Shown here: positions 1-64,000 of the stretch, one piece after another
Numbering within the stretch: the first letter of the stretch is position 1
How the letters are laid out: every line of letters begins with the position of its first letter
Origin: Candidatus Pacearchaeota archaeon
Lineage (GTDB): Archaea > Nanobdellota > Nanobdellia > Pacearchaeales > GW2011-AR1
Assembly: GCA_050303855.1 (NCBI GenBank)
Contig: JBNLCO010000010.1
Coordinates: forward strand, 158,207 to 222,206
Direction: 5' to 3'
DNA length: 64,000 nucleotides
Made by a program: the position numbers and the translations under genes
The notes under the pieces: model-generated
Database searches by the model: none
What the model was told of the DNA's origin: nothing
The model's input: the letters and a program-made list of their open reading frames with translations, nothing else

Positions 1-302
1 ACAACAATTACATTCTTTCCTGCACCCGAAGCTACACCATAAATCTGTTGTCTTCTAAAGGTATGTCTATTTACGCTATCGATTATTACCCCTTTCCCTT
101 TGGTTAAATAATCCATTGCAGTCCGATCAATAAGCCTTAAAGTTTCTTCTTGTTTCTTTGGCATTTTTTTTAGTCCTAAATTACGTCTTACTTCGTTTTG
201 AGAAATATATTCATAATTTTGGAGGCCTTTAGCCAATTTAGCAGAAGCACTAGTTTTACCTGTACCGGGGAAACCAGTCATCAAAATGAGGTAATTTTCC
301 AT
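1..302 (-). CDS. P-loop NTPase / AAA_33-like kinase, 5'-truncated by window edge
   Basis: Reverse-strand translation from ATG at 302 reads MENYLILMTGFPGTGKTSASAKLAKG..., with Walker A GxxGxGKT. The ORF runs off the window start. Confidence 0.5.
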   Translation of the reverse strand, partial: MENYLILMTGFPGTGKTSASAKLAKGLQNYEYISQNEVRRNLGLKKMPKKQEETLRLIDRTAMDYLTKGKGVIIDSVNRHTFRRQQIYGVASGAGKNVIV

Positions 303-324
303 ATAACCCCAATTTTTATTTAAT

Positions 325-1014
325 TTAAATAGATTTATGTCTTTGTTTAGAATGTTTTCTTCCATCTAAAATGAGTTCAGATTTTTTTTCTTTGTATGCA
401 GCAAATATTTCTTCTGAAACATATTTTGGATCCATGGAGTTTTCTCTACCAGGTCGAGTTCTTATTCTAGTTGGATAAACTCCCATCACATGTATTCCGT
501 TTTCAATTGCTTCCAAATTTAAGCTATCTGTGAAACCCTTAAGCCCGTATTTGCATGCTGAAGCCACGCTACGAAACTTTTTGCTTTCAAGGCCCATTAT
601 TGAGTTAATATTTATGATTGTTCCAGAGTTCTTCTTTAAAAAAAGAGGATAAATTTCCTTAGATAATTTTATTGGAGCATATAGATTTGTTTCGAGTAAT
701 TCGTCTACTGTTTCTCTGGATATTTTATCTAAGGGTAAACCAGGACAAAAAACCCCTGCATTATTTACTAAAATTGACAAGTCTTTTTTCTCTGCAATGT
801 TTGCCAAGTCCTTAATAGTCTTCTCGGATCTTAAATCTCCATAAACCACTTCCACCTTTGACCCGTATTTTAGTATTTCTCTCTGAGAATCATTTAAGCT
901 AGTTTTATCCCTTCCATGGATTATTAAATTGTAACCTTCTCTTGCAAAAGTTAAAGCTAATTCCTTTCCAAGACCTTTGCTAGAACCAGTTATCAGAACA
1001 GATTCTTTTTTCAT
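325..1014 (-). CDS. short-chain dehydrogenase/reductase (SDR) family oxidoreductase
   Basis: Has the TGSSKGLG NAD(P) motif, NNAG and a YxxxK catalytic region, typical of classical SDRs. Confidence 0.7.
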   Translation of the reverse strand: MKKESVLITGSSKGLGKELALTFAREGYNLIIHGRDKTSLNDSQREILKYGSKVEVVYGDLRSEKTIKDLANIAEKKDLSILVNNAGVFCPGLPLDKISRETVDELLETNLYAPIKLSKEIYPLFLKKNSGTIININSIMGLESKKFRSVASACKYGLKGFTDSLNLEAIENGIHVMGVYPTRIRTRPGRENSMDPKYVSEEIFAAYKEKKSELILDGRKHSKQRHKSI

Positions 1015-1018
1015 TTTT

Positions 1019-1930
1019 TTAATTCGAAGAATTTTTTGAATACCAATCCAAAGTTTTTACAATACCTTCTTCAAGCGGGACTTTTTGAGACCACCCAATT
1101 TCATTTGCTTTGGTACAATCTAAGGATAGATTCATCTTAATCGTAGGTTTTGTTGTATCATGCTCAATTTTCAAATTCTTTCCGGAGGCATTAATGATCT
1201 TCTTTGTTAAGTCATTAACTGGTACTTGCTCTCCAGATCCAACATTATAAACCCCATCAAGTTCTTTTTCAAGAGCAATTTCCACAAAATCTACAAAATC
1301 AGAAACATACAAGAAATCTCTTTTTTCTTTTCCATCTCCCCAAATTACAATGCTTTCTCCGTCTGGAGTATTAGTAACTTCATTAATTTTTGCTGCAAAA
1401 ACATGAGAAGTAGCCAAATCAAAATTATCGTTAGGTCCGTAAATATTGGAGTGTCTCATCACAGTATGTTTTGTTCTTCCCAATCCAGAATAAAAATTGC
1501 ACATATTTTCAAGATAAATCTTTGTACCTCCTCCACCTGAATATTTTACATTTGGAGAAGTGGGATCTGTTTCCTTATGGGGTTTATCGCTTGAAGGGTA
1601 AACATTTGTACAGCTTGGAAATATAAACTGTTTAACATTATTTTCAAAAGCACTTCTTAACAAAAGAGAATTCATTACTGCATTATCGGTTACATGAATA
1701 TAAGGCCTCTCTATTATATCTTTAACCCCTGTACTCGTAGCAGCCATTTGAATTATAACGTCTTGACCTTTTACTACCCTTTCAACGTCTTCTTTTCTAG
1801 TTAAATCGGCATATACATCTGATTTATTTCTAAATCCAACTCCTGTAACATCATATTTATCTTTTAGTCTTTCATATATGTTACTTCCTAAGAATCCTGT
1901 TGCTCCAGTTATTAACACTTTCTTTTTCAT
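1019..1930 (-). CDS. NAD-dependent sugar epimerase/dehydratase (extended SDR, GDP-fucose synthase-like)
   Basis: N-terminal VLITGATGFLGSNI Rossmann motif and extended-SDR length. Tightly packed with the neighbouring sugar genes. Confidence 0.7.
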   Translation of the reverse strand: MKKKVLITGATGFLGSNIYERLKDKYDVTGVGFRNKSDVYADLTRKEDVERVVKGQDVIIQMAATSTGVKDIIERPYIHVTDNAVMNSLLLRSAFENNVKQFIFPSCTNVYPSSDKPHKETDPTSPNVKYSGGGGTKIYLENMCNFYSGLGRTKHTVMRHSNIYGPNDNFDLATSHVFAAKINEVTNTPDGESIVIWGDGKEKRDFLYVSDFVDFVEIALEKELDGVYNVGSGEQVPVNDLTKKIINASGKNLKIEHDTTKPTIKMNLSLDCTKANEIGWSQKVPLEEGIVKTLDWYSKNSSN

Positions 1931-1967
1931 TATATATCTTCCTTTACTTTTTACTTTTTATATTTTA

Positions 1968-2948
1968 TCATTCAAAGATATTATATCTTTTATTTACAAT
2001 ATCTTTATTTTCTTTATACCAATCCATTGTTCTCCGAACTCCCTCTTCTAGAGATACTTTTGGATTCCATCCAAGAGACTTTGCTCTTGATACATCCATT
2101 AACCTTATTTTATCTCCTCTTGGCATAGAAGGATCCCATTTTATGGAGGGTTTTCCTTCAATGTTATTTACAATTATATTTGCTAATTCTTTTATGCTCT
2201 TTCTTTCCCCTGATCCAAGATTTAAAGGGTAGTCTGGGCCTGGAGCCTTTTCTAAAGCCACAAGCATTCCTTCAGCAACATCCTCTGAATAAATGAAATC
2301 TCTTATTGGACTTCCATCTCCTCCTACTTTAAGGGGATTTTCTCCATCAACAGCCCTTTTTATCAATGAAGGTATTACCATTGCGTTATTCACATCAAAG
2401 TTATCAAAAGGCCCGTAGACATTTGCAGGTCTTACTATTGCTGTTTTATCCCACCCATGTTGAATTTTATATGCCCTTGCTTGTAATTCACCAGATCTCT
2501 TTGCATAACCCCCAAACAAATCATTCTCGGAAGGAAGCGTTTTGAAAACGTCATCCTCTCTCAAAATTTCGGCAGGTTGATAAACACCTATTGTGCTTGT
2601 AAACAAGAATCTTTCTGTCCCCTCTTTTCTAGCAGCTTCCATCAAATTTGTATTAAATTGGAGAACAGGAACAAGAAAATTAGCTGGTTTTTCCAAGGTC
2701 ATTTTTGGAGAACCTTTTATTCCAAGAAGATTAAAAACATAATCCTGTCCTTCGCAAGCAATTTCACAGTTGTGATAATTGGTTAGATCAAGTTTCAAAT
2801 ATTCTGAATTGGGATTTGCCCTTGAAGGATCATCCATTGAAACAACTCTTACATTTGCACCTTCCTCAAGAAGTCTATTTACTAGAGGCTTTCCAATAAG
2901 TCCGGTTCCCCCTGCGACAAGAACGTTTTTTCCCTCATAAAAACCCAT
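1968..2948 (-). CDS. NAD-dependent epimerase/dehydratase (NDP-sugar 4,6-dehydratase/decarboxylase-like)
   Basis: VLVAGGTGLIGKPL Rossmann motif, 326 aa extended SDR. Confidence 0.65.
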   Translation of the reverse strand: MGFYEGKNVLVAGGTGLIGKPLVNRLLEEGANVRVVSMDDPSRANPNSEYLKLDLTNYHNCEIACEGQDYVFNLLGIKGSPKMTLEKPANFLVPVLQFNTNLMEAARKEGTERFLFTSTIGVYQPAEILREDDVFKTLPSENDLFGGYAKRSGELQARAYKIQHGWDKTAIVRPANVYGPFDNFDVNNAMVIPSLIKRAVDGENPLKVGGDGSPIRDFIYSEDVAEGMLVALEKAPGPDYPLNLGSGERKSIKELANIIVNNIEGKPSIKWDPSMPRGDKIRLMDVSRAKSLGWNPKVSLEEGVRRTMDWYKENKDIVNKRYNIFE

Positions 2949-3059
2949 AAAGAGATGTATTTCCTTTTCTTTTTAAGGATTTGTTTTATTGATAGTATAT
3001 TTACAAAACATACAGAAAAGAACAATTAATTTTATAAACAATTATAGCCCAGGTTCAGG

Positions 3060-4190
3060 ATGGGAATTTCTTTTGGAGATTTGAGAGTCAGTAAGGAGTC
3101 TAGAAAACATCTTGAAGACTGTCTCAATAATAATATGATTTCTGGAGGAGATAAAGTGAAAATCTTGGAGGATTCTTGGGGAAAACTTTTTGGATATAAA
3201 TATAATGTTGCTATGGGTTCTGGAACAGATGCAGATATGGCTGCTGCAATGACTCTTTATGATACAGTGGAAGCCAAACCAGGTGATGAGGTTATCGTTC
3301 CTGCTCTTGCATTTGCAGCCGTAGGGAATAGTGTAAGAGCTGCAGGTTTTACACCTAAATTTGTTGACATAGAAAGAGAAACATTAAACATCAACCCTGA
3401 TTTGATTGAAGAAAAAATAACTCCAAAAACAAAGGCCATAATGGCAGTCCATACAATGGGAAAACCAAATGAGATGGACAAAATAACTCAAATTGCAAAC
3501 AAGTATAACCTAAGGGTTTTAGAAGATTGTTGTGAATCTCATGGGGGAGAATATAAGGGGAAGTTTTTAGGTAGCTTTGGGGATGCATCTGCATTTAGTT
3601 TTTATGTTGCACACATTGTTTCTTGTGGTGATGGAGGCATGCTTTCAACAAACTCTGAAGAGATAAGCGATTTAGCCGATTCAGTAAAACACCACGGAAG
3701 AAAACCTAGAACAATTTATTTTGATCATCCAAGATTTGGTATGAATTTTAGGATGAATGCCTTGACAGCTTCCATAGGCATCCCCGAAATACAAAATTTT
3801 TGGAAGATTTTTGATAAAAGAAAAGGCAATTTGAATTATTTACTGGATTCAACAAAAGACCTTCAGGATTTTGCTTATTTTGTTAAGGAGGAACCTCATG
3901 AGGTTGTCTCTCCTCACGCTTTTAGTATAACTCTTAAAAATCCGGATCACGATTTCAAAGGATTGTATGCATTCTTAGAAAAAAATGATATAGAATGTAA
4001 AAGAAACTTCGGGAGTATGCCAACACAGCATAAAGCTTTTGAATATCTTGGATACAAGAAAGGTGAATTTCCTGAAGCAGAGTATGTTGGAGATAATGGG
4101 TTGCATTTTGGAATCCATCAATTCTTAGAAAAGAGTGATTTAGATTATGCTTCAGAAAAAATCCACGAATATTTTAAAAAATTTAAATAA
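3060..4190 (+). CDS. DegT/DnrJ/EryC1/StrS-family PLP-dependent sugar aminotransferase
   Basis: Family-typical stretches: GDEVIVPALAFAAVGNSV, and the PLP-lysine region FSFYVAHIVSCGDGG. Confidence 0.75.
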   Translation: MGISFGDLRVSKESRKHLEDCLNNNMISGGDKVKILEDSWGKLFGYKYNVAMGSGTDADMAAAMTLYDTVEAKPGDEVIVPALAFAAVGNSVRAAGFTPKFVDIERETLNINPDLIEEKITPKTKAIMAVHTMGKPNEMDKITQIANKYNLRVLEDCCESHGGEYKGKFLGSFGDASAFSFYVAHIVSCGDGGMLSTNSEEISDLADSVKHHGRKPRTIYFDHPRFGMNFRMNALTASIGIPEIQNFWKIFDKRKGNLNYLLDSTKDLQDFAYFVKEEPHEVVSPHAFSITLKNPDHDFKGLYAFLEKNDIECKRNFGSMPTQHKAFEYLGYKKGEFPEAEYVGDNGLHFGIHQFLEKSDLDYASEKIHEYFKKFK

Positions 4191-4196
4191 AAAAAT

Positions 4197-5054
4197 TTAT
4201 TTTTTAGAATCTAAAGATTGAATATAGTTCTTTATTTCATTCAAATTGTCTTCGGATATTTTGTAGAAAAGGTTTTCTTCGGGAAAACTTCCAGATCTTA
4301 TTTCGTTTACATAACTAGACAAACCTTTCTTCATTTCACTTCCAACATCTGAGAATTGTTTTACAAACTTAGCTTTTATTCCGCCTAAACCAACCACATC
4401 GTTAACTATTGCCAAGATACCGTCTACGTTTTTTCCAGCCCCGATTCCGTAAACAGGAATGTTCAAAGATTTTGCGATATATCCTGCAGGTTCATTTGGA
4501 ACAGCTTCCAAAAGTATTGCGCAAGCTCCCGCGTCCTGTAATGCTTTTGAATCATTATAGAGGGTTTTGAATCCGTCTAAACTTTTTGATTGTACAACCC
4601 CCATTAGATCTGTTGATTGGGGTGTATATCCTATATGCCCTATTGTCGCTATCCCAGCATCTTTCAAGGCCTTTACTCTTTGAGTTACTCTTTCTCCCCC
4701 TTCAAGCTTAACTGCATCAACACCTGCTTCTTTCATAAATCTTAATGCATTGAAAGTTGCATTTTCATTAGAAATTTGGTAAGAACCTAAAGGCATATCC
4801 CCCACAATAAAAGTATTTGGAGCTCCTCTACGGACTGCTTTTGTTAACATGATCATCTCATCCATTGTTACTGGAATAGTATTTTCATAACCTAGAAGAT
4901 TATTTCCTGCAGAATCTCCAACAAGGATCATATCCACTCCAGACTCTTCAGCTATTCTTGCTGTTTGAAAATCATAAGAAGTTATCCATGTGACTTTTTC
5001 CCCTTTTTTTTTCATCTTTACAAGATCTCCGAGGGTTTTTCTCTTTCCTTCCAT
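4197..5054 (-). CDS. panB: 3-methyl-2-oxobutanoate hydroxymethyltransferase (ketopantoate hydroxymethyltransferase)
   Basis: ITSYDFQTARIAEESGVDMILVGDSAGNN and the PLGSY motif are strongly PanB-like, 285 aa. Confidence 0.8.
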   Translation of the reverse strand: MEGKRKTLGDLVKMKKKGEKVTWITSYDFQTARIAEESGVDMILVGDSAGNNLLGYENTIPVTMDEMIMLTKAVRRGAPNTFIVGDMPLGSYQISNENATFNALRFMKEAGVDAVKLEGGERVTQRVKALKDAGIATIGHIGYTPQSTDLMGVVQSKSLDGFKTLYNDSKALQDAGACAILLEAVPNEPAGYIAKSLNIPVYGIGAGKNVDGILAIVNDVVGLGGIKAKFVKQFSDVGSEMKKGLSSYVNEIRSGSFPEENLFYKISEDNLNEIKNYIQSLDSKK

Positions 5055-5280
5055 ATTCTTTGGTACAGGCTATTCTTTTTAAAATTAATTATATCCTAAA
5101 ATACACTAAATAAAGGATGCTTTGATAAATTCAATTGTTTAACTAAGTTTTAGATTAAATTTATAACAATCCTTTTGGAAAAAATGTCTTTTACCCTATA
5201 AATATTTATAAACAATTTTCTTATTATTGGAAAATGAGGTTTATCATCTTTTTGAATAAAGTATTGATTGCAGGCAAAAG

Positions 5281-7326
5281 ATGAAAGCATTGATACTTGC
5301 AGGAGGATTTGGTACCCGACTTCAAGGGGTTGTTAAAGATGTTCCAAAACCAATGGCCTCTATTGCGGGAAAACCTTTTTTGGAGCATCAGATACGTTAT
5401 TTGAAAAGACAAGGAATTAACGAATTTATCTTGGGAGTTCATTATAAATCAGATGTCATAAAATCTTATTTTGGCAACGGTATGAGGCAAGATGTAAGCA
5501 TAACTTATTCTGAAGAGGATTCTCCTCTTGGAACAGGGGGAGCAATAAAACTCGCGCAGAAATTCATTGACGGGCCATTTTTAGTTTTGAATGGGGACTC
5601 GTATACTGATTTGGATCTGGGCAAATTTATGAGATTCCATGAAAAAAATAATTCTGTTGCAAGCATGGTCTTGCAAAAAATGGAAAAGGATAATTCCCAC
5701 TATGGAAATGTTGAATTAGAAGGGGATACAATAAAGAGATATTCCGAAAAAAAATCAGTTGGCAAAGGACTGTCCAATTCAGGAATCTATTTATTTGATC
5801 AAGAGATATTTGACTACATTCCTGGATCTAAAAAGATTTCTTTGGAAGAAAGAGTGTTTCCTGAACTGGTAAAGAAGGGTGCTATTTCTGGATTTGTCAA
5901 CAAAGGTTATTTTGTCGATATCGGAAGACCCGAGACCTATCTTCAATTTAAAAAAGATTTTATTGAGAAATTGCAATCTTCAAAAGACATTATTTTAAGA
6001 GATGCTATAAAAAAGATGTATGAAAATGGTTCAGACATATTGTTTATGGTTAATGAAGAGAAAGAATTTCAAGGTTTGCTAACAGATGGAATTATTAAAA
6101 GATACCTAATAAGAGGGGGAGAATTTGAAGCAGGAGTTGATGAAGCCATGATAGAAAAACCAGAAAGGATTGCTACAATAAAAGACAGTGAGGATAAAAT
6201 AAGAGGTTTCTTAAAAGAAGGGGTCAAGAATCTTCCAATACTGGACGAACAAGGAAAAATATACGATATTCGATTTAGAACCGAAGAGGTAAAAGGAGAA
6301 GAATATCCAACCATTAGAGGTAAAACTCCTTTGAGAATAAGTTTTGCAGGAGGCGGTACAGATATGCCCTATTTTTTTGAGAAATACGGAGGGGCTGTAA
6401 TAAGCACAACTATTGATAAGTATTGCAACATTACTGCAAAAAAAAGAGGGGATTCCAAAATCGTAATTAATTCGGATATTTTAGAGGAGGAAGTGATTTT
6501 GGATGCCGGGAATTTAAAATATGATAGAAGTAAATTTGATCTAGTAAAATCAGTATATAATCTTGTAAACCCGGGGTGTGGTGTTGATCTCCATTTGAAT
6601 AATGACGTACCTCCAGGAAGAGGTCTTGGTTCATCTGCATCATTTGCAGTTCTTTTAACTAAAATTTTGGGCAAGCTAAAAGGGAGTAATTTGAGTGATG
6701 AGGAAGTTGCAGAATTTGCTTATAGAGCAGAAGTTGAAGAATTGGGAATAAGAGGAGGCAAGCAAGATCAATACGCTGCAGTATTTGGAGGATTTAATTG
6801 GATGGAATTTGAAAATGGAAATAGAAAAATAATGACATCCCTTAGAATAAAAGAAGATACTTTGAATGAATTGAAAGATCATTTAACTTTATGCTACACT
6901 GGCAAAGAACATGAATCAATCCATCAACAGAAGTTATTGGAAGACAAATTTAAAAAAGAGAACCAGAGTGCAATTGAAAGGCTAAAAAGAATGAAACTTA
7001 ATGCACGAGAAATAAAGAATTATCTTCTATCTCCGACCCCCGATTTTCAAAGGATAGGCGAGATAACCCATAAAATCTGGACAGATAAAAAGAAGACTTC
7101 TTCGAAAGTAACCAGCAAAGTTATTGAAAACCTTTATGAAGTGGGAATGACTAATGGATCATATGGAGGTAAGCTTTTAGGTTCTGGTGGGGGAGGCTAC
7201 TTGTTATTTTTCCATCCTCCAGAAAAAAGGAACAAATTAGAGAGAGGATTATCTCAGGAAGGTGGAGAAATCATGAACTTCAATTTTACTGAAGATGGTG
7301 CCAAGATATGGGTTCCGAACAAATAA
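5281..7326 (+). CDS. tri-domain fusion: sugar-1-phosphate nucleotidyltransferase + CBS pair + GHMP-family sugar kinase
   Basis: N-terminal MKALILAGGFGTRLQ (NTP-transferase). The middle has two CBS-like repeats (DIILRDAIKKM... and ...KDSEDKIRGFL). The C-terminus has the GHMP kinase motif PPGRGLGSSASFAVLL. Confidence 0.7.
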   Translation: MKALILAGGFGTRLQGVVKDVPKPMASIAGKPFLEHQIRYLKRQGINEFILGVHYKSDVIKSYFGNGMRQDVSITYSEEDSPLGTGGAIKLAQKFIDGPFLVLNGDSYTDLDLGKFMRFHEKNNSVASMVLQKMEKDNSHYGNVELEGDTIKRYSEKKSVGKGLSNSGIYLFDQEIFDYIPGSKKISLEERVFPELVKKGAISGFVNKGYFVDIGRPETYLQFKKDFIEKLQSSKDIILRDAIKKMYENGSDILFMVNEEKEFQGLLTDGIIKRYLIRGGEFEAGVDEAMIEKPERIATIKDSEDKIRGFLKEGVKNLPILDEQGKIYDIRFRTEEVKGEEYPTIRGKTPLRISFAGGGTDMPYFFEKYGGAVISTTIDKYCNITAKKRGDSKIVINSDILEEEVILDAGNLKYDRSKFDLVKSVYNLVNPGCGVDLHLNNDVPPGRGLGSSASFAVLLTKILGKLKGSNLSDEEVAEFAYRAEVEELGIRGGKQDQYAAVFGGFNWMEFENGNRKIMTSLRIKEDTLNELKDHLTLCYTGKEHESIHQQKLLEDKFKKENQSAIERLKRMKLNAREIKNYLLSPTPDFQRIGEITHKIWTDKKKTSSKVTSKVIENLYEVGMTNGSYGGKLLGSGGGGYLLFFHPPEKRNKLERGLSQEGGEIMNFNFTEDGAKIWVPNK

Positions 7327-7327
7327 A

Positions 7328-8200
7328 ATGAATAATAATAAATCCAAGAAATTTGATTTGAATACTCCTGTTTTATTTTTAGTATTTAATCGATTAAATT
7401 CTACAAAAAAAGTTTTTGAAGAAATTAAGAAAGCTAAGCCAAAAAAAATATTCATAGCTGCAGATGGGCCTCGGAATCAAGAAGAAAAATCTAAGACAGA
7501 TTCTGTTAGAGAATATATTATAAAAAACATTAAATGGAAATGTCAGGTCAAAACTCTTTTTCGGGAAAAAAACCTTGGTTGCAAATATGCAGTATCTTCC
7601 GCGATTGATTGGTTCTTCAAAAATGTTGAAAGAGGGATTATATTAGAGGATGATTGTTTGCCTAACCAAAGTTTCTTTAGATTTTGTCAAGAAATGCTTG
7701 AAAAATACAGGGATAACGAGAAAATAATGCATGTTTCAGGGACCAATATTGAAGAAGTCTCAAAAATTCCAGAGAGTTATTTCCTCTCAAGATGCACCAA
7801 CGTTTGGGGATGGGCTACATGGAGAAGAGCTTGGAAAGATTATGATGTTGAAATGAGAAAATGGCCAATTTGGAAAATAAAAATTCTTGGTCTGATGAAA
7901 AATTATGGACTATTTAACAAAATAAAATCTTGGAGGTTGTATGAATTAACTTATAGAAATAAGATAAATACGTGGGACTACCAATGGGATTTCTTATGTA
8001 GAATAAAAAAAGGACTAAGCATTGTTCCAAAGGTTAATTTGATAACCAATCTCGGTTTTATTGAAGGAACCCATACAGTCAATTATCAAAAAAATGAAAA
8101 AACATTAAAGAGGAGAGAGCTAAAATTCCCTTTAGAATCCAGAAAAATCAATATTTTGGAAGAATATCAGAAGAAATATTTTAGATTCTTTGGGAAATAA
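7328..8200 (+). CDS. nucleotide-diphospho-sugar transferase (HlpA-like), start ambiguous (7295 or 7328)
   Basis: PVLFLVFNRLNSTKKVFEEIKKAKPKKIFIAADGPR resembles HlpA-like sugar transferases. ATG at 7328 avoids overlap with the upstream gene. Confidence 0.45.
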   Translation: MNNNKSKKFDLNTPVLFLVFNRLNSTKKVFEEIKKAKPKKIFIAADGPRNQEEKSKTDSVREYIIKNIKWKCQVKTLFREKNLGCKYAVSSAIDWFFKNVERGIILEDDCLPNQSFFRFCQEMLEKYRDNEKIMHVSGTNIEEVSKIPESYFLSRCTNVWGWATWRRAWKDYDVEMRKWPIWKIKILGLMKNYGLFNKIKSWRLYELTYRNKINTWDYQWDFLCRIKKGLSIVPKVNLITNLGFIEGTHTVNYQKNEKTLKRRELKFPLESRKINILEEYQKKYFRFFGK

Positions 8201-8237
8201 GGAATATTTTTAAAAAGTGTATGGAATTGGTTAATCA

Positions 8238-8891
8238 ATGGTCGAAAAGCTTAGGGGAGATTATTCACTCCATACTTTCAAAAAAGAAATTTTTAGAAGA
8301 GTTCCAAGAAATTCTAAGGTTTTGGAAGTTGGATGTAATTTTGGTCTTTTAGGAAAAGCCCTTAAAGATAAAAAAGAATGTACTGTTTACGGTATAGAGA
8401 TTTATGAGCCTGCTCTGAAGAAGGCTAAAGAGAATCTTGATTTAGCAAAGAAAGTAGATTTGGAAGATTATTCTTTACCATTTAAGGAGAAATTTGATGT
8501 AATAATCTTTGAAGATGTTCTCGAGCATATACGATACCCAGAAGTTACACTTAAATTATATAGGGATATGCTTACCCCAAAAGGAAAAATCATCATATCT
8601 CTTCCAAATGTTGCAAACATAAAAATTAGATTTAAACTTTTATTTGGAAAATGGGACTATGAAGATGAAGGGATACTAGACAAAAGTCATTTTAAATTTT
8701 ATACAAGAAAAACTTCTCTTCTTCTCCTAAGAAATGCAGGCTACTCTGCAAAAATAGTAGACTTTACTCCAGGTTTTAGTTTTATATTTTTTAGGTTTTA
8801 CCCCTTATTAAAGAGAATAAGGAAGGTTCTATGTTCAATAAACCCAAAATTATTTTCACAACAGTTTATCCTAGAAGGAAAATTAAGATGA
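8238..8891 (+). CDS. class I SAM-dependent methyltransferase
   Basis: VLEVGCNFGLL motif I and DVIIFEDVLEH motif. Confidence 0.65.
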   Translation: MVEKLRGDYSLHTFKKEIFRRVPRNSKVLEVGCNFGLLGKALKDKKECTVYGIEIYEPALKKAKENLDLAKKVDLEDYSLPFKEKFDVIIFEDVLEHIRYPEVTLKLYRDMLTPKGKIIISLPNVANIKIRFKLLFGKWDYEDEGILDKSHFKFYTRKTSLLLLRNAGYSAKIVDFTPGFSFIFFRFYPLLKRIRKVLCSINPKLFSQQFILEGKLR

Positions 8892-9772
8892 AATCCAAAC
8901 CATTTGTAAATATTGTATTGCTAAATTTAAACAATTATTTGGATACAGTAGAATGTTTGGATTCGATTAAAAATATAGAATATAAGAAATGGGGCATAAC
9001 GCTTTTAGATAATGGATCTACAGACAATTCTTTTGATAAGTTGAAGAAGAAATATGGAAAGAACAAGAAAATAAAATTCATGTCAAACAAAACAAACTTA
9101 GGATTTGCTAAAGCAAACAATCAGGCTATGAAAAAGGACCTATTTGACTCTGATTATTTTCTTTTGTTAAATAATGATACAATTGTTAAGAGAGATTTTT
9201 TAACAAAACTTGTTCATGAAGAAAAAGATCTAATTTCTCCTTTAATTTACAACTACTATTCTAAGAAAGAATTGAGTAGAAACGATTTTCCAGGAAAATT
9301 CAATCTTTTTATTGGAGGGGGGAGAGCAATCAACCCTGTGAGAGATAAAACAACCAAGGTAGATTATGCTTCAGGGTGTTGTTGGTTAATAAAGAAGTCA
9401 TTATTCAAAGAAACAAACGGGTTTAACGAGGAATATTTTGCATATAATGAGGAAGTTGAGTGGGCGTATAGGTTGAGAAAATCAGGCTATCAATTTTACT
9501 TGTCCGGCCATTCAAAGATCTGGCACAAAGGGGCAAAAACCTCTTCTAAAATATCAGGTTTCAAAATGAAATTTATGAACCGAAATATAATCTGGTTTGA
9601 AAAAAAATATGCCGGATGGAAATATCCTATTTTCCTAATATATTTATTTTTATATAGGGTTCCAAAGAACATTATTAAGATTATCGTCTCGAGGAAAGAA
9701 GTTGTTAAAAACATAAAGAGTTTTTTTTCAGGTCTTGGAGAAGGTTTATTTTCAAAAGAGGTAAATCAATAA
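8888..9772 (+). CDS. family 2 glycosyltransferase
   Basis: VNIVLLNLNNYLDTVECLDSI...LLDNGSTDNS is the GT2 N-terminal pattern. A 4-nt overlap with the upstream gene suggests an operon. Confidence 0.7.
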   Translation: MKSKPFVNIVLLNLNNYLDTVECLDSIKNIEYKKWGITLLDNGSTDNSFDKLKKKYGKNKKIKFMSNKTNLGFAKANNQAMKKDLFDSDYFLLLNNDTIVKRDFLTKLVHEEKDLISPLIYNYYSKKELSRNDFPGKFNLFIGGGRAINPVRDKTTKVDYASGCCWLIKKSLFKETNGFNEEYFAYNEEVEWAYRLRKSGYQFYLSGHSKIWHKGAKTSSKISGFKMKFMNRNIIWFEKKYAGWKYPIFLIYLFLYRVPKNIIKIIVSRKEVVKNIKSFFSGLGEGLFSKEVNQ

Positions 9773-9796
9773 AAACCCTTTTTTACTGAAGAAAGT

Positions 9797-11602
9797 ATGT
9801 GTGGAATAAACGGATTTAATTTTTTAGACAAAAAAACTCTAAGATCTATGAATGGGTCTCTGAGTCATAGGGGCCCTGACGGATCAGGAGAATTCTTTGA
9901 TACAAGGGGCAAAGTTTCACTCGGGCATCTAAGACTTTCTATTATTGACTTATCTAAAAAAGGATCTCAGCCAATGACTTATACCCACAAAGGGAAGAAG
10001 GTAGTTATTGTATTTAATGGGGAAATCTATAATTTTATGGAAATAAAAGAAGATCTCTTGAAAAAAGGACATAGGTTTAAATCAAATTCGGATACGGAGA
10101 TTATAACTGCAAGTTATTTGGAATGGGGAAAGGAATGTGTAAAGAAGTTCAACGGTATGTGGGCTTTTTGTATCTATGATCCTCAAAAAGAAATCTTGTT
10201 CTTATCCAGAGACCGAATTGGAAAAAAGCCAATTTACTATTACTTTGATAAGAAGAAATTTATTTTTTCATCAGAAATAAAGGGTATATTGGAACATAAA
10301 GTAAAGAAAAAAATAAATCCAGAGTCATTGGATCTTTATTTCTCTCTAGGATTCATCCCTGCTCCTTATTCAATTTATGAGAATATATTTAAGCTAGAGC
10401 AAAGACAATCAGTGATATTTGATTTGAACAAGAAAAAACTTACAAAAGAATATTATTATCACTGGCCCGAATATTCACCAAAGAGAAATAAAGATAAGAA
10501 TATCGAAGAAATAAAGAATCTTCTGAGGGACTCGGTTAAGAGGAGAATGATTTCTGATGTCCCTTTAGGCGCTTTCCTTTCTGGAGGTCTCGATAGCTCG
10601 ACAATAGTTAACTTTGCAAAGAAACTAAACCCAAACATAAATACTTATTCAATTGGATTTGAAGGCAAATATGATGAAACCCAAAACATAAACCAAATAG
10701 TTAAAAAATTCAAGACAAAACACCACCATAAATATTATCACGAATCTGATTTCAAAAAAGGTTTAAAGAAAATATTTTATTACTATGATGAGCCTTTTTC
10801 GGATCCTTCCATGTTTCCAACTATATTTCTTTCAAGGTTTGCTCGTCAAAAAATCACAGTATCTCTTAGCGGAGATGGAGGGGATGAAATTTTTGGAGGT
10901 TATCCAAGGTACAAAAAAGCAAAACAACTTGAGAAATTAATGAAAATCCCAAGATTTTTAAGAAAAATTGTTTTACATCTCCCCCTGCCTTATTCTCTCA
11001 AAGAAGGAATCAAATTAAGTTTGAATAAAAAGGATTTGTTCTATTCTGAAGCAAGAAGTGATTTCTATAAACCATTCGTTACTAAGAATCTGCTTCAAGA
11101 AAAATTAGCATCGTGTCTTAAAAGAACAAAAGGCAACCTTGTAGAGGCAGTTAGGCTGATGGACATTGAATTTTATACTCTTCCGGATAATTTCTTAACT
11201 AAGGTAGACCGAGCTTCTATGGCCAATGGATTAGAGATTAGATGTCCTTTTTTAGATTACAAAATTATAGAATACTCTATGAAAATTCCAACAAAATATA
11301 GGGTTTCATTATTTAGAGATAAAATTCTTTTTAAGAAAATTATAAAGAATTTCTTGCCCAAAAAGATTATCTCACAAAAAAAGAAAGGATTTACTCCTCC
11401 AATAAATGATTGGATTTCTCGAAAAGAGTACGGAGATACACTCAACAAAATCATATCTGAATTGGAAAAAAATAAGGTGTTGTCTGGAGATTGGATCAAT
11501 TTTTATAAAAAAAGGATACTGGATAGAAACTCTCTTGTTGAAAATAACTATAAAATAAGACTTTATTTGTTCTATGAATGGTATAAACTTTGGATTAAAT
11601 AG
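9797..11602 (+). CDS. asnB: asparagine synthetase B-type glutamine amidotransferase (sugar-amidating?)
   Basis: MCGINGF N-terminal nucleophile and the SGGLDSS PP-loop, 601 aa. Confidence 0.8.
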   Translation: MCGINGFNFLDKKTLRSMNGSLSHRGPDGSGEFFDTRGKVSLGHLRLSIIDLSKKGSQPMTYTHKGKKVVIVFNGEIYNFMEIKEDLLKKGHRFKSNSDTEIITASYLEWGKECVKKFNGMWAFCIYDPQKEILFLSRDRIGKKPIYYYFDKKKFIFSSEIKGILEHKVKKKINPESLDLYFSLGFIPAPYSIYENIFKLEQRQSVIFDLNKKKLTKEYYYHWPEYSPKRNKDKNIEEIKNLLRDSVKRRMISDVPLGAFLSGGLDSSTIVNFAKKLNPNINTYSIGFEGKYDETQNINQIVKKFKTKHHHKYYHESDFKKGLKKIFYYYDEPFSDPSMFPTIFLSRFARQKITVSLSGDGGDEIFGGYPRYKKAKQLEKLMKIPRFLRKIVLHLPLPYSLKEGIKLSLNKKDLFYSEARSDFYKPFVTKNLLQEKLASCLKRTKGNLVEAVRLMDIEFYTLPDNFLTKVDRASMANGLEIRCPFLDYKIIEYSMKIPTKYRVSLFRDKILFKKIIKNFLPKKIISQKKKGFTPPINDWISRKEYGDTLNKIISELEKNKVLSGDWINFYKKRILDRNSLVENNYKIRLYLFYEWYKLWIK

Positions 11603-12707
11603 TTTCAAATATTTTTATAAACCTTTTAGAGAATTTTTTTAATTCAAATTCCTTTATGAATTTTTTTCTTCCCGTAAGACCCATTTTTTTCCTTTTGTTG
11701 AAATTCTTTAACTTTAAAACAGCCTCCGCTATTTCTTCGGGTTTATTTTCCTTTAGAACGAATCCTGTTTTTTCATCATCAATTATTGAGGGTATGGTTG
11801 CTATTCCATTTGCAACAACAGGGATCCCAAACATCATCCCTTCAATTATAACCCTTCCAAAAGTCTCCAAGGGATATTCTGTTGGAAATATTATAATATC
11901 AGACTTACTTAGGACCATGTTTTTTTCCTCTCCTGATTTTTTTCCTAGGTAAGAGATGTTCTCTTGTAGATTGTGTGATGTGGCAAAATTCTTGAATAAA
12001 TTGAATTCGTTTTTTCCAGGAAAAGCGCCAACAAAAGCACAATTAAATTTTAATCCAGATTTTTTTAATAAAACACAAGATTGAAGTAGTTTCATCCATC
12101 CTTTGGAGATATCCATATTTGATAAAAAAAGAAGGTCAAGTTTTCGTTTTGAACTTTTTTTGTTTATAAGTTTACTTAGTTCTTTTTCGGATACCACGTT
12201 CTCAATTGCGTTAGGAAGTAAAATTATGTTCTCTCTAGATATTGAACCGTGTAGATCTTTGATAAGTTCTTCTCCTAACAGAATGATTTTTTGGTTTTTA
12301 ATCATCTTTGATAATTTTCGCTTAAACGATTTTTTTCCCCAATCGTTATCAAGAATCCTACTCCTTAGATGAAAAATAATCTTTCCCGCATAATTCTTCT
12401 TTATTTGTTTCCAGAATAAATAATCTCTCTTGAAACCCCAGGAAGAAGTTGCAGGGACAAAATATATTACGTCTGGGTTAAATTTCTTTAAAGTCTTTTT
12501 AATCATAGATCTTACCTTAAAAAAACCCCTTATTTTTTCGATATTGAATTTTCCTATATCAGATATTTTTTTAGAATAGTTTAGACGAATGTTTTCTACA
12601 TCAAATTTTCTAGAATCATTTAATATCTTAAGGCACATCTCGCTAGAAAGTGCACTCCCGTAATTAGGGGGAGGTAACGGACTTATGAACAAGATTCTCT
12701 TTTTCAT
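11595..12707 (-). CDS. family 4 (GT-B) glycosyltransferase
   Basis: C-terminal EYPLETFGRVIIEGMMFGIPVV...DDEKTGF matches the GT4 E-x7-E region. Confidence 0.7.
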   Translation of the reverse strand: MKKRILFISPLPPPNYGSALSSEMCLKILNDSRKFDVENIRLNYSKKISDIGKFNIEKIRGFFKVRSMIKKTLKKFNPDVIYFVPATSSWGFKRDYLFWKQIKKNYAGKIIFHLRSRILDNDWGKKSFKRKLSKMIKNQKIILLGEELIKDLHGSISRENIILLPNAIENVVSEKELSKLINKKSSKRKLDLLFLSNMDISKGWMKLLQSCVLLKKSGLKFNCAFVGAFPGKNEFNLFKNFATSHNLQENISYLGKKSGEEKNMVLSKSDIIIFPTEYPLETFGRVIIEGMMFGIPVVANGIATIPSIIDDEKTGFVLKENKPEEIAEAVLKLKNFNKRKKMGLTGRKKFIKEFELKKFSKRFIKIFETI

Positions 12708-13435
12708 TTTATCAAGGTTGTGTGTTTAAGGAGGTATTTATTTGCCATAAAACTTCGTTTCACTTTTTTCCAAGTATGTCTGAAATCGGTTATTAACCTA
12801 TAGAACCATTCCAAACCAATAGATTGGAAAAACGTTGGAGATTGTTTTTTGTTCCCTTTTGCATAATCAAAGAATGCACCGACATTAAAGAAAAAAGACA
12901 CATTTACTTTTTCTGATAAATCGTTAGATAAAATTTCCTGTTTGGGGTTTCCAATTGCAATCCAAACATAATCTGTCTTTATTTTTTTTATCTTTTTTAC
13001 TAATTCACTGTCATCAAATTTCTCTTTTTTTAGTTGAGGAAGCCCGTAGTAAAAACAACTTGTTTTTTTTAATAAAGGGTATTTTTCAACAATGTTTTCT
13101 ATATCTTCTTCTGAAAAATTTCCAATAAATAAATGTCTTTTTCCTTTTAGAATAGCCTCATTTTTCATAAAAGAATCTGAGAAATCAGGACCCTTCAATC
13201 TTTTTACGGGTTTTAGAAATTTGAAGGATAATATAATGGAGAGGATAAAACCATCAACAAAGTTATAATTTTTGTCTTTTAATATATGTTCTCTAAAAAT
13301 TTTGTGATTTCTGAACAAATATACAGTGTGAGAATTTACAAAATTAAAAATAGAATTTTTTGGGAATTCATTCTGAGAGATTCTTTCAAATAAACCATTA
13401 ATTGACGTTTCTGTTAAACCTAATGATTCTTTCAT
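12704..13435 (-). CDS. WecB/TagA/CpsF-family (GT26) glycosyltransferase
   Basis: QSIGLEWFYRLITDFRHTWKK is the GT26 C-terminal signature. Confidence 0.75.
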   Translation of the reverse strand: MKESLGLTETSINGLFERISQNEFPKNSIFNFVNSHTVYLFRNHKIFREHILKDKNYNFVDGFILSIILSFKFLKPVKRLKGPDFSDSFMKNEAILKGKRHLFIGNFSEEDIENIVEKYPLLKKTSCFYYGLPQLKKEKFDDSELVKKIKKIKTDYVWIAIGNPKQEILSNDLSEKVNVSFFFNVGAFFDYAKGNKKQSPTFFQSIGLEWFYRLITDFRHTWKKVKRSFMANKYLLKHTTLIK

Positions 13436-13471
13436 GTAAATTTAAGAAATAAGCCCATTAAAAGGGTTTTG

Positions 13472-14866
13472 CTACCCTCTATTTCTTCTCCGAGAATAAA
13501 TTATACCCACAAAATAAATTAGTCTGCTTGCTATCGTAGCGAAACAAGCTCCAAGTACTGCTTGAAACATTCCAGGGGGACCAAAGAAGCCATGATTTAA
13601 ACCATAAGTTATTCCGAAATAGTTAAACCCAATATTAAAAATTGTACTTACGATTAGAAGCTTTGCAATTACACTTGTTTTCTTTTGTGAAATCATATAG
13701 TTATCGTATATTCCTGAAATCGGAAGTAAGAAAATTATAGCCGCTAGAAGTTTTAGGATAGGAACGGCTGTCAGATATTCTGAACCATAAGCAATTTTAA
13801 CAACATAATAAGCGATAAAATAAGTTATTATTGCAGATAAAAATGCGATTAGGAAAGTTATATTTCTAGATTTCTTAAATAATCTTTCTAGAGATCTACC
13901 TTCAAGTTTAGCAAATAAAGGGAATAGTGCTGCAGCAGTAAAACCGATTATTGCTGTGGCAGAACCCACCAAACTAAATGCTGCCCCATAATATGCTATA
14001 AATTCTTCTGAAACAAAATGTCCAAGCATAAGAGTATCAATATATCCAAAAAACACTCCCGAAAGGGCTGTGACCGTTAAAGGGAGAAGGAATTTCTTTA
14101 CTTCTTTTACTTCTTGTTTATCTAATTTTCCAGCTTTCCCTTTTACGAAAGAGACTTTCTTCCTTGCCATGAGGGCAAATATGAAGAGACTAATTGCATA
14201 ACAAATCGTTAAAGAAAGTAAAACAAGTGCTACAACGGTTCCATTTGATAAACTTGTCTTTAGCAAGAACAAAATAGTCAAAGGAACAATTGTCAATCTT
14301 AGGGTCTGAAATATTATTTCCTTTACAAGAGGCATCTTGAAATTATTTGTTGCTTTAAAAGACTGCTCAAAGAAATTTAGGAATCCTACAATTGGTATAT
14401 AAAGGCCTCCTACCAGCAAAGCATAGAATATTGGTTTGTTATAATATCCATTTGCAACAAAATAAGCACTTGCTAGGAGAACTAAGGAGCACACTGTGGT
14501 TAAAACAAATTTCCATCTTAATAAGGTTCTGAAATATTTTTTAGCTTTTTCTAGATCTTTTCTTCCAAGAACTTTAGAAATAAACGTGACAACGCCTGTT
14601 GATATCCCAAAATCAGAAAATGCAGAAAACAAAACAATTGTGGATAGTGCAAGTGAATAAAGGCCCATTCTCTCTGGCATAAGTAGTCTTGCAACGATTA
14701 TTGTGAAAAAAAGTGATCCAAACTTAATTGTCAAATTTTCTGCTAATTGGTAACTAGAATTCTTTATAGCTTGTCCAGTGTTTCCTGAAAAATCTCTCTT
14801 CTTAAAACGCCTGAAAACATTTCTCGCATCTCCTTCTTCCTTTTCTAAAAAATCATCCATGAACAA
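13472..14866 (-). CDS. polysaccharide biosynthesis / oligosaccharide flippase (Wzx-like, MOP superfamily)
   Basis: 464 aa polytopic membrane protein with about 12 predicted TM segments, sitting inside the glycan cluster. Confidence 0.6.
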   Translation of the reverse strand: MFMDDFLEKEEGDARNVFRRFKKRDFSGNTGQAIKNSSYQLAENLTIKFGSLFFTIIVARLLMPERMGLYSLALSTIVLFSAFSDFGISTGVVTFISKVLGRKDLEKAKKYFRTLLRWKFVLTTVCSLVLLASAYFVANGYYNKPIFYALLVGGLYIPIVGFLNFFEQSFKATNNFKMPLVKEIIFQTLRLTIVPLTILFLLKTSLSNGTVVALVLLSLTICYAISLFIFALMARKKVSFVKGKAGKLDKQEVKEVKKFLLPLTVTALSGVFFGYIDTLMLGHFVSEEFIAYYGAAFSLVGSATAIIGFTAAALFPLFAKLEGRSLERLFKKSRNITFLIAFLSAIITYFIAYYVVKIAYGSEYLTAVPILKLLAAIIFLLPISGIYDNYMISQKKTSVIAKLLIVSTIFNIGFNYFGITYGLNHGFFGPPGMFQAVLGACFATIASRLIYFVGIIYSRRRNRG

Positions 14867-14910
14867 CGAAGGAGGATTTTATTTTTATATATATTGGATT
14901 TAAAGAAATC

Positions 14911-16428
14911 TTAATCTTTATGAATCTTTTTTATTATCTCGCCAAATGCAGGTCTTGTAATGAAAACCCCTACAGAAATACCAATTATTGTTGTTATTGC
15001 GAACCCTTTTAATAAACCTGCTCCAGCCCACATTAGAGGAAGTAGTGAAACCAATGCGGTGAAATAAGCTCCCATAATTATTGCAAATGCCCTTTTCAAC
15101 CTTTGCTTGAGGCTCATAACCGTCTTGTTTCTAGATTCGTCAAGCAAAACAATTTGATCATCAAATCCTGTACCAATTGTAGCCAGTATTCCCGCAATTC
15201 CCGCTAAATCTATGTTCCAATCTATTAAAGAAGCTATCCCTAAAATAATTATAATTTCTGAAAAACTAACCACAACTAGAGCTATTGAAGACTTAAAATC
15301 ACGGTATCTAATGAACACCACAATTGATGCTGCTATAAGTGCGGCTATTCCAGCAAGCATGATGAATTTTATGAAATTATTTCCAAGGGTGGGAGATATT
15401 GTATCAAGCTTTACAATTTCTAATTGGTAAGGCAAGCTACCTGTTATTAAAACTGTTTTAAGTCTATTCATTTCTGCCTGAGCGTTGTCGTATGCTTCTT
15501 CGATAGTTGCCCCTGATTCTGAACCCGAAATAGAAATTCTTGTTTCTAATTGGCCTTTAAGTCCTGTACTAATTTGTAAGCTACTTACAAGAGAATCATC
15601 AACATAAAGGTCAAGTGATTCTTCCAAATAAGTTGGATTGGAATCATTTGATGAAAGATTAGACGTTACTTTTGCGAATTTCTTTGCTGCTTCTGGGCTT
15701 AGAGTTATTCCGAATTGGAAACTACAAACTGGATCGTTGGTAGGGCAGGACACATAAGACTCTTGGGCATTGTTACTTACGGAAGCTATATCTTTATCCC
15801 CTCCAATAAATACAATTTCATCCCCGATTTTGGCTTCAAATTTACCTTGATTTTCGATTAGATCTTTCAAGTCTTTAGGGGTAGATCCTGCAATCTCTAT
15901 TAACATGAAATAATTCCCATCCAAATCTCTTACTGGGCTTACCTTAACATCGGATAAACCATATACGTTTAATCTGTTTGTTGTAATTGAAACCAAATCG
16001 CTTATTTCTTCTGAATTTAATTCTTGCCCTTTAGCTTTGATTAACGCTCTTGCCCCTCCTGATAAATCCAACCCAGTTTTTATAGAAGTTTTGGGTATTT
16101 GGGCAACGGTTATTTCAGGGGCTGAACTAGAATAATAAATTATCTCTGAACCCTTTGTTTGAAAAACCATTTTTGTGTTTCCATTCAAGAATTTCCCTTG
16201 CAAATAATTTGAGAAATCTGAAAGGTTTTCTATTTTTACATTGTCAATAGAAGTTATTATTTGTCCTTGCCGGAATCCTTGGTCAAAAGCGGTAGAATTG
16301 GCTTCTACGCTAGTAACCAAAACTCCTTTTTGTAAAATGGTAAAACCATTTGATGAAACGAAAATAGACAATAAGGAGATCAAAATTAGGATTAACCAGA
16401 TCCAAGTCTTAATTCCAAGTTTCTTCAT
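14911..16428 (-). CDS. secD: protein-export membrane protein SecD
   Basis: GLDLSGGARALIKAKG SecD motif, large periplasmic domain and C-terminal TM bundle. Confidence 0.8.
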   Translation of the reverse strand: MKKLGIKTWIWLILILISLLSIFVSSNGFTILQKGVLVTSVEANSTAFDQGFRQGQIITSIDNVKIENLSDFSNYLQGKFLNGNTKMVFQTKGSEIIYYSSSAPEITVAQIPKTSIKTGLDLSGGARALIKAKGQELNSEEISDLVSITTNRLNVYGLSDVKVSPVRDLDGNYFMLIEIAGSTPKDLKDLIENQGKFEAKIGDEIVFIGGDKDIASVSNNAQESYVSCPTNDPVCSFQFGITLSPEAAKKFAKVTSNLSSNDSNPTYLEESLDLYVDDSLVSSLQISTGLKGQLETRISISGSESGATIEEAYDNAQAEMNRLKTVLITGSLPYQLEIVKLDTISPTLGNNFIKFIMLAGIAALIAASIVVFIRYRDFKSSIALVVVSFSEIIIILGIASLIDWNIDLAGIAGILATIGTGFDDQIVLLDESRNKTVMSLKQRLKRAFAIIMGAYFTALVSLLPLMWAGAGLLKGFAITTIIGISVGVFITRPAFGEIIKKIHKD

Positions 16429-17318
16429 CTTGAACCTCCGTGTTTTTTATGGAAGTACCACTTAAGTATTGAAACATTGGTGATCCAAGTGTTTATCATA
16501 TCAAAGAATAATCCTATTACAAGGATTGTGAAAATTTGAGTTAAAATTTCTGAGAAAGATGAGGCAACAAACAGAGCTATTGCCATAGCAAAAAATGAAG
16601 TTAAAGTCATAGTCATACCGGTCTTAAAAGCCCCAGATATTCTTTCGTTTAGAGAGCCTTCGTGACGTTTCAATACTCTGTTTGTAAGAAGGATATCCGT
16701 ATCCACAGAATAACCAATAAGCATAAGCAAAGCAATTATTCCTGCGCTAGACATCTTTATTCCAAAGAGATTTATTGCAACAAGGGTTAACAGGATATCT
16801 GCAAAAGCAGAAATTATAACTGCTCCTGAAGGAATTAGATCTTTGAAAATTATGAAAACAACTATTGCCATAAATAAGAATGCTACAAGAACTGCAATTA
16901 TCAATTGCTTATAGAAACTTTCACCAAAAGAAGATCCTGTTGAAATTATGTCTGAATTCTCTCCAGATATTAATTCGTAACCCAAGAATGTCTCTAATTC
17001 GGCTTTAGCTGTGTCAACATCTGAAGTAGTTTCTATTGTGAGGGCTATTTGCTCTTGAGTTAGAAGATCAGAGATTTCTCTTACTGCGAGATTATCCAAT
17101 TTTGGTTCTAGAGCTAAGGTTAATTCGGAAGCGGATATTTTATCATAAACAGTTATTGAAGTTCCCCCTGTAAGGGAGATATCTTTCTCAAAGAATGCTC
17201 CGTGGTTTGAATTATAAACTCCAAGATAAACTAGTGAAAATAGGATTAAAACTGCAGGGATAATTAGCAAATATTTGTAAGATTTATCATGCCAGTGTTT
17301 TTTTGTTGATTCTTCCAT
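16425..17318 (-). CDS. secF: protein-export membrane protein SecF
   Basis: LLMLIGYSVDTDILLTNRVLK SecF motif. Overlaps secD by 4 nt. Confidence 0.8.
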   Translation of the reverse strand: MEESTKKHWHDKSYKYLLIIPAVLILFSLVYLGVYNSNHGAFFEKDISLTGGTSITVYDKISASELTLALEPKLDNLAVREISDLLTQEQIALTIETTSDVDTAKAELETFLGYELISGENSDIISTGSSFGESFYKQLIIAVLVAFLFMAIVVFIIFKDLIPSGAVIISAFADILLTLVAINLFGIKMSSAGIIALLMLIGYSVDTDILLTNRVLKRHEGSLNERISGAFKTGMTMTLTSFFAMAIALFVASSFSEILTQIFTILVIGLFFDMINTWITNVSILKWYFHKKHGGSR

Positions 17319-17329
17319 TTGAAATTCTA

Positions 17330-17417
17330 TGCGCGGACCGGGGATCGAACCCGGATCAACTGGTCTCTTCAGACAACCTGTGGAAGCCAGTTATTCTAAC
17401 CATTAAACTATCCACGC
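17330..17417 (-). tRNA. tRNA-Gly(UCC) with a 16-nt intron at canonical 37/38
   Basis: Hand-folded. Acceptor GCGTGGA/TCCGCGC, D-stem GTTT/GAAT, anticodon arm ACTGG-CTTCCA[CAGGTTGTCTGAAGAG]A-CCAGT, T-arm CCGGG-TTCGATC-CCCGG, discriminator A. The intron pairs CTTC/GAAG with the loop, consistent with a bulge-helix-bulge. Confidence 0.75.
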
Positions 17418-17777
17418 CTATTTATCTATATTGTGGGTGTGTTTTAAAGGTTTTTGCTTTTCCCAATGTAATTTTCTATGGCAGTTGGCACAAAGCACTT
17501 TGCATTTTTTAATCTCATGAAGTATCCTCTTAATTGAATATCCTTCGGAAACCATCTTGGCAACTTCCATTTCTTTATCATCCCTTTGGTGATGAAAATC
17601 TATTGTGGCGGGATGGTTTTCTTTGCAAATTGTGCAACCCAAACTATCCTTATAGTTGCGAAACCAGGATTTTATTTCTTTTTTCCTTCTTGCCACGTGC
17701 TTTATCTCTGATTCCTTATTTTTGCTGTACCAATTTTTCCGATACTCCAATCTTTTTTTACGGTCTTTGAAGGGCAT
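17418..17777 (-). CDS. HNH endonuclease family protein
   Basis: CTICKENHPATIDFHHQRDD...CKVLCANCHRKLH is an HNH zinc-finger nuclease pattern with a basic N-terminal region. Its stop codon abuts tRNA-Gly. Confidence 0.6.
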   Translation of the reverse strand: MPFKDRKKRLEYRKNWYSKNKESEIKHVARRKKEIKSWFRNYKDSLGCTICKENHPATIDFHHQRDDKEMEVAKMVSEGYSIKRILHEIKKCKVLCANCHRKLHWEKQKPLKHTHNIDK

Positions 17778-17831
17778 ATAAATTTCAGGATTTAAACCAT
17801 TATAAAAGGTTGTAACCTCTTAAGAATAAAA

Positions 17832-17907
17832 CGCCCGAGACAGGATTTGAACCTGCGACCTATTCCTTAGGAGGGAATCGCTCTAATCCAGGCTGAGCTA
17901 CCCGGGC
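17832..17907 (-). tRNA. tRNA-Arg(CCU)
   Basis: Hand-folded cloverleaf. Acceptor GCCCGGG/CTCGGGC, D-arm GCTC..GAGC, anticodon arm ATTCC-CTCCTAA-GGAAT, T-arm GCAGG-TTCAAAT-CCTGT. Confidence 0.8.
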
Positions 17908-17933
17908 AATTGTTCTCAGAACAAGAAAAGGAG

Positions 17934-17942
17934 ATTTAAATG
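17934..17942 (-). promoter_or_regulatory. TATA-like box (TTTAAAT) about 28-34 nt upstream of tRNA-Arg
   Basis: AT box at an archaeal-promoter-appropriate distance from the tRNA 5' end. Confidence 0.35.
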
Positions 17943-17990
17943 TTATGCAAGGAACTAAATCTTTAATAATAAGGCTTTAGATGCGAAATA

Positions 17991-18806
17991 ATGGTTACAA
18001 AGAACATCATATCTGACTATGAAATTGAAAAAGGTAGGAAAGTTCTTGAAAACCACCTTGTTTACCCTTTAACAAAAGAAGGAGCATTTGAATCAGGATT
18101 GTGGTGCATAAGCAGTCAGGCAACACCTTGGGAAATGGCCTCCAACATAATCTATAAACTTAGGGAAAATTCTTATCCAGGAGACCCTCATGCAAAAAAG
18201 AAGATTTCTCGGATGGAAACTCTTAAGGATGTAGGAGAAGTTAACAAGTCTGCTAAAGAAGCGGGATGGAGGTTTGCAAAGGGAAATAGATTCAACGATT
18301 TTATTAATTATTTCTCAAAAGAGGAAATATCTTCAAAGGACTGGCACTATGAAGTTAGAGATGCCAATAATGAATATAGAAAACAAATTGTGAAGGATGT
18401 TGGGTGGCTAGGCTTGAAGACTTTCTCATTTTGGAACATCTGTTTGGGAGGAAAAGATTTTCTTGCATTAGATGTATGGATTCTAAAAGATCTTAAGAAA
18501 TTAGGTTTAGATATAAAAGAGGAATATGTTGTAGCTCAGAGTAGGAATGTGGGAAAACAAAAAGTAAGGAAGACCCCTAGGGAAAAAGAATATTGTAAGG
18601 TAGAAAACGAAGCAAGAGAATTATTTTCTAAAGATAAAAGATTCCTACAAGAAGATGGAAAGGTCGACCTTGCTTTAGTAGATAGTGTTTTATGGTGGAG
18701 AGGTGCAAACAGAGGTACTTTGTATCAGCAGTCTCTTTTTGAAGAAGAAGTACTTTTAGAAATGCCTTATCAAAATATGCGGAGAACAGGATTCGAACCT
18801 GCGTAG
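17991..18806 (+). CDS. putative archaeal-type 8-oxoguanine DNA glycosylase/AP lyase (COG1059 Ogg-like). The 3' end overlaps tRNA-Leu on the other strand
   Basis: GLKTFSFWNICLGGKDFLALDVWILKDL resembles the COG1059 helix-hairpin-helix region. The last 29 nt of the ORF (..MRRTGFEPA) run antisense through the tRNA T-arm. Confidence 0.45.
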   Translation: MVTKNIISDYEIEKGRKVLENHLVYPLTKEGAFESGLWCISSQATPWEMASNIIYKLRENSYPGDPHAKKKISRMETLKDVGEVNKSAKEAGWRFAKGNRFNDFINYFSKEEISSKDWHYEVRDANNEYRKQIVKDVGWLGLKTFSFWNICLGGKDFLALDVWILKDLKKLGLDIKEEYVVAQSRNVGKQKVRKTPREKEYCKVENEARELFSKDKRFLQEDGKVDLALVDSVLWWRGANRGTLYQQSLFEEEVLLEMPYQNMRRTGFEPA

Positions 18807-18861
18807 GCACTAAGCCATAAGAGCCTTAATCTTACCCATTTGACCACTCTGGCATCTCCGC
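18778..18861 (-). tRNA. type-II tRNA (Leu); anticodon loop TTAAGGC read as AAG (G37), uncertain
   Basis: Hand-folded. Acceptor GCGGAGA/TCTCCGC, 3-bp D-stem CCA/TGG, anticodon stem TAAGA/TCTTA, 15-nt variable arm (GGC..GCC), T-arm GCAGG-TTCGAAT-CCTGT, discriminator A. Confidence 0.65.
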
Positions 18862-18960
18862 ATAAGCACAGAAAAACAAACTTCAGACCCTATAAAAAAG
18901 TTTGGAATGTGGTCTGTAAAGACATAAATGTTTTTAAAATTGGGAGGGTTTGATAAAACC

Positions 18961-19116
18961 ATGACAGATGAATTAGTTCTTAAAATGGCGGTTATTGCAG
19001 GTGCGTCAAACGCTCTTAAGTTAAAAGAGAAGAATCCTAGTTGGAATGATGATAAAATATTCCAGAAGATCAACGATCAAATTCTTGAGATTTTAAGCAA
19101 ACTCGATAGAGAATAA
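18961..19116 (+). CDS. small hypothetical protein (51 aa)
   Basis: ATG at 18961 is preceded by GGGAGGG (SD-like) about 10 nt upstream. The six-frame ORF starts earlier at 18928. Confidence 0.3.
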   Translation: MTDELVLKMAVIAGASNALKLKEKNPSWNDDKIFQKINDQILEILSKLDRE

Positions 19117-19121
19117 AAAGG

Positions 19122-19129
19122 TTTAAATA
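19122..19129 (+). promoter_or_regulatory. TATA-like box (TTTAAATA) upstream of 5S rRNA
   Basis: About 22-28 nt upstream of the predicted 5S 5' end. Confidence 0.35.
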
Positions 19130-19149
19130 GCCCTTATTTCTTGAAAAAT

Positions 19150-19264
19150 TAAGACGGCCATAGTAGCGATGGTTCCACCTGGTCTCTTTCCGAACCCAGA
19201 AGTTAAGCATCCTACGTTGTTACCGGTACTGTCCTGCAAGATGGGAAAGTAACAAGCTGTCCTA
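19150..19264 (+). rRNA. rrf: 5S ribosomal RNA (standalone, not linked to 16S/23S)
   Basis: GGCCATAGTAGCGATGGTTCCACCTGGTCTCTTTCCGAACCCAGAAGTTAAGC matches the conserved 5S loop B/helix III/loop C region. Helix I pairs TAAGACGGC with GCTGTCCTA. A T8 run follows. Confidence 0.75.
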
Positions 19265-20005
19265 CTTTTTTTTATAGAATTTATTTAATATTTGAACATA
19301 TTCTTTATTTATTCCTTCTAACCTAAAAATGACTACTTTCTTGAACCCAGATTTTTTTACAAAGTTCAGATCTTTTTCTAAATTCTCTGGAGAGAGGATT
19401 GGTTCGTTTCCAAGAATCCCTATCGCAATTGTCCCGAGAGATATAGAATGGTTCTCTTTATTTCTCAGCCCCATTAAATTAGATTTAACCCTTTTATTAA
19501 AAGCTCTTGGAAACATACTTGAATACCACATTATGCTCCGCTCATAATTGAGATTATAATTTAACCCAATTAACTTCATAAATTTTGAAACAAATGCGAA
19601 GGGATATTCTGCGGTAGTTACTCTTTCCTTGTTGTTCTTCAAGAATTCTAGGATAAGCTTTTTGTTTTTCTTAAAGTGAAAAATATTTCTAAAGTACATC
19701 TTCCATTTATTTCTTAGAGGCAGCTCCAGATCAATAAGAAGATGATTTTTTATGGAATTTAATTCATGGAATAATTCCTTAAGATCTTCTGTGTTGGAAA
19801 ATGGAGAAATCCAATAAGAATTTTTTACAATAGGCCAATATGCTACTTCAAGATCTTTTTTGTAAGACTTAGCTATCTTTTCGTATTTTTGGAATTCATT
19901 AATTGATTTAGAAGCAATAAATATTTTTGTTGGATATTTTATTAATTTTAGTTTAGAAAGATTTTCTTCATTTGGAAATTCTTCATAAAATTCTATCTCC
20001 ATCAA
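19262..20005 (-). CDS. hypothetical protein (247 aa)
   Basis: Long ORF with no recognisable motif. Its stop overlaps the 5S 3' end by 3 nt. Confidence 0.5.
   Translation of the reverse strand: MMEIEFYEEFPNEENLSKLKLIKYPTKIFIASKSINEFQKYEKIAKSYKKDLEVAYWPIVKNSYWISPFSNTEDLKELFHELNSIKNHLLIDLELPLRNKWKMYFRNIFHFKKNKKLILEFLKNNKERVTTAEYPFAFVSKFMKLIGLNYNLNYERSIMWYSSMFPRAFNKRVKSNLMGLRNKENHSISLGTIAIGILGNEPILSPENLEKDLNFVKKSGFKKVVIFRLEGINKEYVQILNKFYKKK
19266..19273 (+). terminator. oligo-T terminator after 5S rRNA
   Basis: T8 immediately 3' of 5S helix I. Confidence 0.4.
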
Positions 20006-20032
20006 TTAATATAAATAAAGAAGCTCTTAAAA

Positions 20033-20233
20033 TTAACTCTTCTTGAACTTAGAAATAATTTCAATTGTATCTGTTTGACCTAAGAAGATTGATCTGCAAC
20101 ACATTCTTTCAAGACCTAATTCATCTAGAACTTTTTTTGGGTTCTCACTATTTTCTTGTGTTCTCTTTTTGAACTCTTCCCACAAGTGACCAAGAGGCTT
20201 TCCACAACTCATACATCTTACTGGAACTATCAT
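20033..20233 (-). CDS. rpoN: DNA-directed RNA polymerase subunit N (Rpb10 homologue)
   Basis: MIVPVRCMSCGKPLGHLWEEF...LGLERMCCRSIF is the conserved RpoN zinc-bundle. Confidence 0.85.
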   Translation of the reverse strand: MIVPVRCMSCGKPLGHLWEEFKKRTQENSENPKKVLDELGLERMCCRSIFLGQTDTIEIISKFKKS

Positions 20234-20351
20234 GATATTAAAGACAATTGGCTATTTTTAAAGCTTTTGATGTAAGAAATATTCTGATTTATACAAATCT
20301 TTAAAAAGAAATTTTCTCTAAGAATTTGATTAATCAAAAAAAGGTGTGCTA

Positions 20352-20549
20352 ATGTCAAAAAAGTGTATTTATTGTAAATCTGAGATACCTGATGAATCCG
20401 TAATAGATTTCTGCAATAGGTGTGGAGTTAGTGTCTGGGGAGAAAAGATGTTTGAAGCGATAGTTAAGAATATGGAAGATGCGAGAGATAACGACGATCT
20501 CTGCAGAACAAATATGAACCCGGATCAGATTGGAGAAACTCCAAGATAA
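20352..20549 (+). CDS. small zinc-ribbon protein (CxxC...CxxC), function unknown
   Basis: MSKKCIYCKSE...DFCNRCG. The track ORF starts 6 nt earlier. Confidence 0.4.
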   Translation: MSKKCIYCKSEIPDESVIDFCNRCGVSVWGEKMFEAIVKNMEDARDNDDLCRTNMNPDQIGETPR

Positions 20550-20592
20550 AACAAAAGGATAGTTTTTTAAAGAGAATATTTCTGGATATTTT

Positions 20593-20847
20593 ATGGCAAA
20601 CAAGAAACCAATAAGGACAAGAGGAAAAATAAGCCTTAGTAGATACTTTAGAAGATATAATGATGGAGATAGAGTATCTATTGTTGAAGAAAGATCTGTT
20701 CCAAAGAATTTTCCTGGGAGATTACAAGGTAGGACAGGGATAGTGGAAGGAAAACAAGGAAGGTCTTATAGGGTGAAATTGAAGGATCAGAACAAGGAAA
20801 AAGTATATCTTGTGCAATCAGCACATTTAAAAAAAATAAAAAACTAA
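20593..20847 (+). CDS. rpl21e: 50S ribosomal protein L21e
   Basis: GRTGIVEGKQGRSYRVKLKDQNKEKVYLVQSAHLK matches the L21e C-terminal region. Confidence 0.8.
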   Translation: MANKKPIRTRGKISLSRYFRRYNDGDRVSIVEERSVPKNFPGRLQGRTGIVEGKQGRSYRVKLKDQNKEKVYLVQSAHLKKIKN

Positions 20848-20854
20848 TTATAAA

Positions 20855-21160
20855 ATGATAAAAAGCTCACAACAACTAAGTACGCCAGAAGCAATGGAAT
20901 ATGTAGATGGTAAAAGCGAACAAGGTGCAAAAGTACTAGCTTTTGCTAAGAAGTTTGGAGCAATAAACCCAAAGAAAGCTAATGAAATGAGAGAGAAACT
21001 ATTGGAAGTTAACTCTATAAAAATAAATGAGGGGCATATAGCTAAGATAATTGAGTTTATGCCTGAGAATTCTGAAGAAGTGAATAAGATATTCACTGAA
21101 TTAAGTTTGGAAGAAGATGAAAAGAATAAAATACTTGACATCGTCAACCAGTTCAAATAA
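20855..21160 (+). CDS. rpoF: DNA-directed RNA polymerase subunit F (Rpb4 homologue)
   Basis: Size, acidic helical composition and the rpl21e-rpoF-DUF655 synteny typical of archaea. IAKIIEFMPE resembles the RpoF C-terminal region. Confidence 0.6.
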   Translation: MIKSSQQLSTPEAMEYVDGKSEQGAKVLAFAKKFGAINPKKANEMREKLLEVNSIKINEGHIAKIIEFMPENSEEVNKIFTELSLEEDEKNKILDIVNQFK

Positions 21161-21197
21161 AGGGACCAAAATCTTATATCAAGAGCGAGGAAATTAA

Positions 21198-21737
21198 ATG
21201 GCAAAAGAAGAAAAAGCAATAATTTTAGAATATTTACCTAACGGATATCCCCTATCAAAGAAGATGTTGCCAGTTGCACAGGCAATAGGGGAGAATAACT
21301 TGACACTTTTAGAGCTTGTTCCAAGAAAAGGCGTTGGCTTAGAACTGGGAGAGGAAGTTTACATTGGAGAAGGTAAAAGAGATAAAATATACTATATTTT
21401 GGGCAGATTACATAGAGAAAAGCTTACAGAAACTGCTAAGAATCAATTAGAAGAATTTATAAAGGGTGTTGTCAAGAAAAGAGAGAAGGAATTTGTAGAA
21501 TTCTTCAATAAGGCAGATGCCATAAACAAAAGAATTCATCAGATTGAACTTCTTCCTGGTATGGGAAAAAAACATATGCAGGAGATATTAAAGCAAAGAA
21601 AGGAAAAGGATTTTGAGTCCTTTGACGACATGAAGGCGAGAGTACCTAACCTCCCTGACCCTGAAAAAGCCGTCGAAAAGAGAATTTTTCAGGAGTTAAC
21701 GAATTTGGAAAGGTACAACTTGTTTACAGGAAACTAA
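21198..21737 (+). CDS. DUF655/COG1491 predicted RNA-binding protein
   Basis: The N-terminal AIILEYLPNGYP and the conserved position after rpoF are COG1491 hallmarks. Confidence 0.65.
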   Translation: MAKEEKAIILEYLPNGYPLSKKMLPVAQAIGENNLTLLELVPRKGVGLELGEEVYIGEGKRDKIYYILGRLHREKLTETAKNQLEEFIKGVVKKREKEFVEFFNKADAINKRIHQIELLPGMGKKHMQEILKQRKEKDFESFDDMKARVPNLPDPEKAVEKRIFQELTNLERYNLFTGN

Positions 21738-21738
21738 G

Positions 21739-22206
21739 ATGGAAAAACCAATACAACAGAAAGACTCCGAAAGAATAGTAAGAATTTTATCTAAAGATAT
21801 AGAAGGAAATACAACAGTTTATTCTGGATTAACTCAAATAAAGGGTGTTTCATGGAGTTTTTCAAATGCAGTTTGTAGAATTCTTGGAATCGACAAAAAA
21901 AAGAAAATTGGATCACTTACTTCTGAAGAAGTGAAAAAAATTGAAGATTTTATAAAAAATCCGCAATTACCTGAATATTTGTTGAATAGAAGAAAGGATC
22001 TCGAAACAGGAAATGATAAGCATTTGCAAGGAACAGATTTGGAATTAAGAAAAGACTTTGATGTTAAGAGATTAAAACAAATAAGAAGCTACAGAGGTTT
22101 AAGACACACTCTTGGGTTACCTATGAGAGGTCAAAGAACAAAAGCTAATTTCAGAAGAAATAGGAAGAAAGGTTCAGGAATTAAAAAAAAGAACGTAAAG
22201 AAGTAA
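21739..22206 (+). CDS. rps13: 30S ribosomal protein S13 (uS13)
   Basis: RILSKDIEGN...NRRKDLETG...YRGLRHTLGLPMRGQRTKAN. Confidence 0.9.
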   Translation: MEKPIQQKDSERIVRILSKDIEGNTTVYSGLTQIKGVSWSFSNAVCRILGIDKKKKIGSLTSEEVKKIEDFIKNPQLPEYLLNRRKDLETGNDKHLQGTDLELRKDFDVKRLKQIRSYRGLRHTLGLPMRGQRTKANFRRNRKKGSGIKKKNVKK

Positions 22207-22207
22207 A

Positions 22208-22717
22208 ATGAAAAGAAAACATAAGATATATTCGAGACCAAAGAGACCTTTTGATAAGAAAAGGATAGAAGAAGAAGGAAAAATCAAAGAAGAGTTTGGT
22301 TTAAAGAATAAGAGAGAAATCTGGAGAGCAGAAGCAAAAATAAAGGTTATAAGAGAAAGGGCTAAGAAACTTGTTTCAGCAAAAGATGAAGAGAAGAAAG
22401 CGTTCTTTGATAAATTGAATAAACAAGGTTTCAAAGTAACTTCTATTGCAGAGGTTCTTTCATTAACAAAAGAAGATTATCTTAATAGAAGATTGCAAAC
22501 AATTGTTTTTAAGAAAGAGTTAGCAAAGACTCCAAAAGAAGCAAGACAGTTAATAACTCATAAGAAAGTTATTATTGGGGATAGCATAGTTAATATTCCC
22601 TCTTATTTGGTTTCTATTGAAGAAGAAGGTAAACTGAAAGTTAAAGAAAAGAAGGTTAAGGCTAAGCCGGTAGAAGCTTCAAAAGAAGAACCAGAGGAGG
22701 AAGATAAATCAGAATAA
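22208..22717 (+). CDS. rps4: 30S ribosomal protein S4 (uS4, archaeal/eS9-type)
   Basis: KIYSRPKRPFDKKRIEEE...REIWRAEAKI and the S4 RNA-binding domain. Confidence 0.9.
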   Translation: MKRKHKIYSRPKRPFDKKRIEEEGKIKEEFGLKNKREIWRAEAKIKVIRERAKKLVSAKDEEKKAFFDKLNKQGFKVTSIAEVLSLTKEDYLNRRLQTIVFKKELAKTPKEARQLITHKKVIIGDSIVNIPSYLVSIEEEGKLKVKEKKVKAKPVEASKEEPEEEDKSE

Positions 22718-22718
22718 A

Positions 22719-23201
22719 ATGGCAAAAGAAATAGAAGAAAAAAAAGAAGAAATTGTTGAAGATAATAAGGAAGAGGCTTCGAAAGAAGAAGTTAAAGAAA
22801 AGACTGAAGTTAAGAAAAAAAAGGAGAAGGAAATAGAAGCTGTTGTTAACATTTATACTTCATTCAATAACACAATAGTTCATGTTACAGATATGTCTGG
22901 GAGGACTCTTGCAAAAGTTTCTGGAGGAATGGTCACAAAGCATTCTAGACTTAAGGCAAACCCTACAATTGCGATGTTTATAGCTAAAAGAATTGCAGAA
23001 AATATGAAAGAAAAAGGAGTCAAATCTCTTTATATTAAAATAAGAGCTAAGACTGGAAATCCAACTCCGGGTCCTGGAGCTAATGCTATCGTTAAGAGTC
23101 TTACAAAGGAAGGTTTTAGAATATTAAATATCTTAGATGTTACACGTGTTCCAAGAGGAGGTCCAAAGAAGAAAGGTGGAAGACGTGGTAGAAGGCCGTA
23201 G
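22719..23201 (+). CDS. rps11: 30S ribosomal protein S11 (uS11), with Lys/Glu-rich N-terminal extension
   Basis: VVNIYTSFNNTIVHVTDMSGRT...GPGANAIVKSLTKEGFRI...RGGP. Confidence 0.9.
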   Translation: MAKEIEEKKEEIVEDNKEEASKEEVKEKTEVKKKKEKEIEAVVNIYTSFNNTIVHVTDMSGRTLAKVSGGMVTKHSRLKANPTIAMFIAKRIAENMKEKGVKSLYIKIRAKTGNPTPGPGANAIVKSLTKEGFRILNILDVTRVPRGGPKKKGGRRGRRP

Positions 23202-23240
23202 ACCCCTTAAATTTAAAAAACCCCAAAATAACCTAATAAT

Positions 23241-23945
23241 ATGGAAAAAATAAACGAAACAAAGGATAAGCTTGTATTTAAGGCAGAAGTTGATGAGAGC
23301 TTAGCTAACGCCGTTAGAAGGTATGTTCACCAGATACCTGTGGTTGCTGTCGATAGTGTAGAAATCTCAAGAAACGATTCTCCTTTGTATGATGAAACCG
23401 TTGCTCATAGAATTGGATTAATCCCTTTGAAACAAAATAAAAAAGAAGGAACAATGAAATTAAAGGTGAGTAAAGAAGGATTTGCTTATTCCGGAGAATT
23501 TGAAGGAGACATTAGTGTAGTTTATGATGGAATACCAATAACTTTGTTGAATAAAGGACAAGAAATTGATTTAACTGCTACTGCAAAGACTGGAAAGGGT
23601 GCAGACCATTCTAAATTCTCTCCTGGATTATTTTATTACAGAAAAGTGTTAGAGCTATCTATGGAGAAAGATGTTGCAGACAGATTAAAAAGAATGTATC
23701 CAGAAATAGAAATTAAGACAAAAGGTAATAAAGCGGTAGTTATTGATGATCAAGAAAGAGAAGTTTATGATTTTTGTGAGGGAGTTAGTGAAAAGGAAGG
23801 AAAGGAAGTTGAAGTTAAACCAATGAAAGAGTTGGTTGTTACAATTGAATCATTTGGCCAGATCCCTGCTAAAGATATTTTTACTAAATCATTAGATGTT
23901 TTGAAAAAAGATTTAGAAGATTTTGCAAAAAAAATAGCAAAATAA
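23241..23945 (+). CDS. rpoD: DNA-directed RNA polymerase subunit D (Rpb3 homologue)
   Basis: LANAVRRYVHQIPVVAVDSVEI...ETVAHRIGLIPL dimerisation-domain motifs. Completes the archaeal S13-S4-S11-RpoD block. Confidence 0.85.
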   Translation: MEKINETKDKLVFKAEVDESLANAVRRYVHQIPVVAVDSVEISRNDSPLYDETVAHRIGLIPLKQNKKEGTMKLKVSKEGFAYSGEFEGDISVVYDGIPITLLNKGQEIDLTATAKTGKGADHSKFSPGLFYYRKVLELSMEKDVADRLKRMYPEIEIKTKGNKAVVIDDQEREVYDFCEGVSEKEGKEVEVKPMKELVVTIESFGQIPAKDIFTKSLDVLKKDLEDFAKKIAK

Positions 23946-24109
23946 TTTTTCTAAAAAATAAAATATAATTTTGGATTTTTGTGACAAGAAATTTGTCTTT
24001 GGAAGTAATAATTTAATGAAATAGGGTATTTCGGGTAGGCTTATTTTTGGAAATTTTGCAAAAAAAATATCCCAAAACCAAATTAATGATTCGGGGATAT
24101 TTTGTGAAT

Positions 24110-24394
24110 TTAATGTAACGAATGATAAAGCTTCTGCGGGGGCAAAAGAATTTTAAAGAAATCACCGGAATTAAGGAAGTATAAATAGAATTCAAATGAA
24201 TCCCCTCCTTTATTTAAATAGAGGACCCAGCAATAATTTTCTTCCCAAATTAGCTTCGCTTTATTTCTTAATTCTCCCCAGCTAGGACTAGTTTTTGTAA
24301 GCGACCAGTCATTTGTTTGAATTACTCCGAATATCGAATTAGGAGAATTTTCTTTATTGAAAGCTTCTTTTACAATTTCTAAATCATTTTTCAT
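24110..24394 (-). CDS. hypothetical protein
   Basis: 94-aa ORF, first gene of the long minus-strand block. Confidence 0.3.
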   Translation of the reverse strand: MKNDLEIVKEAFNKENSPNSIFGVIQTNDWSLTKTSPSWGELRNKAKLIWEENYCWVLYLNKGGDSFEFYLYFLNSGDFFKILLPPQKLYHSLH

Positions 24395-24411
24395 ACCATT
24401 TTATTTTAAGG

Positions 24412-24978
24412 TTAAGCAAAATAATTAATTGAGATGAAATTAAGAGGGTGGAATTCGCCTTGTTCTTTTTCAGATTTTATTTTCTCATGAGACCTCCAAA
24501 CCTTTCCATCTTGTCCAATCAATATGGCCTTATCGCCAGCGTAAACAATGTACTTGGGTCTTGGATCTACCTGATAAACATAATCCTCTTCGGCACTGTA
24601 ATTATCACAGAAATCTTCATAATCTTCTATCTTTAATGACCGCCCGCTCTTAAATATAACTCTAACAGAGAGAGGGTTTTCTTTTAGGATAGGTTTCAGA
24701 TCATCATATTTCCAAAATTCTTTGAATGGGACAAAACGAACAACTTTGACTAAAGAATCTTCTCCTTTAATCGAATATCCTTCCGTGTTTATTAGTTTGG
24801 ATTCCTTTTTCTTCAGGAATCCTTTTTCTTCAACAAATTTTGCGGCGTCAGTCACAAAATCTTCAAGCGTTGCCTCTTTTGGAGGTTTTACTATTTTCTC
24901 CTGAGTTTTAGGAGATTTTTTATTGCAACCAGAAATAAAAAGTGCAATAATTACTAAAATAACGATACGTGTTTTCAT
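24412..24978 (-). CDS. putative lipoprotein
   Basis: MKTRIVILVIIALFISGCNKKS signal peptide with a lipobox-like SGC. Confidence 0.5.
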   Translation of the reverse strand: MKTRIVILVIIALFISGCNKKSPKTQEKIVKPPKEATLEDFVTDAAKFVEEKGFLKKKESKLINTEGYSIKGEDSLVKVVRFVPFKEFWKYDDLKPILKENPLSVRVIFKSGRSLKIEDYEDFCDNYSAEEDYVYQVDPRPKYIVYAGDKAILIGQDGKVWRSHEKIKSEKEQGEFHPLNFISINYFA

Positions 24979-25004
24979 AATTATAAATTTAATTTGGATA
25001 ATTT

Positions 25005-25346
25005 TTAAAACAAAAGACTAAAATAATTATCAATTTCATTATCAGATACGGCCTCTTCAAAATTCTCTATATTTTTTACAGCAAGTTTTAATTTATTAAA
25101 ACAATCTTCTGTAATGATCAAAAAAGGCGATTCTTTATAAGGGACCTTAATAGTGATGATGTAATCTTGATTTCTTAGAAGAGGAATAATCTTCTTATAA
25201 TGCTTATAGAATTCATCGGAATCTGACATGAAACCAAGCGCAATGAGCTCTTGAATTGCTTCTATAGTTAAACGTGTTATCCCGGGCTCTTTTAAAGTCT
25301 TTATAACATCTTTATTGTTCATCTTTTTATCAATTATATTAAACAA
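25005..25346 (-). CDS. hypothetical protein
   Basis: 113-aa ORF. Confidence 0.35.
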   Translation of the reverse strand: MFNIIDKKMNNKDVIKTLKEPGITRLTIEAIQELIALGFMSDSDEFYKHYKKIIPLLRNQDYIITIKVPYKESPFLIITEDCFNKLKLAVKNIENFEEAVSDNEIDNYFSLLF

Positions 25347-25419
25347 AAAGAAAAGGCATAAGCTATTGCTCTTTGCCTTTTCTAAGTTAGAGATTGGTAT
25401 AGAAGAAATTAATAGGAGA

Positions 25420-26283
25420 TTAATTTGTATTAGTTTGGGTTGTTGATGGATTGCTTAATACTTCAAACCTTTCTTTAATCATTGTTATGGAAAGCTTCTT
25501 GTGGGTATTGGAGGCGTATCCCATATTAACAACAACCAAATATTGTCCTGGTTCAAGTTCCAGCCCGATATTTTTGCCTTGTACAAACTTTTCAAAACGA
25601 TTATTGTAACCGTTACCTCTTATCTGAAAAGTTTCAACTTTCAAGACCTTTCCAGTTGAAGCGTCATATATTTTTGCATTAATACAAGGTATATCTTTTG
25701 ATAACATTTTAATATAAAATGCAAAGTTTATTTCTTCTCCTTGAACGAATGATCTTTTCTTGCCTTGGAATTCATCTATTTGAGCAAGACCATCTCTGTT
25801 AAAATCAGAATACCAATTGTACATGAAAATATTGCCCAAAGTGGCATAATCCTTTACTCCAAAAGTATTTGAGGGTATGTATGCAAAGTTTACTAACTCA
25901 TTTTGAGTATACTCTGGAAGAGTATGGGAGACAGAAACGGGGGTGTGTATAACGTTAAAGTCGCCTGGATCTTCGTTTGCCCAGGTGTATCCTTCATCAG
26001 GGTACACTCTCCTAGTGCCATCAACTTCTAAAACATGAGTATTTGGATAGTTATGCGTTACATTTATGTTTTGGGTGGAAGTATTTGAAGCGGTAGTAAT
26101 CTCCATAGTGTATTCCATTTCACCAGATGTTGTAAGAGCCTTTCCCAATACACGGGAAAATTTATTTGCACCATTTTCTACTAAAAACTCTCCAGCAATA
26201 ATTTTCGCCTGAGTTTTAACTGATTGCGCACTTGTACCTAGTACAAGTAGAACCATTACTGAAATAAAAACTAATTTTTTCAT
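25420..26283 (-). CDS. secreted hypothetical protein
   Basis: MKKLVFISVMVLLVLGTSAQS signal peptide. Confidence 0.5.
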   Translation of the reverse strand: MKKLVFISVMVLLVLGTSAQSVKTQAKIIAGEFLVENGANKFSRVLGKALTTSGEMEYTMEITTASNTSTQNINVTHNYPNTHVLEVDGTRRVYPDEGYTWANEDPGDFNVIHTPVSVSHTLPEYTQNELVNFAYIPSNTFGVKDYATLGNIFMYNWYSDFNRDGLAQIDEFQGKKRSFVQGEEINFAFYIKMLSKDIPCINAKIYDASTGKVLKVETFQIRGNGYNNRFEKFVQGKNIGLELEPGQYLVVVNMGYASNTHKKLSITMIKERFEVLSNPSTTQTNTN

Positions 26284-26364
26284 CTTATTTAATTTTTGTT
26301 AATAAATGTTATTTTTAATAAAAAAGAAACCTCCAGAGAGGTTTCATAAAAATTGCTTAAGAAA

Positions 26365-27093
26365 TTATTCTTTCTTAACAAAAATTCGAGAATAATTATT
26401 TATTCCAAGAAGCAATTGGTTTGAACAAATATAAACCAAATTTGTGACTATTTGACATCTAAAAGCCCCGTTTATGGAATTAGAGGGGTGCATTAAACTG
26501 ATCTTATGATCTCCGTTTCCTTGTGTGGGCACCCCATATTCATCAATATCTCCATAATAACGCCACTTAGCTGAATAATCCTCAGACCAAATAGATCTTT
26601 CTGTAAGATCGAATAACCCTTCCTTAGTTAATTCTAATCCCGGAAGATCAATTTTAAGAGGAATTTTTAATTTTCCAAAAGAATCAATCTCTCCAAGAGA
26701 TTTTTTGAATGATTTGAACTGGTTGATCAAATGGGTTGCATCTCCCTTATTTATACTCACTCCGTTAAGATAAATCCCTGCTTCAACCAAGTGTTTTCCA
26801 AAGAATATTTTTTGGTTATTGTAACATTGATATGTTGTCAAAGGATTGTTTTTCAGACCTTCAGTATTTACCCACATATCATAAAGAACAATGAACTTTG
26901 GGTTAGCACGAATAATATCTACTTTTCCGGTTGAATAAACAATATCTTTTGTCATTAATTCGAAAACTTCTTTTCTAAGAAAAGATCTTCCGAACCTGAG
27001 AACTTCTTTGAATATTTCAACATCTGAAAGCATTTCTCCATTCACTTTTAAACTTAATTCATGGAAAGGGTTTGATCTTAAAATATTTTCCAT
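26365..27093 (-). CDS. hypothetical protein
   Basis: 242-aa ORF. Confidence 0.4.
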   Translation of the reverse strand: MENILRSNPFHELSLKVNGEMLSDVEIFKEVLRFGRSFLRKEVFELMTKDIVYSTGKVDIIRANPKFIVLYDMWVNTEGLKNNPLTTYQCYNNQKIFFGKHLVEAGIYLNGVSINKGDATHLINQFKSFKKSLGEIDSFGKLKIPLKIDLPGLELTKEGLFDLTERSIWSEDYSAKWRYYGDIDEYGVPTQGNGDHKISLMHPSNSINGAFRCQIVTNLVYICSNQLLLGINNYSRIFVKKE

Positions 27094-27256
27094 AATTGTT
27101 GTTTTACATTATACATTATTTTTTCTTCTTGTTGAAACCTTTCTTCCTATTATATTCCAACCTTCTTTTTATCTTCTCTGGATTTACCTCAGAAGAATCA
27201 ATAAAATCTTCTTGCAAAAATAGATTGTTTTTCATAAGAACTAATTTAAATTATAA

Positions 27257-28447
27257 CTACTCTTTAATCCCTGTTATCCGGATTTTACGGAGGTGTAGAT
27301 ATTCATTCTTTTCTTTTAGGAATTTATCATATTTTGCCACCACTCCTATCTTTATTATCCCTTCACTTTGATTAATTGACTTATTAAATTTTGTTAGATA
27401 ATCTAAAGGGTCTTCCCAATTAAAGTCAGGGATTGGAGAAGAATAAATATCAAAAAGAAGGAAAATGTTTCCAAGACTATCTTGTCCAAATATTTCCAAA
27501 TGACCTCCCTTTTTATTCCCCGCATCAAAAGATAGTTTTGTAATTGCATAACCTGACTCTGAGAACAAATCATCAAACCAAATAGTGTCCTTACACCCAT
27601 ATAATTTAAAGGGCCCTTCAATTTTGGAAGTCTCTTTTGGGATAAAGGTTGTATCTCCAGGGGCGAAAACAAATACAGAATCATAAATCACAAGAGTATC
27701 TTTACTTGAAATGAAAACGCTGTCTATGCTATACACTGTGTCTTTCTGGTAAATGTAAATATACTCTATATTATAAATTGTATCAAGTTCAAAAGTAAAA
27801 ATTGAATCTATACTAAAAACCGTATCTTTTTTATAGATAATAACAGAATCTATACTAAAAATAGTGTCAAAGAAATTATTTACAACAAATACTGTATCTA
27901 ACTTCGATATTATAAGTGTGTCCACATTGGAAATTATTTCTCTTATAGTATCATAAAAGAAATAAATTTTTGTCTGAACAATTGTGTCTTTTTCCACAAT
28001 CCAATTAATTTTTCCACAAACTGTATCTTGAAGCAATAAAACATCTTCTTCATAAAACAAATAAATGTGGCACAAATCATTAAGGGCAACTGCCTCAAAA
28101 TGAAAGTCGGGTTTTGTAACTTGGCTTGAATCGCCTTTTGGACCTTGAGGACCCCTATCTCCATTACAAGTAGTGTCTCTATATATGAACCTGTCAACAC
28201 CTTCATTATAGGTGGCATCTTCATCAAGGTTTTGATAAAGTGTTCTCACCCGGCACAATTCATCTATCTTTTTTGATTCAGAAAGAATTGGGGGCCACTC
28301 TGGAGATCCGATATAGATTGTATCCACCCTGCCTTCTGGAGAGTTTATAGTTACATCAATAGAAACATTTGTTTCTTCCAAATAATCTTCACAAGAGATA
28401 ATTGTAAAGATTGTAATCACTATTACTAAATAGATTAAATTTCTCAT
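27257..28447 (-). CDS. secreted repeat protein with a short collagen-like triplet run and degenerate tandem KDTVxSIDS repeats
   Basis: Signal peptide/lipobox (IISCED), GDRGPQGPKGD, then 6 or more copies of (K/S)DT(V/I)(F/Y)SIDS(V/I)(F/I). The DNA shows matching degenerate tandem repeats at about 27700-27960. Confidence 0.55.
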   Translation of the reverse strand: MRNLIYLVIVITIFTIISCEDYLEETNVSIDVTINSPEGRVDTIYIGSPEWPPILSESKKIDELCRVRTLYQNLDEDATYNEGVDRFIYRDTTCNGDRGPQGPKGDSSQVTKPDFHFEAVALNDLCHIYLFYEEDVLLLQDTVCGKINWIVEKDTIVQTKIYFFYDTIREIISNVDTLIISKLDTVFVVNNFFDTIFSIDSVIIYKKDTVFSIDSIFTFELDTIYNIEYIYIYQKDTVYSIDSVFISSKDTLVIYDSVFVFAPGDTTFIPKETSKIEGPFKLYGCKDTIWFDDLFSESGYAITKLSFDAGNKKGGHLEIFGQDSLGNIFLLFDIYSSPIPDFNWEDPLDYLTKFNKSINQSEGIIKIGVVAKYDKFLKEKNEYLHLRKIRITGIKE

Positions 28448-28474
28448 AAATTTAAAGATTTAAAGGGTTATTAG

Positions 28475-37372: not shown

Positions 37373-38196
37373 CAAGGGTCATAATACCAGCATGGTGCGA
37401 TAAAGAAAGGATCCAAGTAAAGACCATCATCATAATACGTTTCTTCAACGGTTTCAACATAAGTTACGATCTCTTCTTCCTCAAATTCATCGCCATCATC
37501 TTCCTCAGAATTTTCTGCTTCATCGATCTCTTTCTGTTTTGCCATTAAATCCAATCTTAATTGTGTTCCGGCTTCAATTATATTGGTCATTATGTCTTCT
37601 TCTCCAGGGATATTTATTTGATCAAGAATATCATTTGTTTCACAAATCTCTAAGATTTCGTTCCACATCAGATCATTAACAAGATCAAACTCCCAACCTT
37701 CCTTTTCAAGGTCAAACCTTCCTTCAAAAACAAACAGCATAAAAACAACTTCTGTAACAGGAATGGTTTTTCCTTTTTTAGCATTTTGATTTTTATAAGC
37801 GCATACTGCAACCCTTAAGTCCTCCCACTTTTCATCATCAAGATATTTGTTCCACTCTTCTTCTTCCATATCATACCAGGAAGAAAAGGCAAATTCTCCG
37901 GCTTTAGTGTCAACTGCACAATAAAGGTCATAAGTATTAAGATAATCACTATATTTGTCCAGGAAATTTTGTAAAATTTCTCGGCCTTTTTCAGTTGGAA
38001 CATAGTATTTCTTACCTCCAATTGATTCTATTCTGACCGTTTTTTTACCAAGCATATATTCAAACAAAGGTTCGAGATAGGTTTGATTTCCCTCAAAAAC
38101 GATTGGAAAGTATCTCTTTTCCTGTATCATTTCCCGGAGGATAATAGAAGAAGCATATTGCTTCTTCTGTTCATCGGTTAAAACGTATTTTCTCAT
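37363..38196 (-). CDS. hypothetical protein with acidic C-terminal tail, adjacent to pspA (candidate PspA partner)
   Basis: 277 aa. GGAGG SD 8 nt upstream. Ends in an EEDDGDEFEEEE run and ..CWYYDPWYY. Starts 2 nt after the pspA stop. Confidence 0.5.
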   Translation of the reverse strand: MRKYVLTDEQKKQYASSIILREMIQEKRYFPIVFEGNQTYLEPLFEYMLGKKTVRIESIGGKKYYVPTEKGREILQNFLDKYSDYLNTYDLYCAVDTKAGEFAFSSWYDMEEEEWNKYLDDEKWEDLRVAVCAYKNQNAKKGKTIPVTEVVFMLFVFEGRFDLEKEGWEFDLVNDLMWNEILEICETNDILDQINIPGEEDIMTNIIEAGTQLRLDLMAKQKEIDEAENSEEDDGDEFEEEEIVTYVETVEETYYDDGLYLDPFFIAPCWYYDPWYY

Positions 38197-38198
38197 GA

Positions 38199-38906
38199 TT
38201 AATTTCCTCCTTTCATAAAATCATCAAATAACTTATTGTTATCTGTTTTTGAGGGTGTTTTCAGAAACTCATCAATATTGTCTGAAAGGGTTTTCCCTTC
38301 ATCAGCGATTTCGGCATATGCATCTGCTTTTGCCTGTTTTTTATTTACCTTCTCTTTCATACGATCAATTGTTTCCTTGGTTGACGAATTGCCCAGACCA
38401 GATAATTGTTTATTGATTTTAAGTTCTGCATCCGCAACCTTATCATCTGCCTTAAGTTCATCAACACTTTCCTCAGTCCCTTTAATGTCATCACGCATTG
38501 ACCTAATCTTATTTGCCAAGGCTTCTTCTTTGATTTTGATTTTAGCCGCTTTTTCTTTTGTATTTTTGGCTTTATCTTCATAATTTTCTTTCTTATTAAG
38601 GGCTTCAACAATCATGTTTTTAATTAATGATTTTTGAGTTTCATCAGGTTCTCCGTCATACCTTTCTTTAAGTTTGAGTGCTTTCTTATTCCACTCAATA
38701 CTTTTTTCCACATATCCTGAAGCTTCTCCCTCAATACCAATTCTAACCGCCTTAACCTCTGAATGGGTGCCGATTACTTCCTCCAAGTTATCCTTCATAT
38801 CCCGGATTGCTTGTTCGGTAATTTCAACCGGGTCTTCAAGAGCATCTACTGCTTTATTGGCTTTTGCTTTGCCAATAGTCACAATTCTTTTCCAAAGTTT
38901 ACTCAT
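38199..38906 (-). CDS. pspA: PspA/IM30/Vipp1 family protein (ESCRT-III superfamily)
   Basis: N-terminal IVTIGKAKANKAVDALEDPVEITEQAIRDMKDNLEEV aligns with PspA [37 protein letters not shown]. All-helical coiled coil, 235 aa. Confidence 0.7.
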   Translation of the reverse strand: MSKLWKRIVTIGKAKANKAVDALEDPVEITEQAIRDMKDNLEEVIGTHSEVKAVRIGIEGEASGYVEKSIEWNKKALKLKERYDGEPDETQKSLIKNMIVEALNKKENYEDKAKNTKEKAAKIKIKEEALANKIRSMRDDIKGTEESVDELKADDKVADAELKINKQLSGLGNSSTKETIDRMKEKVNKKQAKADAYAEIADEGKTLSDNIDEFLKTPSKTDNNKLFDDFMKGGN

Positions 38907-39000
38907 AATAATAAATTTTATTTGTTTAACATAAATTAATAATTAATCTGGCCCCTAAAAGATACTTAAGATCCAGATTGGAAAATAGTTTTAATTTTAT

Positions 39001-40260
39001 TTAATCTTTGTTTTTCAAACCATTCAATTCCATCTGCAATTGATTTATTGTGCTGTCTTGCTGTTGAACTGCCCTAACAAGAACTGCCACAACCTGGAAG
39101 TAATCCATAACAAGCTCACCTTTTTCATCAACAGAAACTGCTTCGGGTATAACTGTGCGAACATCCTGGGCAATGAACCCGATCAGATTTGTTTCGGGTA
39201 AACCTTCTTCAACAACATGTTCAGAGTCATAATTAAATGAAGCTACATTGAGAGCCAAAATTTCACTAAGACCATATTCCACACAATAGTTAATATTCTC
39301 TTTAGCCGTTGAATCACATTTGCTTCTTGACCTACTTCCACCTCCAGTGCTTCTGCTTCTTGAAGGAGCACTATAGCTTTTTTTAGTAGGTTTCGGAGAA
39401 GTCTTCGGCTTTGGAGTTGTTTTTGATTGATTTGGTTTGTTTGAAGAGGTGTTTGTTGGTTTCTTACTAAAACCACTTGCATCAACCTTTTTATTAGCAT
39501 CGCGTTTTTGGATCTGCTTCTGAGTTTGTGTCTGGCTACCAATTTTTTGATTATTTTTTTTGGCAGTCTGCGTTTTTTGAGCTGTTGATTTAGCTTTACT
39601 TGAAGTGTTATTCCAACTTTTGTTTGTGCTACTTTGGGGCCTGGAAGTTTTTTTGTAAGTTGTGGTTGTTCTTGCGGTCCTTACAACTGAACGAGAACTA
39701 TAAGCTCCAAAACCTACAGAAACATAAGGATTGTAGTAAGAAGGGTAATAGCCATAATAGTAAGGGTTAACATAATGTGCCCGGTAAGGTGAAAACCAAA
39801 AGAAGGTAGATGGATACACATACGGCCGCACATAATAGGCATCTGAGGGGTAATAAGAAGGGTTCCCTGCAATTGTTACTTGTTGGTTTACTTTATCATA
39901 ATTAACACTGCATATATCCGTTTTTCCATCTGCAAGTTGGGCTTCAAAAACAAGCTCGACCACTTGGCCAGAAGAATTATCTCCTTCTCTTACACTGATG
40001 AAATCAACATTCCCATCTTCATCTATATCCAAGTTGTTAATTCCTCCAGATTTGTTAACCTCCCGGATAAGATCTTCGGGATCAGGATATTTTACTACAA
40101 GTTCTCCTAAAGCCTGCAAATCAAAGTTCTGACCTGCAAGAGCTGTTGTTGCAGTAATGTTTACCTGTGGGGCCGGATGAGCCGGTTGTTGCCTTCTGCA
40201 GCCATTAAATGCTACACTTAATGTAAATATTAAAACTAATAAAAAATTAATTCTTTTCAT
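39001..40260 (-). CDS. lipoprotein with Tyr/Pro-rich and Ser/Thr/Lys-rich low-complexity linker and a C-terminal peptidase-S74/tail-fibre intramolecular-chaperone-like domain
   Basis: Lipobox AFNGC. YYxxYY-rich segment. C-terminal GFIAQDVRTVIPEAVSVDEKGELVMDYFQVVAVLVRAVQQQ...INQLQ matches the endosialidase-chaperone (S74) motif G-F-I-A-Q-[DE]-V...V-D-Y. Confidence 0.45.
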   Translation of the reverse strand: MKRINFLLVLIFTLSVAFNGCRRQQPAHPAPQVNITATTALAGQNFDLQALGELVVKYPDPEDLIREVNKSGGINNLDIDEDGNVDFISVREGDNSSGQVVELVFEAQLADGKTDICSVNYDKVNQQVTIAGNPSYYPSDAYYVRPYVYPSTFFWFSPYRAHYVNPYYYGYYPSYYNPYVSVGFGAYSSRSVVRTARTTTTYKKTSRPQSSTNKSWNNTSSKAKSTAQKTQTAKKNNQKIGSQTQTQKQIQKRDANKKVDASGFSKKPTNTSSNKPNQSKTTPKPKTSPKPTKKSYSAPSRSRSTGGGSRSRSKCDSTAKENINYCVEYGLSEILALNVASFNYDSEHVVEEGLPETNLIGFIAQDVRTVIPEAVSVDEKGELVMDYFQVVAVLVRAVQQQDSTINQLQMELNGLKNKD

Positions 40261-40364
40261 GATAAAAAATTTTAATTGTTAATAATAATTGGTCTTAATC
40301 ATAGCGGTCTTAAGGTTAATCTTCTAATATTTCTTCTAATATTAATTGGGATAAAATAATCAGG

Positions 40365-40865
40365 TTAGTCATCACCCCCTCCAAAATCTCCCCCTGAATC
40401 ATAATCTGAGCTTCCGGAATCATAGTCTCCCCCACTTTCTGAAGAAATTCCATCAGAATATCCTGAACGCTTATTTGAGTCTTCCTCTTCGTAGATTTCC
40501 AGATCAAATTCTTCATTTTCAGCTTCAATATCTTCGTTTGAAGTTTCCAAGTTATCCCCGTATTCACTAATTGTTAGGTCAAATTCTTCCTCTGTGCCTT
40601 CCCAAATCATATCATTGCCCTCAACCTCTTCAAACCCAAAATATGAATCAGCACTTTCCATATTTGTAAGAAAAAGGAAGAACAAAGCATTATCTTCAAA
40701 CAAATTTCTAAAATACACATAAGCAAACCCATCTATATCTTCAAAATAATAAAGATTTTCTGCGTGTAAGATATCCAAAATTCGGCAATTTGATATAATT
40801 TTGGAAAGTTTTTTTTGCCTTTTTCTTTTTACATTAATTACTTTGTTTTTGATTTGTTTTTTCAT
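40365..40865 (-). CDS. acidic, C-terminally disordered protein (ends ..GGDYDSGSSDYDSGGDFGGGDD)
   Basis: Basic N-terminus, then Asp/Glu/Gly/Ser-rich low complexity. Lies immediately 3' of the Mpa-like ATPase gene. Confidence 0.5.
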   Translation of the reverse strand: MKKQIKNKVINVKRKRQKKLSKIISNCRILDILHAENLYYFEDIDGFAYVYFRNLFEDNALFFLFLTNMESADSYFGFEEVEGNDMIWEGTEEEFDLTISEYGDNLETSNEDIEAENEEFDLEIYEEEDSNKRSGYSDGISSESGGDYDSGSSDYDSGGDFGGGDD

Positions 40866-40992
40866 TTTTCAAAATTTTAGTTGTTAATACTAAATTAGGT
40901 CTTTTTAGGGTAAATTTGGTATTGTCTTGCAAATAATTTCCCTGTTTAAGGGGAGCGGATGTTAATAATTAAATTCATAATTTTTGATATAA

Positions 40993-42816
40993 TTACTGTT
41001 TAAAACTCCTGGTTATAATTGGTTGTTCAAATTTATGTTCTTCCCTAAACATGTTAAGTGCTTCTGTGTGATTAAGCCCTGTGTTTTCTTCATACAGTTG
41101 AACAAAAGCCTTGACAATATCCTCTTTAGTTAAACCTTCAGGATTATCCATTGAATTATTAAGCTCATTTCGTTCAATGGCAATACTCGTAGCACGATCA
41201 ACTACTCCTTTAATCATGGCCCCATTAAGTATCTGTGGGAGTGCAAAGATTTTTTTCTTTCCTTTTTCTTCAAACTCATAAAACTTGTACTTTTCAGAAA
41301 AAAGTTCTTTCACACAGAAATCGATTAATTCTTTAAGGCCCAACCCTTTTGAAAGAGGTATTTCTTTGAAATGTATTCTAAATATCTCTTTTGAACCGTT
41401 TTTATCAGGCCTTCCTATATTTATTTTCCAGTCAATCCTATTGTCTCTTACAACCGCAGGGTCAATTATATCTGCTCTATTTGTTGCCATGATAACCAAT
41501 GCTCCACTTTCGGTCAAACCATCCATTTCTGCAAGAAGTGCCGGAACAAGGGTGTTCTGGAAGTCAGAACTTATTCCTTTTCCTCGCTCACTAAAAGGTG
41601 CTTCTGCTTCGTCAAAGAAGATTATTGCGGGGAAGCCATATTTCTTTTTATGTTCAGCAGCTCTTCTAAAAACATCTCTTATTATTTCTTCCGGATCGCC
41701 TAACCATTTAGTAAGCATTTCGGGGCCTTTTATGTAAATGAAACAAGAATTAATTGCTTCAGGGTCCTCAATTTTATAGATATCAGCTATAGCCCTTGCA
41801 GAAGCTTTTACAAGTAGTGTTTTTCCGCAACCTGGAGGTCCAAGAAGAAGTATTCCTTTTACAGGCTTCTTATTAAAGAACTTGTAAAGGGCTTTCCTCT
41901 TGTGTGGCCCCTCAATAGCATCTCTCATTCTTTTCTTAGCTTTTTCAAGACCTCCAATATCTTCCCAGGTAACATTAACTTCTTCTGTAAAAGCAAATTT
42001 GTTTTGGGCCTTTCCTATATTTTTTAAGATAAGATTCCTCCCTTCATCTAATACTACGCGGTCGCCTTTTTCTACTTCTTTGCTTTTGTAAACTGAAACA
42101 AGTGAGGAATTAAGAGAAACTATACAGAAATCACCTACAACCTCCCTAACGATTGCAAGATTACCAACAAAATGATGGGGAATAATTTCAATCATTTTAG
42201 CAGATTTTGAAGTAGTTTTTACCAAATCTCCAGGACAAACAAGACCAATAAGATGTTCAGGAACTGTTGTTTCGATTAACCTACCTTCTAAAGAAATAAT
42301 CGCTCTTAAGGGATTTTCTTTTGAATAAGAATCGTTTTTTAATAACAGATCACAAAAACCACCATCTACTTCTGGATGTCCCGAACGACAAGGAAGATTT
42401 TCACCCGGAAACCTCACTCCAACTAACCCTTTACCCAGCTCATCATAAATAATTGTTCCTTCTTTAGAAGTCTTTTCATATAATGGGCTATTTTTATTAA
42501 GTTTCACAGTCTTTCCATTTAAGAAACTTGAATAAGGGGCTTCCACAAATAGATTTTCCTGAGATTTTGTAAACATACGTATTACTCTTGCAATGGCAAA
42601 AGAATTAGAAGTCAAATCAATGTTCTTTTTCTCCAATGCTTCTATTTTTCTATCTCTTTCTTTGAGTTCATTATTGAGATTTAGAATTCTTTCAAAGGTA
42701 TTCTCTCCCCCAGCCTCATGAAATAAATTATTGCTAAGGTCTTTGTTTTTTTTCTGAAGCTCATCAATTCTCTTTAGAAGAGAATTGATGAGCTCATTAG
42801 AATGAATTGTATTCAT
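40993..42816 (-). CDS. Mpa/ARC-like proteasome-associated AAA+ ATPase (coiled coil + OB-like inter-domain + AAA)
   Basis: 607 aa. [19 protein letters not shown] resembles Mpa [56 protein letters not shown] resembles [56 protein letters not shown] resembles FNSGAMIQNVVDRAKKNAI. Walker A [8 protein letters not shown]. N-terminal coiled coil. Confidence 0.6.
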   Translation of the reverse strand: [607 protein letters not shown]

Positions 42817-42849
42817 ATTACTCTAATTAAATTGGTGGATTAATTTGGG

Positions 42850-43737
42850 TTAGTTACTAATGCAATCTTCATGACTCAAATCAAATTCAGCTATTTTTTG
42901 TAAATTTGAAGAATCAAGACCTTTTAACCTTACATCGTGCATAATCTCATTAAACTCTTTTGAATGTTTTATGCTTGCAGGATCATCTGTGGACCAAAAA
43001 GGTATTTTTATATCCTTTACAATTTTGGATCCTTCTTTACCCCCTTCATAATATTGAGATAGAACAATTAATCGAGTTCCCATAAACAGAGCTTCTTCTA
43101 AATCATGAGTCACAAAGAAAATTGTTTGATTCGTTTTAGTCCATAAATCCTTTATGAACAATTGTACTTTCTCTCTGGTACCCACATCAAGGGCTCCTAA
43201 AGGTTCATCCATAAGAAGTATTTCCGGCTTCATGATCATCGATTGAGCAATAGCTGCTCTTTGTCTCTGTCCTCCAGACAATTGTTCGGGGTACTTTTCT
43301 GCATGTTCAAGAAGCCCAAAAGTTTCTAAGTAACTATCTGCCTCTTGTACAAATTCTGAACGTTTTTTCTTATAAAAGAAAGGGAACAATAAGGCTAATA
43401 AATTCTCAATCAGAGAAAAAGACTCCATTCTTAATCCAAAGGTAACATTCATCCTAACAGTCATGAAATCAAATAGAGAATACTTCTGGAATACAACTCC
43501 TCTGACGCGTTGCGGGCGGCGAATACGTTTACCATTCATTTCAACCAATCCTTTTGAGGGTCTTTCGGACCCAAGGATAAGCCTAAGCAAAGTTGATTTT
43601 CCGCAACCAGTAGGGCCAACTATGGAAACAAATTCCCCTTTCCTTATCTTTAAACTAATATCGTTGAGAATAATTTTGTCACCATATTGTTGAAATGCAT
43701 TGTGCAAATTTAAAACATAATTCTTTTCCATAGTCAA
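42850..43737 (-). CDS. ABC transporter ATP-binding protein (NitT/TauT family)
   Basis: GPTGCGKST Walker A, LSGGQRQRAAIA signature, LLMDEPLGALD Walker B. Confidence 0.8.
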   Translation of the reverse strand: MTMEKNYVLNLHNAFQQYGDKIILNDISLKIRKGEFVSIVGPTGCGKSTLLRLILGSERPSKGLVEMNGKRIRRPQRVRGVVFQKYSLFDFMTVRMNVTFGLRMESFSLIENLLALLFPFFYKKKRSEFVQEADSYLETFGLLEHAEKYPEQLSGGQRQRAAIAQSMIMKPEILLMDEPLGALDVGTREKVQLFIKDLWTKTNQTIFFVTHDLEEALFMGTRLIVLSQYYEGGKEGSKIVKDIKIPFWSTDDPASIKHSKEFNEIMHDVRLKGLDSSNLQKIAEFDLSHEDCISN

Positions 43738-43738
43738 A

Positions 43739-44782
43739 TTATTTAATTTTATTACTACCCAATTTTTTTATCCACATACGGAAACTCCAATCCAGGAGAA
43801 ATGCGAGTAAGCTTATCCAAACAACATAAGGGATAATCAAAGCCATATTTAAATATCTTATAACTAGAAAAATCCTATATCCAAGACCAGATTCTGCCCC
43901 AAGAGCCTCTGCTGCAATAAGAAATAAAACTGCAGCCTTAAAATTCAACCGGATAGTATCCATTACTTTCGGTATTATTTGAGGGTAAATCACAAAAAAT
44001 ATTGTTTCAAGTGTGCTTGATTTAAGAGTCATGGATTTAACAATCTGTTCATCAGGAACATCTCTCACTCTTAGAAAAGTATCAAGAATTATTGTTGGAG
44101 CAACACCCATAATAATCAATGCTATTTTAGACTTATCTTCCATACCGAAAATCATGAGAAGTATTGGTAAAATTGCGAGCGTAGGGATTTTATCAAAAAA
44201 TAAAATAAAACGATATAAAAATTTTTCAGCATAACTAAAGGATCCCATAAATAACCCCAATGTAACCCCTCCAAAAATTACAAAAAGCATTGCGATAACA
44301 AACCTTTTTCCGCTTGCAAGCGTGTCTTTAAGAAGCATAGATTCACCCTTAGACAAAACTTGTTTCCGGTATCCATTTCTCCACATATCAATTCTGGAAG
44401 AAAATTCGCCCATCCGAAATGCATCTTTGTCTCTTTGTTTAGCTTCAGCATAAGATTTAGGGTTGTCGTTTTCTACAATATCTCCATTTTCATCATACTC
44501 TTCCTTTATCTCTATTTCAAAGACTGCTCTTCTGAAGGATTCCCACATACGAGAAGGGGTTGGCATAATTTTGTCCATTTTATTCTCTTCGTTCCTCTTA
44601 TGAGATTTACCCACATAAAGATTAATTCCCAAAAGAAAGAGTATAAGAGATAAAAATAAAGAAATTCTAGGTCCAGGTTTAGCCCTCAAATCAAATATAT
44701 GATAGGCCATACCATGAACTTCCTTGAAAAAAAGGATTATCTGTTGAGATATCCAGAAAAAAGGATTTTTATTATTTCTCAT
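43739..44782 (-). CDS. ABC transporter permease (NitT/TauT-type) with long N-terminal extension
   Basis: C-terminal BPD-transport permease fold with about 6 TM helices. Confidence 0.6.
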   Translation of the reverse strand: MRNNKNPFFWISQQIILFFKEVHGMAYHIFDLRAKPGPRISLFLSLILFLLGINLYVGKSHKRNEENKMDKIMPTPSRMWESFRRAVFEIEIKEEYDENGDIVENDNPKSYAEAKQRDKDAFRMGEFSSRIDMWRNGYRKQVLSKGESMLLKDTLASGKRFVIAMLFVIFGGVTLGLFMGSFSYAEKFLYRFILFFDKIPTLAILPILLMIFGMEDKSKIALIIMGVAPTIILDTFLRVRDVPDEQIVKSMTLKSSTLETIFFVIYPQIIPKVMDTIRLNFKAAVLFLIAAEALGAESGLGYRIFLVIRYLNMALIIPYVVWISLLAFLLDWSFRMWIKKLGSNKIK

Positions 44783-44864
44783 AACTTTTTTTTTAATTAT
44801 TTGTAAAAAGAAAGATTACCTCATCAAGGTAATCTTTCATAATAGGTTGCTTTGGAATTATAGC

Positions 44865-45935
44865 TTACTTAAGCTTTCCTTCAGCAGCCATCTGCATATA
44901 TTCTGTACTGAATATGAATAAGATGTTGTTTGTGTTGCCTTGTATTGTTCCATCAGGAAACTTTATTCCAATATCTCCTTTACTTGTTCCTTCTCCAAAT
45001 AAATCATATTTTGAACAAAAATTTCCAACCCTTTCCATTGTTTTTTTAATTTCTGCTCCTTTGGTATAGTTAACAGCATCAACAGGATTATAGAACATTG
45101 CAGTTGTTTTTAATTGATTTTCATATTCAATTAAAGTGGATCCCCCCTCTCTTGCCATTACTTCTTTTGCAGATTTTGCCTGAGCAGAACGAGAAGACAT
45201 GATATTCATTATTTCGTACCATGCACCGGTTAAGGCTTTTGCAAAATCAGGGTTATCTTTAAGAACATCGTTACGTACAAAACACAAATCAAGAATTTCT
45301 CCAGGAATGTCTGCAGAAGAAAAGAAAACATGAGTTCCAGGAACTTTTGCTACATTCATGGCAATAGGATTCCATGTAGTCACATATTTGATTCCTCCTG
45401 TTTTGTACATACCTTCAATTTGCTTTTCGTCTGAAATATTAACAACTTTTACATCATCTATACTTTTTCCTTTTTTATCTAAAAACCTGAAAAACATGTA
45501 GTGAGATACGCTGTACTCCACCATGTAGTTTGGGCTCCTTAATAATTCTTCAAAAGAACTATTGTATCCTTCTACCTTGTCATTACCATTGGAAAAATCA
45601 CCATTGATAATGGCTGTTACGGCTACTCCTGATGCAACAGGAATAGTTAGGGCATCCATATTAGTCATGACACATGCATCAGCATTACCATTTGTAAAGT
45701 TGTTTATGGAAGTTATATAATCCTGTTTAAGAATCTTGATTGTAATCCCATACTTCGCTGCGTGCTTTGCAACAATACCTGATTCAACCCCATAAGCCCA
45801 GGGATTCCATCCTGCGTAAACAGACCATACAAAAGTAAAATCCTTCTTTTTCTGAGCTGAAGAATTTTGAGTGTTAATCACTGTTAAAACTAATGCCAAA
45901 AAGGCAATCACTAAAAATTTAATTGAATTTTTCAT
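44865..45935 (-). CDS. ABC transporter substrate-binding protein (NMT1/SsuA-like), secreted
   Basis: Signal peptide ..NSSAQ, SBP fold. Paralogous to the N-terminal domains of the 48144 and 50563 genes. Confidence 0.6.
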   Translation of the reverse strand: MKNSIKFLVIAFLALVLTVINTQNSSAQKKKDFTFVWSVYAGWNPWAYGVESGIVAKHAAKYGITIKILKQDYITSINNFTNGNADACVMTNMDALTIPVASGVAVTAIINGDFSNGNDKVEGYNSSFEELLRSPNYMVEYSVSHYMFFRFLDKKGKSIDDVKVVNISDEKQIEGMYKTGGIKYVTTWNPIAMNVAKVPGTHVFFSSADIPGEILDLCFVRNDVLKDNPDFAKALTGAWYEIMNIMSSRSAQAKSAKEVMAREGGSTLIEYENQLKTTAMFYNPVDAVNYTKGAEIKKTMERVGNFCSKYDLFGEGTSKGDIGIKFPDGTIQGNTNNILFIFSTEYMQMAAEGKLK

Positions 45936-46042
45936 AATAAAAATTTTTAATTGTTAAACTTAATTTGAGTTTATTTGTTAATTTATTAATAATTTAATTT
46001 ATGGTCCCTACTTCAATTAAGAAGTAGGGCCTGAAAGAGAGA

Positions 46043-47242
46043 TTAAAAAATTTCAGCAAGATCTTTTGTTAACTGACTACGTAAAGCATTACCTTTTTGC
46101 ATTTTTTCATTTTCTTTCTCAACATCTTTATTTAGGGTGTCAATTTGGTTTGCTTCATCTTTTAATACAGGAGTAATTTCATTTATGAATGTACGGTAAT
46201 TGTCAACTGCGCTTAAAGTGTGTTGAACGGCTTCAGTAATTTTCTGCATATCAATACCATTTTGGGCAGCAGTTTTGAACACTTCCACAACAGTTTCATT
46301 CAATTCTTTTGCATTCTCAACAAGCATATTGCCTGTTAAATCGTTCAGTGCAGCAAGGGCGTCGTTTACCTGTCTTGCATCTTTAACTGCCATTTTCTGT
46401 GTAAGGGCAATTTTTAAAGTATCAATGGTCATATCAGAATTCCTAATACCATTTATTAATTGACGATTAGTACGAACAATTACCTCAAAACTCATGATTC
46501 CTTGGTTTTTCACAACGCGTCCTTTTTCAAGAGCATTTATCCTTTGAGTTACGGGGAATAACATCTCTTGTTGTAGAAGATCTGCCCACTCTGTATCAGA
46601 GGCATTAGCTATTTCTTTTTCCAACTTTTGTTGCAATAATTTCGCAAACACTATAGCTTTTTTTATTGCCTTAATTTGATTCCTCATGTTTTCCTTCTCA
46701 CCATTAAGAGTAGTATTATTTCGTTCCAATTTCTCTTTTCCTTCTTTAAGGCCGTCCATAATGTCCTTAATTATTACTTTTGATGACTCATACTTCTCCA
46801 AGTATCGGCTTAATACATTTGGTCCAAAAGTTCTTCTTGTAAACCTTGCAGCCATCCCTCTTAATCCCCTGCCATTCCAATTAAATGTGTGAGGGTTCAA
46901 TGCATCAACCTGGTCCCTTAATCCCAAAAGACTATCAACAATTACCTTGTTACCGGCGCCTGTCATCAATTCTTTAATCTGCCTGTCAAGGAGTTCATTT
47001 GATCCGGAAGTCATAGCTGTATTTCCAATAAAATCTATACTATTGGTCTTATCAGAAGTTTTTACATCCTTATCTATGAGTTTTTGGAAAAATTGGTCTA
47101 CTTTAGGAGACACTTCCTTCACAATTTCAGGATCAATGTCTTCAACTTCAACCGTTTCTCTAAAATCGAGATCAGAATTGTTTTTTACATCGTTTTTAAT
47201 CTGATCTGCACTTGGAAATTCCATTACTTGTTTTTTTGCCAT
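46043..47242 (-). CDS. TelA-like (toxic anion resistance / KlaA) family protein
   Basis: About 400 aa, all-helical with long coiled coils. Length and architecture fit TelA/YaaN. Followed by an XpaC-like membrane protein as in Bacillus yaaN-xpaC. Confidence 0.45.
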   Translation of the reverse strand: MAKKQVMEFPSADQIKNDVKNNSDLDFRETVEVEDIDPEIVKEVSPKVDQFFQKLIDKDVKTSDKTNSIDFIGNTAMTSGSNELLDRQIKELMTGAGNKVIVDSLLGLRDQVDALNPHTFNWNGRGLRGMAARFTRRTFGPNVLSRYLEKYESSKVIIKDIMDGLKEGKEKLERNNTTLNGEKENMRNQIKAIKKAIVFAKLLQQKLEKEIANASDTEWADLLQQEMLFPVTQRINALEKGRVVKNQGIMSFEVIVRTNRQLINGIRNSDMTIDTLKIALTQKMAVKDARQVNDALAALNDLTGNMLVENAKELNETVVEVFKTAAQNGIDMQKITEAVQHTLSAVDNYRTFINEITPVLKDEANQIDTLNKDVEKENEKMQKGNALRSQLTKDLAEIF

Positions 47243-47271
47243 TTTTTCAAATTTTGGTTATTAAAAATATA

Positions 47272-48141
47272 CTATAAATCATCTAACAGGTTTTTCCTGT
47301 CATCTAAATCGTAATCTGAGAGCTGTAAAACAGCAGCACGTAATTCCATCATAGACTGTTCGATTTTTAATCGACTTTTGTGGTCTGTGGTGGTGATAGA
47401 GCCGATTTCTTTGGTTGCTTCATCAATTAGGGTCATTGCTTCTTCATTCTGAGCAAGCAACAAGTTTATTCTTTCAGTTTCATCCTCTAAAAGCTTAAGG
47501 CGTTTCTTCAAGGCTTCAAGTTCAATTCTTGTAGACTCCTTACTTCCATTATCCTTTCCTAATTTCTTTATCCTTCCTCTAATATAATCCCCATCTATAT
47601 TTTCTAGATTTTTTAGGATAAGGACAATTTCCTCCAAATTATTTGTTCCAGAATTTACAACTTCAAGAGCAACCGTATGATATTTTGCATAAACCATTTC
47701 AGAAGGATCAAACTTTTGGTCTAAAACTTCTTTCAACGCTTCAAGTTTTTCTTGTAATTTGTGAAACTGGCGTACACCCCTCTGAAGTCTAAAATTCTCA
47801 AGATCATGCATAACTTTCTCACGCTTTCTTTCATTGTGTTCTTCAATAATCTGGGTAAGCCTCTTTGTGTACTTTTTCTCAAACTTGTCAAATCCAAAGA
47901 ATAAAGGAAACCCCCAACGACCTGCAACAACAATGCCTCCTCCAATCACGGCAATCAGCCCAATATTCCATCCAAAAAGTAAGCCTGAAATGATCCCAAG
48001 AAAAGGCAAGGAATAACTGGCCTGTGTAGACCAGTCATTTTTGATGGATTCCTTTAAAGCTTTTTCTACAGCTTTTTCTGTAAAATCAGTAGCTGTAGGA
48101 ACTTTTTGGATACTTTTTGTTGTGGAATTATTTTTGCCCAT
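47272..48141 (-). CDS. XpaC-like membrane-anchored coiled-coil protein (TelA partner)
   Basis: Two N-terminal TM helices (LPFLGIISGLLFGWNIGLIAVIGGGIVVAG), then a coiled coil. Context-based assignment. Confidence 0.35.
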   Translation of the reverse strand: MGKNNSTTKSIQKVPTATDFTEKAVEKALKESIKNDWSTQASYSLPFLGIISGLLFGWNIGLIAVIGGGIVVAGRWGFPLFFGFDKFEKKYTKRLTQIIEEHNERKREKVMHDLENFRLQRGVRQFHKLQEKLEALKEVLDQKFDPSEMVYAKYHTVALEVVNSGTNNLEEIVLILKNLENIDGDYIRGRIKKLGKDNGSKESTRIELEALKKRLKLLEDETERINLLLAQNEEAMTLIDEATKEIGSITTTDHKSRLKIEQSMMELRAAVLQLSDYDLDDRKNLLDDL

Positions 48142-48143
48142 AT

Positions 48144-49697
48144 TTATTGAACAAGTACAAACTCCACCCTCATCATCCTTGCCCGATAACTTCTTGAGGA
48201 AGTGCTTTCTCCTGGTTTAAGTCTTGGAGGCTTTTCATCTGCATAACCCTTTGCATGAAGTCGATTTGAATCTATTCCATGAATAGCTATGAGATGCTGG
48301 CGAACCACATCTGCTCTTTCTTGAGAGAGTTTCAAATTAGCCTGTTTATCTCCTGAAGCAGTATGCCCTTGAATTAATATCCTGTACCCCGGATAATTGT
48401 TGGTTATAAGCATTGCCACTTCATTTATTATTTCTTCGGCTTGGAATTGTAATTCAGAGGTTCCTGCCTGGAAAGGAATATCTTGAACCCTCAAGTTTCC
48501 TGCCTCTGTCATATTGCCCCATGCTTTATCCTTGAGAGCATCAAAAGTGATGTTCTTTCCAGTAGTTGACCCTACAACAGCTCCTCCTGATCTAATCAAC
48601 CCTTCAATAAAACTACTGTTTATTATACTGTATGGATCTTCTACTTCTGCATCAATACCTACAGAATGGTGCACATTATTCCAAGCATAAATTGAATTAA
48701 CAATTCCCTCATCAATATTCAGCCCAGCATTATTTGCGGTATTTATTCCGAACAATTGCAAAGCATTATCGTGTAAGGTATACAAGCGAATATTCTTAAT
48801 CAAACTCTCGGTTTCACTTTTGGAAGTTCCAGCATCAATTTTAATCATTTTGAATCTCTCCTCATCATGACTATTGTAATATTCTACAACCTCATAATAA
48901 GTTTTTAATATTGTGTTAACCTCTTTCTCATCCCTAAGAATGCTCTTTTGGCTAAACACAAAAACATCCACAATATAGTTACGGAATTTTTCAGAACTCC
49001 AAACTTTCTTCATCCCAAGTTTTTCTTGTGCCTGGGAAACCTCTGGTTCCCACAATAAGAATAAATTCCCTAAAGATTTATCTTTTTGGGCTTTTTTAGC
49101 CAAAGAATAAACCTCTTTGGAACCTCCAAGACGAACAACAGCACAATTTCCATTGATCAAATTTTCCAAATCAAAATCAACGGCCGTCAAATTAAATAAG
49201 TCTTCACTTGGCGAATTGTCAGTTAAAACAAACTTCAGATCTGGGTCATCAAGATCATTAACCTTGTTAAATTGGAAATCCGGAAATGCCATAATTGCAT
49301 CAGCTCCAACCGATTCACATATTCCCCCTACAATCTTTCCAGGGAAATGATGTTTGAATCCTACACGTTTGTATGTGCTTATGGGAATTGCAATAAATTG
49401 GTATTCTCCTTTGTCAAACTTTTCCAATCTGGTTTCATAAGCCCCTCCATCATCAACAAACTTCAAAACAATGCCCTTGCGTGCTAAACGTTTCTTCATT
49501 TCGTGGGATCGAATCAGAGAATATCCGGCATATCCATCCCCTGCCCAAACAATCGTTTTGGCGGAAGAATTGGAGTCGGAAGATATTAGGCTATCCCGTT
49601 TCTCTTTCCATTGAGGGAAGAATTTAGCAAACAATAATCCAAGGGTTCCCAATATTAAGATTATAATAAAAATATAACCTTTTGATTTTCTTTTCAT
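48144..49697 (-). CDS. membrane-anchored SBP-like domain fused to C-terminal OmpA_C-like (peptidoglycan-binding-type) domain
   Basis: N-terminal TM anchor. C-terminal YRILIQGHTASGDKQANLKLSQERADVVRQHL is OmpA/MotB C-terminal domain-like. Confidence 0.55.
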   Translation of the reverse strand: MKRKSKGYIFIIILILGTLGLLFAKFFPQWKEKRDSLISSDSNSSAKTIVWAGDGYAGYSLIRSHEMKKRLARKGIVLKFVDDGGAYETRLEKFDKGEYQFIAIPISTYKRVGFKHHFPGKIVGGICESVGADAIMAFPDFQFNKVNDLDDPDLKFVLTDNSPSEDLFNLTAVDFDLENLINGNCAVVRLGGSKEVYSLAKKAQKDKSLGNLFLLWEPEVSQAQEKLGMKKVWSSEKFRNYIVDVFVFSQKSILRDEKEVNTILKTYYEVVEYYNSHDEERFKMIKIDAGTSKSETESLIKNIRLYTLHDNALQLFGINTANNAGLNIDEGIVNSIYAWNNVHHSVGIDAEVEDPYSIINSSFIEGLIRSGGAVVGSTTGKNITFDALKDKAWGNMTEAGNLRVQDIPFQAGTSELQFQAEEIINEVAMLITNNYPGYRILIQGHTASGDKQANLKLSQERADVVRQHLIAIHGIDSNRLHAKGYADEKPPRLKPGESTSSRSYRARMMRVEFVLVQ

Positions 49698-49790
49698 AAC
49701 GATTTTAATTTTAATTGTTAATTTAAAATCAAAAAGAAGGAAAGGCTAACCATTCCTCCTTTTTGGGAAACTAATTTATTTTGCAGTATC

Positions 49791-50543
49791 CTATTCTGAG
49801 AATAGAGATTCGTCAAACACACTAGGATCAAATACTTCCGTTTCACCTACAACTTCCTCCAGAGCCTTTTCGAGACTTTGATAATCATTGGCATCACGGT
49901 AATACCTAGAGTATTGTTTTAAAGTGTGTTCCCGGTCAAGACACAATCCAATAGTGTATGTCATAATAAATGGATATTTTGATGCGTGATTCACTGCATC
50001 CAAAATCTCTTCTTCATAAGCTTCACCATCAGTTACAATTACCAAGTTATATTCTCCATAACCCAATTGTTTTTTATATTGTGCAACAAGGCGATCAACA
50101 CCAAACTTCATTGCATAACCCAAAGGGGTCCCTCCGCTTGCACTACTCTTTGTTATGGCTTTCTCAAATGCGGCCCGGTTATTTGATCCTATTGGAACTA
50201 CTTCTTGGCAATCATTCTGTCCGCCATTGCCATATATCAACAAACCAAGATTTACATCTGAAGGTACTTTCTTAAGGAACCTTTTTACTGATTCTTTCGC
50301 ACCATCTATTTTTCTATTTCCAGAACAACGATCACTCATGCTTCCACTACCATCAAATATAAAATAGAAGTTTCTGGTTATTGAAATTTCTCCAGCACTT
50401 TTCTCAAAGGTTATCACCTGAGGTTGAGTCCCTTTTTCTTTCTGTCCCTGATTATCTGAAGAAGAATTGTCAGGAGGATTATAAGTACAGCCCGCAATTA
50501 GGACAATTAATCCAATTAGTAAGAATAATTTTTTGTTTTTCAT
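49791..50543 (-). CDS. von Willebrand factor type A (vWA) lipoprotein
   Basis: Lipobox LIAGC from the internal Met (the track ORF extends to 50606). MIDAS-like DGSGSM..GGTPLG..VTDGE. A GGGGG SD lies upstream of 50543. Confidence 0.65.
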   Translation of the reverse strand: MKNKKLFLLIGLIVLIAGCTYNPPDNSSSDNQGQKEKGTQPQVITFEKSAGEISITRNFYFIFDGSGSMSDRCSGNRKIDGAKESVKRFLKKVPSDVNLGLLIYGNGGQNDCQEVVPIGSNNRAAFEKAITKSSASGGTPLGYAMKFGVDRLVAQYKKQLGYGEYNLVIVTDGEAYEEEILDAVNHASKYPFIMTYTIGLCLDREHTLKQYSRYYRDANDYQSLEKALEEVVGETEVFDPSVFDESLFSE

Positions 50544-50562
50544 CTTAATTTTCCCCCTAATT

Positions 50563-52275
50563 TTATTGATATAATGATGGATCAAATTCAAGTGATTCTG
50601 ACTCAAGATTTTTTATCCTAAAAACAACCCTGAAATTTTCAAGCCACTCATCTTTAGTTGAGGGTTTTGGATACTTTGGAGAATCCACCCCACGTCCAGT
50701 TGCATGCATTTGGGTTTTGTCTACAACGATGCCTCTTGTCTTTGCGTATTTTACAAATACTTCTTCAACCATTTTTGCTCTCTCTACTGAAAGATTCTTT
50801 GCAATTTGAGTTATTTGGGCAATCTCTTGATTTGAAGCACCACTTTTCTTTGCTTTCAATATTCCTCCTCTATCAGAATGACCTTCTATAACAACTATTG
50901 CACCTGCATAAGTTTCCATTATATCAAGAGCTTTGGCAAATTGAGTTTTGTACTCTTCAACTGTAAAATCCTGTTGATTTGGTTTGAAATAAATTTCAAC
51001 AACAAACAAAGTGTTATCTGTTTCCCAGGTATCTGACTCCGCTTTAATTTTACTTTCTATAACTTGAGCTACTTTCTTTTCATCAAATTTTGGCTGTGAC
51101 TTAACTACAGGAGTTGTGGTTGTTGCAGTTGCATATTTAAGACCTGACTTCAAAGAACTATAATCCCAGTTCGCCTGCTTAAGATTAGCGTTTCCTGTCA
51201 AAAGACCCATTTTAGCAAAAGAGGATTGAATTTCAGAATTCAATTTATCAAAGTTCCTAGTTGTTCCTTTACCTGTAAAGAAAGCAAAGTTTCCATTAAA
51301 ACCGGCAAATTCGCAGTCACCAATCATTGCTTTTGCATCTTCACTCATAGAAGTTGTTCCAAAAAGCAGACCAGAAGATTTTGACATTAATTGTTCGTAT
51401 TTAGATTGCTGAGCACTTTTATTTTTTAACAGATCGCTCAACTTTTCTTCTGACATCATTAATGCCTTTGTTAATTTTTGTACTTCTGATTTATGGCTGT
51501 TGTAATAATCTTCCCTCACAGCATATACATCTGCAATTATTCTGCTTGCGGATTTGGTGGAAACGTAAATCTTTGCTCCTTTGACTGAACCATCAGCACC
51601 AGTGCCAACGTTTCCATTTGAAGTTAAAGCTAAAGCATCGGGGATTATACAAAATGCAGCATCCAATGAAGGATCACCAATGAAGGATTCAACAGGATTA
51701 CTTTTTCCAAAATCATTATATGACAATTCTTTTGTCCATTTAAATGAAACAGTATTTAACCTTCCCGCCTTATTAAAAATATTTGCTGCATAATCCATAT
51801 GAGGGCCATATAGCTGCAATGCAACTGTTTTGATATTAGAAGGGGTTTTTCCACTTCTTACAACAAGGGCATCTCCGCCTACAGACCAGGTTAATTTATA
51901 AAAAACAACTAAACCTGTACCTGCTTTTTGAAATGCTTCTGCGGCTTCCTTAACCATCCCCATTGTTCCTCTCAAGTACGGGGTTTTTCCATTAATCACA
52001 TCCTGAACCTGCTTTTTGAAATCATTTTCACAAAATAACTCCACATTTAACCCATTAGACGAAAACACCCCTTCCATTTCTCCATAGATTGTTAAAATAT
52101 CTCCACCCCAGGTGATTAAAGGAACAGGAATTTTAGATCCCATTTGAACTGGTTTTAAAGAAGTATTTACCACCTGCGATAAAGGTTTTGCTGTTTCAAA
52201 ACTTTGCGCAAAAGTATTTCCAAAGAATAATGTTGTTAAGGTCATAATAAGACCAAAAATAATTAATTTTTTCAT
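50563..52275 (-). CDS. secreted SBP-like domain fused to C-terminal OmpA_C-like domain
   Basis: Signal peptide ..NTFAQ. C-terminal VVIEGHSDRGG...NQEIAQITQIAKNLSVERAKMVEEV is OmpA_C-like. Confidence 0.55.
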   Translation of the reverse strand: MKKLIIFGLIMTLTTLFFGNTFAQSFETAKPLSQVVNTSLKPVQMGSKIPVPLITWGGDILTIYGEMEGVFSSNGLNVELFCENDFKKQVQDVINGKTPYLRGTMGMVKEAAEAFQKAGTGLVVFYKLTWSVGGDALVVRSGKTPSNIKTVALQLYGPHMDYAANIFNKAGRLNTVSFKWTKELSYNDFGKSNPVESFIGDPSLDAAFCIIPDALALTSNGNVGTGADGSVKGAKIYVSTKSASRIIADVYAVREDYYNSHKSEVQKLTKALMMSEEKLSDLLKNKSAQQSKYEQLMSKSSGLLFGTTSMSEDAKAMIGDCEFAGFNGNFAFFTGKGTTRNFDKLNSEIQSSFAKMGLLTGNANLKQANWDYSSLKSGLKYATATTTTPVVKSQPKFDEKKVAQVIESKIKAESDTWETDNTLFVVEIYFKPNQQDFTVEEYKTQFAKALDIMETYAGAIVVIEGHSDRGGILKAKKSGASNQEIAQITQIAKNLSVERAKMVEEVFVKYAKTRGIVVDKTQMHATGRGVDSPKYPKPSTKDEWLENFRVVFRIKNLESESLEFDPSLYQ

Positions 52276-52338
52276 AATTTAAAATTTAATTTGTTTGACT
52301 CTTTTATAAAAATTTATTAATAATTATTTAACTAAAAA

Positions 52339-52539
52339 TTAGTTCTTTTTCCTTATTATAAAATGCCACAATAAGAAGATAATTATTGCGAAACCAAGGA
52401 AAGAAAATATAATGCTCAGAGCGAATGAAAATATTCCACCCAGAAGAACAAAAATTGCCCGAACGATCCCCAATTTAAAAGCGAGGAATACTGCAATAAG
52501 AATAATTGTCCAAAATAAACCACCTTTTTGTTTTTTCAT
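52339..52539 (-). CDS. small two-TM membrane protein
   Basis: 66 aa, two hydrophobic helices. Confidence 0.4.
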   Translation of the reverse strand: MKKQKGGLFWTIILIAVFLAFKLGIVRAIFVLLGGIFSFALSIIFSFLGFAIIIFLLWHFIIRKKN

Positions 52540-52544
52540 TTTTT

Positions 52545-53423
52545 TTATTTTTTAATGATTAATTCTTCCATTTGATCAATGACTTTATTTGCTTGCCATT
52601 GATAATAAGAGACTTTAACTTCTCTAAAAGAGCTACTTGATTCTCTCAATATTGAATTGCATCTACTCACAATCGATCTAGAAAAAATACCCATTTTGTC
52701 TGTAAATACATTATACTCATCGTAAGCAGATTCTTTTTTCCGCCTAATAACAAGACTATCCATATACCCCTCAATTGAAATCGATTCCATAGGGGTTGTA
52801 TATTCGTAGAGGATCCTATCTTCAACTTGATTTCCTAATTTGTTATCTTTGCTGGTTGCAGAAAATCTTTCGTTATAATTGAGAATCAGTATAAGAGTTA
52901 CATTATTGCCTTCTTCAAAAAGTTCTATATCCTGAGATTTTCTAAGCCACACATTAGCTAGCGTATCCAAAATCAAATTAAATTTATCTTCCATAAACTG
53001 ATATGAACTTTTGAAGTAATCCTTTTTACTCTCCAAAATCTTAAGCCCTTCTTCAACAATCAATTCGTCTACCTTATCTTTATTTACAAAATGTTTTATA
53101 GTATCAAACCCATAGATAATGAATATAGAATCTGCTGTTATGTGGATTTGTTTTGTGAAATCTTTGGCATGGTGAATAACAGAATATTTATCCTGGTTAT
53201 CTCCAAAAACTGTATCCACAGGGTCATCAACAAACAATTCTGTAATGCTATCGGAACTTATCTCAAGAGTCATTGTGGAATGATATGCATCGTTTATCAT
53301 TTCCTGTTTCTCTGTTAAAACAAATAAATTGCCATTGTTGTTTAAAACAATTTTATTATTATATTCTCCAGAGTTACAGGAAATGAAGAACAGAGTTATG
53401 AGAAATTTAAATAAATTTTTCAT
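52545..53423 (-). CDS. putative lipoprotein
   Basis: LITLFFISCNSG lipobox. Confidence 0.5.
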   Translation of the reverse strand: MKNLFKFLITLFFISCNSGEYNNKIVLNNNGNLFVLTEKQEMINDAYHSTMTLEISSDSITELFVDDPVDTVFGDNQDKYSVIHHAKDFTKQIHITADSIFIIYGFDTIKHFVNKDKVDELIVEEGLKILESKKDYFKSSYQFMEDKFNLILDTLANVWLRKSQDIELFEEGNNVTLILILNYNERFSATSKDNKLGNQVEDRILYEYTTPMESISIEGYMDSLVIRRKKESAYDEYNVFTDKMGIFSRSIVSRCNSILRESSSSFREVKVSYYQWQANKVIDQMEELIIKK

Positions 53424-53851
53424 TTTTTCTCAAGTGTGTCGCTAATTTTGCGGAGTTTTTTGGCAATCCAACCAATAGTTCTCTCCTTTCCTAATTTTAA
53501 ATCCCCCTCCATTTTTGTAATTAGACTGGAGACCCCAATTGTTCCCTCAAGGAGGGCATCAGCAATTTTATCCCCAAACCGAACTTTTAGGTAAGCTATC
53601 TCGGCCTGAGGAGTTAGTTCAACCACAGCAACATTCTTTTTTATGGACCAGGATATAACTTCAAGAGCGTTTAAAGATTTCAACTCGTTATTAATTTCTT
53701 TAGAATCAAACTCTTTTGAGAGTTTTACTATTAAAGATTGTCTCCCGCATTTTTTGTTTTCACTCTCGAGAATTGAACAAACAATGATTACTTTTAATTC
53801 ATTAGAATTAACACCTAATAACCCCAATACTTTTTTACTAATTTCTTTCAT
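53420..53851 (-). CDS. hypothetical protein
   Basis: 143-aa ORF. Conserved upstream motif at 53852-53880. Confidence 0.45.
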   Translation of the reverse strand: MKEISKKVLGLLGVNSNELKVIIVCSILESENKKCGRQSLIVKLSKEFDSKEINNELKSLNALEVISWSIKKNVAVVELTPQAEIAYLKVRFGDKIADALLEGTIGVSSLITKMEGDLKLGKERTIGWIAKKLRKISDTLEKK

Positions 53852-53989
53852 TTTTTTAAAATTTTAATTGTTAATAATTTGATCTAATTCCGTGGATAAA
53901 AATTTTGGGTTTCTAATTTTGGTAATTTAAATCAGGGAGAATGATTTTGAAATTGATTTTTCATTTCTTTAAAATATTAATTGTTAACT

Positions 53990-54574
53990 TTATTTCGCCT
54001 TTTCAATTTCATGCAAATAAAGGTAGTCCACTTCGTTTAAAATACGATAGAGATAACTTCCACCACAGCCACACCCGCTATTTTCATATTCGCGAACGGT
54101 TGGAAAAAATATTTCCCCTCCTTCTCTTAAATATTCTAGGGATATTGCAGGAGAAAGTTCATAATTATAAGATTTTAGTTGCATCAAATATTCTTTTTCT
54201 CCATTAACCTTTATTTTAACAATAATGCCCGCATAATCATATATGGTGACGTTATTCAAAGCTTTACCTCCTTCCGAAAGTATCAACCCTCCATTTCCTC
54301 CATTTGCCTCCATCCGAATGTGGTTTATAGATAAGGCATCATCTTCTATGTTCATCAAACCAATGTAAGTAACGATACCTTTTTCGTAGCTTTTCTCCTC
54401 CAACCCACCTTCAGAAGACCTAATATTGGTGCTTCCAGGGTGAGCGATTGATGGAACTTTTTCTCCAAGAGTTTCATAACCATTTGGAAGAAAAACTTGT
54501 TCATAATTCTTTTCTGCGCATCCTAAAATCAAAAAGAGGATCAATAAAATTGAGGATAATAATTTTGTTTTCAT
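53990..54574 (-). CDS. putative lipoprotein
   Basis: LILFLILGCAEK lipobox. Gly-rich C-terminal part. Confidence 0.5.
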   Translation of the reverse strand: MKTKLLSSILLILFLILGCAEKNYEQVFLPNGYETLGEKVPSIAHPGSTNIRSSEGGLEEKSYEKGIVTYIGLMNIEDDALSINHIRMEANGGNGGLILSEGGKALNNVTIYDYAGIIVKIKVNGEKEYLMQLKSYNYELSPAISLEYLREGGEIFFPTVREYENSGCGCGGSYLYRILNEVDYLYLHEIEKAK

Positions 54575-54645
54575 TTTTTGTTAAATTTAAATGATTAATA
54601 ATAAATTGGATCTTTTTTCAAAAGAGGGTTTTTAGATTTAAGATA

Positions 54646-54927
54646 TTAATCTGTTTCCTCTTCCTCACAATCATCATCTTTCGGCAACTGCAGCGATTCT
54701 CCTTCGCATTCTAAAATGCAACCTGTTGCAGGAACTACCAATAAATCGGCTTTTTCAGGATCTTCCTCCGAGGCAAAAGCTGCAGATACGAAACCAAAAT
54801 TGTTTTTGCCCTTCTCAGGTTTATAATTGCGAGGATGATAATAATGTAATTCATCTAAAACTCCTGGAGAACACTTGTCTTCCTGAACTTCAGTGAGATT
54901 AATGAAACTTCCCCAGATCATAGTCAA
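54646..54927 (-). CDS. small acidic hypothetical protein
   Basis: 93-aa ORF ending DDDCEEEETD. Confidence 0.35.
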   Translation of the reverse strand: MTMIWGSFINLTEVQEDKCSPGVLDELHYYHPRNYKPEKGKNNFGFVSAAFASEEDPEKADLLVVPATGCILECEGESLQLPKDDDCEEEETD

Positions 54928-54980
54928 GCTATGGAATTTTTGAATACATAATTTAATTTATTTAATGTTACTAATTTAAA

Positions 54981-55850
54981 CTAAAATATCTGTCCTAACA
55001 GATATATATTGAACGAATTAATAGTGCTTCCAAAACCAACCGCACAGTTTTTTAGATGTGCTGAAGGATAGTCAAAGAAATGGAGGAAGATTAATTCAGT
55101 GTATAATTTGTCTGAATTGGTTTTTTCATGATCGTACACCATGTCAACCGATAGGGCAAATTGTTTTTCTTTACCTAACTTGGTTTGCATATATCCCGAC
55201 TGGATATTTTCTCTACAATACCCAAACACAGTCACTCTTTCCTTGAATAATGAAAGATTAATTATTCCTCCTGGGCTGCTTCCCGAAAGGTAGAACCCCA
55301 AGCTTGAACCCTTATATCCAAGAACAATTTCTGATCTTAAGCTATCTCCCAGATTAGGCCCATCTTCACCTACGCCTAAACCAACCCAAAAATCATTTTG
55401 GAAACAATATTTAATATCTACGTGTTCCGTTTTTCCTGGAACCTGTCTTTGGGACATAAATGAAGCTTGAGAAGCAAGGTCAAGAGGATGAGGAGTAAAT
55501 TTGGTTATAGGTGTTGCCGAAATCCCCATTGTTGCTTTAAAGCCATAATCGGATGTATCTCCAAAACAAACATAGGGTATACCTAAACTCCATCCATCAT
55601 TACTGCTTAATTCAAGAACTGCATCATAATTTATACGCACATTTTTGTTTACATTCAAACTAAAATATGCTCCAGTTCGCATTTGAAAATCTGCATTTGA
55701 TTTGTCTAGGTTTTCGTACCCTGTTGAAAGGTAATTAAGAGCTCCCAAATAGGGAGTAACGCTAAATATCCTGTTTTCAGAGATATCCATTTGGGAATTA
55801 ACTCCTTGAGTTAAAATGGATATCAAAATAAGAAGAATTATTTTTTTCAT
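54981..55850 (-). CDS. secreted beta-barrel-like protein (alternative longer ORF to 56114 includes an N-terminal TM peptide)
   Basis: Internal Met gives signal peptide MKKIILLILISILTQGVNSQ. Beta-rich with aromatic termini. Confidence 0.45.
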   Translation of the reverse strand: MKKIILLILISILTQGVNSQMDISENRIFSVTPYLGALNYLSTGYENLDKSNADFQMRTGAYFSLNVNKNVRINYDAVLELSSNDGWSLGIPYVCFGDTSDYGFKATMGISATPITKFTPHPLDLASQASFMSQRQVPGKTEHVDIKYCFQNDFWVGLGVGEDGPNLGDSLRSEIVLGYKGSSLGFYLSGSSPGGIINLSLFKERVTVFGYCRENIQSGYMQTKLGKEKQFALSVDMVYDHEKTNSDKLYTELIFLHFFDYPSAHLKNCAVGFGSTINSFNIYLLGQIF

Positions 55851-56128
55851 TTTTTCATTTTTAATATTTGATTTATTATAATCGACAACTGAGTCAATAA
55901 AGAAGTTTAATACTTCATTTAACATGTTAAGGATTATTATGCTAAAGAATACCGCAAACACCATCCCACTTATTAAGAATGTTGTTGCGATTATCTTAAA
56001 AGCGATACGCTCAAAGATTAAAGCTAATGCGTTAAAGAAGAACATTCCAACAAGAGAGATCCAAAATAGCTTCTCTCTTAATGGAGGATCAAAGATTTTT
56101 AATTTTGTGCTCATGTTTGAGTTCTAAA

Positions 56129-56566
56129 TTAATCAAATTTATATCCAAAAGTTAGTGTAAAATTCCTAATACCTTTGTTGTCCAAGTTTATATGGAAACC
56201 TGTATAAAAAGGATCGGAAACCACAAAAGAGGCTCCAAGAACACCTCCAAATTTAAAACCAGATGTTTCGGAGTACATCCCAGAGATTCCTGTATTTAAG
56301 AAATACTCATCAGTAATCCTCCACATAAGGAAGAAATTTGAAAGGGTGTTTAAGCTGTCAAGATTATAGCTTGAGGTAACATCCACATTAAAACCAATCC
56401 CGGTTTTCTTTTTTATAGTGGATAATTCAGCACCAAGGCCAACAGATTTGTCTGCACCTCCTGATATTGAAAGTCCAGCAAAACCAATCCGATCTTTACT
56501 ATATTGAGCAAATGTTGTTGATACAACGAAAATAACTAAAATTGAAGTGAAAATTAATTTTTTCAT
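56129..56566 (-). CDS. small OMP-like beta-barrel domain protein (OmpA-N/OMP_b-brl-like)
   Basis: Signal peptide ..TTFAQ, alternating beta-strand pattern, C-terminal ..TFGYKFD. Confidence 0.45.
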   Translation of the reverse strand: MKKLIFTSILVIFVVSTTFAQYSKDRIGFAGLSISGGADKSVGLGAELSTIKKKTGIGFNVDVTSSYNLDSLNTLSNFFLMWRITDEYFLNTGISGMYSETSGFKFGGVLGASFVVSDPFYTGFHINLDNKGIRNFTLTFGYKFD

Positions 56567-56821
56567 TTTTATTTGTTTTAAAAATTGTTAATAATTTATT
56601 GGCAAATTAATTTACCGAGTTTTCTAAAATAATTCTTTTTCCCTCATAACGAGAGTTGTAAGAGGCTGCCATAATCTGGCCCTTTTTGTTTACAAGTATA
56701 TTGAAACCAAGATCAATCTTTTCTTTTGGAGAAATTTTCATATCAATCAGATTAAAAGTAAAAAACAAGACCAAAATAGAATTTACCTTAGCCTTGTTAA
56801 AAAATAATCTAAAGGGGAGAA

Positions 56822-57388
56822 TTATTTTGATTCCAAAAGGATATCTCTTATAACTGCGAGTTTGTTTGTGTAAGCCTCACTGAGAGGATCTTTTATCTTG
56901 CACAACTCCCCAACTTTTTTATCTATTCCATAAATTTTAACCAGGTGTGCTTCCTCTCTACTTTGATCACAATTTCCTACTAACAAAGTATGAAGCAGGT
57001 TAAGTTTTGTGTCCAACATCTTGTAAAAATCCAAGTATAGATACGCCTTCTTAAGGATGTGACCCAGAACCGGAGAACCTTCTCCTCTTTCTTCGTCACA
57101 ATACCAGCAAATTTGGATTTTGTCAGGGATGCAAGAATCTATTTCGTCACATTCACCAAGAATTTTAATTAAGGTATAGAAATTTGAAAGTGTTTCATGG
57201 TTACAACTTTCCCAATAGACTTTTATTGTTGTCACTTTTCTATTCATAACAGCCGTTTTTATTCCATGGTGTAGATCTGCCCAAGAAGGCCCATAGTTCA
57301 CCCCCGGTTCTTCAAGAAGATAAACTACCTTATCTTCGATTTTAAATAAACCAAAATTTTCAACTGTTTTTGAATCCAAGTTTTTCAT
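56822..57388 (-). CDS. hypothetical protein (Cys/His-containing)
   Basis: 188-aa ORF. Confidence 0.4.
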   Translation of the reverse strand: MKNLDSKTVENFGLFKIEDKVVYLLEEPGVNYGPSWADLHHGIKTAVMNRKVTTIKVYWESCNHETLSNFYTLIKILGECDEIDSCIPDKIQICWYCDEERGEGSPVLGHILKKAYLYLDFYKMLDTKLNLLHTLLVGNCDQSREEAHLVKIYGIDKKVGELCKIKDPLSEAYTNKLAVIRDILLESK

Positions 57389-57427
57389 TTTATTTTGTAT
57401 TAAGTGTTAATTACTAAATTTAAGAAA

Positions 57428-57462
57428 AAAACCGCAAGCGCATCATAGCCTTGCCCGTGTCA
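57428..57462. repeat. intergenic repeat copy A (AAACCGCAAGCGCATCATAGCCTTGCCCGTGTCAA)
   Basis: Near-identical to copies at 58393 and 60795. Contains GCAAG/CTTGC hairpin. On the transcribed strand it is followed by GGTTTTTTT. Confidence 0.7.
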
Positions 57463-57475
57463 AACTAACTACATC

Positions 57476-57706
57476 CTATTTTCTCCATCTTTCCGTTATC
57501 CACCCAAAAAGGAAGATAATGAAAATGAGGAACAAAATTCCCAAAAAGATAAACAAGAATTTCTTGAAAGAATCGTATTGGGAAAGAATCGCAAGTGCAT
57601 CTTCTCCTCCAACACCCAACTCAGAATACAATGCCTTGTTTTGTAGAAACAGGAACAAAATAAAACCAATTACTCCTCCAAACGCCATCACAAAAATCTT
57701 CTTCAT
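57476..57706 (-). CDS. small membrane protein (2 TM)
   Basis: 76 aa, hydrophobic. Confidence 0.4.
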   Translation of the reverse strand: MKKIFVMAFGGVIGFILFLFLQNKALYSELGVGGEDALAILSQYDSFKKFLFIFLGILFLIFIIFLFGWITERWRK

Positions 57707-57713
57707 TTCTTAC

Positions 57714-57917
57714 TTATTTTGAATTAAATATATCATCTTCTATAGTGGGCGTATCGAAAGTATCTGTATTGATCTTTTCGTAAATAGTCCCATTTCTTTT
57801 CTGGTACTCATTGAGTCCATCATTAGTTCTTGTACCTGAATTTCCAAGCACACAAAGCAATATAATTCCAATAATTGCTAATATAATAATTAAGATGTTT
57901 TTGATTAAATTTTTCAT
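57714..57917 (-). CDS. small membrane protein (1 TM)
   Basis: 67 aa. SD-containing leader upstream. Confidence 0.4.
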   Translation of the reverse strand: MKNLIKNILIIILAIIGIILLCVLGNSGTRTNDGLNEYQKRNGTIYEKINTDTFDTPTIEDDIFNSK

Positions 57918-57958
57918 TTTTTTATTCTCCTTTTTATATTAACTTAACATTAAAATTG

Positions 57959-58010
57959 GAAACCGCAAGCGCCTACAGATGATTTCTGTACTTAGCCTTG
58001 CCCGATTCAA
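57959..58010. repeat. intergenic repeat copy B (degenerate, with insertion)
   Basis: GAAACCGCAAGCGCC...TAGCCTTGCCCGATTCAA shares both ends with copies A, C and D. Confidence 0.5.
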
Positions 58011-58033
58011 TCTCTTTTCAAAATTCCTGTTTT

Positions 58034-58348
58034 TCAAGCTTTTAAATAATCGATAAAAAACATCCATAAAAGTATAAACAAACTAAACAATCCAACCTTC
58101 CATATCCAATCTAAGTAATTTGATCCTGAAAATTTTTTTCTTATCAAGTCATATGCTCCTTTAAAGAGGAATACGATCAAAAATATTGAATACCCTAAAC
58201 AAAAAGAGAAATTTGCGTCAGACATATTTGACTCTTTCAAATTTAATAAATAATCCTGGAAATCCCCTTTTATAAAAATTACCAAGTAAATTATGAACGA
58301 GGAGGCAAATATGCTAATTTTAACTAAATTTTTAAGTTTTGTTTTCAT
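58034..58348 (-). CDS. small membrane protein (3 TM)
   Basis: 104 aa. AGGAGAT leader. Confidence 0.45.
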   Translation of the reverse strand: MKTKLKNLVKISIFASSFIIYLVIFIKGDFQDYLLNLKESNMSDANFSFCLGYSIFLIVFLFKGAYDLIRKKFSGSNYLDWIWKVGLFSLFILLWMFFIDYLKA

Positions 58349-58392
58349 AATAAAATCTCCTATAATTTAATTATTAATTACTCAATTAAAAG

Positions 58393-58428
58393 AAACCGCA
58401 AGCGCATCATAGCCTTGCCCGTGCCAAC
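58393..58428. repeat. intergenic repeat copy C
   Basis: AAACCGCAAGCGCATCATAGCCTTGCCCGTGCCAAC. Confidence 0.7.
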
Positions 58429-58442
58429 ATTTGAAATAAATG

Positions 58443-59213
58443 TTAAGAATCATCTTCCTCATCATCCGGACTTTTTATTCTTGTAAACCACATTAAGGAA
58501 GGGGAGGATAGAAGAAATGTTCCTGTATGGGGGATAGCTTTGTCACTAGGTCCGAAGGTGATGTCTATTGGTGTGGGCGTTATTTTTGGTGAACTGATTA
58601 TGAAACGGTAAGTTACTTCCAATCCAACATACATTGCAACGGCTTCTGTTTTATTTTCAACTACCCATCCAGGAAAATAATCTCTTCCTTCGGTGGCCAT
58701 CAATTTGATCAAATTTTCGTGAATTTTGCTTTTTGAAAGAAGATGCAGTTCCTGCATTAAGCTTATATACCTTTTATGTTCTTCTGAAAAATTTGGGGCA
58801 AGGTGAGAAATATCTATAGCCAAATCAAGGTCATAGTAAATTGCTGTTTTTCTTTCGCTCATTCTTTTCATCAACCAATATAATGAGCTTCCAGCTAATT
58901 TTGCGTTAGTGATCCCATAGGCCTTAAGATATTTTAACACTTGAATCAACAATTTCAATTCTCCTTTATTGAAAAACCAAGAAATTCTTGTTTTCCACCA
59001 TAATATATGTATAAGGGGTATCAGAAATAACGCAACACCAATACTAGGGGTAATGATTTTTATTGTGTCTTCTCCAGAGGCAATAAAAATAAAGTCAATT
59101 GATCCAAATAACACAATTGGAATAATTAAGGGCAACAAATCCCTAAATCCCATTATAAGAACATTTATTCCGGGAAATAGTTTTTCTCTAAGAATATCTC
59201 TTTGGATTTTCAT
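58443..59213 (-). CDS. membrane-associated hypothetical protein (256 aa)
   Basis: N-terminal TM helices. Acidic C-terminus DDEEDDS. Confidence 0.5.
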   Translation of the reverse strand: MKIQRDILREKLFPGINVLIMGFRDLLPLIIPIVLFGSIDFIFIASGEDTIKIITPSIGVALFLIPLIHILWWKTRISWFFNKGELKLLIQVLKYLKAYGITNAKLAGSSLYWLMKRMSERKTAIYYDLDLAIDISHLAPNFSEEHKRYISLMQELHLLSKSKIHENLIKLMATEGRDYFPGWVVENKTEAVAMYVGLEVTYRFIISSPKITPTPIDITFGPSDKAIPHTGTFLLSSPSLMWFTRIKSPDDEEDDS

Positions 59214-59249
59214 AAGTCTTTTATTATTTCTATTAACAAGGTTACGTAT

Positions 59250-59789
59250 TTACAAGTGAATATTCTTAACCTCTTCCTCTTCTTCATCCTTATTAATCAA
59301 AGGCTTGGTTACAAATACTATCCAGGAACAATAGATGGATGAAATCCCCCACAAAGCTGCCCAAAAAGATGGGCCGAGACCAACTTTCAATCCCTCTCCC
59401 CCTACAAGAAAGAAGATAGATACATTTCCAATTGAAAATAAAGTTAATATTGCCAAGGAAATTTTAAATGAAGGGCTTTCGGTTAATTCTTCTAGATTGG
59501 TTGTTGCGGTCCCCGGATTTTTTTCAGAATTTTTAATTTGCTTATTAAGATTGAGTTCCTTCAATTTATTTAGGGGTTTAATTAGAAAAACCACAATACT
59601 ACAAAATGCAGAAGTCATAAATCCAATAAAGTATATTGCAACCCATAAGAAATGTAAATTTATGTTATTCCTTTGCCAAATAAGGCAAACCAACAAGGAT
59701 AACGAAAGCGCAAACAATGCCGATATAAAAAGAGCTACCTTGAAAGAAATTCTTTCTGTTAACTCGCCGTATGAAATTTTATTTTCCAT
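59250..59789 (-). CDS. polytopic small membrane protein
   Basis: 179 aa, 4 TM. AGGAGAT leader. Confidence 0.5.
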   Translation of the reverse strand: MENKISYGELTERISFKVALFISALFALSLSLLVCLIWQRNNINLHFLWVAIYFIGFMTSAFCSIVVFLIKPLNKLKELNLNKQIKNSEKNPGTATTNLEELTESPSFKISLAILTLFSIGNVSIFFLVGGEGLKVGLGPSFWAALWGISSIYCSWIVFVTKPLINKDEEEEEVKNIHL

Positions 59790-59860
59790 AATATAATCTC
59801 CTATTATTTTAATTATTATTTTTTAAACAAAAGATTCTGTGTTTTCATTTTATTTTGTTT

Positions 59861-60064
59861 TTATATTAATAATTTTCTTAAGTAATTTAATATTAAAATT
59901 GAGCTTGGAAATGTAACTACAAAAATAGAGAGTGTTAATTGTACTTTTTCAATTGGAATATTCTTTCCAATTATAACACCTAATGCAATCATTAAGAGGA
60001 ACATCATAATAAATACTCCTTTAGGGAATCCTTTGCTAGAAGTTGGGTTTTTCATTCTTCTCAA
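59861..60064 (-). CDS. small membrane protein
   Basis: 67 aa, 2 TM. Confidence 0.35.
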   Translation of the reverse strand: MRRMKNPTSSKGFPKGVFIMMFLLMIALGVIIGKNIPIEKVQLTLSIFVVTFPSSILILNYLRKLLI

Positions 60065-60072
60065 ATTTTAAG

Positions 60073-60279
60073 TTAATACTCAATCATCCACCTTTTTTGC
60101 CAACCTAAATTAGTCCACCCTATACTAAAAGCTCCTATTGTAGCCTTAATTTTTACTGGATAAAGAATGTTTTCATCCTTAGGTGTGTTCAAAATTATAT
60201 CTTTGCGATTTAAAGATAGTTTTGAAACCCTTTTTCTTCTCCTTATTCGGATTTTTGGTTTTTCGTTTAAATTTTTCAT
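60073..60279 (-). CDS. small basic hypothetical protein
   Basis: 68 aa. AGGAGAT leader. Confidence 0.35.
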   Translation of the reverse strand: MKNLNEKPKIRIRRRKRVSKLSLNRKDIILNTPKDENILYPVKIKATIGAFSIGWTNLGWQKRWMIEY

Positions 60280-60459
60280 AATAAAAATCTCCTATTATTT
60301 TAATTTGTTAATGCACAGAGACATTCTCTGTTAAAGACTCAATAATCTCTCTTTCATTTTCCCGATTAATAAGTACCAAATCTTCTTTGCTTGGTAATTC
60401 TGAAACAAGCTGAGAAATTTGTTTAAATCTTTCTTCATCCATTTTTTAATCTCCTATTT

Positions 60460-60759
60460 TTAATCTTTTGAAATAATTTCTCCAGTTTCTACATCCACAT
60501 AAATTATAGGCTTGAGATCCCATCCAACCCACATATTGGCTTTCCTACCTTTTGTCCAATAGTCATCTACGGTATTTTTTCTTTCAAGAGTCAAGCCTTT
60601 TTTCTTCAACATCTCCTCCGTCCATACCTGGCCAACTTCCAGTGATTGAGTTCGTGCAAATTCATTTTGTTGTTCTATATGCCGAAGATTGTTATATTCT
60701 TCAACAGTTTCAGGAACTTTTTTTTCTCCTTTTGCAATTTTATCTTCAAATTCATACAT
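60460..60759 (-). CDS. hypothetical protein
   Basis: 99-aa ORF. Confidence 0.4.
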   Translation of the reverse strand: MYEFEDKIAKGEKKVPETVEEYNNLRHIEQQNEFARTQSLEVGQVWTEEMLKKKGLTLERKNTVDDYWTKGRKANMWVGWDLKPIIYVDVETGEIISKD

Positions 60760-60794
60760 AGCTTTTATTTTTAATTATTAATTACTAAATTAAG

Positions 60795-60830
60795 AAACCG
60801 CAAGCGCATCATAGCCTTGCCCGTGTCAGC
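60795..60830. repeat. intergenic repeat copy D
   Basis: AAACCGCAAGCGCATCATAGCCTTGCCCGTGTCAGC, preceded by TTAATTACTAAATTAAG as in copy A. Confidence 0.7.
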
Positions 60831-60850
60831 ATTTAAAATAAAGACTAAAC

Positions 60851-62098
60851 CTATCTTATTGGCAATTCTAGTTCCCCTCGGAGATAATCAAACAATTTTC
60901 CTTGTTCAAAGGCTGTGAGGCAATTTTGAGCAAATTTCGGAAGATGACTTCCAAGCCAAGTACTATTTTTCTGATTTGTGCCTTTGTACCAATAGGCATT
61001 AGTCGGGAAATGAGAGATCAAATTTAAATTTTTCTTTATATTGGAAATTGTATCCCCTATTAACTCTCCAAAACCGGGAAAAATCCCATTTCCACTCCAC
61101 CTCTTTAACATTGTTAAATAAGGTATATTTTTCTTTAATCCAATTGCAATTGGATCTATTCCCGCAATCCAATTGGGATCTGCCCATTCTTTTGAAGCGA
61201 TAGAATGATAAGGAGTTGCTATAATCTCCAAATCATAGTAAGGTTTTGTTATAGGCATTATCTCTTTGTAAGATAAAGGAATTGGATCCTTGCCAATATA
61301 ATTTTCAATCAACCTCGTCCTCCGGTTATATAATTGATAAAATTGGGCAAATTCCCAGGAACCTACGAAATCGCAAATTAATTGCAGAGCCTCATCAGGT
61401 TCAGGATCATCGTTTGTAGTTGTATCCCTCAATTTGTCTTTTCCCAAGAACCAAACAGGCATTGCAACAAGAATTTCAGGCAAATTGCGTGCTGGGATTA
61501 CCAGAGGGATCTCCCAAATATATCTTTCAAGGTTGTGCTTACAAACCAAACCGATGGGTTTAATGAAATCAGATTTGTTATTTATTCCGCTAATGGAATT
61601 GAAAGCTATAGCAATGCTATGTAGTGCTGTAAGGTTTTTCCCACTAAATCTGTTTAGCTCCATAATCTTTGTGGAAAGCCTAAACACATATCTCATACTG
61701 ATAAAAGAATCTTTTAAGAGATTAAGGTGTTTTTCTAAAGAAGGATCTTCCGAAATCTTGTTACCTAGAATCATGCTAATTTCTTCATCACTTTTATCCA
61801 AGGTTACCCCCAGATCAAATAATTGCAAAAAATGTTCTTTGTAAAAGCCTTCCTGAAACATGGGGAAAACTTCAAAGAATTGAGCCACTCTGTCCGGTTC
61901 TATTTCCCAATTAGGAATTTTATCCAGAGGGTTATTTGCAAAGGCCTTTTCTATTAGAACGGGATCAACAAGTTTCTGCCTGCGTTGCATTTCGGGAGGC
62001 AACGTGCACAAATATGTGAGAGCAACACTTTTTACAATTCCAGTATTATCTTCTGCAAATAAAACTGGGAGATCATTTTTTTCATCTAAATTTTTCAT
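60851..62098 (-). CDS. hypothetical protein (415 aa)
   Basis: Long ORF with no recognisable family. Confidence 0.5.
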   Translation of the reverse strand: MKNLDEKNDLPVLFAEDNTGIVKSVALTYLCTLPPEMQRRQKLVDPVLIEKAFANNPLDKIPNWEIEPDRVAQFFEVFPMFQEGFYKEHFLQLFDLGVTLDKSDEEISMILGNKISEDPSLEKHLNLLKDSFISMRYVFRLSTKIMELNRFSGKNLTALHSIAIAFNSISGINNKSDFIKPIGLVCKHNLERYIWEIPLVIPARNLPEILVAMPVWFLGKDKLRDTTTNDDPEPDEALQLICDFVGSWEFAQFYQLYNRRTRLIENYIGKDPIPLSYKEIMPITKPYYDLEIIATPYHSIASKEWADPNWIAGIDPIAIGLKKNIPYLTMLKRWSGNGIFPGFGELIGDTISNIKKNLNLISHFPTNAYWYKGTNQKNSTWLGSHLPKFAQNCLTAFEQGKLFDYLRGELELPIR

Positions 62099-62129
62099 AT
62101 CCTTAATTTTTAAATTGTTATTATTTATG

Positions 62130-62381
62130 TTAATTATTTCTTGAGTTTCTTCTCCAAATCTTTACAAAAACATACGAGACAAGGTAAAAGAACAAAAAAG
62201 TAGCAATTATAATTGACCACGATGGCAAAAATAAAGAAAAAATTGAGGCTATAAACCCTCCAATTAAGCCCATAATTATCCCTAGGGGAAAGAACGAAAC
62301 GGAAACCATAACCAAAATTAAAGTCAACAAAGCTGCAATGAAATAATCGGGCAATAATTTTTTTGAGTTTTGTGTTTTCAT
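62130..62381 (-). CDS. small membrane protein (2-3 TM)
   Basis: 83 aa. AGGAGAT leader. Confidence 0.4.
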   Translation of the reverse strand: MKTQNSKKLLPDYFIAALLTLILVMVSVSFFPLGIIMGLIGGFIASIFSLFLPSWSIIIATFLFFYLVSYVFVKIWRRNSRNN

Positions 62382-62433
62382 AATAAAAATCTCCTATAAT
62401 TTAATTATTATTTTTTTAATTTTAATTGGTCTG

Positions 62434-62880
62434 TCATTCCTTTGTTGATTTTGTGGACTTTATACAAAATGCCCAATAGTAAATTAGGACTAAAAACAAA
62501 ATCGTGCAGAAAAAGGCTCCAGCAGAGTAAAATAATCGGTTATAATACGATGAGAACTCATCGCGTGCAATTCCGATAAATCCAAGATCCACTAATCCAA
62601 CTAACACTATTACAAGAGCAAGAATAAACATTTTGGAAGAAAGAATTATCTTTTTTGGTTCAAGATCTTTGTTAGTTTTTTCTTTCTTGTTCCAAACAAA
62701 ATCAACCAAGTGACCAAATAAGAACACAACAAGAAACAATGATCCAAGTAGACCTGTTAGCCCGGTAAATTGAATTATTTTTATCAATAAGGTATTTTCT
62801 ACATGATTTAGGCATATCGCAGAAGATACACCCATAGCAAAAAGGATTGCTAGTACTATTAATAACGATTTTAATTTCAT
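62434..62880 (-). CDS. polytopic membrane protein
   Basis: 148 aa, 4 TM. Conserved upstream motif at 62881-62910. Confidence 0.5.
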   Translation of the reverse strand: MKLKSLLIVLAILFAMGVSSAICLNHVENTLLIKIIQFTGLTGLLGSLFLVVFLFGHLVDFVWNKKEKTNKDLEPKKIILSSKMFILALVIVLVGLVDLGFIGIARDEFSSYYNRLFYSAGAFFCTILFLVLIYYWAFCIKSTKSTKE

Positions 62881-63306
62881 ATCTTTAAATTTTAATTTGT
62901 TAATATTCTAATTAATTTTATACTAAATTTTGTTAAAAATTTCTTGTAAATATGTGTAAGTATTAAATGTAAATTTGGGCTCCTTAGGGCTTTTTCACCT
63001 TATTTTGAGGTATTTCGGCCAGAGCGTAGATTACATCTTTTTGAGAATCAGATAACCAAAAGGTATTTCGCCTTTTTGTATCTTAGCGTATTGTAACTCT
63101 TTGTATCTAAAGCGATACGAGAGTTATTTCACTTCATTTTTTGCTTTTGCAAATGGTTTCAATGTAGTGAATTGTAAATCTTTATTGATCAAAAACCAAG
63201 TTTTTGTTAAAGATAAACGAACTAAATTGTAAGTATATTTGTTACTTTTTAGTGGTTTATAACTGTTTCGGTTGGCTTTGTGTTGGTGATTTACGGAGTT
63301 AGTTGT

Positions 63307-63906
63307 TTAATTTTGTAAATATGAATTGTTTAATCTTATGAGCTTCTTCCAGCCTTTTTCGTTCTTCTCTTCTTTTATTTCTATTAATCCTTTGTTCATT
63401 AAATCGTTCTTTACTATGTTCCCCTTTCTTGAAGACAGTCCTATTTTGTTGTAGAAATCCACTGTGCTAAGTATATGTTTTGGATTTTCAATTAAGAATT
63501 TCATAAAGGCTTTTTCTTCTTCATTTAAGTATTTCATAAAATTGTATAATTCTTCCTTAATCACTTCAATTTCTGATTTTTGTTCTGATTCTATAGGCTT
63601 CTCTGTATATTGATTTATCATCCCAGATATAGAATACTTATCTTCCTTTTCAGTTAATTGATCTTCATCAATATTGACGCTCTTAAATTGCCCTTTAAGA
63701 GCTAGATTAATCACTTTAATTACATCAGATCCGGTGTAGTAGTTATCTTTAAGACCTTCCTCAAGAGATTGTTCTATTTCTCTAAGAGTTCTACCTTGAG
63801 ATAATTGATCTATTGTAAAAGTGTAAAGAACCTTCTGATTTTCAGTTAAGTCTTTAGCTTCAGGAAGAACTATTTCAACTTCTACTTCTTTTATGTCTTC
63901 AGGCAC
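63307..63906 (-). CDS. hypothetical protein, possible C-terminal winged-helix
   Basis: 199-aa ORF. The N-terminus may extend beyond 63906. Confidence 0.4.
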   Translation of the reverse strand: MPEDIKEVEVEIVLPEAKDLTENQKVLYTFTIDQLSQGRTLREIEQSLEEGLKDNYYTGSDVIKVINLALKGQFKSVNIDEDQLTEKEDKYSISGMINQYTEKPIESEQKSEIEVIKEELYNFMKYLNEEEKAFMKFLIENPKHILSTVDFYNKIGLSSRKGNIVKNDLMNKGLIEIKEEKNEKGWKKLIRLNNSYLQN

Positions 63907-64000
63907 ATTTGAATCATCAACCTCGATTATCCCGTGAGCTTCTGAATAAGTTATTTCCTCTACAAATTCCTTATCATTTTTCTGAACTTCAAAACCTTCA

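Follow-up and report, generated by a model that had tools for sequence, protein, structure and literature searches.

Why should an archaeon carry genes for a toxic anion resistance protein of the TelA family, an XpaC-like membrane protein, a vWA lipoprotein and two substrate-binding proteins (SBPs) that end in OmpA_C domains? The answer that we favor, by a modest balance of probability, is that these genes belong to a nine-gene operon received from Bacteroidota by horizontal transfer, in which membrane protection would be linked to solute uptake or to the state of the envelope.

Organization of the locus

All five ORFs that the initial annotation placed between positions 46043 and 52275 of the window (the whole 64,000-nt stretch of DNA analyzed) are present, and all lie on the minus strand, so transcription runs from 52275 to 46043, opposite to the order in which they had been listed. 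The five genes thus stand, but the limits given to the unit do not, as four more genes follow downstream, to position 40993. The full unit (40993-52275, minus strand) comprises nine intact, closely spaced ORFs; those added beyond TelA encode a free SBP, the permease and the ATPase of an ABC transporter, and an AAA+ ATPase of ARC-like type. In the direction of transcription, its features are:

50563..52275, minus strand: SBP::OmpA_C fusion 1 (570 aa), signal peptide, TauA/SsuA-type domain and OmpA_C
49791..50543, minus strand: vWA lipoprotein (250 aa from ATG), PF00092, lipobox LIAGC, complete MIDAS
48144..49697, minus strand: SBP::OmpA_C fusion 2 (517 aa), TM anchor, TauA/SsuA-fold domain and OmpA_C
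47272..48141, minus strand: XpaC-like membrane anchor (289 aa), 2-TM hairpin and helical tail
46043..47242, minus strand: TelA, toxic anion resistance family (399 aa), PF05816, cytosolic, helical
44865..45935, minus strand: free periplasmic-type substrate-binding protein (356 aa), TIGR03427, signal peptide
44810..44838, minus strand: hairpin resembling a terminator or attenuator, stem of 13 bp and then TTTTT, located between the genes for the SBP and the permease
43739..44782, minus strand: NitT/TauT-family ABC permease (347 aa), BPD_transp_1, N-terminal extension of ~150 aa
42850..43737, minus strand: ABC ATPase (295 aa), ABC_tran
40993..42816, minus strand: ARC/Mpa-like classical AAA+ ATPase (607 aa), single AAA domain, N-terminus coiled-coil

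The hairpin is weak evidence, because such sites are no commoner in the region than in shuffled sequence. The vWA ORF was called as 49791-50606, reaching back to a TTG at 50606; its true start is probably the ATG at 50543, which yields MKNKK...LIAGC.

SBP::OmpA_C fusions and the vWA lipoprotein

The 517-aa protein possesses a TM helix at residues 4-30 and matches the Pfam OmpA family with 58.9 bits. Its AF2 model (pLDDT 87.6) was found by Foldseek to resemble TauA/SsuA in the N-terminal domain (TMt 0.78-0.81) and Capnocytophaga OmpA_C in the C-terminal domain (38% identity, rmsd 2.0 Å), with 6ssy/2x26 and 5wtp among the matches. The 570-aa protein, which carries a predicted cleavable signal peptide, scores under the Pfam OmpA cutoff (24.7 vs 27.2 bits); it is matched by hhalign to the profile of the 517-aa family over the second SBP lobe and OmpA_C (92%), and it retains the GHSD...LS..RA motif (EGHSD...NLSVERA), split by an insert of ~15 aa. 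Both proteins are SBP::OmpA_C fusions, as had been proposed, but the fusion is not unusual, contrary to the initial annotation: 311 tblastn-confirmed relatives were found in GTDB species representatives, and the 517-aa family bears a standard PGAP name, [quoted passage not shown]. Its motif is GHT[G/A]xGD, with the canonical Asp of GHTD absent, which renders peptidoglycan binding uncertain, even in bacteria. As DPANN archaea are not known to possess peptidoglycan, OmpA_C has no obvious target in this host.

The protein encoded between the two fusions is indeed a vWA lipoprotein (PF00092, 46.4 bits; VWA_2, 36.1 bits), and the MIDAS motif D-x-S-x-S/T/D is invariant in 69/69 members of its family.

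TelA and the XpaC-like anchor

The TelA assignment was confirmed by PF05816 with 135.6 bits (cutoff 30), over profile positions 12-328 of 332. Its neighbor, the 289-aa protein, has a hydrophobic hairpin at residues 45-80 and is otherwise helical; it is predicted to start with a short stretch in the cytosol, to enter the membrane as a 2-TM hairpin and to end in a helical tail of ~200 aa, again in the cytosol. It has no Pfam match, falls below the PF10112 and Snf7 HMMs and exhibits no likeness to PspA or TelA in hhalign, while its single-sequence AF2 model (pLDDT 50) is unusable. The corresponding slot of locus L026, from another genome labeled archaeal, is occupied by a genuine PF10112 protein (49.4 bits) followed by TelA, and the profile of the 289-aa family (575 representative clusters in public data) matches this protein with 98.5% probability (E 1.5e-15, 74 columns), over its N-terminal motif and TM hairpin. 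The XpaC-like annotation is thus not supported by the PF10112 HMM, but it holds by position and by profile comparison.

ABC importer and AAA+ ATPase

The free SBP exceeds the cutoff of TIGR03427 (ABC_peri_uca; 382.3 bits, cutoff 333.9), matches NMT1_2 and NMT1 in Pfam and is a paralogue of the SBP domains in the fusions (hhalign 92.5%); a sequence search for solved relatives found none. The permease, with predicted TM segments, matches BPD_transp_1 (62.4 bits) as well as the TauC, SsuC and NtrB models, and the ABC ATPase matches ABC_tran (116.8 bits) and TauB/NtrCD-type models. The 607-aa ATPase was assigned to AAA (103.6 bits), with a pup_AAA match of 281.9 bits, under the cutoff of 504.75; in the sister Bacteroidales clade its orthologues stand last in the operon, and in the archaeal-labeled locus L019 the orthologue lies upstream of the operon.

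Conservation of the operon and the exchange of TelA for a PspA-like protein

An eight-gene core is syntenic in ~45/46 well-flanked loci from ~12 bacterial phyla, and the same operon resides on pAM7 of Vibrio rotiferianus and on other Vibrio megaplasmids. The 46 loci with full flanks encode fusion 1 (OmpA1, 45), the vWA protein (43), the XpaC-like protein (42), SBP (45), permease (44) and ATPase (44). One slot, filled in 43/46 loci, is taken either by TelA or by a coiled-coil PspA-like protein of ~270 aa, never by both. The PspA-like protein is accompanied by a double-AAA ATPase in 19/19 cases, TelA only by the ARC-like AAA, in 12/24. The likeness of the ~270-aa protein to PspA/IM30 is weak (Pfam match in 2/18 members, best E 7.8e-4), with Vipp1/PspA structures from PDB matching in register at E ~0.3.

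Archaeal host and horizontal origin

The window contains a DUF655-S13-S4-S11-RpoD operon and an archaeal-type SecD (identified by SecD model matches), and the closest named matches of RpoD are from Pacearchaeota/Nanoarchaeota, which bears out the archaeal host. Archaeal genes border the nine-gene unit inside the 64-kb window, and the longest recorded contig is 268,280 nt for both RpoD and the 517-aa protein, consistent with one contig. The operon was also found in three other MAGs labeled archaeal (L019, L026 and L033), which are known as such by label alone, with no archaeal markers in their flanks.

The nearest relatives of the operon are bacterial, at only 45-50% identity. The concatenated tree (five proteins, 39 loci, neighbor-joining rather than maximum likelihood) groups the window, L019 and an AAA-bearing Bacteroidales clade with 100% bootstrap, nested in Bacteroidota, and indicates at least three separate acquisitions in the MAGs labeled archaeal. 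The composition of the operon (GC 0.351, GC3 0.25-0.31) is close to that of the host (GC 0.328, GC3 0.21-0.35), with no distinction from host genes in GC3, unlike the sister Bacteroidales operons (GC 0.44-0.47). Nesting in Bacteroidota together with host-like GC3 argues for an old horizontal transfer and not for contamination; judging from the sequences, the operon was apparently taken up by a DPANN archaeon of the Pacearchaeota/Nanoarchaeota group from Bacteroidota.

Proposed function

The function that we infer as the most likely one is envelope-stress membrane protection coupled to solute uptake. The two OmpA_C-bearing binding proteins (one of them TM-tethered), the vWA lipoprotein and the free binding protein would be located outside the membrane, the NitT/TauT-type importer and the 2-TM XpaC-like anchor within it, and TelA with the ARC-like AAA+ ATPase in the cytosol. 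Wall-anchored binding proteins and the vWA adaptor may act as sensors or traps for a small solute, perhaps a cationic nitrogen compound, that the ABC system would then import. The XpaC-like anchor could bring TelA to the cytosolic side of the membrane, where it would form a protective scaffold like PspA or LiaH, and the AAA+ ATPase may remodel or recycle it. Envelope status or solute uptake would thereby be coupled to membrane protection.

The best of the alternatives, to which we nonetheless give only a minor chance, is a nutrient-scavenging importer, in which the tethered SBPs act as capture antennae for a scarce guanidine- or urea-like nitrogen compound and feed the free SBP and permease, while the part played by TelA, XpaC and the AAA+ ATPase would be confined to buffering toxic effects of the solute once imported. 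With 382 vs 334 bits, the free SBP clears the cutoff of TIGR03427, the model of a "putative urea ABC transporter SBP", and its AGWNPW motif has the W-x-x-W spacing of GimA, an SBP of the NitT/TauT family that binds guanidine (~97 nM) in a pocket of Trp/Trp/Phe and two Asp; above millimolar levels guanidine becomes toxic (PMC12704784). Among the columns that are invariant in 21 aligned sequences of the 517-aa family are several with Asp, Tyr or Trp. However, no urea or guanidine carboxylase, hydrolase or riboswitch was found in the window (Pfam scans included), tethered SBP::OmpA_C proteins have no precedent as transport antennae, and this scenario leaves the strictly conserved vWA lipoprotein and the AAA+ ATPase unexplained.

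It is improbable, and frankly conjectural, that the archaeon has turned the system to cell-cell contact: its membrane-anchored SBP::OmpA_C proteins would hold on to the peptidoglycan of bacteria that serve as host or prey, the ABC system would take in the metabolites set free, and the archaeal membrane would be stabilized at the contact by TelA, XpaC and the AAA+ ATPase. The archaeal copies do retain their OmpA_C motifs as well as signal peptide, TM anchor and lipobox, and show ameliorated composition, the repeated acquisitions fit such a use, the Bacteroidales donor lineage would be a plausible partner, and murein transglycosylase proteins encoded by Woesearchaeota and Pacearchaeota have been proposed to serve attachment to or degradation of bacterial walls (PMC8204110, PMC9723730). 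However, the window yielded no peptidoglycan hydrolase, and in bacteria the same operon clearly serves their own envelope.

TelA, vWA and AAA+ domains recur in biological-conflict systems, and the plasmid-borne copies in Vibrio, the patchy distribution and the several horizontal transfers would suit a Ter/vWA/AAA+ type of system that is carried about by mobile elements and directed against phages or toxins; we regard this as slightly less probable still, since PADLOC reports only generic P-loop and MotB matches, nuclease, protease, kinase and TerB/TerD partners are lacking, and a full solute importer is atypical for defense. As the window comes from a metagenome assembly and the closest relatives of the operon are bacterial and that distant, one might suspect an artefact of assembly or binning, or else a relic in decay that has no function in the archaeon, but this is very improbable given the archaeal flanks, the intact ORFs, the host-like GC3, a 40% identical homologue of the flanking gene 63307-63906 in the flank of the Nanoarchaeota-labeled L033 and a Logan assembly contig 100% identical over 5.2 kb.

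Comparison with known systems

The operon can be set against several known systems. Ter clusters (terZABCDE, TerY-P) share with the window a TelA-family and a vWA-domain protein; however, the ORFs scanned included no TerB, TerC or TerD and neither a kinase nor a phosphatase, and the vWA protein here is a secreted lipoprotein, whereas TerY is cytosolic, so the initial placement in a Ter system has to be abandoned. The GimABC guanidine importer and the urea-carboxylase-associated ABC transporters of TIGR03427 are resembled by the window operon in its free SBP, which passes TIGR03427, and in the NitT/TauT type of its permease and ATPase, but neither a riboswitch nor genes for the catabolism of guanidine or urea lie near the operon. 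MotB, the long form of TssL and the Pal/YiaD class represent OmpA_C wall anchors with an inner-membrane TM helix, a design that the 517-aa protein shares, with its TM helix at the N-terminus and OmpA_C at the C-terminus (NCBIfam matches to the YiaD, MotB, Pal and TssL models, all sub-cutoff; Foldseek match to the TssL periplasmic domain). In contrast to them, the 517-aa protein inserts a complete TauA/SsuA-type domain between anchor and OmpA_C, has the GHTD Asp replaced and lacks stator or secretion partners.

TelA and XpaC form an envelope-stress pair in E. faecium (daptomycin binding, lipid microdomains; PMC6811118) and in Listeria (nisin and bacteriocin responses; PMC12791056). The xpaC-telA (yaaN) pair of Firmicutes has the same order, with the anchor upstream of telA, and the same 2-TM and helical-tail layout, and the N-terminal module of the window anchor is homologous to the PF10112 protein of L026; however, the Firmicutes pair stands alone under envelope-stress two-component systems, whereas the window pair is embedded in a nine-gene operon, and the window anchor fails the PF10112 HMM.

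The closest counterpart is the PspA/AAA+/ABC/PBPB-OmpA operon described briefly by Ravi et al. 2024 (mSystems, PMC11237479; example OGG56892.1), which also contains TM-Snf7 and inactive-AAA/AAA and was interpreted as ATP-dependent membrane remodeling linked to solute transport. Both operons encode SBP::OmpA_C, an ABC permease and ATPase, a classical AAA+ ATPase, a TM-anchored coiled-coil protein and a cytosolic helical membrane-stress protein, and the variant with a PspA-like protein and double AAA found here corresponds to theirs. The window differs in having TelA for PspA, a single-domain ARC-like AAA for the double AAA, two SBP::OmpA_C paralogues plus a free SBP, the invariant vWA lipoprotein, another gene order and an archaeal host; the terms vWA and TelA are absent from the text and supplement of that paper (PMC11237479). 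The fusion (by its PGAP name) and a related operon were hence already known, while the TelA/XpaC variant, the strict mutual exclusion of TelA (with or without the ARC-like AAA) and the pairing of a PspA-like protein and a double-AAA ATPase, and the DPANN hosts of the operon are new.

Gene order and extent of the operon

The five consecutive genes singled out in the initial annotation (46043-52275) are all present as ORFs on the minus strand, which sets the direction of transcription from the 570-aa protein to TelA. Four further minus-strand genes follow directly downstream of TelA, so that the conserved unit is larger than those five genes. In the order of transcription it consists of:

50563-52275, minus strand: SBP::OmpA_C fusion 1 (570 aa), a substrate-binding domain joined to an OmpA C-terminal domain
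49791-50543, minus strand: vWA lipoprotein
48144-49697, minus strand: SBP::OmpA_C fusion 2 (517 aa)
47272-48141, minus strand: XpaC-like membrane anchor (289 aa)
46043-47242, minus strand: TelA
44865-45935, minus strand: free substrate-binding protein (SBP; TIGR03427, 382.3 bits, cutoff 333.9)
43739-44782, minus strand: NitT/TauT-type ABC permease (Pfam and NCBIfam scans)
42850-43737, minus strand: ABC ATPase (Pfam and NCBIfam scans)
40993-42816, minus strand: ARC/Mpa-like classical AAA+ ATPase with a single AAA domain (AAA, 103.6 bits; pup_AAA, 281.9 bits, below its cutoff)

The gaps between these genes measure 1-107 nt, and promoter and terminator scans gave signals no better than in shuffled sequence. 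The ATG of the first operon gene is preceded, at a distance of ~35 nt, by an AT-rich TTTATAAA box. A small ORF (52338-52538, minus strand; ~66 aa, two hydrophobic helices) is located between the operon start and an upstream 292-aa lipoprotein-like gene.

Distribution of the operon

The family of the 517-aa protein, which PGAP names [quoted passage not shown], has 311 relatives in GTDB species representatives. We examined 79 loci by tblastn and ORF clustering and took component counts from the 46 with enough flanking DNA. The recurrent order is SBP::OmpA1, vWA, SBP::OmpA2, XpaC-like, TelA or an alternative, free SBP, permease and ATPase, and the individual components are nearly always found (SBP::OmpA1 and free SBP: 45/46 loci each; permease and ATPase: 44/46 each; vWA: 43/46; XpaC-like: 42/46). 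By record title, the carriers belong to Bacteroidota, Acidobacteriota (Holophagae, Aminicenantes, Acanthopleuribacter, Sulfidibacter), Verrucomicrobiota (Haloferula), Melainabacteria/Obscuribacterales, a cyanobacterium, Planctomycetota, Zixibacteria, Poribacteria, KSB1, Desulfobacterales, Bdellovibrionales and Gammaproteobacteria. The operon also resides on Vibrio megaplasmids, e.g. V. rotiferianus pAM7, where every gene is generically annotated in RefSeq. The initial annotation had regarded the SBP::OmpA_C fusion as unusual; a wide family with a standard PGAP name, a recurrent operon and carriage on Vibrio megaplasmids show that neither the fusion nor the cluster is a rare oddity. The envelope machine that it encodes is large, uncharacterised and deeply conserved, and occurs in about a dozen bacterial phyla.

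Three loci from Holophagae and Acanthopleuribacter (L039, L048, L049) share a conserved block upstream of the operon, with a Ser/Thr-kinase-like protein and a multi-TM protein that, judged by eye, resembles a spermidine-synthase-like protein. The latter has been reported as a PspA-associated architecture (Ravi et al. 2024, PMC11237479).

TelA and its replacement by a PspA-like protein

TelA is a widespread family named for toxic-anion resistance. A resistance phenotype is known only for the homologues from Listeria, Bacillus, Enterococcus and RK2 (PMC12791056, PMC6811118). In Firmicutes, xpaC-telA is an envelope-stress pair, which in E. faecium affects lipid microdomains and the binding of daptomycin (PMC6811118) and in Listeria is tied to nisin and bacteriocin tolerance (PMC12791056). 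The assignment of the ~400-aa protein of the window to the TelA/YaaN-like family was borne out by Pfam (PF05816, 135.6 bits, cutoff 30, profile positions 12-328 of 332), and a TelA profile search found no solved relative. The initial annotation was to fall if this protein lacked a TelA profile match and the C-terminal domains of the fusions were not OmpA_C; TelA matches its profile, and OmpA scores above its cutoff in the 517-aa protein.

In 43 of the 46 loci the slot after the XpaC-like gene is occupied either by TelA or by a ~270-aa coiled-coil protein, and both occur together in none. Pfam still confirms TelA in divergent copies (137 and 72 bits). The ~270-aa protein bears a weak resemblance to PspA/IM30 at the sequence level (Pfam match in 2 of 18 members, best E-value 7.8e-4; Vipp1/PspA matches in the PDB in register, E-value about 0.3). 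It is accompanied by a ~580-aa ATPase in all 19 loci (19/19), to which that ATPase is restricted; this ATPase has one C-terminal AAA match and is taken here as double-AAA, corresponding to the "inactive-AAA+AAA" of Ravi et al. The only AAA partner of TelA is the ARC-like single-AAA ATPase, present in 12/24 loci. As judged from these comparisons, the exchange of TelA for the PspA-like protein is a clean non-orthologous displacement. The mutually exclusive occupation of the slot argues that the two proteins do equivalent jobs, each with its own AAA+ partner, and provides comparative-genomic evidence for a putative PspA-like membrane role of TelA, with remodelling by the ATPase. In function, TelA may be analogous to the PspA/ESCRT-III scaffolds and be serviced by an AAA+ ATPase of its own. 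Its putative PspA-like role is directly testable in culturable carriers (Vibrio, Acanthopleuribacter, Sulfidibacter, Haloferula).

Beyond the conserved block, ~2 kb further downstream than the AAA+ gene, there is a bona fide PspA/IM30 gene (38199-38906, minus strand; 92.7 bits), so that the archaeon has both TelA and PspA; 2 nt after it begins a gene for a 277-aa highly acidic protein (37363-38196, minus strand). In the locus from Nanoarchaeota P6-17 (L033) the operon has a 412-aa AAA ATPase upstream (3673-4908 of that locus) and a Band_7/SPFH protein downstream (15175-16143), and the ABC permease and ATPase are found upstream of the operon, not downstream. A partnership of Band-7 with PspA has been reported (Ravi et al. 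2024, PMC11237479).

SBP::OmpA_C fusions and the vWA lipoprotein

The prediction of two SBP::OmpA_C fusions was corroborated. The 517-aa protein matches OmpA (PF00691) with 58.9 bits against a gathering cutoff of 27.2, and NCBIfam reports sub-cutoff matches of the YiaD, MotB, Pal and TssL types for its C-terminus. The 570-aa protein, with 24.7 bits, stays below the same OmpA cutoff, probably because of an insert of ~15 aa between GHSD and NLSxERA in its OmpA_C domain. When compared with the family profile of the 517-aa protein, it aligns over the second binding lobe and OmpA_C (hhalign, 92%), which identifies it at the profile level as a paralogue.

The NMT1/SsuA-like nature proposed for the fused binding domains holds for the fold but not for sequence profiles: Pfam reports neither NMT1 nor NMT1_2 in them, and the middle part of the 517-aa protein matches SsuA_fam with only 25.2 bits (NCBIfam cutoff 163.5). 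The AlphaFold2 model of the 517-aa protein, built from 21 homologues (pLDDT 87.6, pTM 0.82), is divided cleanly into two domains by Foldseek against the PDB, with TauA (6ssy) and SsuA (2x26) as matches of the N-terminal domain (TMt 0.78-0.81, E-value about 1e-13) and the OmpA_C domain of Capnocytophaga (5wtp; 38% identity, rmsd 2.0 A) as a match of the C-terminal domain. The residues that presumably contact peptidoglycan are the Asp of GHTD and the Arg of LSxxRA, as in the structures of Pal and A. baumannii OmpA. At these putative contact motifs the 570-aa protein has GHSD and SVERA; in the 517-aa family the first motif reads GHT[G/A]xGD, with the Asp displaced by three positions, and RA is conserved.

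The vWA lipoprotein with a MIDAS motif was likewise predicted correctly (PF00092, 46.4 bits, cutoff 23.8; lipobox at the N-terminus). All five MIDAS positions (DxSxS, T, D) are invariant in the 69 family members examined (69/69). The most likely start of the gene is the ATG at 50543, from which the sequence reads MKNKK...LIAGC, including the lipobox.

The XpaC-like anchor

The 289-aa protein, seen as a membrane-anchored coiled-coil protein, was called XpaC-like for its position. It has no Pfam match, and none to PF10112 (Halogen_Hydrol) at E-value 0.1 or better; among 38 members of its family, none matches PF10112 or Snf7 in Pfam at E-value 1 or better. hhalign detected no similarity of the family to the PspA-like family, the TelA family or the PspA of the window itself, a profile search of PDB sequences returned coiled-coil noise only, and a word-indexed homologue search with the protein returned the query alone. 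An exhaustive representative search found 575 representative clusters of the family in public data. The chain has a hydrophobic hairpin at residues 45-80 and is otherwise helical (all-helical DSSP from a single-sequence AF2 model with pLDDT 50, which was not used for a fold search), and the stop codon of its gene is 29 nt before the start of telA, i.e. the gene is directly upstream.

The matching operon position in the compared locus L026 is occupied by a 242-aa protein that passes PF10112 (49.4 bits, cutoff 29.8) and is followed by TelA. The profile of the XpaC-like family aligns to this protein (hhalign 98.5%, E-value 1.5e-15) over the N-terminal 74 columns only, which cover the TM hairpin together with a conserved cytosolic motif. 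Because scores of this kind may be inflated by TM segments, we regard this as good but partial sequence support for homology to bona fide XpaC. The PF10112 profile thus failed to confirm the name, but it is favoured by the gene position, the 2-TM hairpin with helical tail and the homology to the L026 protein. We conclude that the family appears to have the membrane module and position of XpaC, with a divergent tail.

The importer and its predicted ligand

The free SBP, a protein of the NMT1 type, passes the curated NCBIfam cutoff of TIGR03427 (putative urea ABC transporter SBP) and is similar to the fused binding domains (hhalign 92.5%), which makes it, by profile comparison, their third paralogue. 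It has a W-x-x-W motif, and W59/W62 in the guanidine-binding pocket of GimA have the same spacing (PMC12704784). TIGR03427 membership and this spacing suggest a small cationic nitrogen compound as the ligand, which is only a lead. Neither urea/guanidine carboxylase nor allophanate hydrolase was identified among the window ORFs scanned, and no guanidine riboswitch was found in the window.

Archaeal host and transfer history

The archaeal origin of the window is well founded: it has the archaeal gene order DUF655-S13-S4-S11-RpoD, the best-scoring models for its separate SecD and SecF are archaeal, and the nearest named relatives of RpoD (54-59% identity) are Pacearchaeota and Nanoarchaeota MAGs. 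For RpoD and for the 517-aa protein alike, the longest contig on record measures 268,280 nt, as would be expected if both lie on a single contig. In a concatenated neighbour-joining tree (five proteins, 39 loci, 1967 columns, 100 bootstraps), the window, L019 (from an "uncultured archaeon") and one Bacteroidales clade with the ARC-like AAA gene group with 100% support, nested within Bacteroidota; L026 and an uncultured bacterium form a pair (100%), and L033 has a branch of its own. If the archaeal labels in the record titles of these MAGs are right, the tree would imply at least three bacterium-to-archaeon transfers. Screening the 21-kb flanks of L019, L026 and L033 for archaeal markers yielded only ORFans and uninformative domains.

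The operon matches the host genes in composition (GC 0.351 and GC3 0.25-0.31, compared with 0.328 and 0.21-0.35), while the sister Bacteroidales operons have GC of 0.44-0.47. All its ORFs and motifs are intact, and one flank gene of the window has a 40% identical homologue beside the Nanoarchaeota locus L033. Altogether, the host-like GC and GC3, the intact ORFs and motifs and the shared flank homologue indicate that the transfer is old and has been retained, and speak against a chimera or a relic; a chimeric assembly was rejected on GC3 and linkage to archaeal genes.

Other genes in the window

A DUF481 protein is encoded at 35541-36272 (minus strand). This family is typical of bacterial outer membranes. 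Homologues with 28-31% identity adjoin the operon in Reichenbachiella (L022) and in a Bacteroidia MAG (L045), which suggests co-transfer or functional linkage. Further features of the window are:

17330-17417, minus strand: 88-nt tRNA, possibly intron-containing, with an anticodon not resolved by ARAGORN
19150-19265, plus strand: stand-alone 5S rRNA gene, without 16S or 23S linkage
30699-33302, minus strand: 867-aa major-vault-protein-like gene, ~8 kb downstream of the operon (MVP_shoulder, 75.9 bits; Vault_3, 38.3 bits), with a long C-terminal coiled coil
33436-35106, minus strand: 556-aa very acidic protein with tandem ~58-aa repeats, each with the motif ...DDDITSFLGEVNYGTEFCKALVP...
36279-37346, minus strand: GluR0-like ligand-gated channel, SBP_bac_3 split by an Ion_trans_2 pore
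39001-40260, minus strand: 419-aa protein, secreted or lipoprotein-like, in which a long Ser/Thr/Lys/Pro region is of low complexity

The C-terminus of the 419-aa protein is a Peptidase_S74 intramolecular-chaperone domain, which occurs in phage tail-spike or endosialidase proteins. hhalign detected no similarity between TelA and the MVP-like protein.

Proposed mechanism

The envelope machine encoded by the operon is real, conserved and as yet uncharacterised, and its evolutionary history is clear; each step of the mechanism is our inference. TelA would be a protective scaffold, docked by the XpaC-like anchor on the inner membrane face and recycled by the AAA+ ATPase. Outside the membrane, the two wall-fixed binding proteins, one of them possibly also spanning from the membrane like MotB and TssL, could join the MIDAS lipoprotein in a complex for sensing or capture, and the free binding protein would feed the importer.

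Peptidoglycan is not known from DPANN archaea. We also speculate, with little confidence, that the machine could be a host-contact device. Through the vWA lipoprotein and the membrane-tethered SBP::OmpA_C proteins it would grip the peptidoglycan of a partner bacterium, probably one of the Bacteroidales related to the donor; the ABC system would take up the leakage, and TelA, XpaC and AAA+ would shield the membrane of the archaeon where the two cells meet. Such an attachment of OmpA_C to bacterial walls would fit the murein-targeting proteins reported from Woesearchaeota and Pacearchaeota (PMC8204110, PMC9723730). If true, the host-contact reading would provide a molecular handle for archaeon-on-bacterium symbiosis. 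An intact operon in a genome-reduced DPANN archaeon, acquired repeatedly if the MAG labels are right, is a concrete candidate in the debate on physical interaction of Woesearchaeota/Pacearchaeota with bacteria.

Comparison with known systems

PADLOC models gave generic matches only, and a known defence system was rejected. The link to Ter stress systems drawn in the initial annotation had to be abandoned: genes of the TerB, TerC and TerD families are absent among the ORFs scanned, so this is not a Ter cluster. The observations of the initial annotation have stood, and its interpretation in part, with the exception of the Ter system and the rarity of the fusion.

Ravi et al. [quoted passage not shown] The operon of the window likewise unites an ABC permease, an ABC ATPase and a PBPB+OmpA protein. 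However, it has TelA at the position of PspA and no PspA within the operon, and its AAA+ protein is a single-AAA ARC-like ATPase, not an inactive plus an active AAA. The XpaC-like protein has the layout of the membrane-anchored Snf7, yet shows neither a Snf7 match in Pfam nor hhalign similarity to PspA. Literature searches yielded no description of an operon version with TelA/XpaC, the duplicated SBP::OmpA_C together with an invariant vWA lipoprotein, the strict swap of TelA and PspA-like modules, the plasmid carriage or the presence in DPANN archaea, all of which we believe to be new. Since PspA and the double AAA are absent, the operon does not strictly belong to the PspA class as published; it is best filed as a variant of the PspA/AAA+/ABC/PBPB-OmpA class, working like it.

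Follow-up and report, generated by a model that had tools for sequence, protein, structure and literature searches.

A repeated spacer that looks like a copied gene-end and gene-start signal in an archaeal array of orphan genes

Why should one intergenic sequence recur between genes that are unrelated to each other? The question is raised by an array of small genes on an AT-rich chromosome, analysed here as a window of 64,000 nucleotides. The chromosome is archaeal, encoding uS13, uS4, uS11 and RNA polymerase subunit D, and the host lineage is probably DPANN-like. The array comprises 13 ORFs of 44-415 aa, all on the minus strand at positions 56822-62880, and membrane segments were predicted by hydropathy in eight of the 13. 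An initial annotation had listed 11 ORFs, mostly of 60-180 aa; the same-strand array stands, while the count and the size range needed correction. Between unrelated orphan genes of the array recurs a spacer of 75-85 bases, made up of a GC-rich hairpin, a T-run and the usual pre-gene motif. Judged from its sequence, this spacer looks like a copied gene-end and gene-start signal rather than an integron site or an RNA gene.

The presence of a repeated element in four spacers, as three near-identical copies and one degenerate copy, was confirmed. A 35-mer matched at 57429-57463 (0 mismatches), 58393-58427 (1 mismatch) and 60795-60829 (1 mismatch), all in one orientation, where 0 matches were expected by chance (100 shuffles). 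A gapped pattern also found the degenerate copy at 57963-58002, which has a loop of 22 nt in place of 6. On the minus strand the copies read GCAAGGC-loop-GC(G)CTTGC and then GGTTT(C/T)n. The hairpin and T-run noticed earlier are thus retained in refined form: the stem has 7 bp and one bulged G, the hairpin spans 21-37 nt, and the repeated unit extends beyond 35 nt. Three spacers (57429, 58393 and 60795) have a 31-nt core in common without a mismatch, loop and bulge included, and they align over their whole length, across 64-75 nt, with 92-97% identity. On the coding strand, each copy starts 13-32 nt past a stop codon and has T-rich sequence after it; the T-run is absent from the opposite strand. 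The copies are direct repeats 0.4-2.4 kb apart, all inside 4 kb. A CRISPR array was rejected, since genes lie between copies spaced in this way and the window contains no tandem array; CRISPR repeats are 24-40 nt long with regular spacers of 25-50 nt.

Followed in the direction of transcription, the copies divide the array into five units, all on the minus strand. The first (60851..62880) holds genes of 148 aa (4 TM), 83 aa (2 TM) and 415 aa and has copy C at its end (60763..60842), between the stop of the 415-aa gene at 60851 and the start of a 99-aa gene at 60759. The hairpin of copy C (60800-60820) is followed by GGTTTCTT and then by TAATTAATAATTAAA 10 nt before the ATG. The second unit (58443..60759) carries genes of 99, 44, 68, 67, 179 and 256 aa, three of the six with a ATAGGAGAT leader, and ends in copy B (58366..58440), between the stop of the 256-aa gene at 58443 and the start of a 104-aa gene at 58348. 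Here the hairpin (58398-58418) precedes GGTTTCTTTT, TAATTAATAATTAAA and the ATAGGAGAT leader. That 104-aa gene, with about three predicted membrane segments, forms the third unit on its own (58034..58348), between copies B and D. The degenerate copy D (57918..58033) lies between the 104-aa gene and a 67-aa gene; its basal stem is unchanged (57965-58001), 22 nt that include an extra 6-bp helix stand in place of the 6-nt loop, and GGTTTCC and the leader AAGGAGAA lie downstream of the hairpin. The fourth unit (57476..57917), between copies D and A, consists of the 67-aa (1 TM) and 76-aa (2 TM) genes. Copy A (57388..57462), between the stop of the 76-aa gene at 57476 and the start of a 188-aa gene at 57388, has its hairpin at 57434-57454, then GGTTTTTTTCTT, then TAATTAACACTTAAT 10 nt before the ATG. 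The fifth unit (56822..57388) is the single 188-aa gene, a soluble orphan between copy A and candidate copy E. Ordered by size, the units thus hold 1, 1, 2, 3 and 6 genes. Copies A, B and C are each followed by AATTTAGTAATTAA or AATTGAGTAATTAA, copy D by neither.

A fifth, degenerate copy is possible at 56764-56798 on the minus strand, downstream of the 188-aa gene. In this candidate copy E, a stretch with AACAAGGCTAAGG would form a 15-bp hairpin (G-U pairs counted), after which TTTTACTTTT comes. It has CAAGGCTAAG in common with copy D, and its outer G-C pair is changed to A-U, the one compensatory pair found. An nhmmer sequence profile misses it. The window has five occurrences of the motif CAAGGCTA, all of them at the five copy sites. 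Copies D and E retain the basal stem although the apex varies between a 6-nt loop, an additional 6-bp helix and a 15-bp hairpin. At least five T residues lie within 8-9 nt of the hairpin in copies A, B and E; the tracts of copies C (TTTCTT) and D (TTTCC) are weaker, with only TTT before the first C. Folding energies are modest, at about -8 to -9 kcal/mol, and against shuffled sequences the z-scores were -2.3 for copy B and -1.8 for copy D, with copies A and C not significant. A C/D-box or K-turn RNA was rejected: the loop AUGAUG is lost in copy D, and CUGA occurs only in copy C.

The repeat is one version of a general spacer layout in this genome, reused at five consecutive transcription-unit ends. 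In that layout a hairpin and T-run come right after the stop codon, and TTATTAACAATTAAA then stands 8-13 nt before the next ATG. Strong hairpins with T-runs right after the stops of unrelated genes were found at 25420, 26365, 30699, 44865 and 49791. A simple terminator scan was mildly enriched over shuffles at 24-44 kb (20 vs 11.7) and not enriched at 44-64 kb (11 vs 10.8). The motif TTATTAACAATTAAAAT is enriched (13 matches vs 3.7 expected) and ends 8-13 nt from the ATG at about 15 genes. The TAATTAATAATTAAA of the module agrees with it at 13 of 15 positions and, in copies A and C, keeps the same spacing of 10 nt. ATAGGAGAT stands just 5' of five array start codons and is present in seven copies in the window against 0.9 expected. 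At genes of the Shine-Dalgarno type the AT-rich motif lies 17-20 nt from the ATG, a distance inconsistent with having both a leaderless promoter and a Shine-Dalgarno site in use. Because the genome is archaeal, any promoter part has to be a TATA-type motif of the archaeal kind, and look-alikes of TTGACA and TATGAT are irrelevant. Sigma-70-like sites were not enriched, and a sigma-70 promoter within the element was rejected on the grounds of the archaeal genome and the wrong spacing.

The genes between the spacers are not repeated. No paralogy was found among the 13 array proteins, which are mutually unrelated; only the spacers recur, and the earlier proposal that the ORFs themselves were part of the duplication was not borne out. 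Comparison of the array proteins with Pfam, NCBIfam, PHROGs and PADLOC gave no meaningful match, and neither the 415-aa nor the 256-aa protein matched viral contigs. Homologues were found for one of the four array proteins tested, the 415-aa protein; the 188-, 256- and 179-aa proteins have none in 5.8 or 1.8 billion sequences. Codon usage in these three is host-like. A diversity-generating retroelement target was rejected, the 3' ends of the genes being dissimilar.

Searches elsewhere placed the element at this locus only. The other 60 kb of the window contain no copy of the module by 35-mer, gapped pattern or profile. Outside the window, the exact gapped pattern AACCGCAAGCGC-N4-30-GCCTTGCCCG matched 18 genome contigs, 16 metagenome contigs and 0 viral contigs. 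All of these matches were single, and all but one lay in DNA of 49-69% GC, the exception being a Treponema contig of 45% GC; as single matches, nearly all in high-GC DNA, they were rejected as chance. A looser scan of viral contigs gave 56 single matches, none module-like by profile. Thus no other genome, metagenome or viral contig was found with the element by the exact gapped pattern, or by the looser one in viral contigs. The locus is carried by one genome and one sample only, and an altered array was seen in no other strain or sample. The initial annotation had named as evidence against itself either an unexpressed repeat confined to this locus or ORFs lacking homologues and coding signal. 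This is partly the case: the repeat was found only here and three of four proteins are without homologues, whereas the coding signal of the ORFs is host-like. That the repeats are real follows from an independent Logan assembly of the same sample (run SRR36185838), whose contigs match the window without a difference in every overlap and break inside the three identical copies C, B and A. For the order of the 2.4-kb and 1.0-kb segments we depend on the MAG assembler.

With a little better than even confidence, we interpret the spacer as a terminator-plus-promoter module that has been copied between unrelated transcription units by recombination, in the manner of the PeSLs of T4-type phages. The GC-rich 7-bp hairpin and oligo-T tract on the minus strand would end one transcription unit, the hairpin either terminating transcription or protecting the mRNA 3' end. 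The standard AT-rich start-proximal motif that comes next, probably an archaeal TATA/initiation region, would then launch the following unit. The terminator-and-promoter reading of the initial annotation remains the best one on sequence grounds, with a hairpin and T-run at gene ends and the AT-rich motif next, as in the layout at other genes. A further point in its favour is the different duplicated module beside a relative of the 415-aa gene, described below. Points against it are the weak T-tracts of copies C and D, the modest hairpin with no significant folding in copies A and C, the terminator scan without enrichment at 44-64 kb and the 17-20 nt distance at the Shine-Dalgarno genes. Because three spacers are 92-97% identical between flanking genes that are unrelated, the module itself would have been copied or exchanged, and the simplest route would be for its copies to recombine with each other as units were inserted. 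The identical loop and flank of copies A, B and C may reflect recent copying, as a structural signal alone needs no identity. From this one genome we infer recombination between modules, in an island of orphan genes, most of them for membrane proteins, where members of one hairpin family stand at the ends of five consecutive units.

A PeSL combines a terminator and a promoter in one motif between ORFans, and such motifs recombine and form mini-circles (PMC2839356, PMC4122927). The archaeal module is like them in three respects. A stem-loop terminator and a promoter, recognised here from sequence features, span the distance from stop codon to next ATG; the repeats separate ORFan genes that are unrelated and belong to a variable region; and they are direct, such that recombination would insert, delete or circularise ORFan units with their neighbours undisturbed. 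The array differs from PeSLs in lying on an archaeal chromosome rather than in a T4-type phage, in having an AT-rich archaeal-type motif rather than a sigma-70 early promoter, and in having just 4-5 copies within 4 kb. Furthermore, recombination, mini-circles and terminator and promoter activity have been demonstrated for PeSLs, whereas for the archaeal module we infer them. The hairpin also resembles an intrinsic terminator, as a GC-rich stem-loop with an immediate T/U tract past the stop, on the coding strand and specific in orientation. It departs from one in its archaeal host, in the short, interrupted T-tracts of two copies and in the reuse of a single hairpin sequence at several unrelated genes. 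In four model archaea, U-tracts are enough for termination, and hairpins are absent or not enriched (PMC8716108), which speaks against the hairpin as a terminator here.

A stronger version, which we consider unlikely, makes the hairpin core the recombination point of a cassette system: promoter-orphan-terminator units would be captured, circularised and exchanged through the shared module, making it a functional analogue, in a cellular small-genome archaeon, of PeSLs or integrons without attC. A site-specific recombination site of the tyrosine-recombinase type (dif-like or att-like), with the units as integrated modules, is of low probability. Imperfect inverted arms of 9-10 nt around a 6-nt TATGAT spacer can be read in the sequence, all copies are direct repeats flanking gene blocks of 0.3-2.4 kb, and the 31-nt core is the same in three copies with differing genes. 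This arm-6 nt-arm geometry is, however, common to any terminator hairpin, the apical parts of copies D and E (22 nt and longer) do not fit a fixed crossover spacer, and the identity runs well past the core into the promoter-like part. Pfam detected no recombinase family in about 33 proteins, roughly half of those in the window, with all array and flanking proteins included. An integron-like CALIN with the repeats as attC sites has been largely refuted, and its chances are now minimal. A CALIN, too, presents short ORFs on one strand, separated by copies of a folded element that share an orientation and lie less than 4 kb from each other, along with cargo mostly of unknown function. CALINs lack IntI by definition; an integrase was not found among the same approximately 33 proteins. 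Integrons have been reported from Archaea, mostly as CALINs, and Nanoarchaeota, the GTDB phylum given in that work as the DPANN group, are among them (PMC9668308). Yet a regex search of 56700-62950 on both strands gave 0 RYYYAAC...GTTRRRY pairs at 47-157 nt spacing, so that R''/R' core sites are lacking. A 7-bp stem in a hairpin of 21-37 nt contrasts with the 55-141 nt bipartite palindrome and extrahelical bases of attC, and units of one to six genes have their own promoter-like motifs; an integron-type reading of the likeness to gene cassettes noted earlier is not supported.

Low odds likewise attach to a non-autonomous REP- or MITE-like mobile repeat that inserts at gene ends and is clustered here by chance. 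Short GC-rich imperfect palindromes at gene ends, which can be terminators or mRNA stabilisers, are typical of REP, BIME and MITE elements, and the several near-identical intergenic copies in an AT-rich genome would suggest recent spread. Those elements are scattered as tens to hundreds of copies, whereas across the window these are confined to 4 kb, at the consecutive gene boundaries of one island. They also lack terminal inverted repeats and target duplications, and their identity spans the whole spacer, taking in the downstream promoter region with its generic motif. It is very unlikely that the palindrome is a DNA operator for a dimeric regulator co-regulating the promoters that follow, for example the winged-helix-like protein encoded from 63307 onward. 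In four spacers an inverted repeat does precede the AT-rich promoter-like motif by about 10-15 nt, and the upstream gene weakly matches a phage transcriptional-regulator family (E = 8e-4), a weak assignment with no match in Pfam or NCBIfam. Against an operator, copy D shifts the half-site spacing by 16 nt with pairing preserved and copy E swaps both outer bases in a compensatory way, both of which favour a folded single strand. The initial annotation had entertained a small structured RNA; whether as an sRNA or as a cis-regulatory 5' leader for the gene that follows, we regard this too as highly improbable. The hairpin is conserved, as are its flanks over 64-75 nt, and the folds of copies B and D are somewhat more stable than those of shuffled sequences, but those of copies A and C are not. 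What the copies have in common is one simple hairpin with one compensatory pair, and no homologue was found elsewhere from which covariation could be built. Rfam gave no match to the element at the gathering threshold across the window, where only 5S rRNA and tRNAs were detected, or at E up to 5 in 56.5-63.4 kb.

If the terminator-plus-promoter module does end and start transcription, this archaeon uses bacteria-like hairpin terminators that model archaea seemingly do not need. If it is also a recombination handle, it would offer small archaeal genomes a simple route for adding orphan genes with ready expression signals, a mechanism already put forward to explain the variable regions of T4-type phages. 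Its present extent is one locus in one metagenome-assembled genome. A relative of the 415-aa gene lies on a bacterial-looking contig, L039, and should the cassette reading be true, the duplicated terminator modules there would suggest that the habit is more widespread among small-genome microbes. On that contig the gene is flanked by a duplicated stop-to-terminator module, which differs from the array module; its copies are 87% identical and show a compensatory base-pair insertion.

The three near-identical copies and one degenerate copy reported in the initial annotation were recovered. A window scan with a 35-mer placed the former at 57429 (A), 58393 (B) and 60795 (C) with 0-1 mismatches, where none were expected from shuffles, and a gapped pattern recovered the degenerate copy D at 57963-58002. 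The 31-nt core of the element, CACGGGCAAGGCTATGATGCGCTTGCGGTTT, is an exact repeat. The copies start 13-32 nt past the stop codon that closes the preceding gene, and on the coding strand each follows the pattern (T/C)TG(A/G)CACGG-GCAAGGC-TATGAT-GC(G)CTTGC-GGTTT(C/T)n, which bears out the GCAAG/CTTGC hairpin and trailing GGTTT run first described for the transcribed strand. On folding, the RNA formed a stem of 7 bp from which a single G bulges (approximately -8 to -9 kcal/mol). Copy D replaces the 6-nt loop with 22 nt, which contribute a further 6-bp helix (-14 kcal/mol). Five occurrences of the 8-mer CAAGGCTA were counted across the 64-kb window, one within each of copies A-D and the last at 56764-56798 (minus strand), where a 15-bp hairpin and TTTTACTTTT lie directly after the gene for a 188-aa protein. 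This last site, which the sequence profile did not recover, is a possible degenerate fifth member (E). In an alignment fold of all five copies the 7 pairs were kept throughout, one of them altered in E by a double change from G-C to A-U.

We compared the window with an independent Logan assembly of run SRR36185838. The Logan contigs were identical to the window over every overlap, and their ends and starts fell inside copies C, B and A. Such breaks are the behavior of a de Bruijn graph at a 31-nt exact repeat, and the repeat is thus real. How the 2.4-kb and 1.0-kb segments are ordered depends on the way in which the MAG assembler resolved the copies.

Local alignment extended the homology well past the 35-mer. 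Over 75 nt, 69 of 73 positions are identical between B and C, and 64 of 66 between A and C with three short indels; A and B share 56 of 61 positions. Homology runs from just past the upstream stop codon nearly to the downstream ATG, and the repeated unit, judged from these alignments, is the whole spacer. A second shared piece, the leader ATAGGAGAT, lies upstream of five array start codons and occurs seven times in the window (0.9 expected), in agreement with the AGGAGAT-type leader originally noted on the small genes. A 39-aa ORF outside the array (29556-29675, minus strand) also carries this leader.

The window (GC content 33%) includes DUF655 and the S13-S4-S11-RNA polymerase subunit D cluster, for which archaeal models scored best. 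Composition and gene content suggest that the lineage may be DPANN-like. Because the chromosome is archaeal, bacterial promoter reasoning is inapplicable, and window scans found no enrichment of sigma-70-like sites. The motif TTATTAACAATTAAAAT, in contrast to 3.7 matches expected, was found 13 times; it ends 8-13 nt upstream of the ATG in about 15 genes, most of which have no Shine-Dalgarno site (examples on the minus strand are 37353-37369, 40269-40285 and 53861-53877). In this lineage it probably serves leaderless or near-leaderless mRNAs as their archaeal core promoter region. The TAATTAATAATTAAA segment of the module agrees with this motif at 13 of 15 positions; it precedes the ATG by 10 nt in A and C, and by 17 nt in B, where an AGGAGAT leader intervenes. 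Strong hairpins with T-runs were also found directly past the stop codons of the unrelated genes 25420, 26365, 30699, 44865 and 49791 (25380-25420, 26326-26345, 30659-30682, 44810-44838 and 49730-49770, respectively; minus strand; -9.6 to -17 kcal/mol), with GC stems of bacteria-like form. Since both the motif and the hairpin/T-run layout recur elsewhere in the window, the repeat is one version of an ordinary gene-boundary layout of this genome. That version is reused at five consecutive transcription-unit ends, the units comprising 3, 6, 1, 2 and 1 genes.

From this one locus in one MAG, the most likely function, which we assign with moderate confidence, is that the hairpin and T-tract would terminate each transcription unit and the adjoining AT-rich motif would start the next. 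This reading is favored by strand specificity and position, by the fact that D and E conserve structure rather than sequence, and by the layout seen genome-wide. It is weakened by the weak T-tracts of copies C and D, by fold thermodynamics that were non-significant for two copies, and by Term-seq results from four model archaea, in which termination occurs at U-tracts without hairpins (PMC8716108). The terminator-plus-promoter module of the initial annotation largely stands, as a hairpin and T-run followed by a start-proximal motif, once its bacterial promoter terms are replaced by archaeal ones. Copies D and E, in which the pairing is maintained although the loop length changes, do not fit easily with a palindrome serving as a duplex operator or as a recombinase core built around a fixed 6-nt spacer.

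Integrons exist in archaea (PMC9668308), and a resemblance to gene-cassette arrays had been suggested. Neither strand of 56700-62950 carries an RYYYAAC...GTTRRRY attC core-site pair, the stem does not reach the length needed, and the multi-gene units are equipped with start signals of their own; on sequence, the array is not an integron by the criteria of that study. No CRISPR array was found in the window, and the copy spacing is wrong for one. A dispersed REP or MITE element is opposed by the lack of any copy in the other 60 kb of the window. The proposal that the element encodes a small structured RNA found no support in Rfam, even at E values up to 5. When genomes, metagenomes and viral contigs were scanned for the exact pattern of the element, only single chance matches came back, nearly all in GC-rich DNA.

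The array comprises 13 ORFs of 44-415 aa, all on the minus strand between 56.8 and 62.9 kb, eight with membrane segments predicted by hydropathy. In most of them codon usage resembles that of the host and the frame signal is clear; none of the proteins matched Pfam, NCBIfam, PHROG or PADLOC families. All-vs-all BLASTP gave only weak, composition-type matches among the membrane proteins. The genes flanking the module copies are mutually unrelated, and the idea that a small ORF was duplicated along with terminator and promoter is not supported. Recombination between copies of the module would best account for near-identical whole spacers between unrelated orphan genes, a step that we put forward tentatively and with fairly low confidence. 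A circle carrying one module and its cargo would recombine with a resident module to give the direct-repeat arrangement. Such module-circle recombination has been demonstrated experimentally for promoter-early stem-loops (PeSLs) of phages (PMC2839356, PMC4122927), and the repeat resembles these regulatory cassettes, here in an archaeal chromosome.

Among the array proteins searched, only the 415-aa protein (gene 60851-62098) had relatives, 12 in all; the 188-, 256- and 179-aa proteins had none among 5.8 billion or 1.84 billion sequences. The resulting family of 13 has about 36 invariant residues, and its members come from this archaeon and from bacterial-looking contigs near restriction-modification genes. 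The relative contigs inspected have variable neighborhoods with bacterial genes (peptide deformylase, ECF sigma factor, type I restriction systems). The predicted structure is confident (pLDDT 79), helical in its N-terminal half and alpha/beta in its C-terminal half, and had no specific match in the PDB. On one contig (L039), the relative lies between two copies of another module, about 95 nt long, that extends from stop codon to terminator (9745-9860 and 11208-11325; 87% identity over 118 columns); a compensatory base-pair insertion in the stem sets the two copies apart. A palindrome upstream there overlaps the terminator arm. On another (L036), perfect 30-nt intergenic direct repeats (8013-8042 and 8832-8861) adjoin a further relative, and a second shared piece, CCTCTAGAGGTAARGATTGTGA (8818-8838 and 9775-9797), makes the spacers mosaic. 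Both cases are anecdotal, yet they show a matching pattern around the one gene that could be traced.

Ahead of the first array gene lies a 426-nt spacer (62881-63306) whose two strands both outscored shuffles in folding (z = -2.8 and -4.0). It contains short direct repeats of GGTATTTCG (63009 and 63062) and TTTGTATCT (63075 and 63100) and matched nothing in Rfam, which leaves it a candidate for a regulatory region or an ncRNA. Elsewhere in the window are a lone 5S rRNA gene (19150-19265) with no adjoining 23S gene and an 88-nt tRNA (17330-17417) whose anticodon ARAGORN could not assign. Genes for a protein with major-vault-protein shoulder and repeat domains, a TelA-family protein and two OmpA-domain proteins (30699-33302, 46043-47242, 48144-49697 and 50563-52275) are unusual for an archaeon and were possibly acquired from bacteria. 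A 174-nt tandem repeat of about 3-4 copies with 62-74% identity lies at 34159-34889, inside a gene for a 556-aa protein (33436-35106).
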